Positions 1 to 64,000 of a stretch of 64,000 bases of DNA are shown here, piece after piece. The notes under the pieces are model-generated. The model saw only the letters and a program-made list of their open reading frames with translations. It searched no databases and was not told the origin of the DNA. The first letter of the stretch is position 1, and every line of letters starts with the position of its first letter. Both the position numbers and the translations under genes were made by a program. This DNA is from Antedon mediterranea (taxonomy: Eukaryota; Animalia; Echinodermata), in contig NC_092671.1 in assembly GCF_964355755.1 (NCBI RefSeq), forward strand, positions 18,662,001 to 18,726,000. Reading direction: 5' to 3'.

Positions 1-497
1 ATTAATTTTTATGGAAATTAATTTATAAACAACCTTTTTAACTATTTTCCATAGACTATTAATGTTTAGGCCATATTCAATAAAAGAAAAGGTGTTCTTA
101 TTTATTCCCATAAGGTACAGTGTATTGCTCTTTTACAATACATAGTAAATGTTCCAATTAAAACATTACCAATAGCATACTTTCGTTTCAGTTTTTCCAA
201 TTGAAAGTAAATTTATCCTCATGTTGTAGGTAAAGAATTATTTAATTGTGCATGTAGGCGTGTGGCATAGAAACCTGTCTCCATCCTATTGGCGGAGATA
301 GAAAAAATATTATGAGGAAATAATTGCCGGTAACCATTTGCAGGCGAGGTAAGATCCATACAGAAGTACATGACTGATGAACCCGGTAATGCGTGGTAAA
401 AGATTAGCTATAAGATAGTTAGGTAACTAACAACAGGAAATAGTTTCACGGAGGCTTCACATAACACTCTCAGCCAAGCCTTTGGAGCACGGTAAAT

Positions 498-2051
498 ATG
501 TTTGAATTATGGACTATGGAATTTATCAAGCTATTTAAATTAGCTGTATATTCTTATATAATAATAATAACGTTAAGATGTACTGTAAACAGTCAGACAC
601 TCATTTCTGGCCCATCAGACGTTCGAGCCGCAGTTGGTACAGATGTAATCTTTAAGTGCTCCGCAGCTAATATCGAGTCACCGTCCGCTCTAATCTGGAG
701 AGATTTAAATGACATTGGTTATATTATTAGCTTTGGTGAAAATACATTCAGTTCTCAAATTTACTCAATAGTTGTTTCTGATGGTGGTTTATCATATGAT
801 TTGAAGATCACAGACGTACAGATCAATAATGCTGGAGAATATGAGTGCATATATGGGTATCGTAATGAAAACAATAGGTATTCAATCACACGTTGGACAA
901 CACCTGCTACGGCTACATTAACAGTACTTCAACCACCATCTCCAACTTCTCCTCGGTGTTTGCTATCTCGCAATGAGGCCTTGATTTCAGCTGAGGCACC
1001 ATTATACGTAGGAGAATCCATCAGATTACAGTGTATTTCAGAGGGTCATGGAAGTACATATCCAGCACTCGACATCACGGTATCTAATATCAGTGTTGCT
1101 GCGAGTATTATACTTAACAAATATAACTACAGGGAAGCAGAATCTGAAGACATAATGGTCGAAAATTATGATACCGAATTGAAATGTTATCTTAGTAGCG
1201 AAGCTTTGGAAGAAACAAGAACCTGTACAATAACGCTTAATGTACTTCTTCCTGAAGTGGAAATATATCCAAGTATGCAATCTGTGCAAGAGTCAACTGA
1301 CGTATATTTCCAATGTTGTGCAAGTAACTTTAAGACAACTAATCTGCATTATGAATGGCAGATATCCCCATATGTTCCTGGAGACATCTTTAATTCTAAA
1401 GATTCAATTTTAAACATTACTGACATTTCTCTCAATAACACTTTACTCGAAAAACAAATCTTTAATATCACGTGTTTAGTAACAGAAGATGGTAGGATTT
1501 GGAATGCTGCTACCACTTTGTCCATAACGCGGATTGAGCTACCATCAACTAACCACAACAGTAATAACATTGATGGACATACTAAAACTAATACCACCAG
1601 CGAATCTGAAAATTCAATAGTTGGAGTACTTATAGGAACGGTCGTCGTTGCTATATTTGTCGTATTATTAATTGTTGTATTTGTTTTTAATCGCCAAAAA
1701 TTAAACAGCATAATATTCAGAAATAAAACTATAAACATATCAGTTGATAACACACAATTATATTCGGATGTCCAAAACATGAATACAATTACAACCAATG
1801 CAGATAAAGGGAGAGACTCGTGTGATAATACTGTTTACTATTCATCAGTGCCTAATGATGCCGACAATTACGATAATGTTTGCAACATTAATGAAAATGA
1901 TGAAGCTCTGTATGAGAACAGACCTTTCACACGAGACGTCACAGAACTTAACGTAGAGGGCCTCAACTATGCTGTGTTGGATCTTCAAGAATCGCCATGT
2001 GATATTATAAACACCAATCATACCACCACATATGCCACATTGGAAAATTAA
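498..2051 (+). CDS. Single-exon Ig-superfamily type-I membrane receptor 1 (V-set + 2 Ig domains, TM, ITIM/ITSM-bearing tail)
   Basis: 517-aa ORF; the ATG at 516 is probably the true start because it aligns with the paralogue. Hydrophobic signal peptide; V-set signature FKC..LIW..YDLKI..AGEYEC; two more C..C Ig domains; TM IVGVLIGTVVVAIFVVLLIVVFVF; tail with LYENR, LNYAVL (ITIM consensus) and terminal TTYATL (ITSM-like). Confidence 0.9.
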   Translation: MFELWTMEFIKLFKLAVYSYIIIITLRCTVNSQTLISGPSDVRAAVGTDVIFKCSAANIESPSALIWRDLNDIGYIISFGENTFSSQIYSIVVSDGGLSYDLKITDVQINNAGEYECIYGYRNENNRYSITRWTTPATATLTVLQPPSPTSPRCLLSRNEALISAEAPLYVGESIRLQCISEGHGSTYPALDITVSNISVAASIILNKYNYREAESEDIMVENYDTELKCYLSSEALEETRTCTITLNVLLPEVEIYPSMQSVQESTDVYFQCCASNFKTTNLHYEWQISPYVPGDIFNSKDSILNITDISLNNTLLEKQIFNITCLVTEDGRIWNAATTLSITRIELPSTNHNSNNIDGHTKTNTTSESENSIVGVLIGTVVVAIFVVLLIVVFVFNRQKLNSIIFRNKTINISVDNTQLYSDVQNMNTITTNADKGRDSCDNTVYYSSVPNDADNYDNVCNINENDEALYENRPFTRDVTELNVEGLNYAVLDLQESPCDIINTNHTTTYATLEN

Positions 2052-2479
2052 CTAACACTAACAAAATAGTTGAGTTAATTATAATTCAAGTAATTGTAAA
2101 TAGTTAAACAAGGGACCTTATGCAGTTTATACTTCATGTAGTAATAATGGATATTGGCACGACGCGGTATTTTGAACGATACGTGCCATCAAGTCTAGTT
2201 TAGGCTCGAACGACAATTTAGATATTTGATAAAAAGATAGACATTTTGGCAAACATGGCGTGGCGTTGTAAACTTGAGTAGGCCTACTGTTAAGGAAAAA
2301 ATCACATTAGGACCCTTAATTGGGTATCCGCTGAATAGGGTTTGGATCTAGGCCTAGTTAACGTTTTAACTTCGTTCATCAATGGGAAATTGCCTCCTTG
2401 ATAGATGTGTCCCCAGAGGATGAACTCTACTGTACTATAACAACATAAAACACATTGGAGACTTTGGAGTAAGTGTATG

Positions 2480-2716
2480 AGTATGTTTCAGCATCGACAA
2501 CCATTAGACAGTGTATACCACGTTAAAACACCCCTATTCGGTGTAAATCGTTTAACCTAGATTCATTTTTATAAATAATTGTCTAGCGAAACTTAATTAA
2601 TTTTACATTAGGTGATTAAAATCAGTACCGGAAGTAAGTATGTACTAACTTTCTATAGAATTGAGTAAAGATTCTAGAAGTTACGCGCGAGTTACCATTT
2701 TTTGCCCTTAAAAAGA
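2480..2716 (-). mobile_element. Diverged 5' fragment of the non-autonomous Helitron family found at 37.9-42.6 kb
   Basis: The reverse complement reads A|TCTTTTTAAGGGCAAAA..GGTAAC.CGCGCG..TTCTAGAAT..GGTACTGATTTTAA..ATAGGGGTGTTTT..CGTGGTATACACTGTCTAATGG, collinear with the first ~250 nt of the three Helitron copies. Confidence 0.7.
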
Positions 2717-3226
2717 TATCAGTTATACGTGTATTATACTTTCCATTCTCAGTTTTTGTTATTATTATACGAATAGTAGGCCTAGTCCTTCATAAGTGTT
2801 TTTTATTTCAATTGAATTAAATAGAATGAGATTGATTAAAATACATATTGTATTAACGTTAATTATTATAATTATTTCATTCACGCCCAATGAGTCTTGT
2901 AGTAACTTATTACATTATTGGCATGTGGAGTGTGTGCGCACATGCAGGTTGATATATTTTGGAAAATATATTTTCTATCTGAATATAGTTGAATGTAGGT
3001 TTAATTGTATATGCCTAGCATTGTATATAGCCGTTCATTCATTGCTTTATGTTAAGGGTTTTTCATAGAATAAAACATAGACGGGGAAATTTGAAATTCT
3101 TCTCCTTTTCATTTCTATGAGAATTGTATTCGGCATATATTATATTATAACCGTTCGATTCCGTTGCGAATAATGTTAATATTATGATCTTATAGATTTG
3201 GTACTTAATATGTGTAAATATATTAT

Positions 3227-3376
3227 ACTTCCGGAAACTTTCCCTTATTCTATAAATTGGCGGAGGCGTAATTTTGCAGGAAGTAATCTGGTTTTGAATT
3301 ACTTTCTCAACACTGTATATTCCTTGTCATGCTGTGTATAGACGTGACTGAAACCACGGTAACGGATTTTGTGGTG
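3227..3376 (+). promoter_or_regulatory. Candidate proximal promoter of Ig receptor 2 (ETS, kB-like and Runx-type motifs)
   Basis: ACTTCCGGAAACTTTCCC (ETS core overlapping a kB-like site), ATTGGCGGAG, AGGAAGTAA, TGTGGT. ATTGGCGGAG, AGGAA(A/G)TAA, TGACTGA and GTGGT occur in the same order upstream of receptor 1 (~288-398). Motif matching only. Confidence 0.35.
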
Positions 3377-3527
3377 AAATACTATATTATCTACTTTAAA
3401 TAGTTGTAGATCTATTCTCAACCATCAGCAACTATGCAGGGCTCTGAATGAAGCTATAACGCGTAAATATAAATTTCACGACCAAGCCATTGAAACACGT
3501 CGGTGACTATACTTTCAATTTTTGATT

Positions 3528-5036
3528 ATGGAGTTTGTCAGACTATTTAAAACAGTTGCATATGCTTATATAATAATCTCGTTAATTCCTATAACTGTAA
3601 GTAGTCAATTACTACTCTCTGGTCCTGAAGATGTTCGAGCTGTAGTTGGTACAGATGTAATCTTCAAGTGCTCGGCTTATAATATTGTGTCACCGAATAC
3701 TCTGATTTGGACTGATTTAAAATATGATAACTATATTATAAGCTTTGGTGAAAGTACATTCGGTTCTAAAGTTTACTCAATAATTGTTTCTGGTGGTGGT
3801 TCATACGATTTAAAGATCACTAACGTACAGATCACTGATGCTGGAGACTATGAGTGCACATACGGTTATTACGATTATGAACGTTTATTTTACATCTATT
3901 CATCTTTTTCAACACCTGCTACAGCTACGTTAACAGTACTTCAACCACCATCTGCAACTTCACCTCGGTGTTTGCTATCTCACAATGAGACCGTAATTCC
4001 AGCTGAGACACCATTATACGTTGGAGAATCCATCAGATTACAGTGTATTTCGGAAGGCCATGGAAGTACATATCCAATACTTGGCGTCACGGTATCTGAT
4101 ATTAATGTTGCTGCGAGTACTATACTTCGTGGTTATAACTACACAGCAGTGGAATCCGTAGCCATAACAGTCGGAAATTATGATACCGAATTGAAATGCC
4201 ATCTTAGCAGCGAAGCTTTGGAAGAAACAAGAACCTGTACAATAACGCTTAATGTACTTCATCCTGAAGTGGAAATATATCCAAGTATGCCATCTGTACA
4301 AGAGTTGACTGACGTAAAATTTCAATGTTCTATAAGTAACTTCAAGACAACTAATCTACAGTATGAATGGCAGATCTCGCCATATGTTCCTGGGGACATT
4401 TTTTCTCAAACAGATTCAATTTTTAAAATTACTGACATTTCTCTCAATAACAATTTACTCGAAAAACAAATATTTCACATTGTGTGCTTCGTAAGAGAGA
4501 ATGGAAAGATGTGGAATGCATCTACCAATTTGTCAGTAACGCAGGTAAATACACCTATCACTAATTTTAACAATGATACCAGCAGCGAATCTGAAAAGTC
4601 AGTAGTTGGAATAATTCTAGGAACGGTCGTCGTTGCTATAGTTGTCATACTAATAATAATTGTCTCTGTTCTTAATCGGCAAAAATTAAACAGCATTATA
4701 TCCAGGAATAAAACTATAAACGCATCAGTCAATGACACGCCCTTATATTCTGATGTTCAAAACATGAATACAATTACACCCAATGCAGAGGAAGGGGGAG
4801 ACTCGTGTGATAATTCTGTTTGTTATTCATCAGTGCCTAATGATGCCAACAATTACGATAATGTTTGCAACATAAATGAAAATGATGAAGCTCTATATGA
4901 GAACAGACCTTTCACACAATACGTCACAGAACTTAACGTAGAGGGCCTTAACTATGCTGTGTTGGATCTTCAGGAAACATCACGTGATATAATAAGCACC
5001 AATCATACCACTACATATGCTACACTAGAACATTGA
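3528..5036 (+). CDS. Single-exon Ig-superfamily receptor 2, recent tandem paralogue of receptor 1
   Basis: First ATG at 3528 (the ORF track starts at a TTG, 3522). Collinear with receptor 1 over its full length; DAGDYEC V-set motif, TM, identical LYENR / LNYAVLDL / TTYATL motifs. Confidence 0.9.
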   Translation: MEFVRLFKTVAYAYIIISLIPITVSSQLLLSGPEDVRAVVGTDVIFKCSAYNIVSPNTLIWTDLKYDNYIISFGESTFGSKVYSIIVSGGGSYDLKITNVQITDAGDYECTYGYYDYERLFYIYSSFSTPATATLTVLQPPSATSPRCLLSHNETVIPAETPLYVGESIRLQCISEGHGSTYPILGVTVSDINVAASTILRGYNYTAVESVAITVGNYDTELKCHLSSEALEETRTCTITLNVLHPEVEIYPSMPSVQELTDVKFQCSISNFKTTNLQYEWQISPYVPGDIFSQTDSIFKITDISLNNNLLEKQIFHIVCFVRENGKMWNASTNLSVTQVNTPITNFNNDTSSESEKSVVGIILGTVVVAIVVILIIIVSVLNRQKLNSIISRNKTINASVNDTPLYSDVQNMNTITPNAEEGGDSCDNSVCYSSVPNDANNYDNVCNINENDEALYENRPFTQYVTELNVEGLNYAVLDLQETSRDIISTNHTTTYATLEH

Positions 5037-6898
5037 CAAACAGAACAGTTTAATTAGCAATAATTCAAGTAATATTAATAAATGTTTAGATCGCCTTGTA
5101 GTAAAAAGTATAGTGGCAAGATTTAAACCCGAGTTTTTTTTAAAGAGATAAAATTGAACAATACAATTTCCATTTATATCATATTGTTTTGCTTTGCTTA
5201 TGACAGTGTTAAGAATTACAGTACTTTATATTGTATTTTGTAGTTTGTTGTTTCCATTTTGTTTCATATTTATTGTAGGGGCCCTCATGAAACAAGCTTT
5301 TCTAATAAAGGTCCCAGTTATTCCTAACTGAATAAATGTGGAATGAATTGAATTGAAAAAATATATTATGTGTTTTTTGTTGTATTACTCATATGAGCGA
5401 CCTTGTTTCGATGATGTCGAAATAATTGAAATAGCCAATTATCTGCATCAACATCAATAAACTTTTCCCAACTCAGTAGTTATTGTCTTGTTTATGTTAG
5501 ACCACCAGTCGGCTTTCCGTTTTTTGTCTGAAAATAGTTTACGAGCGCAAATAGTATACGTATGAAACGCCATATGTGCCAAAAAAATTGTATTAATATT
5601 AAGTCAAAACTCTGTCTAGAACCTAGGCTACATCATAAAAAACAAAACTTGACGCCTCCTGTTGCACCTCGTCCACTTCATGAGCTCCTTTCTGAAGCAA
5701 GAGAAATCAAATACTTTACGCTGTCCGTTTAGGCCTACTTACTGTTAAAAACAATTTAATGATCGTGCATTTGTATTTATCATCTTTATTATATCTTGCT
5801 GCACAGTCTTATACCCATTGGATGTTAGTGACATTATTTTTTTAATTGTTACATGAAAAAGCAAGGTAAATTTTCGAAACACTGTTTATATGTTTTACCA
5901 AATAAGATGAATTGCATAATGCAGTTTGGATTCTGACAACATTAACGCTTACTCTAACGCTAAGCCGACTTGGTTATCCAAACAAAGGCAAGTACAGAAC
6001 GAAGATATATCGGAAGTGCTTACTTTATAGGTTGACAGTAATTTTCCGGTATCGATCTGGTGGGTCATGGTTATACGTTAACAATCTATAATTATTTAAA
6101 ATGTTAATACAATAAACATTTTTAAATGTTAAAACATTGTTTTGTAATCACATAATACTGTAAACAAAATGAAGTTAATGATAATTGTTATGTATCAATG
6201 TTACGTTACAGTTTGTCCTTTTATTTATCGAGGCTCAGGGTAATGAACCGCAGTTCACTGATTCGAACCCGGGTTAACGACCAAGGCGTAACCTTGTACG
6301 TCAGTTTAAAAGTGCTGACATAAACTTTCACTTTCTCTATTTTTCATATGATCTTGATTCACAGAATTTGAGAATTTGTTGAGCTTTGCAAACTTCATTA
6401 CCATTAACCATTATAAAACCAATACTTTTATTACAAACAACACCTATGATCAAGTATCACAAACCTCATAATGTAAAAATATGGCTATTTTTAGGGCAGT
6501 TTGGGGTATTTTAAATCGGTGAATAATCATCAATATGTTAATCAATATTTTGGGTTTGACTGATTTCTTTCCACTTACAAAATCATAACCAAATATACTT
6601 TTTTTTAAAGGTGTGGCTGGTGAGCAAATACGTTCAAAGAAGGGACTACCCACCGGAAAAAAATTGAATTGAAAAATAAGATATCAAAATAAATATAGTT
6701 GTATACATAGTACATACAAATACTGAAACTAATTATATATACAGAGACATGCTTTATATTTGAAACTAGAGGCTGTACGTTTACGTTTCAATACGTGTAA
6801 ACAAAATGAAAAACGTTACATATTCGAAACAGTTATAGACACTAACCAATTGATTGATGTTTATTATTTTTTTAGTATGTCAGAAGACATAGAGAATG

Positions 6899-8518
6899 TC
6901 AGAGACTTACTTCAGAGTAAGTTACTTTGCAACAAGTATCATGGATTAATGTTCCAGTGTATGGTAGATCCAGTTCGGCATATTTAATTCTCTCTGCTGT
7001 ACGCGAGGATCTACATTTCATCTCAACTGCAAATTCAGGTGCGTTGCATGTTAACGAAAAGTCTTCGATTGTTTCAGATGGATCTACATTTTCGTAAACA
7101 GTATCTCTTTCTTCACTCACTTCTACCTTAAGATTCGTATACGTTGGCAGGCTTAACTTCGGTTCGCTTGGTGGACTTTCAGCGTACATTTTGCGACGTA
7201 TTTTAACTGACGACGACAAGGTAGATCTATTTGGTGCTGTATATTCTTCTATTGTGTTTTCTTTACCTGATTGATAATCGTGTGGTAAATTAAGTTTGTC
7301 TATTGTGTTTGCTCGTCTTGCTTTGGAATAATTTCGAGGGTTACGATTTACTGTATTACCATGAATTGCTATCGGGTACTCCCTCGCTGTTAGTACTCTC
7401 CTGGATGACGATCTTTTATTAAAAACTCTGCCTTGTTTAGAATTTCTTTTATGAATAAAACATATCGTACATACAATAAAAATTAGAAGAAGCCCTAATG
7501 TACAGCTTATAATTATTGGTAGAACCACTACACCAGATTTTTTATTGACGTATAGAATAGTTGTTGCATTTTGAATTGTTCCACCTCCTGTGACGGTACA
7601 CGTCACTTTAGTGCCATTATACTCAGCGTGAACGTCAGGAATTCTTAATGTTGATGATGTCAATGTAAGTTCTAACAAAGATGAATATTCTGGATAGAAA
7701 TGCCATCTATATTTGAGTTGATTATTCCTAAAGTCGGTTGCGCTACATTTGAGTACCGCAGTCTTTCCCGTTTGTATCATAGGATACTGTGGTGTAAGGG
7801 TAACCTTACCGGGAGGAAGCAAATCTAATTGACACGTTTCAAGCATTCCATCGTCAATACGAAAGCGACATTGAAATGTTGTTTCATTTTCAATGACGTA
7901 GTGACCAGTTGTTTGTACTAACCTTCCTTCTACATAGTTGGGACTAGTCTTAACTTTTTTTCCATTGCGAAGAAGCTTTAACTTTGTATGTGTATTTACA
8001 TGAGAAGTTGTTGTACATGTAAACCTGACTGAGTTCCCGACAAAGAATGTAAGCCCTTCGTCAACTTCAATATTACACTGAACACCTTTCTCTGTTGGTG
8101 AAAGAACTTTCAAGAAAGCTGCAGTATTAGACGCTAACTGAACTGTATTCCCCTTTTCTGTAAAATAGACACATTCATATTTTCCACTATCACTTGCCTG
8201 AGCGTTTACAATCCTTAGATCATAACTTCGATCTCCCGAAACACCGGGTAGGATGGAGAAACGATTACTCTGATCGGAGTTTATCGTATCCAGAATTTCC
8301 CAGTTACTACTGAGATAGTCATTTATCGTAAAACTGTACCATTGGATAAAGTCGCTGTCTTTCCGGCCGTCAACATTACATGAGAGTGTGGTATCAGATC
8401 CTACCCGGATTGTTTGATTGTCTGGCCCTTTTTTCAGGTACAATCCATTGATATTTAAATATAGTGAAAATAAAATCATTAAAAACATACTGAAGTTATA
8501 ACATACATACAGCACCAT
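6899..8518 (-). CDS. Single-exon Ig-superfamily receptor 3 (V + 2 Ig, TM, ITIM-bearing tail)
   Basis: 539-aa ORF: signal peptide; LSC..IQW..YDLRI..DSGKYEC; two more Ig domains; TM VVVLPIIISCTLGLLLIFIVCTICFI; tail with TVYENV, IKYAELDL and terminal VTYSEV. Confidence 0.9.
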   Translation of the reverse strand: MVLYVCYNFSMFLMILFSLYLNINGLYLKKGPDNQTIRVGSDTTLSCNVDGRKDSDFIQWYSFTINDYLSSNWEILDTINSDQSNRFSILPGVSGDRSYDLRIVNAQASDSGKYECVYFTEKGNTVQLASNTAAFLKVLSPTEKGVQCNIEVDEGLTFFVGNSVRFTCTTTSHVNTHTKLKLLRNGKKVKTSPNYVEGRLVQTTGHYVIENETTFQCRFRIDDGMLETCQLDLLPPGKVTLTPQYPMIQTGKTAVLKCSATDFRNNQLKYRWHFYPEYSSLLELTLTSSTLRIPDVHAEYNGTKVTCTVTGGGTIQNATTILYVNKKSGVVVLPIIISCTLGLLLIFIVCTICFIHKRNSKQGRVFNKRSSSRRVLTAREYPIAIHGNTVNRNPRNYSKARRANTIDKLNLPHDYQSGKENTIEEYTAPNRSTLSSSVKIRRKMYAESPPSEPKLSLPTYTNLKVEVSEERDTVYENVDPSETIEDFSLTCNAPEFAVEMKCRSSRTAERIKYAELDLPYTGTLIHDTCCKVTYSEVSL

Positions 8519-8922
8519 CGTGAATCCTTGCTAGAAATGTTCGTTTTTAGAGTGACACGGACAGTGACTAATATGCTAGGGTTTGATTATTTCCGTTTTG
8601 TGGATGTATTATGATTGTCGTAATCTTTAAAAATATACCAAACCCAACAACATCACCTTAATTTAAATTGGACCTAACTCAACTTTAGTAAATTAGTCAC
8701 TACCCGTTGAAGGCCTACTCAAACCCATTTTCTCATAGCGTAGAGAGCGTAGTTGAACCGCCTGGATGTGTGATATTATGATTTGCATTCAATTCATAAG
8801 TCCTAAAACGATACGGTACTGTTTGTAATTCATCATTGTAATTGGATTGAACTAAACAAAAACAAACTATATTTAGGTTCTACAGAACAAAAAGTGGTAC
8901 TGGTTTTACGTGTTTATTTTAA

Positions 8923-9668
8923 AGGCCATGTGCGGGCAAAACATTTCTATTGATTAGAACATTCCAATAATTATCAATCTATAGTTTCCCCCATGTTCCA
9001 TAATTTTTTGGATTTTATTTGTCTTACATGAGTTTGTTGAAAATAAGGAATTTATTATCAGTGGGTGTAGTTCAAATTACACATTAAAATCGCTATTCTT
9101 TTGTACAAAATTTTGTAAATAGAGAGGCATTTTTAAAGCAAGGCCAACAGCCATAAGTCGCGTGCTCTCAGAAAAAAATGAACTTTCAACAAGTAATGTA
9201 CTTTAAAACTTTTCTGTACATCAAAACAGTTCATAAAGTACAGAAAAGCGATAAAACGCATAGTGATAGCGGACCGACAGACAGACCGACAGACCGAAAG
9301 ACCGACCGACCGACATAGTGAACTATAGAGTCTATAGAGAATATGAAAAATAAACTTGAATTTTACGTTTCTGGTAATTTTATTCAACTTCAGAGTTTTA
9401 TTTTTATGCTATAGCAAAAGTTATCCACCGTATATATACCATCTTTTTTCACCTTCTAAGGAGTCACCAGACATGTTATCGCATTAGGTTAAACTACCTA
9501 ACTACTGAAAAAAGGTCTTCCTGGTTTTTATAGCAGAATTTTGCCAAATTTTGTATTTGACCATTTTAAGGGAAATTCATGTTTTTCGTCTTGATTTCTG
9601 TTATAAATATTTGATTTATGTACAATTAACCCGATATTATTTAAAAAATTCATGCTTGTACCTGAGCT
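8923..9668 (+). mobile_element. Non-autonomous DNA transposon, TTAA-flanked (Kolobok-like), interrupted by a Helentron-type element
   Basis: TTAA on both sides (8919-8922, 9669-9672) and weak terminal inverted similarity. A homologous uninterrupted copy lies inverted at ~18621-19188. Superfamily inferred from the TTAA flanks only. Confidence 0.55.
9135..9333 (-). mobile_element. Internally deleted Helentron-associated (HINE/DINE-1-like) element
   Basis: Shares the GACTCTATAGTTCACTATGTCGGTCGG microsatellite head and the GAGCACGCGACT..GGCCTTG tail with the copies at 21149-21790 and 63671-63947. Confidence 0.6.
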
Positions 9669-9915
9669 TTAATGATTAGATTGGGTCATTTTACCCACAT
9701 CATTATTTTCTTTTCATTCTAGAAAGACTAATGGATGTTTATAGTTGTGAAAAAAAAATACATTACAAATACAGATTCATAAAATTGGCTATAGTAGTAA
9801 CTGATTTGCGGAAAAACATTTTTAGATTACAAATACAAATAGGCCTATACATTTTAGAATTCAAAATGTTAATATTATAAAAAAATACAATTTAAAATAT
9901 AAGCAATAATTAATT

Positions 9916-12249
9916 TCAAATATGATTTACCAATCTGTCCCGTGGACAGTTAGGTGACATGAGAGCAGTTTCCAGCCTAGTCCAAAATAAGGCCTGCCTT
10001 TCTGGATGTTTATGATGCCATCGTATATATGTTTTCTCCTTAAGAGTTTTGTGTAAAAGAGTTGGCATGTCTTTTACTGACACCTTTTCAAGAAGCAGTA
10101 CAATCAAGATATTCTCATGATTGTCAAACATCCGCATACGTGCCATCTCAAGCTCAAAATTACACCATTCACTCTCTGCAAAGCTTTTCGAAACTACCAA
10201 TACTACTTTTTGGCTGTTTTTTATAGCGTTTACAATATTGTTTGCAATACTATCTCCTCCAAGAAAATCTCGGTAATCAACGCATATTTTAAAATTACGT
10301 TGGGTCTCTAATGCAGGATGTAACACATTGAGAACCCAATTTTGATCTTTGCTGTTGTAAGCTATAAACGCATCATAGGGTTTATCTGCATTAGGTGGTC
10401 CTTCAATTGCAAATTGTTCGTATTGTTTATGAAGACGTCGTTGTTGAATCCAGAGCTGTACATCAGATCTCATGTAAAATAACAGACAAACTCCGATTGC
10501 CAAAAAGGTAGCCACGGCTAAACAAGTAAGTACTATTACCACAACTTTTTTACACGCTAACTTTCCAATATCTATTGTTTCAAGAGACTGAAGATGGGTT
10601 GAACTTACGTTAAGGCATTCCATATCAATGTGTGCTTTAGTTTCCTCCATCCAATGCTTAAGCCACACTATATTGCAAGTACACTTAAAAGTATTGTTTT
10701 TTAGATTTAGATAAGATACCTTTTCAAGTTTTGCTAATCCGGTGTTTCTTGAAACAGTAGAAAGACGATTATTACTAAAATCGATATAACGTAGTTTTTT
10801 GTGTGAATTTGAAAATACATTTTTTTGTATTTTTTCGATTCCGTTAGAGGATAAATTTAGAAGAATAAGCGACGAAAGATCTTTGAAAGTTGTTTTAAAT
10901 ACTTCCGTTAAATTGTTTGAGGACATAAGAATTTTGTTTAGCTTGTTATTGTTTATAAAGATGTCTTTCTCAATTGTAGATATTCCGCAATGTGATACAT
11001 CTAACTTTTCCAGAGATGACAGATCGGCAAACCATGTTTTACACATCTTATGAAGTTTGCTGTTTGCACGTAGAGAAAAAAAACTCAGCTTTCTTAAACC
11101 ATGAAATGCATCGTCTGAAATGTTTTCACCAACCAATTCGTTATTAGCCAAGTCTAATTTTTCCAACAACTGAAGCTCTTTAAATGTGTTTTCATGTAAT
11201 GAATGTATATCATTACTGATTAGGTATAGTTCACGTAGATTCATGTACTTGGAAAATGTGTAAACCTCGAGTGATTTTATACCACAGTATGAAATATTCA
11301 ATATGTCTAAGTTCTCCAAACCTTGAAACCAGTAATTTTGCAGTCTACCTAAGTACGTGTTGTGAGATAAATCGAGAAATTTTAGTTTTCTTAAACCAAG
11401 AAATGAATCAACTTCGATCGTTTGAATCCCACAATATGACACATCCAATATTTCTAGGGATAAAAGATCGGCAAACCATTTTTCACGTATCTTTATAAGT
11501 TTAGGGTTTCCACGTAGAGAAAAAACTTTCAGACTTTTTAAACCTCGAAATGCCTCATCGGAAATGTCTTCACCAACTAATTGATTATAAGAAAATTGAA
11601 GTTTTTCTAAAAGAATAACGGTGCTAAATGTGTTCGCGTGTAAAACATGTATTGGATTAAGTGCCAGATCAATTGATTTCAACTGTTTTAGATACTTAAA
11701 AGTGTTCTCTCCAAGACTGTAAATTTTACAAGACGATATATCTAATATTTCCAGAGACACAAGATCCTTAAACCAGTAATAGTTTAACTCAATCAGATCG
11801 TTATTGGATAGATCCAACTTCTTTAGTTTCGACAAACCTCGAAACGCATCCATTTCAATGTATCCAGATGTTAGAAAGTTACTAGACATTTTCAAAATGT
11901 ATAGATCTTGCCTTGTTATAAAGGAATTGTTCCTTATAGATTTAATATCGTTCATATCTAAGTAATAAACATTAGCATCAGTTGGAACCTTACTTTGTGA
12001 TGGAATAGCTTGTAATTGTTTATTCTTGCAGTTCACGACATGGCTATACACGTTGTTGTTGTTGTTGTTGGTTGGGCAATATGTGCAATTACATTGCTCT
12101 GGGCATCGTAGTTCACTTACAGGCTGTGTTCTTGCATACGGCTTTTCCTTGTAACATGCCGGCACTTGATATTCACAAGAAGACTCAAGAAGAACAGAAC
12201 TCAAGAACTCAAGAATATACAGACACAATATCTTAAGATTCATCTTCAT
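9916..12249 (-). CDS. Toll-like receptor (LRR-NT, LRR array, LRR-CT, TM, TIR), coding region in a single exon
   Basis: First ATG at 12249 (the ORF track starts at a GTG, 12255). Signal peptide; CPEQCNC LRR-NT; many LxxLxLxxN/C repeats; NTFKCTCNIVWL LRR-CT; TM; TIR box1 YDAFIAY, box2 CVDYRDFLGG, SEWCNFEL, box3 FWTRL. A probable 5'-UTR intron lies at 12263-12416 (CAG|GTAAG..TTGCAG). Confidence 0.95.
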   Translation of the reverse strand: MKMNLKILCLYILEFLSSVLLESSCEYQVPACYKEKPYARTQPVSELRCPEQCNCTYCPTNNNNNNVYSHVVNCKNKQLQAIPSQSKVPTDANVYYLDMNDIKSIRNNSFITRQDLYILKMSSNFLTSGYIEMDAFRGLSKLKKLDLSNNDLIELNYYWFKDLVSLEILDISSCKIYSLGENTFKYLKQLKSIDLALNPIHVLHANTFSTVILLEKLQFSYNQLVGEDISDEAFRGLKSLKVFSLRGNPKLIKIREKWFADLLSLEILDVSYCGIQTIEVDSFLGLRKLKFLDLSHNTYLGRLQNYWFQGLENLDILNISYCGIKSLEVYTFSKYMNLRELYLISNDIHSLHENTFKELQLLEKLDLANNELVGENISDDAFHGLRKLSFFSLRANSKLHKMCKTWFADLSSLEKLDVSHCGISTIEKDIFINNNKLNKILMSSNNLTEVFKTTFKDLSSLILLNLSSNGIEKIQKNVFSNSHKKLRYIDFSNNRLSTVSRNTGLAKLEKVSYLNLKNNTFKCTCNIVWLKHWMEETKAHIDMECLNVSSTHLQSLETIDIGKLACKKVVVIVLTCLAVATFLAIGVCLLFYMRSDVQLWIQQRRLHKQYEQFAIEGPPNADKPYDAFIAYNSKDQNWVLNVLHPALETQRNFKICVDYRDFLGGDSIANNIVNAIKNSQKVVLVVSKSFAESEWCNFELEMARMRMFDNHENILIVLLLEKVSVKDMPTLLHKTLKEKTYIRWHHKHPERQALFWTRLETALMSPNCPRDRLVNHI

Positions 12250-13280
12250 GAGCACGTTCAGACTGCAAATAATGCAACAATATTCTAATAATCATTTGCA
12301 ATTTGGAAGGTTTTTTTTGTTCTGTTCTGTTATAAATCAGCTAATGCTTTTATGTATATAGGCATACTAAAATGATTTAGAACAAACAACAACAAATTAT
12401 TTAGTAATAGGCTTACCTGTTGATTTTGTTATTCCTTGCAGTCCTAAAGTTTCAGAAGACGTGTATAGTTCATTCATGATAAGAATTAAAGACAAAACAG
12501 GGCCTTATGCAAAACCTTAGTGTTATTCAATTTATTGTCACGAGGTAGCATATTATTTTAAATACAATACTTCAGGGTAAAATCCGTTAATGACGTAATC
12601 TACTATTTCTATCAATAGAAAAACAAATACATAATCGTTTAATGCACTATATACCTTACTTGAATACTATACAACAAATATATATTATATATATTTATAT
12701 CGTTAGATATCTTGATAAGATTACAATTAGATAAAATTCTATAAATACAGTAAAGCATTATCCTCTGGCATTAGAAGGGCATAGAGCGACCCAATGTGTG
12801 TTTCCGGTCGCCAAACTATCACGGTAAAGCCGGTACTCGAGGAAGATATACGCTATGGTTTGGAAACTATTATTATGCCGTGACATGTTTGTATCATTTG
12901 TGTTACTAACCCTTATCTATATTATAAGAGAGAGTGTGTGCGTTAATTCGTTGTACACATAGGATATCAAAATGACTGGAAATGTACTGAGAAGGTTTAA
13001 ATGACATTTGAACCGCGCTAGGGCATGGGAGGTGGTAGTAATGGGGTATCAAAAGGAATTTGTACTGGTAAGGTTTTAAACTACAAACCCGTCCTGGAGT
13101 TGGGGCGGGAGTTACACGCTTTGGAATCATTTACAATTTATAAGAAAGGTAAAAGAAATTTATAAATTAGGAATATGTATAAATCCTAAGGCAAATTACT
13201 GGAGTGGCTGGATCTCAATGGAGATACAAAAAAAAAGCGAAAAGCTAAATCAAAACGAAAGTAAACAGCCAGAAAAGTTG

Positions 13281-13317
13281 GCAGAGCTTTCGGGCAACAC
13301 TAGCCCTTCATCAGTGC
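13281..13317 (-). ncRNA. Minimal type-I hammerhead ribozyme motif (Penelope-like-element type)
   Basis: The minus strand reads GCA-CTGATGA-A-GGGC-TAGTGTT-GCCC-GAAA-GC-TC-TGC: core boxes CUGAUGA and GAAA, 4-bp stem II, palindromic AGCU in place of stem III, 3-bp stem I. Predicted cleavage 3' of the C at 13284. Confidence 0.75.
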
Positions 13318-13479
13318 AAGTGAAGGAATTTGGATAACGTCATAGTATAAAGCTGGCAAGGGCTTATATATGTATCATTTAAAAATGTATCTGCTGTAGC
13401 TAACTTCTTTGGTAATGCCTATATTATATATCAAACACGGAGGATGGCACTTGGTACTTGGTTTGTTTCCTCCTGAATC

Positions 13480-13790
13480 TTCCAGGAGGGAAATTAACTA
13501 GGAGGTCTCAGTGAAGTGGTGGTACTGTTTAATTGGTTTTGACAAGGTGCTTGCTAAAATCTTTGTTTGCATGTTTAGTTACGTTAACAATAGACTGCGA
13601 TAGGGTATTCCATGTTCTAATAGATAATAGGGAGGGAAAAAAGATTGCTGGTAGACTGCGGATGAAGTTTGTGGAACTATTAACTGTTTGCTGTGTCTTC
13701 TTCTGGCCCTTTGACTTTTTAGTTTCAGGATCTCTGTACTGTCTTTGCATATAGTAATATCTTGGTTGATAATTTTAAAAGGCCAACTTA
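13480..13790 (-). mobile_element. Degenerate 3' end of a CR1/L2-group LINE ORF2
   Basis: Two frames join to RARRRHSKQLIVPQTSSAVYQQSFFP..IRTWNTL, the SFFPR..WNxL motif typical of LINE ORF2 C-termini; frameshifted. Confidence 0.55.
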
Positions 13791-14087
13791 TTAGCACAAC
13801 CTATGTACTACCTTAAAGGTAAAGGAACACTAGTATTACTATATTTGAAAACCCCGTCTGAAAGTAATATAAGGCCTACTATTTATATCTTTAAAAACAG
13901 GTCTAAACCGCTATCATTTAGAAATTATTTATTTTCTATCCTGCTAATTTATTGTTGTTAGCAATCTCGACTCGTGATGTTTCAAGCATTACGGATATTG
14001 ATTATCGTTATTACTTCCTTCACAGAACAGTGTTGTTATTTTAGTTAGTTCAGTTTACTTACAGTTATAGACCTAATTTATAACAAT

Positions 14088-15536
14088 ATGATACGAATAC
14101 AATTGTTCTTTCTACTTTTTAGTATTGTAAAACACGCCAAATTTGCAACGATTGCCAATGGACCAATGAACACTACTGAAATTAAAGGAGAGACAGTGGA
14201 GCTAAAATGTGATGCAGACTATGTATTCCGAAGCTCAAATGTCGTTTGGTTTCACAATAGCAGTGGTACAAAAATCAGCAAAAACTACGATGTGTTGTTT
14301 AATGAATCTACTAAATCGGAAAGATATTCAATCCAAAACAGTGGTGGGTATGCTAATAAAGTATATAACCTTCAAATAACGAACTTTTCATCAGAAGACG
14401 CAGGTTTGTACTCATGTTCTATAGTAAAGCAGAATGATGAGCAGATTGTTGATTCAACTTGGGCAGTGTTATCTATAAATCCTCCTGGCCACATGACACC
14501 ACCAACATCTTCCCTTACCTGCAGTATTGATACAATGGATGCAGAAATTGGTGATGAAATCATGATTACCTGTCAATGCGAAGGCGGTGACCCTCCACCT
14601 TTACTGAGCTTATTGATAGACGGAGAAGAAGAAACAGAATCAATTTATACACAAAACCAAGTTCATACCTTAACCAGAAGTATAAGCTTAACAGAAAATC
14701 ATATCGATGTGTTATTTAAGTGTAAGATGGTAAGCGCAGCACTTATCAGTCCAGGTTATTGTTCCATCAAGCCATTGCCAGTTGTTTCAATTGTTCCATT
14801 TCAACCATCTGTCAGAGAGAACGAAACCCTGGAATTAAGTTGCCAAACTACCAGTGATGTATTCAATCAAGAATTTGAATGGTTAATTGATAGGTTGTCT
14901 TGCAGAACTGTATCGCTTGATAACTCAAAAGTTTCAAACATCCTCATCATTTATAATGTACCAATGTCATTCAATGACTGCAGTGTAACTTGTGTAGTGA
15001 AATTAATTGGACGTGCTACTGTCACGATTAGAGTCATGTCTAGAATCGTGAAAACGACCGAGATGCCTGTTACACTTTCCACGATGTCCACTGATGAAAT
15101 GTATGGAAAAACTATTCCAATAGCCATTGAGTCTGTAATTGTTATTGCAAGTTGTTTAACTGTGTTTATACTTATAATGACAATTGTGTGTGTTCTCAGA
15201 CGAAAGATTAACAATAAAAAATTGTCCAACCAACAAAATGTTAATGTTCAATCAAAAAATGAGGATTTATATGTAGATACAACAAACGAAAATATTCCCA
15301 ATAATCTAGAAAACACTTCGCCAGTTTCTCCAGAGTCAACTAATTCAGAGGACCAATCACTTTGCAGCGGTATCGTATACGAAAACGTACAGTTAGACAA
15401 TGGCGATTCTGAAAATGCAGCTGCTGAATGTGCCCCTCTACGTAGATTAAACTATGTTGAATTGGATTTAAGGTCTTCTTCAGTAGTTCATAATAATACG
15501 CAACCTACGTTGTACTCGGATATTGTTTTATCTTAG
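14088..15536 (+). CDS. Single-exon Ig-superfamily receptor 4 (V + 2 Ig, TM, ITIM/ITSM tail), head-to-head with the TLR
   Basis: 482-aa ORF: signal peptide; LKC..VVW..YNLQI..EDAGLYSC; C2-type CEGGDPPP domain; third Ig domain; TM; tail with IVYENV, LNYVELDL and TLYSDI. Confidence 0.9.
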   Translation: MIRIQLFFLLFSIVKHAKFATIANGPMNTTEIKGETVELKCDADYVFRSSNVVWFHNSSGTKISKNYDVLFNESTKSERYSIQNSGGYANKVYNLQITNFSSEDAGLYSCSIVKQNDEQIVDSTWAVLSINPPGHMTPPTSSLTCSIDTMDAEIGDEIMITCQCEGGDPPPLLSLLIDGEEETESIYTQNQVHTLTRSISLTENHIDVLFKCKMVSAALISPGYCSIKPLPVVSIVPFQPSVRENETLELSCQTTSDVFNQEFEWLIDRLSCRTVSLDNSKVSNILIIYNVPMSFNDCSVTCVVKLIGRATVTIRVMSRIVKTTEMPVTLSTMSTDEMYGKTIPIAIESVIVIASCLTVFILIMTIVCVLRRKINNKKLSNQQNVNVQSKNEDLYVDTTNENIPNNLENTSPVSPESTNSEDQSLCSGIVYENVQLDNGDSENAAAECAPLRRLNYVELDLRSSSVVHNNTQPTLYSDIVLS

Positions 15537-16873
15537 TTACTTATTTTTCTATAAGGCCTACCTGGTCTGTAAGGTTATGCTTAAAACGTCTGATTCTGTA
15601 ACGTCTCGGATATGTTCCCTAACAGTCTTTAACATTTCAAATAGATCAACATACAGTTTTTATTCTTTGAAGACGACTATATTATTGTTTCGTCGTGAGG
15701 TGGTTTCCCGATTAATCGTACGATCAAAACGGTACTGGGTATGATCAACTAGCGTTCGTGTTCCCACCTAATCATCCATTCATAGAAGTACTGATGAAGA
15801 TATCAATCTGTGGCGACAATAGAATGGACCCGAGACTTGGCTATCTTCGACTTTTAAATAAAGAAATTCCCATTTACTGTAGTTATATTCAATATTTATT
15901 ATATCGATAGAAAAATAAATGTACTGACAAATACTTGTACTAACATTCTAAACGTAAGTAAACTTTCACCGTAAATATGACAAGACATTTTTTAGAAACC
16001 TTTAATTTTAAAACATTGAAGGCCTGATTATAAGTAAATCAATGTTACATTATAGTATGATTGTGTATAATCAGCTATAACTATGTTATATTTGTATTCT
16101 GATTAATTATGTAACTTCTTTATAATCAGTTTTGACATGTGTGAAACAATGTTATATTTGTATTCTGATTTATGTGACCGTCTCTGAATACGTGTGAAAC
16201 GATGTTTTATTTTGACTTTTGTAACGTCTTTATAATCGCAAAGGAAGCCTATCGTATCAATAAATTGACTCAACACTTTGATGATAATATAAACCTTTTT
16301 ACTATTACTACTATTCAGGTTACTATAATTATATATTTTTATAATTGATATGATAATGTCATCATTTTCTTAATAAGTTTAAGTATAATCATAACATTAT
16401 GAATAAATCTGTATTAATTCAATATTTTGAATACAATATATTAATTACCTCAATAAGTTGCCCTTTTTTAGATTGTACAGTTTTTATTGCTTTTTTTTTT
16501 TGTATTTTTTGCTCCTGGACATCAAGTTTATACGCCCTTTATACATCTTGTTAACACCCTTTTTCATTATCTCTATTATTCCATATTGTAATTAAATATG
16601 TTGATGAGTACATTTGAATTGAATTAAATTGGTTTTTAAAATGCTCAAGTCTGTAGGCCACCTGATCATCAAAACAAACTTATCACCTCAACTATTTTAC
16701 CAAAAACCCAAACGTTTAAAATTTATTTTCTAATAATTAGTAAATGGTGCCACGATTAAGCACGTATGCTGAACAATCTGTTTGTTGTAAAAATAACTAA
16801 AGTGCGGCTATTTGTTTTGTTATAATTTATAAATATTTGGTTCCCATAGTTTCTGTAAGTAAGTTTTAATGAG

Positions 16874-17033
16874 TTATTCCCACCCAATCGTTTCCCCTTC
16901 GTTTTGTTCTTTAAGCCATTCAAATAATGGTTCAAAATAACTTTTAATTGCAGATGTATCAATTCTTCTCTGTCCAGTAATTTCTTGCATAGCATCCTGC
17001 CATGGTCGACTTGCGCCCATACGTAACATAGCA
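16874..17033 (-). CDS. ACE: ACE exon 11 (terminal)
   Basis: [52 protein letters not shown]. Confidence 0.92.
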
Positions 17034-20000
17034 CTATAAATAGAACACATATTTTAAAGTTACAGACCACGTCTATACATACTATTCAAAGAAGAATGTG
17101 TAAGATTGAATGATTTCATTATACGATAGTCAATTTTTTGACGGATCACCAATCGGGTAGCCATCCAATACTTCCCAGAACTTGTGTGTGCAATCAAGAT
17201 AATTGGGAATGTGATTGTACTCTGGATGGTATGGAAATCATGTTATTTTATTTAACTTGGTTTAATAATGAGCTTAAACTTTGAAGGATACAGATGTGGT
17301 ATACAATAGTAGATAAAAAGCCATAATGTGAATATTTGTATTTCGTATTACAAAATATAATAAATATTAACATTTTGATGACCTGACCTTCGATATGACG
17401 TAATGTTTTATAAATATATACACATGATATAAAAGTTTAAAATTAAATTTAATTAATTAAAGTGCCTCATATATAGTTATTAATAATCCAAATTGTTTTC
17501 TTTTAACACAACCCGTTTTTCTTTTAAATAAGTTTTGATTTACCGCTATTTGCAATAACTTACCCTAGTTTATCTCCAGCCTCTTTTGATTGGTAAATAT
17601 TACATCGATGGATGGGTCCCTCGTGGTGTTTTGCTTTACACAAGGCTTCATGAAATTGAAATTGAATTAAGAAGCTCACAAAATATCTGAAACAAACATT
17701 GGTGGAAATAAGTTACTTTCGGGTTATTGTGTTTTATAAACGACTGAACAAAAATAGATTTGAGCCTATAAAATATCTAGAAAATCAAGTTTTGGACATG
17801 TTTTATAAAGAATTGGAAAATATTTACAGTTAAGAATAACAGGCTTTATTTACACTGGGGCTACTAAATAAGAAAATCGCAATCAATCTCTATGTCATCC
17901 CTCGACCAAATGATACTTTTTTTTGGTTTGTAAATGAAGGCCTACATATGTTTCATTTTCATCGAAATAAACGATAAACTGAATTGAATTGTGAACGTAC
18001 CTTATATATGGAGTTCCTGATGGTATATGGTATTTTGCGCCAGGGTCAAAATCAGCAGCTGTTCTTTCAACCGGTGCTTCAATTCCTTGATATTTTGTCC
18101 TTAAAATATTTTAATTCACAAAATATTTACACACTTCCATTGATAAATTAACAAATGACACAATATCAACTGATGTTAACAAAGTAATTACATTACACTA
18201 TTCACTGTAGAATGGGAATGACCCACTAAAATTGAATTGCAGCCCAATAAAAAGGATTTTAAAAGTTGTAATAATGTAACAATAACCTGTGATTACCCAT
18301 GTATTTCAAAACTTTTACGAAGTGGTAACACAATTAAGGCGCTATAACGAAGACAATACTAGATCATACTATTATTTATTTTTGTTAGTTTATCATTATG
18401 AAATTGCATATTATTTCACAGGCACTTGTCATAGGGATTTAGTTTTGTGTTTCATTACTTTGAAGTTGTTTGTTTGTTGTTGTTGATTGGCAATAAAGAA
18501 TAAGAATTATAGGCCTATGTCAGTTTTATTGTAGAAATAAATTGAAATTGAAACTCTTTGGATCATGTGCACATCCCCAACCAAAAAATTCGATAGAGGA
18601 CGCTGCATAAACTTTTTTAAAGCTTAGATACAGGTATGAATTTTAAATATAATATCTGGTTAAATGTACATAAATCAAATATTTGTATCAGAAATCAAGA
18701 CGAAAAAACATGAGTTTCCCTTAATTTGGTAAAATACAAAATTTGGCAAAAATCTGCCATAAAAATCAGGAAGAATTTTTTTCAGTAGTTAGGTAGTTTA
18801 ACCTAATGTAATAACATGTCTGGTGACTCCCTAGAAGGTGAAAAAAGATAGTGGATATACGTTGGATAATTTTTGCTATAGAATGAAAATAAAAATCTGA
18901 AGTTGAATAAAAATACCAGAAATGTAAAATTTAAGTTATATTACCTATATTCAGTCTTCTGATTAATTTTCATAGCTTTTTAAAATGCCTCTCTATTTAC
19001 AAAATTTGTGTACAAAAGAATAGAGATTTTACTGTGTAATTTTAACTTTCTGATAAAAAAAGTGCTTATTTTCAACAAGCTCGTGTAACACAAATAAAAT
19101 CCCAAAAATTATGAAACATAGGGGAAACTATAGATCGATAATTATTGGAATGTATGATCAATAGAAATGTTTTGCCCGCACCGGGTCTTGTATGAATGTG
19201 TTTGTTAAAAGGAAGGCTTCCGCGATTTGGAAATTCTATAAACATTACAGTAAACAAAAATAAGCATCACCCTATCAATTCTTATTGATGGTTATAGTAG
19301 AAAGCAATAGCATAACCTCGCCGGAAAATAAATGTAAAATATGTACTCATCTAAAGATGTAAGCCTACCTGAGCTCCCACCACTTGGAATTGTAATTTTC
19401 TGGAGTTGTTATGCCTCTGAAAACGTCCCATCGCCATTTATCAATCATAAAGCCAAATGGTAAAAACGCTACTTTGACAAGAGCTTGACGTAGAAGAAAG
19501 TCAATATCATGATCTGTAAAGGAAAAAAATATTTTCGTCGTACTTTCTATTTTTCCATTTATTTATTCGACAAGGAAGAGTAAAATTACACAGGCGGTTA
19601 AGTTGCGATACCCACTATCCACTATCCTGAAGTTTGTTCGTTAATTGTTATGCTTTATTTATCACCGAACATCAACGTTTCATTTCACTTTGTAATTGAC
19701 ACTTTGTAAATTGGATTCAATTATGACTATTTTCGTACGAACATACGGCGCTTAATTAGTAGAACACATAATGTGGATTTTAATTCAATCTGATTATATC
19801 AATCTGATTAGAAATACTAAGTAATTGGTTCGCTTTGGTTTTTACGTTGAAATGGACATAGATTAGGTAATTTATCATAGAGTTAAGTAAACCACGTCGC
19901 TGAAGAAACTGGTTTGTAGAACATGATATCCACTTAACTTATAATCTAAGTTTCTTTGACATATACTAATGACTGATCATGTTTTCGGATATTGGTATCT

Positions 20001-23000
20001 TAATACTTATTTTGAGTGTGTTTTGTTAGTGCGGTGAATTTTAAAGTATTTTTATAAAGATCAACCTAATTCATGCTATTAAAAGCTCAGCTGATCCATT
20101 TTTCGGCAACCGGGTTTTCTCTACTGTCCGTTATCACGTGACGTATGCAATGAACATTGACATCATTTATTGTTCACAGAAAAGGTGTCACTTACTTTTT
20201 GTAAATTCTCCGCCGTCTAGAAGGCCCATCTTGCTGAGGTAGTCGGATGTTACAACAGAAAGGGCAATAGTGTCTCCGACTGCTTCATGAAATCCATGAT
20301 TTGCTCCCGCCCTGAACACCAGAGGCTGATCACGATATTGAAGGTAATATTCACAATGTCCCATTTCATGATGAACTGTATAAAAATCATCATAATCTAT
20401 CTGCGTACACATTTTTATCCTTAGAAACAAATCAAATAAAACAAATTATCTGGTATTTTAAAATAAAATAAAGTAGTTAGTTGTAAATGGTTGGAAGTAC
20501 TCAACTGGAATTATCTGTAGTTTTGGTGCTTTACATGCCATGTCTATAAAATATGCGTATTAATATTTCGTATGTTGGCTACGCAAACATGTTTTTATAG
20601 GAAAATACATTTTTAGAAATGTACATACTTCCTTACCCAGTATAATACCGTACACTAACTGTAGTGAGTTGTAAATTCTTTCCAACCTGCTTGTAGGATA
20701 ATCAGTCGGCTGGTTCATATTAATGACTGAGCAAGCGAAAATATCGTCCCTACGTAATGTAACTGACACATGCGCGTACACATACCTGACGTCATTTCCT
20801 TTCTGCATATCGTGAGCTGAACCATGACAGATCACTTCACGGTCTCTAGGCTTCACCAGCATCGACTTCTTCCAGAAAGACGAAGGCATTCCACGAAGAC
20901 CTAATGATGTGAAGAAGTTGTTTGCGATGTGGAACATTTGTAGAACCGTATAATCTTGTTCGCGCATGTTTGGTGTAATGTCTACACTTTCCAAATCTGG
21001 AAACGGTCGTACAATATCATAGATATTGTCCCATTGCTGAGCCCACATATTGCCTACAAAACATAATAAATCATAACCAAATTGAAAAGTTGGAGAATAC
21101 AAAGTTGCTATCAAAGCGTCGTTTCTGCTTTTGTATTGTTTGTAAACATTTTTAGTCGCGTCGACGCGACTCTTTAGTTCACTATGTCGGTCGGTCGGTC
21201 GGTCTGTCTGTCTGTCGGTCCAGTATCACTATGCGTTTTATCGCTTTCTGACCTTATCTTCAGTTTAATCTAGCTAAGTCAATTTTTCACAGTATATTCC
21301 TTATGGCCAGGAATTGATGTGGTTATGTTTTCACGGTGCGCAATAAAAAATTACGCGGTGTATGCACGATTTAACAAAATCACGTTTGTAATCATATCTT
21401 CAAAACCATGAATCACAATTAAATAAAATTTGGTACTCATAAATTTCAGGGCATAAATCATCATTATGGCAATACAATTACGTGCGTAGCGCATGTAACG
21501 CATGCGTACGCGCGCTTAAAATTTTCAAAATTTATTTTCGTTGAAATAAGAGTACGTTTCAGGCAATTTTAAGCGTTTACAAAATTGCCATGACTGCGCA
21601 GATGTTTGCGCGCGCACTGCGCGTTAAATGTTATTGCGCACTCTTTTTGCCCGATTTCTGTTTTCTTGACTAACTTTTCAACTCGAAATTACGTTATACG
21701 ATCACGTCAAAAGTGACAGGCTATGCACGTGTAAATTAAAAAAATAACACTAATGAGCACGCGACTGCAGCCATCTATATGGCCTTGTTTGTTTGTGAAC
21801 AACTTTTAGATGGATGCTGAATAAACGATTTATAGTCCCAATGTATTTAGGTTGTTCCCACGTAGGATCCAGCGCAATGACATACACGCGACGCATACGA
21901 TGGCACTTTGGAACTGCAACTTTTGATTGGTGAAATTACTAGTTAGTTGCGTCATAGTTGGAACCAAGCATAGGCCTATGACATTAATAATAATAATAAT
22001 AATAATGTGTGGTCGATGACTTCGTATAAAGTTTAATTAGAACGAATAATTATGTATTGTTGCATATTCTACTGTATATTTTTTTGTTGTCAATTAAGTA
22101 ATTGCTATAACCTGAAAGCCAACATTGTCCTGATTCCATTGTAATAAGCATAATTAAAGTGACTCTGTATACTGTAATTGTTTTTCACCATGACCTTACG
22201 TTGCTGCATTTTATGTAAAATACTTTGTGCCGTATCAAACTCCATAGAGTTGCAAGATAAATTTGCTGATCTTATCCCACCGACTAGATTTGGTTGTAAT
22301 GGAAGGAATTTAAGAAATAAAAACAAAATTACCAAACTAGTCACTTAAACAGCAAGATATGCTAATAGTCTACCTTTCTTTTTATTGAATTCTTAATTTT
22401 ACCGTCCATGACAACTTGCGACGATGCTCCTTTTAAACTTTTGATGTGTTTTTTTTTTTTTCCCCTTTTTAATGCGGTTTTTATTCTTACACGTTTTGAT
22501 ATTTTTTTTTACATGTTTTTACACGTAATTTGGCCACTTGGCCACGAGATATCAGTCAGTGTATTTGAAATAAAGAGAATATACATCTAGGCATATTCAT
22601 GTACTTTTAAATCACTCAAAATGATAAAGCATGTGCCTATTCAAAATGTTAAATTACTTTTATGCAGCTTGAATCTTGCGTCAGTAGAATTTTAGAAGAC
22701 ATTATTGCTCATTGTGAAGATTATAAAACTAATTATAACTGCATTAGTATGAACGCATGGAGTATGATGACTGTGATGTCGGTGTTTTTGTTATTTCATC
22801 AACCGTTCAATGTACAGGTACACGGTCTCTGCTGTCCTGTATCTGGCTCGAACGTATTCCCCAACGGCATCCTAACATTGTTTAACCGAAATGTTAGGTA
22901 ATAATCTGATTATTATGGTCTATTATATTCCCTAGAGATTCTAATCTCACAGCTCTTTAAGACTAATAAATCGAATCATTATGTTAATGATTGTGAAATA

Positions 23001-26000
23001 TATCATGATATACGAAATGAATCATGCATCTTAAAGCATGACATTAACATAATAATATCTACTGACATGACTGCAACTAATACATTTTATCAAGATTCAA
23101 TGTTATTAGTTTATATTATTGTTTTATTTTTCAGTTAATTCTATTGGATATCGCGTCATTTATTATTTGTTAACAGGCCTACTAAAGCTATCAAATTCTA
23201 AAGGTAATCCATGCCCTCGTCAACAGTGATCGATTCGGTTAAATTTAATCTCCAACGATGAGTTTTCCAACTAACAGATATGATTACCTAAGTACAGTCC
23301 TAATAGATTAACTAATTGTATTTTTGAACAATACCGTAACCACATATCATAGAGAACGATGACAATAATATCGAGTTTTAATAAAAGTGTAATTTCCACT
23401 AATTGCATGAACCGTTAATTACTGGCATAAATACATAGAATTCAGAAATAGTTAATTATAATCTTATTTATCCTATCATACGAAATTGATATTAGGTGCT
23501 AGATGTTGATTGATTTGATGTTTAAGGTCGTTTGTTTAACAATATTGAGTGTAGTGCTATGAAATTATATTATTTTCTTCTTTTTTTATTGAAACATTTA
23601 CTCGATGTTGAATGTATTTAATCACACTGCTTTTTAAAAGATTTACCATTCATTTCCTGAAAAGGAAGACTATTATATCTCAAGGTAGAAAATGTTGGTT
23701 TAGGGCTATACAATTATATCGTCTTATACTGAAACAACCGTAATAATTCTAAAGACATTTCGCTGCGATTACTGTTGACATTAGTTAACGATACGGTTTT
23801 TCATTTATATTCTAAAAGGAAAACTACATTTCAAGAAATGTATCGTCATAGAATAGAAAATTTAAAATAGGTTCTATTATTATTGTAACAACTGGAGAAA
23901 GACATTAACAGTACCGGTAGTCTGCCATTGATCATCTGAAAACATGTTTTTATATTTTGAAATGTTTCTTATTGTTAAACTTGGAGAGCATTCAGTTTCA
24001 GTAATTGTATGACTGGCGTAAATTACAAGCAAAGGCCATGAATGTTTCAATTTACGAACGAATTTACGTTAGGCTATTACTTCTATTTTATTCTACAATG
24101 TATTATTCGTTGGATATGGCATGATTGACTGACAATATCCGTTACACAATCTTGAACATTTAACTCATCTCATTTTAGAAAGAAATAGTTATGTGATTGA
24201 TTTAATTGTCAATAGCATTTAGATTCGTGATTTATTGGCAATTTTATGAACTAGAAGAACCATAATACAATTTAAAACGATTCACATTTACTTGGCTTTA
24301 TAGTTTGAAAGGGAGTGATGCTGTTGTGAAATCAGGGTTTAAGTGTTCGAATAAACCTGATGTACGCCGCAACATTGTAAGGTGCATTTCATGATTCGTA
24401 AAAGCTTACAAGTGAAATATTACCGTAAATTATTAAGTGATGTAGTCACTTTGACTTTACTAGGGGAGTTTCCATAGTAATCCTAGAAATCAAATAGCAA
24501 TAATGCGACCATTACAAAAGGTTTATGTTACTGCAAGTATAATTCTAACTTATCATTTGAGAGTAGTGAAGTTGAGATACACTTAGGCACGATTACGTAT
24601 TATAAAATACATAAATCAATGCAAGATTATGCAGAGGTCTCTACTTAGCCTATACAGTGTATGTGTGAAAATTTCAGTAGATGAGAGCTTAACGAAAACA
24701 AAAGGTTGTCGCTCATGCGATAGAAATTTACTATACAGAACGAATTATTGCGTTCAATACTATGCTATACAATTAGTCCATATCATTTATATTTTTATAA
24801 CATTTTTAATACAGAATAAAAACAGTTTTTAAGATGCACCTTAATTGTCATGTTTTAAATATCTTTATATTACCCGAGACTGCATACTTTTACATATGAA
24901 CTGTCTTGTCTGTGTCTTTATAGGTGTTATGTTTTTAAAAAGTACTCATTATCTTAGTAGTGAATAGGTTCTTACCTAAAAGATGTGCGGGAATTGGCCC
25001 AGTAGCGCTTACACGATCCTGGTACCTGTCTTGAAGCTTTCGCCTTACGTACGCATGTAGATGTCTATATAAAGGTTTTATTTCTTCAAATAATTCATCT
25101 AAAATGGCTTCAAAGTCCTCCTCTTCGTAATTTTCCAACCAAACATCACTTTCATCATTATGACCTGTGTAAAACAAACTTATTATAAATGTTGAGTCAA
25201 GAACCTTTATGTTCATATATCTATTTCAACACAGGCCGTAACTCTCCTACTACTGTAGGTCTACGCTAATCCTATCCACCATGTGGGCCTAATTGGATAC
25301 GTATTGTTTAAAAATATTACTAAATTAAGAAACATTATCGAATTTTCCTAAATGTATTATAAAAAAAAGTATGTTCTCTGCTTTTTTTTTGTAAACGTTA
25401 ATTTATGTCAATGTGCGTCATTATGTAGTATTTCAAAACTAAGGTATTGTACAAATCTGTTGCAATTGCATCCTAAATGTCTTTAATGATATCTCAGACA
25501 TATAAATTATATCGTAAAGTTTCCAAAAGGCGAGCATAATTTTAAATGTTAATCAGCACTTTAAGGATAACTAAAAAAGGATGTACAAAGTTGATTGTGT
25601 AATATGCATCTGCATTATCTTTTGGACTATACAATGGTCTATAAAAAATGCGTATTCAGACGAAAATATATACAGTGGTGACAAAAGTACAAAACGTGTA
25701 ATATTTACTTCGTGGTCATTGATTTTCGGAAAACAACTGAGCCATAACAAAATTCCCATGGTAAGTTAATTTGGTTTAGTCATCCTGAATTTCTTTACAT
25801 TAATTGTAGAGAAATATATATGATAATATGTGGCAACATCTTCTTCTTCATCTGAGAACTCTTCTTCGTCTGAAGGTCTAGTCAAAGAACCTTTAAAATC
25901 TCAATTTCAAAGTTAATGGAGCGGAGCGTACAAACAAAAGAGAAAAGAACACTTGCGTCCAGTTCTACCTAATTTTAAACAATCTTACCCGTATTTCGTG

Positions 26001-29000
26001 CTGCTATATTTCTAAGTTCAACGTATTGTGGATACAGTTCACCAATAGGTGGGCCAACTGCATCTCTCCATCCTTTCCAGGCCCATAATAATTCGTCGTA
26101 ATCACGAGAATCAGCCATTATACTTTCCAGATCTGGCTCCAATGACAAACACTCAGTACTAGGTGGGTCACGGCAAACTTTAGCCTGGGCAAATATTGAT
26201 AACATCTCAGTTGTAATAGCATTGTATCGTCTGAATTTTATAAAAAGAAACAATCATTTTTATATTCTTTTTAGACATATTTATTACTGGGATAATAGGC
26301 CTAATTCTCCAAACCCAAAGTCATCAGTAATAGTTTCTCAAAGGTTTGTTTGCACGTTTGCAACAAACACCATGTCGGCGGCACAACCCAATGTGAAAAT
26401 GTTATTGGTAAGACACAAACAAAGCTGTTACTGCGCTATACAAATCTAAAACACGTACGCCTGAAACATTATCTCTTGTCAGAAAATAGTACGATTTTCC
26501 TACCTAACTTGTTGATCATCGCGAAGTTCCCCGCCTTGCAGCAATAGTTGAAACATTCTTTTGATCTTATAACTGAAATTTTCTGTGTTGAACTTTCTCG
26601 CTCGTTTTTTAACTTCAGTATCCCAGTCGTGGAGCTCTAATGAGATTGTATTCATAATCTATATCACAACAAATAACAATTAGTTATAATAATAATATTG
26701 AACTCATCACACGAATTACTTATCACAGTAAAGAATGTATTAAAATCTAAATCATTTTGGTTATTACTACAATTATAAATATGGCCTACTTGTTATGTAG
26801 GCCTAGAACCGTTATAAAACCTTTTTTTCATCTGTGTGCGTGTTTGAATGGGTCTAGAGTAATACCCATAAAATTCGCACATAAAGCCTGTTTTGCAGTT
26901 GCCGAATAAATACGCGCGTATTGAAACTGTCAACTTATGCGCATGTGTATTCATATTTCCATTTTCTAAATCTCTTTCTGATGAGATCTAGTTTGAATTC
27001 TAGTTTCTTTAGTAGCTCGATCAGTTTCTACCTTTCACTTAGCGAACCTTTGAACCAATTAAATCTCTATAAATGAGTTGTTCGCGCGAATCAAAAGCTT
27101 TAGCTTATACGCATGCGTATTTTCACACTTTCCTCTTCCAAATCCTTTTCTGCGACGAATTCTAGTTCCTTGAGTACGAAGTTTCTACTTTTTGCAAAGC
27201 GAAACATCTGCAGAAATTAAAAATAAGTTACGATACTATCTATTTTCGAAGTATGGTAGGGATAGTTATTAATACAGCATCACATGTGGTGCCTGTATCA
27301 TGTAAGGTTAGGTTACCAAATATTCCTATGATACTTCAGAAATAGATACAGTATCGATAATCGGCTGTAATGACAGCTTATATTGATTACCGTAGCTGAT
27401 CGCTCTTGTAGTGGAAAAACGCAGTGCGATTTTTTCTCTACGAAACATTGGATTCGCGCGAACTTTCAGTCTACTGAAAACAGGCTTCAGATTCTATCAA
27501 TTCGCCCAGTGGTACACAACAAACGGTTTTTAAAATTTCTCTGCCACTATAATTACTAGCATCCTCACGTTGGTTTTTTTTTTGTCAAGAATCAGTGCAT
27601 TGGCTTATTTAAGAGAAAGGGATGTGATCCTAAGGAAATCTTAAACGACATGTTTTACAATACTCACTATAGAGTTGTGATCAGTCATGTTTGTTTCGTA
27701 ATTCCAATTAGCGATGGCTAATTCATTGTTTTTTTCAATTAACCTTGTATTCAGCTCCGCAAGCCATACTTTCGCTAATACTTCATTGTCAATACTACCG
27801 TCTAGAAAAAAAAAGTTAAAGCTTTTTTCAGTGATTTGTATGGTTTGATAACGACGTTAATGATAATATTTTTTTAGTTTTATTGGTGTAGATGGTAAAC
27901 AAAAGTTGCACAGAAATGTTAATTACAATTTAAAAAAAAAAAATTATAAAATATTTTTATTTTTTTTTAATAATATAAATACATTTTTAATATAATTATA
28001 CAAAACAATAAACAAATCATGATAAACATAACGTTGTCAGAAATAACTATAGTACTGTTACTATTAGATGACACTACAGTCTATAGGCCTATGAAAATCA
28101 TTACAAATCACATGTACAAATAAGAAAAATTTACTGTAATAGCAACAACTATCTTTGGTATGAGGTACTGTAAAATTCGTCAATATTCTCTTTTACATTT
28201 AAACAAAATCGTTGCCTTCTGCGAGTTATTGCAAAGTTTATGTTGAACATGAACAGATTTATTTTATTGAAAATGGTTTATTTAATGCACAGTGCAAAAA
28301 CAAGCTGTTCGTTAAAGGATTTACGTTGCATTCTCTATAAAAGTTCAATCATATAATGTCATGAAAAAAATTAAAACCACATAATGTATCTGCAAGCAGC
28401 AGCATCTTTAAAATCAATAATAACTCAAATAAATTCAGCAAATCGCAGAATTCTCATCATTTCAACTTTGTGACGTCATTCCGATCCAATTTCTCTTAAA
28501 GATTACATTAATTTATATTCTCTATAAACTCCTAATAACATAATTGCAAGGAATGGACATTAATGTTAATCAACTTTTTATATTTGATTACTTAATTTGG
28601 TTGAGATTAAGCTAATCTGGTCATACGTCACACCTTAGGGGATTCTAGCGTGCAATAATGGCATGGTCCAAGTCTTTATTAATAAAACAAATCTGAATTG
28701 CTTACATATGAATGAAGCCACTTTGTCAAATTAAATCTTCAGTCAAACGAACTAATAATTACAATGACTATCAGATTTAAACTATCTGAACGTACGTCAA
28801 AATATTGAAAGCTCTCATTCTGTCAAAAAGTTTAAATATGTAGGTTTATTTAGTACACTGAATAGATTAAGATTTACTAGACCATGGTGGAAAATAAATG
28901 AAAATAAATAGAATATATTTCAGGCTTATATAATGAACAGTTATTATAGACATCCACACAAATCAAGAATGGAATTTTTTGCAACGAAGCTTCGTATATT

Positions 29001-31645
29001 CTCTCCTAAAAAACGTACAATGATAAATGCCTTTTTCCCACAATAAAGCCGATTTTCATACATACTGCATTCATCTAACAATGGCGAATTTCTCCATGAA
29101 TTAACCATGTCCCGTATCACAGGCAAATTCTATATTAAAGGATCACATTTATCACATTTAACTTTTGTATAATACATTTATTCGTTTTATTTTGTAGTTT
29201 GTGATTTACTTCACCACATTTTTTTAGTGCAACTGTTTAAAGGACCAATACATTTATGTATTAGTGCCTAACACTCAACCGCCTCCCCAACAGAACTTAA
29301 ACCCTCCTTCAAATTACCCTGGAGTTTGTTTAATACAGGTATAGGCTATTTCAAAACAGTGAATTTCAACAGCACTGGTAGGCCTACTATACTATCTCGT
29401 ACGTATTTAAATAGGCAACAATTATAATGTTTACCACTCTTCCATGCGTTTATACTAATCTTAAACATAATATAAATAATCAGGGAAGAGACACTCTTCT
29501 CTGATATAATCTTTTCAAAATTCTAAATTGACTTTTTTTCTCAATTTCACCTCTCATTGCCGTGTACTTCTCAAAAGCTTGTCAAATCTCCCGTTTGTCA
29601 ATCTACTGCGTTTATTGCTTTTATGCACATTTTAGAAATTGCCTTCTTTTTATCAGAACAATTTGTATCTCATGACGACTTTACGTATGCTATGATTGAA
29701 AGTGGATTGTCATCTAACAAGGTCATGCTATAGTCTAGACTTGCGTACCATAATTCATATATATTTTCCTTTAGTGTCTTTTCCGTATTTGCAATAAAAG
29801 AAATAGTAACTAAGATTATAAAATGATTTCTGTAGGTTGAACAGGTAAGACGAAGGCTAAACTATGTAGTTAACGATTATTCATCCTTTCATGACATGTG
29901 GAAATTAACGGGGATTTTTTTACATTCGAGAAAACATAAGATGTCAAAAATGAATGTCACATTTGTAGTTAGATTTTCAGAAGTTGCTTATACAAATCTA
30001 TCCATATGCAAAATTGGTCCTTAATTCAGTCTTGTAAACGTAAACGTTGGTAAAATTATATTTAAAATATATACACTAGGTAATGTTTAGAAGCAAGACT
30101 ATACTTATTTATGTAATAAGAAAACGATGGCAATATGAATATGTTATACAGATCGATGCGACTGCATCACAGTGCCTTTACTACTTCAATAACATTATTG
30201 GATTGGAATTTGTTTTCAAGTACCTAGAAACCAGGTTTAGCAACAAGAAGAGTGAAGATGGAATAGTAGCAATAACAAAACCTACTGATACTGATATAAT
30301 AAATCAAATATGAACTTCTAAACGATTTAACGACATAGTGCATATAGCTACAAGGGTATTAGTCCGATCATTAAATCACCTAATACAACATTATCGGCTA
30401 TAATTAATATCTAAATTTAATCCATTCATAAAATCTGAATAAATCTCATGGGATTATTTATTATATCGATATCCCATTAAGGTGTCATTCACTTATGTAC
30501 GAGATGTGTTTAGTCCATCATGTTTGTATCTGTTTAAGGTGATGTCTCATGATAAAAGGCATTTTAAATTTAAAGATGTATTGTCTCCTAAAAACATGAA
30601 AAATGAAGATCAATAAAATCAAATTTTGAATAGGCGATTTTGTAGTTTTAATTAACTTAGTCATTTCCGCGGAAAAACAAACAAAAACAAATAATGTTTT
30701 CAATTATAAGAAGACAAAACAAACAGTTAAATTCAACCAAAACCCCCGGATTACAGTTTTTTAAGTAAAGTAACCTTTTCCGTTCCAATTTTGAGCAAAG
30801 TGAATATGGAAAATCAAAACTGAATATTTAACCCAAAAAAATGTGAAAAAAATGTTTTTTCAGAGTTAAAATATATCTTTAAAATGGTTTTGAAGACCTC
30901 TGTACAAGAATGAAAATTGCATAACTTTACTTTTCCAAATTTTCTAATGAATAAGTCAATCTGTTGCTAATATAGGCCTCGATATATCATAACAAAAATC
31001 GTATTATTATCAAAATTGTTTATATTTATTACCAATTTTAGTTTTTTAATGTAATGTTTAGTTGGGATTTGCGTAACCCTGTCCTTTTTACCTACTTCTG
31101 TTTGTTTTATTCTTGTCAATAACCATTGGGAAGGAAGTTCCTTTTCATTAATATTTAAATTCAAGCATTCCTGGATCAATGGTTTTCACCTTGCAGTAGC
31201 GGATCCAGAAACTGAGAAATAGGGAGTGGAGGACAGGTCTTATAGTATAATAGCATGAAGCCTAATAAATGATGAAATTAACTTAAATGTTTTATATAGC
31301 CTAGTTCATTGTTTTCAGAAAGTAAAATATAGAGGGGCTGGTTAATTCAAAACAAATAAATTGGTCACCGGTACTTTTCCAAGAAGTCTACTGAACAACA
31401 GTATTTAATATAGGCCTATTATTATCTATTTTTTTTCACGTGAGGGCCAGTAAAGTTGAGTGAAACCTCAAGTTGATATTTGATCGTTCCCATTATTTCG
31501 CCTTTTTACGATTGGTCGGCCTAGGCCTACTGTAACAAAATGATTACCTACCTTCTACTTCATTTTCTATATCAGCAGATACGTAATTGATTGAACATAT
31601 AATGCTCAGGACAAACAGCCAAACAGTCATTTTCCAGGTTTCCAT
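16874..31645 (-). CDS. ACE: Angiotensin-converting enzyme (peptidase M2), single catalytic domain, secreted; 11 coding exons, 610 aa
   Basis: Hand-spliced exons, all GT-AG and phase-compatible (1833 nt): 31645-31552, 27801-27668, 26658-26504, 26230-25989, 25164-24976, 21053-20786, 20419-20196, 19513-19369, 18099-18001, 17686-17564, 17033-16874. Motifs [43 protein letters not shown] (zinc ligands), [16 protein letters not shown]. Ends ..ETIGWE* with no TM. Confidence 0.95.
17564..17686 (-). CDS. ACE: ACE exon 10
   Basis: [40 protein letters not shown]. Confidence 0.93.
18001..18099 (-). CDS. ACE: ACE exon 9
   Basis: [32 protein letters not shown](R). Confidence 0.93.
18621..19188 (-). mobile_element. 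Second copy of the TTAA-flanked non-autonomous DNA transposon (ACE intron 8)
   Basis: Reverse-complement homology to 8923-9668, e.g. GTGCGGGCAAAACATTTCTATTGAT..CATTCCAATAATTATC..GGAGTCACCAGACATGTTAT. Confidence 0.6.
19369..19513 (-). CDS. ACE: ACE exon 8
   Basis: [47 protein letters not shown]. Confidence 0.93.
20196..20419 (-). CDS. ACE: ACE exon 7 (HEMGH zinc motif and third-ligand Glu)
   Basis: [38 protein letters not shown]. Confidence 0.95.
20786..21053 (-). CDS. ACE: ACE exon 6
   Basis: [42 protein letters not shown]. Confidence 0.93.
21149..21790 (+). mobile_element. Helentron-associated non-autonomous element (HINE/DINE-1-like)
   Basis: T-run insertion site, 5' palindrome AGTCGCGTCGACGCGACT, (GTCG/GTCT)n microsatellite, 3' sub-terminal inverted copy ACGCGACT and short terminal hairpin GCCAT..ATGGC before TTGTTT. 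Confidence 0.7.
24976..25164 (-). CDS. ACE: ACE exon 5
   Basis: [38 protein letters not shown]. Confidence 0.93.
25989..26230 (-). CDS. ACE: ACE exon 4
   Basis: [47 protein letters not shown]; GTAAGA donor. Confidence 0.93.
26504..26658 (-). CDS. ACE: ACE exon 3
   Basis: [51 protein letters not shown]; phases 0/2 fit the neighbours. Confidence 0.85.
26885..27486. mobile_element. Probable MITE with terminal inverted repeats (ACE intron 2)
   Basis: AGCCTGTTTT at the left end and AAAACAGGCT at the right end, each followed or preceded by CGCGCG; internal ~180-bp imperfect tandem duplication. Confidence 0.45.
27668..27801 (-). CDS. ACE: ACE exon 2
   Basis: [45 protein letters not shown]; TTCTAG acceptor, GTGAGT donor. 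Confidence 0.88.
31552..31645 (-). CDS. ACE: ACE coding exon 1 (signal peptide)
   Basis: [31 protein letters not shown]; a splice acceptor lies 6 nt before the ATG; phase-1 donor matches exon 2. Confidence 0.75.
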
Positions 31646-32879
31646 AGCGTTCTGCAAAATAAGAAAGCGTTCAGTTACTATGCAACGTGTAAACTAAGAA
31701 CACACTATCTCTAAACTTATTCTGGAGTGTTATACCATGTATTGTTGATGAAAGATATAGTAATGGAATATGGCTTCAATTAAAGCTTCTACGTGATTCC
31801 TTTGGCCAATCAAATCATAATCTATTAAAGACGTTTCGACGTCAAATCAAGTGAATTAAATCCAGATTCGACACTTAAAAGAAGTGATTGAAATTTATTC
31901 ATGATGACTTGGAAATACGTACAATTATCTGATTGTAAATATAAGAACTGCTGATCGACCATATAATATGTGTTGCGTATGAGGAAAAGTACATTGTGTA
32001 ACAGTAGTCTGTTTTGTTGCAAAATAGCCTGTAACTCATCCATCCTTAATCAACTTTAACAGCTTAGGCCTACATCAAAAATCTATTTAGATATAAAAAT
32101 CCTTTCTCTCAATGTTTCAAAATGGACGTAAACAGTTTTGCAAATGAGGTCTAAGGAATTGCAAACATACATATGTACATAATCTAGAGAGTAAATTATA
32201 TCTACACAAAAGCAAGCATTCACTTTACTGAAACATTGAAATTCGACATAATATGCTAAAATCGCCATCCGAAAAAACCCCTGGGAATCGTTTTATCTCT
32301 TCTCCTTGCTCTATAAAAAAATGAGTTAGTTTAAACTACTAAAAGAGTGACATCTAATTCGTTAATAGAATAGATGGAATAGAATCTATTCACCGTTGCA
32401 ATATCCATTTTAGGCATCCATCTGATTTTGGCACGCGTAGTTACTTTTCATCGCGCGTGCGTGCTTATGACGTCATAAAGTTTTATTTTTATCGTGATGT
32501 AGAATTCACATCATCGGATGTCTGAAGTTAAGAATGCGGTACTTAAGTACGTAAAATCAAGTACTCTTACAAATAGTGAAAGAGAGAGATAAGCGGTGAA
32601 CATAATAAGAGGTATTGCACTTTTCACACATGTTGATTCCAAATGTACATGTTTTTGATAAGAAAATGACAGCGATTGTAACACAAATCATAACCTTTCT
32701 AAATTTAGATTTGTTTCAGATTGGGCCAAATTTTTCCAACAGTCTAATTGAAATAAACAGGCCTAAGTATTCCTATTTTGTGTAAACATTGATTTTTAAA
32801 ATTAATTATATTTATATTCTTATTTTATTGTATAGTGTGTGTATAAATATTAATTTGTGCACCATCGAAGAACACCCCC

Positions 32880-33076
32880 CTTCACATGTAGGTATAGGTA
32901 AAGATCGATATTTCAGATATAACCATCAATGCAAACGCACGCATACACCCCACCACAGCACGCCATACATGTTCACCCAGATGGAACAGCCCCGGGAACA
33001 GCAAGTAACTCACACTAGGATTGAACTTTGTACCTAGATTGGATGACAAGTAAGTTAACCACCAAACTACAACTCC
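32880..33076 (-). mobile_element. Degenerate tRNA-derived SINE
   Basis: The minus strand starts GGAGTTGTAGTTTGGTGGTTAA (A-box-like) followed by GTTCAATCC (B-box-like), then a GC-richer body; no intact cloverleaf seen. Confidence 0.4.
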
Positions 33077-34914
33077 ATTAATATATATTGTAATTGTTAT
33101 CAATTTACGAAATCATGTGCACACTTTTCGTTTTCAAAATTAGCTCTAATGAAGTCTACAATTGATATTTTGGAATAATTATGATTGCCGAGTGATTGTT
33201 ATTATCATTAAAGCTACAGAGCGTGAACAAAAATACGGAACCGCGACGCACTCGTCGCTTTCAAAATGAGAATTGCGTGGTTGAACTGACGCTTGGGAGA
33301 ACACTAGACTCAAGAAATTGTTAATGTCTACCTTACCACTTACAACATAATATTTCAATGTAAATTACAGGACACGTGATTGCAAGCAATATTAGTAGTG
33401 ACAGAACTAATATTCGGAATAATTCACAGGCTTGTATTAGCATTCTTGTTATTAGGCAACTAGTGATGAACATAATTATTTCATATTTTATTTTATTTTA
33501 TTTCATCATCACCCTACAGTGACCAAACGTCACCATTAACAGGGTTGAAAGACATAAAATATAATATATAGTAGCCTACAAGCAAAAATCAACAAATAAC
33601 AAAACAACATTTAGATATTACTGACATTAGACAAAATCTTATGACGGGAACAAGCAAGTGAATAAAAAAAAATATCAACAGATCCATCAACTTGACATAG
33701 TGAGTGGTATAACTTAGGCAAACGATATGATAAAATAACACAAAATTAAAACCAAAAATCTAATAAAATATATTATTTTATATTTTGGTAATGCGATTTA
33801 TTTGACCAGTTTGTAGAATGATGTTAGGCAAAATGTCACAATATGTATGAACAGATCAACGTTTAAAAGTCGAGCATTATTATAGTATGGTAAGAAACCA
33901 ACTTTACCGAATGAACAATGTTGCTAAAAAACAATATAGCCTATCTTTCTAGGATTTTCAATTTAGGTGAAATGTGTGGGATTGCGAAACGGATAAAGAC
34001 CGGGTGGAAAAGAACAAGTTTCATTTAACAAGATCAACAGACTTATTTAAGATAAGATAATAATTTATTAGGCAAATATTAACATAGGACTTGCTGCAGC
34101 ATATTGCTTGTCTTTTTTCACTAATCTTTCTCCACCTACACATGTCACTTTATGATCAGAACATACAATGAGTTATGTGGCTGAGATTTTACACGTTATT
34201 CCCGATGGAGAGCAAGGAGGCCATACACATTGTATGCTTCAGATTTATGTTTTCACACTATAGTGTATACACTTACTATTTGAAAGATTTATGACTGTAG
34301 GTGGGGAATATGTTCTCGAAACAATTTCATGTACAATTCCAAATGGAGTATGTATCAAGCGTGGTTCCCATTAGTCAAAATGACGTGTGCTCAACGCAAT
34401 ACGCAAGTTAGTTGACCAATCACAGGTGACATTTGGATGATCCATCGCGTCATGATTGGTCAAATTAGTATTTAAATTATTATTACAATTATTTTTTATG
34501 AATATACTGTACAATTAGTAGCTTTTTTTCAACTGAAAACATTAACAAAAAATAATAATATGCACTAATAACTTACGCTAACATAAAACATGTTTGTTTA
34601 TCAACTTCACGTTTCCCATAAATTACCAAAGATGTCAAATCTTAAGAGGTATTTAAAATTTTAGCATAAGTGTCGTAATATATAGTGTCGTGTATATATA
34701 GGGCTAGTGTCGTAAAATTTAGCTGCCATAATTGGTATATTATATTGTTATTTCATCAACTTCAGCGTAACTAACCAATTTCATAACTTTCATTGTTATA
34801 TTAATCTCGAGTTTGCTATTAATTTATTATTATTTACAACATAATTGTCTTACCAATCTACACTCAATATCATAATTATCTGTAAATTCATCATCGTCAT
34901 AATAATATCCATAT

Positions 34915-36430
34915 TCTTTGCCACTGGACATCATTTTCATCGTCACCATTGGATCCCTGCTGTCACCAATGGACGTCTTCCTCGCTGTCACCATTGGACA
35001 TCTTCCTTGCTGTCACTAATGGACGTCTTCCTTGCTGCCACCACCATTGGACATCTTCTTCGCCGTCACCATTGGACATCTTCCTTGCTGTCACCATTGG
35101 ACATCTTCTTCTCCGTCACCATTGGACATCTCCCTTGCTGTCACTAATGGACGTCTTCCTCATCGTCACCATTGGACATCTTCCTTGCTGTCACAAATGG
35201 ACGTCTTCCTCATCGTCACCATTGGACACCTTCCTCGCCGTCACAAGATTGGACATTTTCCTCATCGTCACCATTGGATATCTTCCTCTCCGTCATCATT
35301 GGACATCTTCCTTGCTGTCACCATTGGACATCTTCCTTGCTGTCACCATTGGACATCTTCCTTGCTGTCACCATTAGACATCTTCCTCGCGGTCACCATT
35401 GAACATCTTCCTCGCCGTCAGCATTAAACATCTTCCTCGCCGTCACCATTGGACATCTTCCTCATCGTCATCATTGGGCAACTTCCTTGCTGTCACTAAT
35501 GGACGTCTTCCTTGCTGTCACCATTGGACATCTTCCTCGCCGTTACCAATGGACGTCTTCCTCGCCGTCACCATTGGACATATTTTTAGCCGTCATCATT
35601 GAATATCTTCCTTGCTGTCACCATTGGACATCTTCTTCTCTGTCACCATTGGACATGTTCCTTGCTGTCACCAATGGACGTCTCTCCATCGTCACCATTA
35701 GACATCTTCCTCGCCGTCATCATTGGCCATCTTCCTTGCTGTCACCATTGGACATCTTCCTCATCGTTACCATTGGATATCTTCCTTGTCGTCACCATTG
35801 GACATCTTCCTCGCCGTTACCATTGGACATCTTCCTCGCGGTCACCATTGAACATCTTTCTTGCCGTCAGCATTGGACATCTTCCTCGCCGTCACCATTG
35901 TACATCTTCCTCGCCGTCACCATTAGACATCTTCCTCGCCGTCACCATTGGACATCTTCCTTGCTGTCACCATTGGACATCTTCTTCTCTGTCACCATTG
36001 GACATGTTCCTTGCTGTCACCAATGGACGTCTCTCCATCGTCACCATTAGACATCTTCCTCGCCGTCATCATTGGCCATCTTCCTTGCTGTCACCATTGG
36101 ACATCTTCCTCGTCGTTACCATTGCATATCTTCCTTGTCGTCACCATTGGACATCTTCCTCGCCGTTACCATTGGACATCTTCCTTGCGGTCACCATTGA
36201 ACATCTTTCTCGCCGTCAGCATTGGACATCTTCCTCGCCGTCACCATTGGACATCTTCCTCGCCGTCACCATTAGACATCTTCCTCGCCGTCACCATTGG
36301 ACATCTTCCTCGCCGTCACCATTGGACATCTTCTTTGCCGTCACAATTGGACATCTTCCTCGCCGTCACCATTGGACATCTTTCTCACCGTCACCATTGG
36401 ACATCTTCTTTGCTGTCACCATTGGATAGC
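34915..36430 (+). repeat. 25-bp minisatellite, ~60 units, consensus GTCACCATTGGACATCTTCCT(C/T)GC(C/T)
   Basis: Directly visible head-to-tail units without spacers; a 349-bp higher-order duplication (e.g. 35642 vs 35991); decays into CAT/CAC-rich low complexity to ~36870. Confidence 0.95.
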
Positions 36431-37867
36431 TTCCTCACCTACACAGTTAGCCATCGGTCTTCTTCACTGTCATCATTAACCATCTTTTCTCACCATAGCC
36501 ATCTTCTTCACCGTCACCAACATAAATACCATCTTCATCGTCACCATCATGCCATCTTCCTCATCGTCACCATTAGCCATCTTCTTTACTGTTACCATCA
36601 TAGTCATCGTCTTCGCCCTCACCATTACCATATCATAGCTTTCATAGTAATCTCCATTACCCACATTATAATAAACATTCTTCTTTATCATCACCTCCTC
36701 ACCGTCACTTACAGTATCTTCCTCGCTTCGCCATCTTCTTTATCGTAATAGTCATCTCATTTACAGTCACTATTATTATAGCAATCTTCTTCATCCTCTT
36801 CTTCATTATCCCTACCATTTTCCTCACCATAACCATGATCATCATCACCCTCATCATCATAGTCAACAACTATTCAATATTCTATATTTAAATGATTTAA
36901 CAGGCACAACATAACATGTGTACTGTTACTTATAGTTATAGTACATAATAAATATCAAACCTAAAATATTTAAAGTAATGTCCTAATTTTATCTCAAAAT
37001 ACGAGTTTAGCATTCTGCACATGAATGATTGGTTTAGCTACAGGGTACGATTCATGTGCTTCTCGTATACAGGGTCATTACTCTAAGTTAGCCCCTTGAC
37101 AAACAACTAATCATTATCCTCTAAGCTGTTCAAAAATTCTACGCTTTTAGTACGACGGATCGTACTAGAAGAATAATACTATCTTGTGTGGCAATGTATC
37201 ATAGATGATTACTTCTGCCGCCGATCAACGACTAGTGCAGAATTCAATCAATTACAGTCATTGTTGAAACTTCTATTTTGCTGCATGTAACTTAGTATTC
37301 AAATTCAATTCTATACATTAGTGACGTAAGTTCAATTAATCAATATGTTATATTTGTGTAGCTTTTTAATACAATATAATGCAAAAAAAATAGTGATGAT
37401 GAATGGAAGCAAGAATCTGTCATGAATTTTAAAACTATTAAAGATATGATATAATGTAAAGTAACAAACAAGCAAATGTACAGTAATATTAGAGAAAACA
37501 ACTGACTTTGAATGAACATGTAATGTAAAACATAGATGCACAATACATTTTAATGGGTGAATATTTTGATATAAATAAATGTTTAACAGAATGATACAAA
37601 CTATTTCAACCACCAGAAACAGTCGTTTCTCGGTACTTTCTCTAAATTTGTCATGGGCACATTCCATAACATCTCATGTCTCATGTGTCATTGATACAGG
37701 CACAACAATTTATTCCGAAAATTGTCACAATCGGCAAATTGAATGACAATTTATAATTTGTCAACAGAAGTTTGTACATTCTAATAATTATACTGAATAC
37801 TGAACGTTTAAAACGTTTCCTATACAAGAAACAAATTGAATAAGTCATGCTTTTTAACTTTTGGACA

Positions 37868-39308
37868 TCTATATATAAATTTACGTAAGGGCAAAATTCG
37901 GTAAATCGCGCGTTATTTCTAGAATGTTTACTCGATGGTATATAAAGTTGGTTAGAATCTAGGTACTGATTTTAACCACCTGATGTAACCCTGTTTACTA
38001 ATTAAATTGAGTTAGATAATTAGTTATTGACAATTAAAACGAATTTAGGTTCAACGATTTGCCCCAAATAGGGGTGTTTTTCGATCGTGGTATACACTGT
38101 CTAATGGATGTCCGTCTTGAAAAATACCCGCAGACAATAATACGAGGATGCTTCGCATTTTCCTATCTCCTCCTACGATAATTGTTTTTAATGGCTGGAA
38201 ACCGGTTGAACAGCTCGAGTACAGCATCATAATGTTGAAGACAGGCCGATTTTCTTTAAAAAATAATATTTTGATAGATTTAATATACGTTTATACAAAT
38301 GTATTGATTTGCGATGAATGGAATATTCCAATCTCTGTTCCACAAGTGTCTATTCCTTCAGGCGTCGTAAAGGCAAGTACTGTATACTCATAACAGAAAT
38401 TCGATCCATTTTTTTTTTCAATCTGTGCGGTAGAGGTTGGATATAATTTTTTTTTTAACGGATAATGAGCTAGCATTTTCAGTCGCCGTATATTATGTAC
38501 AAATCTTTATTATTGCAGTTAAACCACCCACATCATCACCCTTCCCTCACTGGCATGAGTAGCGTTGTTAAGCCAGTAGAGGATAGGCCAACGGTGCATC
38601 ACATGCCCTAAACGCAGAACAACTTTGGTGGGTAGGGTAGGAACCAACTTAAGTATGAATTGGCTCTAAGAAACAATTGAAAACCATTAGGCCTACTATT
38701 TAAGTTGAGTTAGATAATTTAATATTTATTGACGATTAAATCGAATTTATGATTTTCCCCGAATAGAGGTGGTTTTCACAAATTGTTTTACATTATATAA
38801 ACATACACGTCGTAGTGATGTATCGTTACATGTACTGTACTATTTCAATCGACTAGGACGGTGATAGTTTCAACAAAGTATTACATCGCAATGTTTTACT
38901 GTGTTTAGTGGTATATTATTTGTAAAACATGAAAACAATTAATATTTCGTTACTAAATGGACAAAGAATATATTTAAAAAGTGTTCCTCTTTGCACCCAT
39001 CCTCTTCCCCATCCCCTTCCCCATCCCTCAGCCCTAATGTTACATACAAAACACAAATTAAGTTTGTTTAAATTTGACTTAAACAATTGGTCTCATTTTC
39101 TCAAGTTTCTCTTTCGGAAGTAATTCCCAGGGTGCTAATTTTAGTTGAGTACATAAATCACAGTGTCTATTTATTCGTTCCTGTAAACGACATGTATTAT
39201 TGTCCTGCGGTACGTACATTTGAAATCGCCAGTTTTTTAACGCTGAAATTATTATGTATTCGAGAACCATCTGTGGGCATGACCTAGATGGTACGCGAGC
39301 GAAGCGAG
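37868..39308 (+). mobile_element. Non-autonomous Helitron copy A (3' terminus truncated)
   Basis: A|TCTATATATAAATTTACG 5' end; near-identical to copy C; stops inside the terminal hairpin (..GCGAGCGAAGCGAG) and has no CTAG. Confidence 0.8.
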
Positions 39309-39518
39309 TTGTTATCAATTATGCATATGCCATAATGGCTTTGATAATTATCGTAACATATTTCACTAAAAAATTAACAAGCTTCGACTTAGATTTGATT
39401 GGCTGAATCTTCGGTAACTGTTGTGAGTCGCTGATTGGCTGACGTGGCAATGTCCTTCCACTTCCGTATTTTGAACTACCTGTACAGCGACCGTTGCTGC
39501 ATCAAATCCATTATGATA

Positions 39519-40899
39519 TCTATATATAAATTTACGTAAGGGCAAAATTCGGTAAATCGCGCCTTACTTTTAGAATTTGTACTCGATGGTATATAAAGTT
39601 GGTTCGTACTTTCGGTATTGATTTTATCCACCTGATGTAACCCTGTTTACTAATTAAATTAAGTTAGATAATTAGTTATTGACAATTAAAACGAATTTAG
39701 GTTCAACGATTTGCCCCAAATAGGGGTGTTTTCCGATCGTGGTATACACTGTCTAATGGATGTCCATCTTGAAAAATACCCGCCACAAAAATGCGAGGAG
39801 GCTTCGCATTTTCCTATCTCCTCCTACGATAATTGTTTTTAATGGCTGAAAATCGGTTGAACAGCTAGAGTACAGCATCATAATGTTGCTATAAAAAATA
39901 CTATTTTGATAGATTTAATATACGTTTATACAAATGTATTGATTTGCGATGAATGGAACATCCCAATCTCTCAGTCTGCCAGAGTTTGGTTTAACACAAG
40001 TAGGTAAATTTATGAGCCCTTGGTTTAACACATGCGGTAGGTAAATATATGGGCCCTTTAAGAATAAACTTGCAATACTTTGACAATACTGTAAATACCT
40101 ATTAACTATTGTTGGTCCTCATTTGAATCGAACATTCGGGCTAACATTTCTTTCTGTGAATGTTCGTACTGTTAGATTTAATATAAAAATATATACAAAT
40201 AAACTTTATTACTGAAATTGTGGATAGGCTCTACTGTTAGATATATAAACACATTATTATATACAAATAAACTTTATACTGACAGATGTAATATAAAAAT
40301 ATATACAAATAAACTTTATTACTGAGATTGTGGTTAGGCTCTACTGTTAGATATATAAACACATTAATTACCAATAATATAAACGTCGTAGTGGTGTATC
40401 GTTACATGTACTTTAATATTTCAATCGATTATGACAGTGACAGTTTTAACAAAGTATTAAATCGCAAATGTTTTACTGTATTTAGAGGTATATTATTTAT
40501 AGGCCTATAAAACATGAACAAAATATTTTGTTACTGAGTGGATAAAGAATATATTTAAAAATTGTTCCTCTTTGTACCTATCCGCTTTCCCATCCCTCAA
40601 CCCTAATGTTACATACAAAACACAAAGTGGGTTTCTTTAAGTGAGTCCAAATCAAAAAATTGGACTCATTTTGTGATAAGTTTCTCCTTCGGAAGTAATT
40701 CCCAGGGTGCTAATTTTAGTTGACTACATAAATCATCGTGTCTATTTATTCGTTTCTGTAAACGACAATGTATTGTAGTCCTGTGGTACGTACATTTAGT
40801 GAAATCGCCAGTTTTGTTACGCTGAAATTACTGTGTATTCGAGAACCATCTGTGGGCACGACCGAGATGGTACGCGAGCGAAGCGAGCGTACCATCTAG
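39519..40899 (+). mobile_element. Non-autonomous Helitron copy B (different middle segment)
   Basis: A|TC start; 3' hairpin AGATGGTACGC..GCGTACCATCT; CTAG|T end; no TSD. The segment ~39970-40380 is not shared with A or C. Confidence 0.88.
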
Positions 40900-41136
40900 T
40901 TCTAATAATAATTATAAAAAGTCGATTATATTTTAGTATTCGCTGTCTTTTACAAACATGTTAATTTTATGAAAATGAAATCGCTTTTAGTAATTATTGA
41001 TAGTTTGTAAGACGAGTTTCTCGATGAGTCTTGCTCTCAAGGAACTACTGTAATACTTGTTAGCGACTGCACACCGTTGCCTTTATAACCATTATTGTAA
41101 ATATGGCTTAGATCTCTAATTTATATCAAACGTGAA

Positions 41137-42581
41137 TCTATATATAAATTTACGTAAGGGCAAAATTCGGTAAATCTTGGTTTATTTCTAGAATTTCTAC
41201 TCGATGGTATATAAAGTTGGTTCATACTTTCGGTACTGATTTTAACCATCTGATGTAACCCTGTTTACTAATTAAATTGAGTTAGGTAATTAGTTATTGA
41301 CGATTAAAACGAATTTAGGTTCAACGATTTGCCCCAAATAGGGGTGTTTTCCGATCGTGGTATACACTGTCTAATGGATGTCCATCTTGAAAAATACCCG
41401 CCACAAAAATACGAGGAGGCTTCGCATTTTTCTATCTCCTCCTACGATAATTGTTTTTAATAGCTGAAAACTGGTTGAGCAGCTAGAGTACAGCATCATA
41501 ATGTTGAAGACAGGCCGATTTTCTTAAAAAAATACTATTTTGATAGATTTAATATACGATTATACAAATGTATTGATTTGCGATGAATGGAACATTCCAA
41601 TCTCTGTTTCACAAGTGTCTATTCCCTCAGGCGTCGTAAAGGCAAGTACAGTACTGTATACTCGAAATTCGATCCATTTTTGTTTTCAATCTGTGCTGCA
41701 GAGGTTGGATATCATTTTTTTTAAACGGATAATGAGCTAGCGTTTTCACTCGCCGTATATTATGTACAAATCTTTATTATTGCAGTTAAACCACCCACAT
41801 CATCACCTTTCCCTCACTGGCATGAGTAGCGTTGTAAAACCAGTAGAGAATAGGCCTACGGTACATCACATGCCATAAACGCAGAACAACTTTGGTGGGT
41901 AGGGTAGGAACCAACTTAAGTATGAATTGGCTCTAAGAAACAATTGAAAACCATTAGGCCTACTAATTAAGTTGAGTTAGATAATTTAATATTTATTGAC
42001 GATTAAATCGAATTTATGATTTTCCCCGAATAGAGGTGGTTTTCACAAATTGTTTTACATTATAATTATTATAAACATATACACGTCGTAGTGATGTATC
42101 GTTACATGTGCTGTACTATTTCAATCGACTAGGACGGTGATAGTTTCAACAAAGTATTACATCGCAATGTTTTACTGTGTTTAGTGGTATATTATTTGTA
42201 AAACATGAAAGCAATTAATATTTCGTTACTAAATGGATAAAGAATATATTTTAACATTGTTCCTCTTTGCACCCATCCTCTTCCCCATCCCTCAACCCTA
42301 ATGTTACATACAAAACACAAATTAAGTTTGTTTAAATTTGACTTAAACAATTGGTCTTATTTGTGACAAGTTTCTCTTTCGGAAGTAATAGGGTGCTGAT
42401 TTTAGTTGAGTACATAAATCACAGTGTCTATTTATTCGTTCCTGTACACGACATGTATTATTGTCCTGCGGTACGTACATTTGAAATCGCCAGTTTTTTA
42501 ACGCTGAAATTATTATGTATTCGAGAACCATCTGTGGGCACGACCTAGATGGTACGCGAGCGAAGCGAGCGTACCATCTAG
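41137..42581 (+). mobile_element. Non-autonomous Helitron copy C (both termini intact)
   Basis: A|TC...CTAGATGGTACGC-GAGCGAAGCGA-GCGTACCATCTAG|T; inserted between A and T. Confidence 0.9.
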
Positions 42582-45500
42582 TTATATAAAGTGACAAATT
42601 CATGTGACACTCACGTTTCTAAGGACATAAATAATTATATCTCTTTATCTTCAGTATTTCTCTTTCCTTGACGGCACTCAGTTTTACCATTTTGTATCAT
42701 AATCTTCCTCTGGCGGAAATTAGAATATCAATTAACCTGATGCATTACCGCTGTTCGCTTTTTGCAAACAATATTAAAATTGATGAGTGTGTTAGCACCC
42801 AATGAGATCAGTATCAGCTTATCTCAGTCTCAAAGTACATCGAATGAAAAGGCTAATAATAAATGTACATCCTCGAACATTTATTATTTATTACAGAAAT
42901 ATGTATAATAATATATAATTAGTAATATCAACAATGTATATCTAGCAGGTGTTTTCAGAAATGAGAGTGGCGAAAGATTAGGTATCTATTTCATAATCAA
43001 ATATATGTGGCAATCACATGGTATGTGATTGATCAGTGCTGCCATGTTCGATGTAGAACCGTTATGGTATTAATTAACGTTTTAAAAACACAATTTGGCC
43101 CCAAAGGAAACTTTCTAGAAACTGTGACTGTGGGCTTTTGTTTAACATAAAATAAATACATACAAACGTAACAAAGCACAATCAGATAAAAAGTACCAAA
43201 GACAAAACGGAACCCCTCATGAAGCACAAAATGGCTTGCTACAAGACCAATACTTAATCATATAAAAATCAACAGCAGAAGTAATAATCAAAAGTACCTA
43301 ATAAAGAAAAATATCGATATTTAAAGAAATCGATTGATTTTGAATCTGTAATTACCGGGTCAATATTGTTCGATAGGCTAGTACTGTACATTTGAAAGAT
43401 CTAATTGATCGGCCTTATTTCTGCTACAATACTGGTGATGTAGGCCTATATTTCCATAATTTCCATCCATATCGGAATATCATAAGCCAAATTCTAAAAG
43501 CTGATTGCAATAGTGATGATAATAGCACTGCAGGTACTGTTTTGTATACGGTGCGTAACGTATGAAGTAATTAGTTATAAGAATGACAAAATCATCCTTT
43601 CCAATTACTGTTAACTTTCACCTAAACATGTAAAGGTAAATATAATCATGTAGATTAATTAGCATTGTTTGTAAAATGATTGTTGATTGGTTGTTTGCTA
43701 GCTGATACATACGTAGTATATTTCAACGTATTAAGATCACAACATAAAACCGTATTTCATATTTTGTCAATGTAGGCGTAGGCCTACTGATTTTTATTTT
43801 TAGTTAGGGTTCTGGATAAAGGTAACATTATGGTATAAAACAAAATACATCATCAATACTATAAAGGTATATCTAAATCCATCAATTAGGCCAAACATCT
43901 TTGGCCACATAAGATTGCTATACCTTATACCTTAGCAATAACAAAATTATTGTTATGGCTCACTTACTCAACCCTTCATAACTGGTCCTCATGGAGTACT
44001 TATTACGTAATAATACGCGAGTGACATTCGAGAACCCAAATTATGTAGTAATTCAGTCCCTGTATTATTATTCTATGTAAATATTTTTTAAGAACCAATA
44101 TAATTTTCAGTTAGCCTTTATATTCACTATTCTATTTTAATTAACATAATATAAAACTTCCTCTAAATTAGGAGAGGAAAATCATGATATTTCATAATTA
44201 TATAACATAATTCCTGATTATCAAATAAAGATAGACACTTTATGAATTCCCTTTCATATTTGGAGTAAGTTTTATTCTATCTTATTTAAACATTATATTC
44301 CTTTTTGTTTTGTTTTCTAATTCATGTCTTGTAAAGAAAAAGTGCAAGGAATAATTTTCAAGTGGTGTGATGTAACATCGTGTTGGAACTATTGACAATT
44401 AAATCATGACCTAATTATAGCAACTCTTGACATGGAGTTGGAAATTACCTTAAGCTATGTGGATCTTAACAAGATAGGCCGTTTAGCATGTGACAGAAAA
44501 CTGTTCGGCAATTACAAAATTATATTTAGGCCTAGGCCTACAGACATTAAACAGTGTTAGTGTGATGTATCAATTATTGCATTCTGTTTGGTTGGTAAAA
44601 TACAGTACCATGTATTATGTCACACTAAACTTATCGGTAATTACGGAGGTCTGGTAATGCGGGAATACGTCTACAAACAAATTTTGCTTGATTTAGATTT
44701 TAATTTTTTTTTTTTTAAATCCCAATACCAAAGGGCCTATTTATTTGGACGTGTGGTGTACCAATTAATGCAAAGCACTCATTACTTATGCTCACACGCA
44801 GATTGCTGTCTATTTGGCGAAATACGATGCTGTAATCTGATTATTGATGTTTATATTAATATGCAATATTGCCAAGATTTGTTTCTGACATCGATCGAAA
44901 CAAACAGGTAAAAAGGAAAGTATTTTACTCGAATGTAAAGGTGAAATGTATTTACACAAACAGGTATTATTACTTGAAGTAATCTGAATTTATTATGAGA
45001 TTAAACATTCGCTCCTTCTACATCTTTAAACTGATTTACGATTACGATTTATTGTAGCAACAATGCAGTATCATAAAATAATTACGAAACAGCAATGAAT
45101 AATTTCAAATAAATAAACTGACATGGATTTCAGTGTGTACCATGGGGGGTATTAGTATTTATTTAAACAACATATATGTACATCATAAGAATGGAACTCA
45201 AAATAAATTTATAATAATCGATGAAATAATAACAAGAAAAACAATAACTGTAATAGCATCAATAAACACAAAAAAAATAATGATAAAAGGGACGATATTA
45301 TAGTGAAATATGAAATAAATATATTATAATATCCGATAGAGATAAGTAATTAAACTGTTTTATTTAGGCCTATAGTACGGTAGGTTCGGTTCACTTGGAG
45401 CATGAACCCCCATCCAGGAACTGGAGACACCCGTCTAGGGAAATGGGAGCACCTAAATGGAACATAGGTGCCTCCTTCATATTATGTTCTATGACCGATA

Positions 45501-46373
45501 CATGGTCTTAATTTAACAGTTGCGGATCCAGGGTTTGAATAGGGACCAACAATGTAAAATATGAAATACTGAACCCTAATGTTCTATTTTTTAAATTGTA
45601 TTTTTCATGTTGTATTCACAATTACACTGACACTGAACAATATTTACAAAAACCGAAGTCCATAGAACACCCACACACTTTAGAAACACAATACAGCGGT
45701 AAACAATAGGCAGGTTCAAATACTTCCAGACACTTAAGGATCTCTGTTTTGTTATTTTGAGGGATCAATTGTAAAAACCTAAAAACACGGTCAAATGAAT
45801 TGGTTTCAACACAAAAGAATAGCATGGATAGTACGTAACAAGTTTGTATACGTTTATGAACGTGATATCATTAGGGTACAGAAACTCACCTCTAATTTGA
45901 TTCGGTCCTACCGTATTATTCCTCTCTGAATGACCTACAGAAGAGGTGCGCCCGCACCCTTCAAGGTTTCAACAATGACTCGGTTCCAAGTCCTTTAAAT
46001 TACTCCAACAAAACAGTACAGCAGTGCCGTTCAAAAAGCCAACAAGAAGTTTAATCTGACAGGCGGACAAACGCAGCTATCGATTCTACCATATGGTTTT
46101 AACACGTTTGGTTTGTCTCAACTGATTTTACTGCTGCAGCAGTAACGCACTACTCGTCAGCTCTCGTTGTTTGTCATAGAGCATGAAATATGCCAAATCG
46201 TTTTCTGATCGCTGATCAGCCATTCATTGTCATGTTAATCTTCGATACACATCGATAACCCAATTGTCAAATTTCTTTTACATAGTAAACGTCCCGTAAG
46301 TATGAATGGCCGTATTCTTGCAATGAAATGTTTTGATAATTATTTTTATCTTATAAGTTTAATATTTATATTA

Positions 46374-46515
46374 CAGTAGAACTCCTCAATCAGATTGACC
46401 GTTAATTATCAAGGTGAAATATTGTACACTACGGCCAACCTCTATTCAAGAGACACCACTATTGGGACACTTTTGGTTGGATCCTGAAGGTGTCCTCTTA
46501 ATAGTGGGTCTATTG
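46374..46515. mobile_element. Small TA-flanked MITE (Tc1/mariner-like), degenerate
   Basis: TA|CAGTAGAAC..GGACAC..GTGTCC..GTCTATTG|TA; related remnants near 2285-2432 and 48270-48398. Confidence 0.4.
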
Positions 46516-46539
46516 TACAGTATTATTTAATATCGATTA

Positions 46540-46930
46540 TTTTATTTTATTTTATTAATTTTAGCAATTAAAACAATACATAGACTTTGAGTGTGCCAAG
46601 GAGTGGCAAAAGAGGTCGAAGGACCACTGTCGCCATAAGGCGTGCCACACCAGCACTCAAAGCATACAATAAAACATAAAACAATGTAAATAAGTAATAT
46701 AAATACTATGATTATATACATTAAAGAGGCATAGTGTTTTTAAAGTGGTCCATTAACATGTTTTTAAATTGTACCCAATTTCCGCAAACAAAGGCGTCTG
46801 TAATATTGACCGGTAGTGTATTCCACAGACGAATAAATCTGGTTGGGATACAATACTTTCCACTATCAGTTTTGGATGCAAGATGTTTAAAAGTCAGAAC
46901 ATCCAAATGCCTACAATTGATAATCAACAT
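46540..46930 (-). mobile_element. 3' end of a CR1-like LINE (ORF2 C-terminus, 3' UTR, A-rich tail)
   Basis: ..GKYCIPTRFIRLWNTLPVNI..VQFKNML..* followed by a structured 3' UTR and an (AATAA)n tail. Confidence 0.55.
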
Positions 46931-48007
46931 ATTTAAAATAAAACTATTCGATTATTAATATTATTATGATATAAATTTATTTGTAATATTATACAATAAA
47001 GTAAATAGTAGGCATAAATTAATAAGTATAAGGTTAGCAATATAGGACAATAGTAGGCCTTTACTAAAAAGAATTATAATATAAATATAAATACAAACAT
47101 TAATTTATTGTGGTATCTAAAACATTTTTCCTTAGCCAATACAGCATTATAATCAATCGGTGGATGTTGGACAAAACGTCATTTCACCGATAGGCTATAA
47201 TGTACGGCATGGTTGTATATTTCTTTAGCTACTATGAATGACGCTTTAGTTCACTATTACATTATACAAATCTATGTGTGTGTTGAAAAAAAAACGATTT
47301 AATTTTAAAATACACACAATTTCACTTCGTCTGTATTTTAAATTAATTTTCCCCCGTTAAAATAGTAGCATCAGTAATGAAGTCCGATTTAGATATAAAA
47401 TGCATTTGGATAATATAAGAGTTCCCAGAAGAGATTCTAGATTCAGAATGGCGAATGATTTAATCGTAGATAATGGTCGTTGGAATTTTATTGACATTAC
47501 CTTTCTCTCTACTGCTTCAGTTAGTCAATAAAAAGCTCGCTCTCAAATTGATTTCATCTTGAATTCGATGTGGCATAATTCCACCCTATGGATTATTTCG
47601 TATATAAAGTAGTAGTACCTCGGGGATTTTTGTTAGTGCTTATCATAGCAATTTTAATGTATGCTTTTCAATTATCTTTTATATCTTAAATATGTATAAA
47701 AAAGTTTTACTTTTTTAATTACTTCAAGTCAATAAAAATTATTACCATTCCAAATAAGTACGGTACAACATCTGAAGTGACACGCTGTCGAAACAGAGTC
47801 ATTTGAATTATAGTTATTTTTAATTATTTTTTAAAAATTAATAATTATGAAACACTAATGTTTTCACAAGATATAAAAATATAATTAATGTTTAAATCTT
47901 TGTCAATGCTTTAAAATTATTGACTGTACCGTAAATCGTTCAGATTAATGACGATGAAACGAAGAATATAGGCGGCGTAATCAAACTTTTAAAAATAGAA
48001 ACTTTTA

Positions 48008-48172
48008 AGCGTGGTTCCCACTAGCGACGCAACACAAGGACGTAACGCAACGCAAGTGAATTGACCAATCACAAGCGATGGCTTGGTAACTGTCTATAAC
48101 TTCGCTTGTCATTGGTTAAAACGCTTGCGTTACGTTTACGTCCTTGCGTTACGTTCTAGTGGGAACCAAGCT
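48008..48172. mobile_element. PIF/Harbinger-type (Tourist-like) MITE, nearly fully palindromic
   Basis: TTA|AGCGTGGTTCCCACTAG ... CTAGTGGGAACCAAGCT|TTA: long imperfect TIRs and a 3-bp TTA duplication. Degenerate relatives at ~21850-21970 and ~34358-34470. Confidence 0.75.
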
Positions 48173-49182
48173 TTACTCTCCCATTTTACGTATCTCATTT
48201 TGATGTAAGAATGTTAGGGTCTTTCGGACACATATATAGTACATTATATGCATTAGCTTTCGGGTTTATAGACACATTTACCCGATTTTACGAGGACAAT
48301 ACTGTTTTAACGGACACCCGGCATATTTAGCAAACACCCACATCAAGGGGAAGGTCTGTTGGATTTTAAAAGTGTCGTCTTAATAGGGTTTTACTGTATT
48401 CGTAAACATTAACCGATACATAGCGCTCACACTCTGCTATCTTTGTACATGATCCATTCTGTATCACAACGAACGACACGATTGCCAAAGAAAGATCATG
48501 GCAAACATTACAAATGTTTTCATCACCAATAGATAACAAAACAAAAATTGTTTAATAAATATTTGTTTATATACAATAAATGCAACAAAATTAAATATCT
48601 ATCAGCGGCAGTATTAAAAAAACGAAACTGAAAACAAAATCACATTGGTTTATTTTATTCTTTCCAAACATTTAAAGAATAATTTGATTATCATTTAAAA
48701 TATTTTCTTTCGTTTATATTATTTTCTATATTTTAGACTGCTGTGATGGAACAACAGTATATCAGGCAGAGATGGTTGGGGAACATCCATGGATCGAGCT
48801 TAATTTGAAATGGGTGCATGATGATTGCATAGGTATATATATGGTTGTAGTCCTAATGCTTCCTATTATGAGATATTTGCTAATTGTTGTTGACTACCGA
48901 ATTTGTGTATGAACCGTTTTATAATCATTTTAAATTTAGGTAGTGCATTTGATATTCACCAACCTTAAACCTGCATTGTTTTATGGCATATAAGTCTTGT
49001 CTGTGCTTATATACAAAATATTTTGCTACAAAGTTAAATGTATTTATACTCTAGCATAATGTTAAATTTAAACCAGAAATTTAAAATAATACAATAAAAT
49101 ATTTTTTTATTATTCAAATATAAAAATAAATGATTTCGTATATATTACATTGGTATTTAATAAAATTATAATTTTCTTATTG

Positions 49183-49297
49183 TTATCTACTTAGACCCAT
49201 TGCTTTGTCGAGAAATGATGCAAAGTTTTCTGGTTTTCCTTTTGGATATGGCTTCAATTGGGATGCGTCAAAGATCTTTAATGTATCTTCCAAAGTA
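49183..49297 (-). CDS. ALG13: ALG13 exon 4 (terminal)
   Basis: [38 protein letters not shown]; TTTCAG acceptor. Confidence 0.9.
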
Positions 49298-52200
49298 CTG
49301 AAATAAGAACAGAATATAATCAAGTGAACAATATATGTACATGACATGGCTACATAGATAAATATTAGAAATAAATAAATGCATAATATCTAAGACCTGT
49401 TTATACTAGAATGACAAACACTGACGATAAAAAGATAAATATACTGTACTTTTTTTTCTACAGAGAACAAACGAAATAGAAATGTTTTTCAATTCGAGGA
49501 CTGTAGAATAACCATTCATAGTTTCGTAGATAAATATAATATTTAGAGATAACTAAATAAAAATACCTGTGTGAATTTGTATTATATTGTATCAAAAACA
49601 TTATTGATGGCACTTTCTACACTCCATAAAAGAAAGGAATAAACATCCAAATATGTATTGCTATTGTAAACCTACATACAGGTATGGCCTATAGAAAATT
49701 AGCATCTTTTTCAACTATAACTGTGACAGTACACATTAGTCCAGTCAATCTAATGATATACCCACCACAAATTGCAATAGTAACAAAGCAAGTATTTTTG
49801 AATTCCATATAAAGTGTAGAACGACATACTAAAAGTCACCGAAAATCCAAGCATTGGGTCAAGGGGTCAGAGGTCAATAAAGGTTATTTTAAGTCAAAAT
49901 TAATATGCCCCATTAATTACATATATTTAACCATTTGAAATACATTATATACAAGTATGATTTATGTCATCCGAAAGCTTATTAAATTTCCTATTCATTG
50001 ATATCAAACTTATAGTCATAACATTTTATTTAGCATGTCATTTTTGCGGAAAAACACAACATAATGTTTCAATTTTGGCTAAAAATGTTGTTTTCGCTGT
50101 AAACAACAATGGTATACACAGGGATACCCATGGGGTGAACATTTCAGTCCAAAGCGATACACATGACCAGCTCAAGATGCAGATGAGTGACATCTCCGTT
50201 CCTGTTACTTCTCGATGATCTACATTCCATTTTTTCCAGATGGCATTTGTGTTGCCATGGTTACACTATTTATATTGGGACGTATAAGTATTTTAACGAT
50301 TTTTTAACCAGTAGAAATACAAAGATGTTCAACAGCAGTTTGACAATGACCTCCATGTTGTATGACATTCGGAACCATCTGGGCTAGATTGTCAACAGAC
50401 CTGGTGATTGAAAAGGTTTCTATGAGAAGCCTTAAAGAAAACCAGGTTTGACAAGAGATTTGGGAATGAGTACATTCAGACCAAATCTGCGCTGTATGTA
50501 ATGCCTTTGCAATAGTATCAGGGCGTTACTCCAACAGCGGCCAACATAAGACCTTGTGGCCACACGTCAGGAACACAATGGCAATTGAAAAATCCATTTG
50601 GTTACGACTCAGAGACTTCATACCATTGACATGGGAGTTACTGCAGGTGACTCGGAATATTGGCAATGCGGTATTAAGCATTGAATATTTTGGAAGGATG
50701 TTAGGCCAGAAAGTCTTGCAATGTATTCAAGATCCTGGCAATAAAGTACATACAGGCAAATATGTGTGCATAGATCCTACAGTTCCAGAGGGGCTCGAGG
50801 TGACAACAAGGAAGTTTTTGAACATGAACTTTGTTATCCACCAGCACTTTTTGAAACTACCAACTTACAATACTTTCAGCTAAACCAACATGATGCCATG
50901 TGGAAACAACTTCTTATGAATAGTCTAACACATCCAACTCACAGAATGCTGTCCAGTAAGCCTACATTTTAGATGGTAGTGCTCTACTTCACAGCATTCC
51001 ATGGAATAGTGTAGAGACTTATGATGCGATCTGTAAAAAATATTGCTCTGCCATCATAGTCTTTGATGATTATGAAAGCGCCAAAGACGGCGCACATGGT
51101 AAGGCGGGTCAGGTGGTAGTGTCCCTGTACATTTTACCAGTGACATGTTCCACAAAATAGGATCACTTTCTGTAACAAACAACAATTTATAAATCTTCGT
51201 AACTAGTATTTGAACAACATGGCAATGAGTGAATGCAGCTGCTGATGCAGATGTTATTTCGGATAGTACAAAAAAACCATTGAATCAGCAAACAGGAAAA
51301 CATCTGTATCCGATGACTTTTGAGAGACATCTGTGATAACCTTCTGTTTGCTCATGCGATACTGGTGACACAACATCCAGAGTTTTCGGAATTGGAAAAC
51401 AAGTGGCTCTAAAAAAAGCTTGTCATTGCACTTATTTCTGACATTATGCTGTAGTCTTCAGATGCAAACAAGATACAAAGGATGACATTGTGGTTGCTAG
51501 AGAAAATGATTTAGTGTGTCTGTACAATGGACGACCTGGACAGCGTGGAATGCCTTTGACTCCATCCCATCTACAAGTACAACCTCGCATATCGCCAACT
51601 TCATAGTCGTACCACAACCAAGGTACTTAACATCATGTTCAAGTTCAAGTTATCTTTTAGCAATGGAGTGGGGTTGATATGTGTACCGAGGACTGGGGAT
51701 GGAAGATCAGATGATGGAAACATGGTTCCTCTACACACAGACTTAAAGCCAGCACCTGAGTATCTCCTTGAAGCATTCAGGGGTAACTAGAACTACATGT
51801 GATGAATGCAATGGCATTGCACTGTACTAATACCCAAACAAGAAAGTGATACTGATGACATAGTTGTGAGTCCATTTCTATTTGAAGGATTAAAGAATAT
51901 CATCCCACACGGGGCAATTCAAATAAAAAGTTCTGGATTAAAATGATCTTACAAAATATACAAAAATATCACAATACACATTACAATATAACAAGAGTCA
52001 AAGTTCAAGAAATTAAGAGTCGGATGGCAACTGGCAAAAAAGAATTTCTTTTCCGGTTTGTTCTACATGCCGGGCATCGAAAGCGACGCCCATGAGACAT
52101 GAGCTCGAAATCACTGAACAAGGCATGGTTAACATTTTTTAGAATAGCTCTACTTTTTTCTAGAGTTTGCATGTCACAGAAGGAAGACAAGCTACGAAGT

Positions 52201-55200
52201 TGACAACCTATTAATTTAGAACTTAAATTAACAATTCTTTGTAGTGAGTTTCTCTCTTTGACCCTATTAAGACTAAAAAACCAGCATATAAAGAAAAAAA
52301 GTTAAAACGTTCTCAATAAAGGAATTATAAAAAAACCTGAGAATTACTTTATCGACATTAAAATGGTTCAGCTTCCTTAACAGATAAAGTCTATGGTGTC
52401 CTTTCTTTACTATTGCCTCTGTATTTAATTCCCAGCTGAGATTGTCCTCAAAATATAGTACCTAGGTATTTAGGAATGGACAATATCACTGGTTCGTCAT
52501 TTATGAGGGATACCAGAGGGCTGCGTCATTTCTCCTTCCTAAAATCTACAATCATCTCCTTGGTTTTGGTCACATTGAGTTCCAAGTAGGAGTTTCCACA
52601 AAATTGGATAAAACCATCTAACCGTCCTGTGAATTTTTAGGGAGAGACAGCAAGACAGTGTCGTCAGCAAATTTGACAAGATGACTATTGTCCTGTTTGC
52701 TGCGACAGTCATCCGTGTATATAATATACAGGAGATGAGAGAGGACGCAACCCTGGGGCGATCCAATACTTGTCATTACGTACATTCATTGATACTAAAA
52801 TCATCAAAAATCTATCTATAGTTAAATCATGAGTTGATTCCAAATTATCAAGACTCATTAATTAATCAACAATAGTACATACCGCTAATGAATTTCAATG
52901 TTCTTCTAGCTAGCATCATTTTTCCTATTTCATAACGATACAATAGGTACAGGAAAAACATTATTTGCACCAAACACTTGCAAAATATACATAAACATAA
53001 TTTAGTTTTACGCTATTTAAAGAAAATTAGAGTTTTCGTAAAAGGTCACTGACCTCTATAGTTACATAACAACTGTTGTATCAATTAGTTTTTAGAGTAA
53101 GAAATACATATTATACACATTTGTAGTTATTTAGATGTTATTGGCAGGCATAAATGTTACCTACTACTACACTACCTGTTGTTGATAACAATTTATCATT
53201 ATTATAGGATTATTTTTATTTGAGTACATAATTAATTCAAAATACTTAACATCATTTTTCCTATTTCATATGACGATAGGTACAGAGAAAAACACAAGTT
53301 TCATCAAATGCAACGGCAATTACGGAATAAGACATTTTGTTAGGAAAAATTTGAGTTTTTGTAAAAGGTCAATGACCTTTTGACCTCTAGTTAAGTATAA
53401 CTGTTGTATTAATTGTTTTTTTTAATGTATATTAGTAGGATATATATACTCTACACATTGGTACTAAAGCTATTTAGATATGATTATAAAACAATGGATT
53501 ATAGGCATAAACGCTACCCCTACCCAAAAATTGTTTACATTACTTACATTTGATCAAGAATCAATTTCAATAAGAATAGTACATCATTACTTTTAAAATT
53601 CTTCTAGTTAACATCATGTTTCCTATTTTATATATATCGATAGGTACAGAAAAAACACAATTTTGATTAAATGCATCCACAATTATGGCATACGATATAA
53701 CAGTTAATCATTTTTTAAAGGAAAAAATGAGTTTTTGTAAAAGGTCAATAACCTTTTGACCTCTAGTTATATAAATAAGTGTTGTATTTTGTTTTTTTAA
53801 ATTGCATATTAGAAAGAAATATATATTCTACACACTGATATCAAGATTATTGAGATTGGATTATAAAACCACAAGTTACGGGCATAAATGTTACCCCCTA
53901 CCCCAAAAATATTTACGGAATAAAATCCCTATATAGTTGTTGAGATTACGTAAAAAATAGTGTGTTCCAATGCTTCAATTTTCGGTGACTTTTAATATGT
54001 CATTCTAAACTACATTTGGAATGAAAAAATCAATGTTTCGTTACTATTGCAATTTGTGGTGGGTTTACCTCTAAATATCACTAGATTGACTGGACTACAT
54101 ATGACATTATAACCTAGTATAATTGGGGGTACATTGGTCAATTGGATTATTACCTGCATGTGCAATATTGCAGATGGTCATCTTTGTATAATTGGTAAGC
54201 TAGTTCAATCTGATGATTCCCCATCAATTGCTCATTAATCACAACAATCAGTGGTTTACCCCCTTCAAGTGTTTCCATTACACTGCCAGCACCTAAACAA
54301 AACGAGAATGCAGAATGTTGCTTTAAAGTATACAAGAATGAGTGTGGGTGGGTAGAAATAGTATACAATTATTGTTTATAGGTGCAATGGAGAGAATATT
54401 TTCATTGAAACTTGGCTCCACCTAGTTGAATAGAACACTGTATCTTGAACGCAAATAATCAAACAATATTTGGCTTAATTGCTGCCTTTGCATAAGATAA
54501 ATTTATTGGTCCATCACTAAAAAGTTAATTTATGCTCTTGTCAAATTTATTGAGCCGATTTAGTTTTTGAGGAGATATTTAAAGGATAAAGATAAAACAT
54601 GTTGAATATCTAAAGAAAGAGAATAGAGCATTGAAGTTAGTAATCTACAGTATAGATACCATGTTGTGAAATCAAAGTTTTTTCTAGACTTTATATTATA
54701 TCTATTTTTTATATTTCATGCCAGTTTCAAATGTATTTCCATTTTATATTACTATGGACAGTAAAATAAGAATATATTAGTATCAGTATATTTCTATTTT
54801 GAAATATTTTTGCATCATACTCCTTCAACTTAAATACAAAATGATGTTAAGAACAGCTCTATCATACATACCTGCATGACTAATAACAAGATCTGCATCT
54901 TTTATATCGTCTGCGATGGAATTTTTATATCTATAATATTTAAGAGTAAAGTTTGTTCTTGAGACTTCTTCTGGCTCAAAGTTTCCACGACCAATTTGAA
55001 GAACAGCTTTTGTGTAGCCTAGTCTTTCCAGTTGCTATAAATAATCAAATTATCTGTATATTTTTAACATAACCTGTAAATAATCAACCTCGGGCTGGCC
55101 CTAGCTAGCCTAACTCCATATAAACTGAACGTAACCTGCTGCAATTGTATATTCAGTATTCCTGATTGATCGAGGGCCTAGTCTAACAGGACATCCCGTC

Positions 55201-58200
55201 TAACATAGCATGGCATTGCCTTAGCTCTATCTACATACTGTAGTATCGACCGTAAGGGGGTGCCCACGCAATGAATGGCCCGAACCCACCAACCGTCTGC
55301 GGGCGCCTGGTTCTAGTACTTGTGACGTATGGACGTCTGGGCGTCATGCGCAGACGGTTGGAGCATACCAGAAATCGGGGCAATTAGCCACGGAATTTGC
55401 CGTGGTAACAAGGATACGGCTAACAGCAGTATCATCAGTGATAGGAACTGGATAGATATATTGGATTACTGTATTACATTGGATTTGCCCCAAGCGGCTT
55501 TTGGAAATCACGAATCGATCTCCAGCGGCGGGGTTCAAACTTTCCGGTTTAGGTATTAGTTAGAGTCCAGGGTTTTCGTCTGTTATATTACCATGCCGAT
55601 AGATGGGAATCGTATTCGAGTGAATTTTTGTACACTCGAGCAATTATGCGATATTCCGGGAATAGGAGTGGTTCGGGCGGACGAAATTTTGTCCCTTAGG
55701 ACCAGATTAGGTAATATTTCATCCGTAATAGATTTAAGTTCTATTAAGGGTCTGAGTAAGAAGCCAGAGTTCTTAAGCAGATTTGATTTTTCACCTAACC
55801 TTAGGTTGTCACCCGAGGACTTTAGTCGAATGTTGGGTTCTGTGTCTTCATTATGATTTTAGTGTTCATTCCGCGGCCCAACATTTAGGATCTGAGGGTG
55901 GAGCTGATAGGGGAGGCTCTGGGGAAAAGGGAGTGGATTTTGATAGGGCTCACCATGGGTTAGGTGATATGTCTCCGATGGTCCGACTGCAGGGGTCGGC
56001 ATCGTCTGGGCCTGCTGGGGTTAGTAAGGGCGCCGCTACAATTAAAAAAGTGCCCTAAAGAAGGCGGTGGGTCCCGGGAATGACGATACTCGTTCCCGGA
56101 AAACTGAGCAAAAGCTTAAGTTTATGTCTTTTAGGGATTTTCACTTTCTCCAGAGAACCAGGAAGGTGGTTACTCTAGTGGGGAGGAGGCTCACGTGGGT
56201 TCCGCAGAAGAGTACGCAGCGACTCTCCTGTACAAGGCTGGGGAGATATCCTCATGTAGAGGGGGGAAAGAGTTTAGCGGGAATAAAGGATATGGGACTC
56301 CGGTGTCTAAAGGGGGATATCCGCTCCACAGAGGGAATCTCAAAGGGACGAAGTTGGTACAGGCCGACAATGGGCAAATATGAGAGAGGGTAACTCATGG
56401 GGTGGAGATAGATCAGGGAACGGGTTCCCTGGGGATGGTACTTGGGACCGTCCTGAATATCGTCCAAGGGATGAAAGACCAGGACCCTCGCACATGCCTA
56501 CTTGTCAGGAAGCGGATTGGACTTCGGACCGATTCGGGAGGTTGGATGGATACCAGGGGTCCGAGTCTCCGTATGGATGGCCATCCGGTTGTCAACGAGA
56601 GGGGCCAGGTCGTCAGGACTGGGACTATTCATGGGTCGTTCCACAACCCTGGGGTAGATACGAAGAGAGGCCACTATTATACCAGGACCGAAGGGATAGG
56701 GGTCCAAGGGCCGGAACTAGGGGTAATAGGTCAGGGGGTAGGTCAAGATGGGAACCTTTCCGATCTAAGGATGTCCCAAGAAGCCTGGTATATAGAGGTA
56801 AGGATAACTGGGCTTTCTTTAAACGTAGATTTAGGGCCTTTTCGGAAGAGCATCATCTTTCGCCCTGGGAGATGAAGGCGGCTTTGTGTTGGTGCTTGGA
56901 GGGGGCTGCGGCGGACCTCTACACCAATTTAGTAACGATGGATGGGGACATTTCCTTTTGGGACATAATCCATGCCTTTGACCAACGGTTTACGGAGGAT
57001 GAACTTCCCGAGGTCCTCCAGGCCAAGCTAGAGACCGCATCCCAACATGAAACAGAGTCAGTAGGGAAATGGGCCAATCGGGTATTAACTCTAACTAGGA
57101 AAGCATTCAAGCTGCTTTCCAATGAATGGATACAGAGACATTCAGCTATGAAGTTCTGTATTGGGTGCCGTAACACGGGGGTGGGAAAATTGGTACTTTT
57201 TGAAAATTGCGCGACTATGTCCGAGGCGCTAGGAAGTATGATAAATTTAACAGCCTCCAATCTCTTTATGAAACTAAGTGGGGAAAAGAAATGACATCAC
57301 TACCACCCCAGGCAAGGTCTCCATCTGTCTCAATTAGGCCGACGACACAATCATGTCCGCTTTCCTCCATGCCGGGGGTGGAAAATAGGGGATTTTACAG
57401 ACCACCACCTAGAGGTGGGGCCGAGGTCCGGCTGGGTGGGTTAGTTAATAGAGGCGGATTTGGCCCAGGTTAAAGGGTTGTTAAAAAGGGTCTTGGAGAT
57501 AGTACTGTAGAGGGTGGGGATCGATTGGGTGGGGGCTCAGGGCCGTCACCTCCTCCCCAATCCACTACTACTACCTGGGACCGCTGTTTTGAATGTAATG
57601 AGGTGGGTCATTTCAAAAGGGAATGCCCGAAATTAGCGCGGCAAGCCAGGCAGGTAGGGGAACAAGAAGATCCTTTAAACGAATAGGGGTCGGGGGTCGG
57701 GGCCTGACCACCGACTGCCAGCGTTTTGAAGGCTCATGCGCTAAAAGGGAAGAGGTACAGGGGTACCCGGGTGGGGATCCTCTGGGGGTGTCCGTGGACA
57801 TAGTTAGTTTAAAGGAAAGGGAACCGTGCATAGTGGTAAATAGGGTAGAGCTGGACCCCGCCCCACCAATAATTGCAGAACTTTCCTTTAAATTAGAAGG
57901 GAGGGGACTTCTATGCCGGGGTACTGGGTAGGCCCAGTCACTTTTGCATTAGGTTCGCCGAAGAGTACACTGAATACGTGGCGCCTATAAATGACGATAT
58001 GTTGCTGGGAGGAGATTTTTTGATACCCAATCGAGCTCTTATCGATTGTGGGAAGCTATTACTGTCTGTGGGAACAAGTGCACTTTCGCTTTGCAAAGAG
58101 GCGGGGGAGGTTAGCCCTAGGGTTGGCCAGGTGACGGTTGGCAAGCGCAGGGTGCTTCCTCCGTTTTCGGCGGGGTATATACTGTGCCGGTTGGACGTAA

Positions 58201-61200
58201 CAGGGGAGCATCTCCCCGATTATTTCATTGAACCCGATAATCAGGGGAAAGTTTTAATTCCATCCACCATTCATCGGGGTGGGACTGTTCCTAAAGTTTG
58301 CGTGGCGAATCTTACGGGCAGATATGTAACACTTAAACAGGGAGAGGTTGTGGGGAATGCCACTGAGTGGGAGGGTAATCATGCGCCTTCTCAAGGGGGA
58401 TCGGTGTCCACCGTAGGGGTTGACAGTGCAGAGAAATCCTCCACGGAACAGGGTGGGGTACCACAACACCTGGAAGGGATGTTATTGTTAGCGGACGTAG
58501 CGAAAACCTTGACCGGATCTGAGTTCGATAGGGCGAAACAACTGCTCATTGAGTTCCAAGATGTCTTTGCGGCTCATCAATTTGATATAGGGACTCTGAA
58601 GGGTATTGAGCATACTATTGATACGGGGGATGCGCCGCCAATCCGACAACGACTCCGACCAACTCCCATGCACTTCGCCAGGGAGGAGGAAAAGGAGATC
58701 AATAAAATGTTACAAGCAGGGGTGGTTCAGCCGGTGTTGGTACGCAAACGGGACGGCTCAGTGCGGTTATGTATCGACTACCGGGTTCTAAATAATGTTA
58801 CAATTAAGGATGCCTACCCTCTGCCCTTGGTACGGGATTGTCTCGACGCTTTGTCGGGCAACACATGGTTTACCAAATCGGATGCCATATGGGGGTACTG
58901 GCAAATTAATATGGGGGAAAAGGATAGGAGAAAAACGGCATTCATTACCAAGTACGGGCTATTTTAATTCGTTAAAATGCCGTTCGGGCTATCAAATTGC
59001 CCAGCCACATTTTCACGGGCTATGGGTTTAGTATTGAGGGGGATAGCCTGGGACACCGTTCTTGCCTTTCTGGACGACATTGTAGTCATGGGACGGAATT
59101 TGGATGACCATTTGGGCAATATCCGACATGTTTTAGAACGTTTCCGTGCAAGTAGCCTTAAGCTCAAGCCGAAAAAATGTATTTTTTTCCAACGGGAGGT
59201 GGAATTCCTAGGCCGGGTGGTTGGTGAGGATGCCTTATCGATTTCGGCTACAGATGTTACTGTAGTCCAGGATTGGCCCGTACCTACTTTGGTAAAGGAG
59301 TTGCAACAGTTCCTGGGACTGGCTAATTATTACAGAGAATTCATTGACCATTTTGCCGATAAGGCTGGGCCGTTGTATGAATTACTGGGTAAAGGGGTGC
59401 CATTTGTATGGGGATCCGAACAGCAAGCTGCTTTTGCTGGTTTAAAGTTGGCTCTCATTACACCTGCTGTTCTCACTCTTCCTAATACCAGGGACGAATT
59501 CATTTTAGATGTGGATGCGTCAGACCTGGCGTTGGGGGGAGAACTACTACAAGTACAAGGGGATCGGGAGAAGGTAATTGCGTATGCTAGCACCCGTCTT
59601 ACGGCGGAGCAGCGCAATTACTGTACGACCCGCAAAGAATTATTGGCGGTGGTGTATTTGACGCGTCATTTTTGCCACTATCTCTTGGGTAGACCTTTTC
59701 GGGTTAGAACAGACCATAGCAGCCTGGTCTGGTTACTGTCGTTTAAGAACCCCCAAGGGCAATTAGCTAGGTGGATAGAGGAACTCAGCCTCTATAATCT
59801 TGTCCTGGAACATCGTAAGGAGGTACTACATGGGAATGCAGATATGCGTTATCCAGTCAGGCCGGACCGGTTGACCACTTTGAGCAGGGGTTGATCCCGG
59901 GGATTTGCCTTGCGGGGGATGCTCTTATTGCGTCAGGGCACATAGCCGGTGGGTCCGTTTCCGGGAGGACGTGGATGACGTAGTCCCGATTTAACAAATC
60001 CGGCAAATAGGACCGGACCCAATGAGGAGGGGCTGGTGGACCCGGGTGGGACTACGATCGAGGTCGTACGGGGGCCTTCGTGTTGTGCCATTAATTTGGT
60101 TCAAGACGATGTGGGGGGAATCTCAGCTATACAGCCCGACGGTCGGGTATCCATGTGCTGAGGATACTTCCGTAAAGAGCTTGAGCAATTTCAGGCTAAG
60201 GATCCCGATTTGGCAGCTATCAGGGGGTGGTTAGAATTGGGGGAACCGCCAGACGGGGAATTATTTAGCTCCAGTCCGGCGACTAAGCACCTATGGCTGA
60301 ATCGGGAGTGGTTACATATCGGGGAGGATGGGCTCCTTTACATTTTCAGGGATGACATGGGAGGCGAGCGGCTAATTTTGCAGCGAGAACTCCATGCGGA
60401 GGCTCTGAAGCTTCATCATGACATTCCATCGTCTGGGCACCAGGGAATGTCCCGCACCAAGCTCAGACTCCGAACTAAGTTTTTTTGGTATGAGATGGGG
60501 AGAGATGTGGAGCGCTACATCCGGGCCTGCGAAATCTGTAATCAAAACAAAAAGACTGCACATAAGGGCAGGTCCCCGTTAACGGAGTTTCACGCAGGGT
60601 CGCCAATGGAGCGGGTCCACATTGATTTCTTGGGACCATTACCTAAGTCGGAGGCGGGTAACGTCCAGATCCTTATGATGGTGGATCAATTTTCAAAGTG
60701 GGTGGAGATTAGTCCGTTACCCTCACAGACTGCAGAGGTGACGGCCAGGGCTTTAGTGGCGAACTTTTTTAGTCGGTTTGGGGTTCCGTTCGAGCTGCAT
60801 TCGGACCAAGGCCGTAATTTCGAGAATGAACTGTTTGGTTCTCTCTGTAAAGTTCTCCAAATTCACAAGACCCGGACGACCAGTTATCGTCCATCCGCCA
60901 ACGGACAGGTCGAGTGTTATAATCGCACACTGATGGATGCGGTTCGTTGCTTCGTCGGGAAGAGGCAACGGGACTGGGACGTCCATTTACCTCAAATAGC
61001 GGGGGCGTTGCGGGCGACCGTTAATCCCGCATTTTGACGCACATTTTCATCTGGACCGTTTATTTTCGGCCCTAGGGCTGCCCCCAATATATCAGCTACG
61101 CCGTGCGAGGGATGCAGACCCGGTAAAGCCAGGAGATCCAAAGGTCACCGTTGTAGGGGCAATCGCGGTTTTCTGTGATCCGCCCACTTACCCATCCCTT

Positions 61201-62359
61201 AGGGAGATAGATCTGATGCAGTCTCCGCCGTACAACCATGTTTCGATTGGGCTGCACCCCACACGCATGGTATCGGCGCGGGAATTAGGTACTTTCCGGG
61301 GATTGACCCAGAACTTGAGTGTTCGGGCGCTGGGAGAGGTGGGTCTGGACCACAACCGGTCCATTGCCGACTGGCCCCGACAAGATCGGCTCTTGGAGCG
61401 GATTTTGCGGGAATGTTTTTGTCCTCAGCGTCATCACGTGCTGACTCTGCATTTGCGGGGTGCGGCGAAGGATCCAAAAGGGGAGGAATGCTACCTCCGA
61501 GGGCTGGACCTTCTTCGGCTGGTGGGGGTACCCCGTGGGCAGAAACTTATTTTGCACAGTTTTTCGTCATCTATTTTCATTGTGGAAGAGTTCCTGAGAT
61601 TCTTCCCAATGACTTATTTCAGTTTCAATTTGGGGGTTGGGCGAGCGTGCCCAGCGGTACAGGAGGCATGCAGGTATCTTATGTACCAGTCTGAGCGCCA
61701 GGTTCTACTGGAGACGGATGCTCCTCATTTCCGTCCGGCGGGCCACCGGGTAGGCTTTCCTTACTTAATCGGTTTTGCCGCCGAAGCTCTGGGGAAGGTT
61801 ACGGGAATGGAGGCCAGTGAGGTTCTGGACCTCACCTGGAAGAATGGCCGGGATTCTGATTCCGGAATAGTCTCGCTCCACTAGGGGCCCAGAAGTGTTT
61901 TTGTTGTTTTGTTAATAAAATTAAGGAGGAGTATAGTTATTTTGAGTTTAGTTAACAGGAGCTTGTTTAGTTGCAATTTGCACCGGGCCAAGGGCCGGGT
62001 GCTACGTTTCGAGTCACCAGTTGGCGGTTCTTTAAACCCAGTTTCAGGGATGGGCAGCAACGCTACATAACACTTTTTTTGTCAAACTAGTTTGATAGTG
62101 TAGACAGAGCTTAAGTAATAATACTACTAAATAAAATACTCTCAGCAGCTGTAGCCTAGTAGAGGCTAGCCTAGAGAGGGACTAAATTCCCATCCCATAC
62201 TACTTCTTGGTGGGCCTGGCTAGGTAGCCTAAAGTGTGTACGCTCTGTTATTTAACTAACCGATATTATTGGTAGGCTTGACACAGTTTCTATCAAAGCG
62301 TCAAAACTTGTAGTTCCTACAGTTACAAAGGCAACTTTATCGTTGTATTCTGCTGCCAT
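49183..62359 (-). CDS. ALG13: UDP-N-acetylglucosamine transferase catalytic subunit ALG13 (short form), 4 exons, 171 aa
   Basis: Exons 62359-62261, 55034-54872, 54292-54154, 49297-49183 splice in phase (516 nt). Motifs [65 protein letters not shown] match the GT28-C/ALG13 family. Confidence 0.95.
51890..52770 (-). mobile_element. 5'-truncated LINE (Rex1/Babar-like reverse transcriptase) nested in the Academ element
   Basis: [22 protein letters not shown]; [16 protein letters not shown]; C-terminal [38 protein letters not shown]; frameshifted. Confidence 0.75.
52870..53905 (+). repeat. Three imperfect ~340-360-bp tandem units in the Academ 3' sub-terminal region
   Basis: CATCAT(T/G)TTTCCTATTT..ATAGGTACAG..GTAAAAGGTCA..GGCATAAA recurs at ~52913, ~53249 and ~53611. 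Confidence 0.7.
54154..54292 (-). CDS. ALG13: ALG13 exon 3
   Basis: [46 protein letters not shown]. Confidence 0.93.
54872..55034 (-). CDS. ALG13: ALG13 exon 2
   Basis: [44 protein letters not shown]; GTATGT donor. Confidence 0.92.
55593..55856 (+). CDS. ComEA-like helix-hairpin-helix domain ORF, probably the disrupted N-terminus of Gag
   Basis: [48 protein letters not shown] fits the HHH_3 pattern (vNinta.eeL..lpGiG...A..Ii..R...G.f.s..dL..v.Gi). It is the first good-context ATG (ACCATG) in the element. Confidence 0.7.
   Translation: MPIDGNRIRVNFCTLEQLCDIPGIGVVRADEILSLRTRLGNISSVIDLSSIKGLSKKPEFLSRFDFSPNLRLSPEDFSRMLGSVSSL
56380..57686 (+). pseudogene. Gag (capsid-like region and CCHC zinc knuckle), frameshifted
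   Basis: [48 protein letters not shown] capsid-like stretch; [14 protein letters not shown] knuckle at 57585-57626; stop TAG at 57684-57686. Confidence 0.8.
57674..57715 (+). promoter_or_regulatory. Candidate programmed -1 ribosomal frameshift signal at the gag-pol junction
   Basis: T-TTA-AAC heptamer in the Gag frame just before the Gag stop, then after 8 nt a GC-rich hairpin (GTCGG..GGTC..GACC.CCGAC). The -1 frame is open to 57931 and leads into the protease region. Confidence 0.65.
57681..61037 (+). pseudogene. Pol: protease remnant, reverse transcriptase, RNase H and integrase; disrupted
   Basis: DMLLGGDFL (protease C-terminus; no DTG motif seen); [37 protein letters not shown] (RT); [21 protein letters not shown] (RNase H); [26 protein letters not shown] (integrase). 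Premature TAA at 58965-58967, frameshifts, integrase C-terminus missing. Confidence 0.92.
61033..61884 (+). CDS. TatD-family metal-dependent DNase carried by the retrotransposon
   Basis: The frame of ORF 61216-61884 is open upstream to [10 protein letters not shown] (GAC at 61036). Motifs DAHFH, GLHP, GEVGLD, LHLR, LHSF and LLETDAP reproduce the TatD ligand set. No ATG lies upstream of DAHFH in this copy, so it may be non-functional here. Confidence 0.85.
   Translation, partial: FDAHFHLDRLFSALGLPPIYQLRRARDADPVKPGDPKVTVVGAIAVFCDPPTYPSLREIDLMQSPPYNHVSIGLHPTRMVSARELGTFRGLTQNLSVRALGEVGLDHNRSIADWPRQDRLLERILRECFCPQRHHVLTLHLRGAAKDPKGEECYLRGLDLLRLVGVPRGQKLILHSFSSSIFIVEEFLRFFPMTYFSFNLGVGRACPAVQEACRYLMYQSERQVLLETDAPHFRPAGHRVGFPYLIGFAAEALGKVTGMEASEVLDLTWKNGRDSDSGIVSLH
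62261..62359 (-). CDS. ALG13: ALG13 exon 1
   Basis: [33 protein letters not shown]; GTTAGT donor. Confidence 0.9.
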
Positions 62360-63670
62360 AATATGTGTGTATACGTACGTACGTACTACACTACGTACAC
62401 ACGGTTGGTTGGATTGTGCATCCATCCATGCGTGAAACTTCTTTATTTGAATGTGAGAGGGCGGCATACAGTATAATATAGGAAAGCAAAGGATTTTTTC
62501 CCATTTTTTGTTTGGTGATTTACGATGTAGGAAAATATTTGAAATGGCTATTATTTCATAACTTTTTCATGCCATACTACATGTCTATAACAACTGAAAT
62601 GTACAACAAACAATAATATTTGTATGAATATTATAATAGCTTTCCGTTCCGTCGACATAGCCTGTTTTTGCTCACAAACCTGCTTTGCGGTTAATTTAAT
62701 GCATTTGGAGCGTCCATGCTTCTCCTTTTCATTGGTTTAGTTTAAATTCTGATTAAGATTAAGTAAAATAGGCCTAAATGCTAAACACAATGATATACAT
62801 ACTAATTGAAATAACAGCATAGCGTTCTTGTATTTCGTTCATAACCAATAAATACAATACAGTACCCCTACATATTATAATCGACTAGAGTCTCACGTGC
62901 AACATAACACACCTAGATCAAGCGTCATCTTATACAATTTTGTGTGCAGAATAGCTAAAATACATTTTCTACGCATTTAGATTTTAGTCGAATTTATTTT
63001 CTATTGTACACTTTGTCAACTGTCAACTATATTTGATACTTTTTTATTTAGCTTTTGTTGTTAGGATATTACCGGACACACAGTGTTTATGAGTCGCTTA
63101 CAAAGGTAAAGCGTAAACAAAAAACAATACTTCCTGTCACCTTCTTTTAAGATTTATCTATAGTATGCGAGTATAGAAATAGTTACACCACTCATAAAAC
63201 ACATGCTATGTTATTGTTACTTGTATTTTATTATTTTTACAGCGATAGTTATTTTAAAATTTAATACTAGATTGTAGATTTAAATACTAAATCAAATAAA
63301 ATGGTAAAAAAAAAGATGTTAAAGTGATTAAAATGTTGTGTAAAATTGTTTTTAATTGTTTTTTTTTTTGGCAGAGAAGCCATAAGCTCAGGGGAGGAAT
63401 ACTGTCCCATGGTATATATATCTAGTCCCTCGCTAGACTTGTAGGCATATGTACGTCGTTCCAGATTCATAAGAATGTATCATATGTTATAATAGTAATA
63501 CTAATAAGTGGTGTTGTGCTATTCTAAAAGACACACTTAGTGTCGCTGTTGTTTCTATCTAAGTTTCTATGTTAAAACTATGTATTCTCTCTTGTAGTCA
63601 ATGTTATCTCTGTTCATTCGGGCAACCAAGAACAATTTCAAATGTCCTGAAATGTGAGACTATCATGGCA

Positions 63671-63947
63671 TTTTTAGTCGCGTGTAGAAGCGACTCTATG
63701 CTCACTATGTCGGTTGGTTGGTCGCGACTCTATAGCTCAATATGTCGGTCGGTTGGTTGCGATTCTATAGCTCACTATGTCGGTCGGTTGGTCGCGACTC
63801 TATAGCTCACTATGTCAGTCGGTTGGTCGGTCACGACTCTATAGCTCACTATCTCGGTCGGTCGCGACTCTATAACTCACTATGTCGGTCGGTAAACACT
63901 AACTCAAATTTGCGCACGCGACTGCAGCCATGTATATGGCCTTGTTT
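63671..63947 (+). mobile_element. HINE/DINE-1-like element with a tandemly amplified 5' unit
   Basis: TTTTTAGTCGCGT start; ~6 copies of a ~35-bp unit GCGACTCTATAGCTCACTATGTCGGTCGGTTGGTC; end GCACGCGACTGCAGCCATGTATATGGCCTTGTTT as in 21149-21790. Confidence 0.7.
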
Positions 63948-64000
63948 AATCTTGTGTTAAAACAGCGGCATTATTGGGTCAAACAAATTTTTCAGTGGTG

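What the first reader, a model, noticed from the sequence alone, without database searches (positions are those of the whole stretch)
498..15536. Cluster of four intronless ITIM/ITSM Ig receptors surrounding a Toll-like receptor
Seen: within 15 kb are four single-ORF receptors with the same plan (signal, V, Ig with an extra flanking Cys pair, Ig, TM, Tyr-rich tail) and one TLR. The TLR is in tandem with receptor 3 and head-to-head with receptor 4. Known: vertebrate Siglec, SIRP and PD-1-type receptors use V domains plus tandem ITIM/ITSM motifs to recruit SHP-1/2, and some dampen TLR signalling; those genes are multi-exon. Inference: an invertebrate inhibitory-receptor family physically linked to an activating pattern-recognition receptor, a candidate self/non-self or immune-checkpoint locus. 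The cluster may continue left of the window.
Basis: partly seen in the sequence, partly recalled or inferred. Interest (0 to 1): 0.82.

Follow-up and report, generated by a model that had tools for sequence, protein, structure and literature searches.

The report
Feather-star KirrelL-type receptors with inhibitory tails
A feather star has four neighbouring intron-free antibody-domain receptor genes of a known echinoderm cell-contact family, each ending in a conserved pair of tyrosine motifs that likely recruits a signal-damping phosphatase; the Toll-like receptor gene between them is real, but probably only a neighbour.

Summary
Four uninterrupted ORFs encode signal–V–Ig–Ig–TM receptors, and a complete TLR lies between receptors 3 and 4. 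Receptor 4 matches an Antedon mediterranea record. The intron-free three-Ig plan with the extra Cys pair is not new: it is the echinoderm KirrelL/Kirrel2L family, known from skeleton-forming mesenchyme. What I found undescribed is the tail. A C-terminal ITIM plus ITIM/ITSM-like pair, tyrosines 20–32 apart, occurs in all four and in 26 of 92 homologues (0.16 expected by shuffling), from crinoids, sea stars, a brittle star, urchins and hemichordates. Receptors 1–3 sit in a crinoid-only clade whose V-domain FG hairpin changes fast while the tail end is conserved. Best reading: contact receptors that likely recruit SHP-type phosphatases. An immune role is plausible but unshown: an urchin Kirrel2L orthologue, a skeletogenic gene, has the same pair; domain dN/dS is about 0.5; polymorphism looks low. 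The TLR link could not be tested (no genome held), and no Anneissia TLR orthologue appeared. Not Siglec, SIRP or PD-1. New variant of a known kind.

The parts
498..2051 (+). R1: single-ORF receptor, signal-V-Ig(extra Cys pair)-Ig-TM-tail; ITIM LNYAVL and ITSM-like TTYATL, Tyr 21 apart (a second Met at 519 may be the start)
3528..5036 (+). R2: tandem duplicate of R1 (74% aa; DNA 81% over 1.6 kb), same motif pair; ectodomain model pLDDT 94
6899..8518 (-). R3: diverged member of the same crinoid clade; two ITIMs (IKYAEL, VTYSEV), Tyr 21 apart
9916..12249 (-). Single-ORF Toll-like receptor: signal, LRRNT, at least 14 LRRs by a strict pattern, one LRRCT, TM, TIR
12250..14087 (.). 1.84-kb spacer between the divergent TLR and R4; holds a high-copy repeat near 13040-13600; shared promoter untested
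   Evidence: depth table
14088..15536 (+). R4: separate sub-lineage, sister to Anneissia LOC117110816; strict ITIM LNYVEL plus ITSM TLYSDI, Tyr 20 apart
16874..21060 (-). 3' exons of a multi-exon ACE-like (peptidase M2) gene that bounds the cluster on the right; not part of it; ends approximate

Best explanation
These are four intron-free KirrelL-type three-Ig surface receptors whose conserved twin tyrosine motifs likely recruit an SHP-type tandem-SH2 phosphatase on cell contact and so likely damp activating signals in mesenchymal cells such as coelomocytes, while the TLR is probably an incidental neighbour. Shown: open frames, domain plan, family membership, motif enrichment, a fast-changing FG hairpin in the V domain, a conserved tail end. 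Predicted: a nectin/Necl/Kirrel/SIRP-like three-Ig rod. Inferred: (1) the V-domain GFC face, with its long variable FG hairpin, binds a partner on another cell, each paralogue a different one; (2) a Src-family kinase phosphorylates both tyrosines; (3) the two SH2 domains of an SHP1/2-type phosphatase bind them together (about 0.8); (4) the output is inhibition in immune or phagocytic mesenchyme rather than in skeleton-forming or neural cells (about 0.55).
For: Motif pair in 4 of 4 window proteins and 26 of 92 single-TM homologues against 0.16 expected. Because the search profile included the tail, I also counted hits scored on the ectodomain only: 7 of 55. Tyr spacing 20-32, last motif near the C-terminus; PD-1 and BTLA have 25 and bind SHP1/2 bivalently, and a medium non-polar residue at pY+1, as here (Ala or Val), favours SHP1 binding (PMC8631942 passages). 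The last 75 residues are the best-kept part: 87% R1/R2, 84% between two Anneissia paralogues, 49-55% across genera, against 68%, 53% and 37-40% for V; dN/dS 0.24 there. FG region 30% identical between R1 and R2 against 73% for the rest of V (Fisher p 0.0005, segment chosen after seeing the alignment), and variable in length, whereas four KirrelL orthologues keep a fixed-length hairpin at 55% (4 of 4 pairs tested). R1-R3 fall in a 7-row clade of crinoid proteins only (SH-aLRT 97, quick tree), with separate duplications in Antedon and probably Anneissia, as in birth-and-death recognition families. Precedents: oyster CgNCAM1 recruits SHIP2 (PMC11841013 abstract), amphioxus BbLcLRR recruits SHIP1 and SHP1/2 (PMC8211107 abstract). 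A relative, Kirrel2L_4, marks probable blastocoelar cells (PMC12189403 passages); that these are larval immune cells is recalled.
Against: The Diadema orthologue of Kirrel2L (P0060, P0276; matched by eye to Sp/Lv/Et Kirrel2L) has the same pair, and Kirrel2L is listed as a skeletogenic-cell Ig protein, so the motif does not mark immunity. No domain shows positive selection between R1 and R2: V 0.51 (95% 0.29-0.85), whole protein 0.50. In R4 versus its Anneissia sister the tail end (36%) is less conserved than V (46%). The best structural matches include adhesion molecules (Necl-4 Z 17.1, DIP 16.5-16.8, nectin-3 15.5) as well as SIRP-gamma (14.9). SHP2 can also act positively downstream of growth-factor receptors (recalled). 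No expression, phosphorylation or binding data. The crinoid phosphatase itself was not identified.
Confidence: 0.48

Rival explanations
1. Developmental adhesion or fusion receptors like KirrelL and Kirrel2L, used by skeleton-forming or regenerating mesenchyme; the tail would recruit SHP2 as a positive scaffold for growth-factor/ERK and cytoskeletal signalling, with no immune role.
For: Same ectodomain family as KirrelL, which is needed for skeletogenic cell fusion and lacks introns (PMC8903837); the search with R1-R4 retrieved KirrelL itself (P0055); a Kirrel2L orthologue has the pair; fold matches to Necl-4, nectins, DIPs, Neph1/Rst; purifying selection.
Against: R1-R4 are not KirrelL or Kirrel2L orthologues (Anneissia has its own kirrelL). 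0 of 4 KirrelL orthologues carry the pair. Lineage-specific duplication and a variable FG hairpin contrast with the fixed KirrelL hairpin.
Confidence: 0.3
2. A functional checkpoint locus: the TLR and R4 share a bidirectional promoter, and the receptors damp that TLR's MyD88/NF-kB output in the same cells.
For: The TLR lies inside the cluster, 1.84 kb head-to-head from R4. Contigs of a second organism (run X6) cover R3, the TLR and R4 at 92-97% identity. An oyster ITIM receptor lowers NF-kB output (PMC11841013 abstract).
Against: No listed X6 contig bridges two genes. The Ig cluster looks conserved in Anneissia (LOC117110815, 816 and 744 on contigs of the same length, 2,362,059 bp), but no Anneissia TLR was among the best 120 of 566 hits (weak, only 7,978 candidates scored). 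The motif pair occurs in many homologues and predates this arrangement. The spacer holds a high-copy repeat.
Confidence: 0.13
3. A polymorphic allorecognition locus like Hydractinia Alr, with allele-specific homophilic binding giving an inhibitory self signal.
For: Clustered V-Ig receptors with ITIMs, as for some Alr genes (10.1101/2022.03.04.482883 passages); variable FG hairpin; an R4-like contig of organism B differs by 8.1% plus 53 gap letters against 3.3% for R3.
Against: Within organism A, differences are few: 0 in the 336-bp R4 V region in a second sample; 6 in 1,968 bp around R4, 3 in 3,395 bp around R3 and 1 in 1,226 bp covering the R1 V domain in run X3. Only two samples, and contigs drop variants. 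No Fn3-like domain; Alr domains are exon-coded.
Confidence: 0.05

Closest known systems
Echinoderm KirrelL / Kirrel2L / Hypp1164 / IgTM proteins (PMC8903837: passages, section 10, supplement files 5 and 7 part 1)
   Same: Signal-V-Ig-Ig-TM plan, extra Cys pair flanking D2, intron-free coding region (stated for kirrelL); retrieved by the R1-R4 profile; a Kirrel2L orthologue shares the tail pair.
   Different: Not orthologous; 23-28% identity in local alignments; crinoid-specific duplication; longer, variable FG hairpin; KirrelL lacks the motif pair; no tandem cluster or ITIM is mentioned in the parts read.
SIRP-alpha, PD-1, BTLA, CD33-related Siglecs (motif rules from PMC8631942 passages; domain plans recalled)
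   Same: N-terminal V domain and a C-terminal tandem ITIM + ITSM/ITIM at similar spacing; SIRP-gamma is among the top fold matches.
   Different: No orthology evidence (14% identity in the structural alignment); no C1 domains detected; no Siglec Arg; three Ig rather than one; single-exon coding region.
Nectin / Necl (CADM), DIP/Dpr and Kirrel/Neph adhesion molecules
   Same: Best structural matches for the three-Ig rod.
   Different: These tails end in PDZ-binding motifs or GPI anchors (recalled), not a twin ITIM.
Invertebrate ITIM receptors: oyster CgNCAM1 and CgIgIT2, amphioxus BbLcLRR, Hydractinia Alr
   Same: Invertebrate receptors with ITIMs; phosphatase recruitment shown for CgNCAM1 and BbLcLRR (abstracts).
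   Different: Different ectodomains (Fn3, LRR, Fn3-like); none from an echinoderm. CgIgIT2 seen only as a cited title and one passage.

Membership tests
Echinoderm KirrelL-type three-Ig family | Signal-V-Ig-Ig-TM with eight conserved Cys, extra D2 pair included | tested here: met
   same pattern visible
Echinoderm KirrelL-type three-Ig family | Coding region without introns | tested here: met
   an NCBI model adds a 10-residue first exon to R4; UTR introns untested
KirrelL or Kirrel2L orthologue | Groups with KirrelL or Kirrel2L in a tree | tested here: not met
   KirrelL clade (99) and the Kirrel2L pair (99) exclude R1-R4; quick tree, no AU test
KirrelL-type family | Expression in skeletogenic mesenchyme, role in fusion | not testable with these tools
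   no run on record as RNA
Tandem ITIM/ITSM inhibitory receptors (functional class) | Two consensus motifs about 25 residues apart near the C-terminus | tested here: met
   (20-21 apart); strict ITSM only in R4
Tandem ITIM/ITSM inhibitory receptors (functional class) | Phosphorylation and SHP/SHIP recruitment, inhibition of an activating pathway | not testable with these tools
   needs biochemistry
Siglec | Essential F-strand Arg and relocated V-domain disulfide (recalled) | tested here: not met
   F strands read YEC/YSC with the canonical B-F Cys and no Arg in 4 of 4
SIRP | V-C1-C1 ectodomain (recalled) | tested here: inconclusive
   only a sub-threshold C1-set hit in R3 (E 0.08); SIRP-gamma Z 14.9, rmsd 7.7, 279 aligned, below Necl-4 and DIP
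PD-1/CD28 family | Single V domain ectodomain (recalled) | tested here: not met
   three Ig domains
Hydractinia Alr | Extreme allelic polymorphism of the ectodomain | tested here: inconclusive
   few differences in two samples; contigs drop variants
Single-cysteine-cluster TLR | LRRNT, LRRs, one LRRCT, TM, TIR | tested here: met

The most novel reading that the evidence does not exclude
Echinoderms and hemichordates share an ancestral, undescribed family of checkpoint receptors, built on the KirrelL-type scaffold, with PD-1/SIRP-like twin tyrosine tails and a CDR3-like variable hairpin; in feather stars one cluster has captured a TLR head-to-head so that sensor and brake are co-expressed in coelomocytes.
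Probability: 0.12. Interest if true: 0.82.

Novelty: new variant of a known kind. Interest (0 to 1): 0.5.

Why it matters
Echinoderm immunity is known for expanded activating sensors; my ten library searches turned up no echinoderm ITIM receptor family. A conserved twin-tyrosine tail across crinoids, sea stars, brittle stars, urchins and hemichordates gives concrete candidates for the missing brake, testable in sea urchin embryos and larvae. It also ties a skeleton-fusion gene family to inhibitory-type signalling through Kirrel2L. If the role proves developmental, the result is a useful note on Kirrel2L signalling rather than on immunity.

Tried and rejected
Genome-wide count and TLR linkage test: no genome held. 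Expression: no RNA holder listed; run X5 is only guessed to be RNA, and its uneven cover was not used. Homodimer prediction of R2 D1-D2: no verdict (score 0.00, alignment not used). Positive selection: R1/R2 dN/dS is below 1 in five of six segments; the TM value (1.45, interval 0.39-6.7) is uninformative. A depth-2.7 contig of organism B over part of the R4 V domain gave, by hand, 10 replacement and 6 silent changes in 32 codons outside the indels, not above neutral; it may be a paralogue; X6 and X7 laid nothing there. One search returned 1 protein and missed P0001, so it says nothing on absence. R1-R3 themselves are missing from the representative library, so the lack of an Anneissia R3 there is weak. 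PDB sequence search gave generic Ig hits. Atlas features pointed to fasciclin-3-like and CADM-like clusters; a second Atlas query did not complete. Ettensohn and Dey 2017 is not held and may discuss these tails. The published Kirrel2L tails were cut off in the supplement, so the pair is shown for the Diadema orthologue only. Earlier findings by sequence, by words and near this place: none.
Full report
Observation. Four open frames of 482-539 codons and one of 777 lie at the stated coordinates. Pfam finds Ig families in R1-R4 and LRRNT, LRR, LRRCT and TIR in the fifth. R1 and R2 are 74% identical; R3 and R4 are 24% and 27% identical to R1. The TLR is in tandem with R3 and divergent from R4. tblastn finds no other member in the window, and a multi-exon ACE-like gene follows on the right. 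No genome was held, so the left side and genome-wide counts are open. R4 is identical, apart from its first residues, to Antedon mediterranea XP_071942844.1. None of the 7 window translations looked up is in the collection exactly; the TLR appears as a 657-residue model lacking its first 120 residues.

Family. A profile of the four, run on 1.84 billion representatives, gave 3,178 hits; I saw the best 150. P0055 matches Acanthaster KirrelL in length (544) and in the visible part of the supplement of PMC8903837 (by eye). P0072, P0093 and P0116 group with it. P0060 and P0276 (Diadema) match urchin Kirrel2L. That paper says kirrelL lacks introns in all echinoderms examined and is needed for fusion of skeleton-forming cells (passages, section 10). 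The eight Cys, extra pair included, are kept in 67-68 of 68 rows. So the intron-free plan and the extra Cys pair are known family traits. An AlphaFold model of the R2 ectodomain (pLDDT 94) matches Necl-4 (Z 17.1, rmsd 7.2, 272 aligned), DIPs, nectins, SIRP-gamma and Kirrel/Neph; none stands clear.

Tree. Of 154 proteins, 96 had one predicted TM at residue 250-620; 89 covered the core and went into a quick IQ-TREE run. R1, R2 and R3 lie in a 7-row clade (SH-aLRT 97) with Anneissia LOC117110815 and LOC117110744 and two other Antedon proteins whose contig length equals that of R4's record. R4 pairs with Anneissia LOC117110816 (99). The three Anneissia genes share a contig length of 2,362,059 bp, and two have consecutive gene numbers; I infer that the Ig cluster predates the split. 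Neither the KirrelL clade nor the Kirrel2L pair includes R1-R4.

Tails. All four end in an ITIM and a second motif 20-21 residues on; shuffled tails give this in 0.3-0.6% of cases. Among homologues it is 26 of 92 against 0.16 expected. The profile included the tail, so I recounted hits scored on the ectodomain alone: 7 of 55. Of the 26, 17 were looked up and 12 are named: 5 crinoid, 2 asteroid, 2 echinoid, 1 ophiuroid, 2 hemichordate. The label changes at least 12 times on the tree, so it is old and often lost, or gained more than once. PMC8631942 (passages) gives the consensus, a 25-residue spacing in PD-1 and BTLA, bivalent SH2 binding and a preference for a medium non-polar pY+1 residue; the four have Ala or Val. 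Only R4 has a strict ITSM. The four KirrelL orthologues lack the pair; the Diadema Kirrel2L orthologue has it. That is the main point against reading the motif as immune.

Variation. Between R1 and R2 the tail end is 87% identical and V 68%; dN/dS is 0.24 and 0.51, and 0.50 overall: relaxed, not positive. The FG region is 30% identical against 73% for the rest of V, and varies in length in the clade, while KirrelL keeps it fixed (post-hoc segment; FG loops vary in adhesion families too). R4 against its Anneissia sister does not show the tail-end excess (36% against V 46%). Contigs of organism B (run X6) differ from R4 by 8.1-8.4%, from R3 by 3.3%, from the TLR by 2.8-5.7% and from flanking DNA by 4.3-6.9%; the R4-like contig could be a paralogue. 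Within organism A differences are few, which weighs weakly against an Alr-like locus.

TLR link. Only adjacency is shown. No Anneissia TLR was among the best 120 of 566 hits, a limited search. No listed organism-B contig bridges two genes.

Mechanism. Most likely a V-domain contact triggers tyrosine phosphorylation and bivalent binding of an SHP-type phosphatase (inferred, about 0.8), acting in immune or phagocytic mesenchyme (inferred, about 0.55). Precedents: oyster CgNCAM1 (PMC11841013, abstract), amphioxus BbLcLRR (PMC8211107, abstract), Hydractinia Alr (10.1101/2022.03.04.482883, passages). Kirrel2L_4 marks probable blastocoelar cells and Kirrel2L is used as a skeletogenic marker (PMC12189403, passages). 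Rivals: developmental adhesion 0.30, TLR-coupled locus 0.13, allorecognition 0.05.

Literature. Ten searches (listings and abstract starts only) showed no echinoderm ITIM Ig receptor family. A 2026 sea cucumber immunity review has no 'ITIM' in its main text (PMC13673367); an invertebrate IgSF review mentions ITIMs only in its mollusc section, for mammalian LILRBs (PMC11999971, passages); PMC11310086 (passages) added nothing. Most subscription journals are missing, Ettensohn and Dey 2017 among them; part 2 of supplement 7, the cut tails and bioRxiv supplements were not seen and may bear on novelty. Siglec, SIRP, PD-1 and nectin domain features are recalled.

Verdict. Real cluster, known scaffold, apparently undescribed inhibitory-type tail across echinoderms and hemichordates, immune role and TLR link unshown. 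New variant of a known kind; interest 0.5.

Noticed in passing
P0060 / P0276 (Diadema), C-terminus: The Kirrel2L orthologue, a skeletogenic-cell Ig protein, ends in a twin ITIM (LVYADL, VAYAKL; Tyr 29 apart); its sister P0111 lacks it.
   Followed up: partly
window 9916-10400 (-): The TIR BB loop of the TLR reads RDFLGG, with Gly where many MyD88-coupled TLRs have Pro (recalled).
   Followed up: no
window 10982-11652: Internal duplication within the TLR's LRR region: 228 bp at 74% identity; several run differences cluster at 11428-11484.
   Followed up: no
window 16874-21060 (-) and beyond: Multi-exon ACE-like peptidase M2 gene with an HEMGH zinc motif near 20370; upstream exons not mapped.
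   Followed up: partly
window 56311-61900 (+): LTR-retrotransposon-like element with gag, RT, RNase H and integrase-like frames broken by shifts, followed by a TatD-like frame at 61000-61884 (domain names from recall, no scan run).
   Followed up: no
window 34886-36750: Low-complexity tandem repeat with strong negative GC skew that gives spurious long frames.
   Followed up: no
P0043 vs P0037; P0071 vs P0047; P0056 vs P0057; P0028 vs P0044: Related ectodomains occur with and without the twin motif, which recalls paired receptor families; some may be truncated models.
   Followed up: no
window 498-8518: R1-R3 are absent from the protein libraries searched, so public annotation may miss three of the four genes.
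   Followed up: partly
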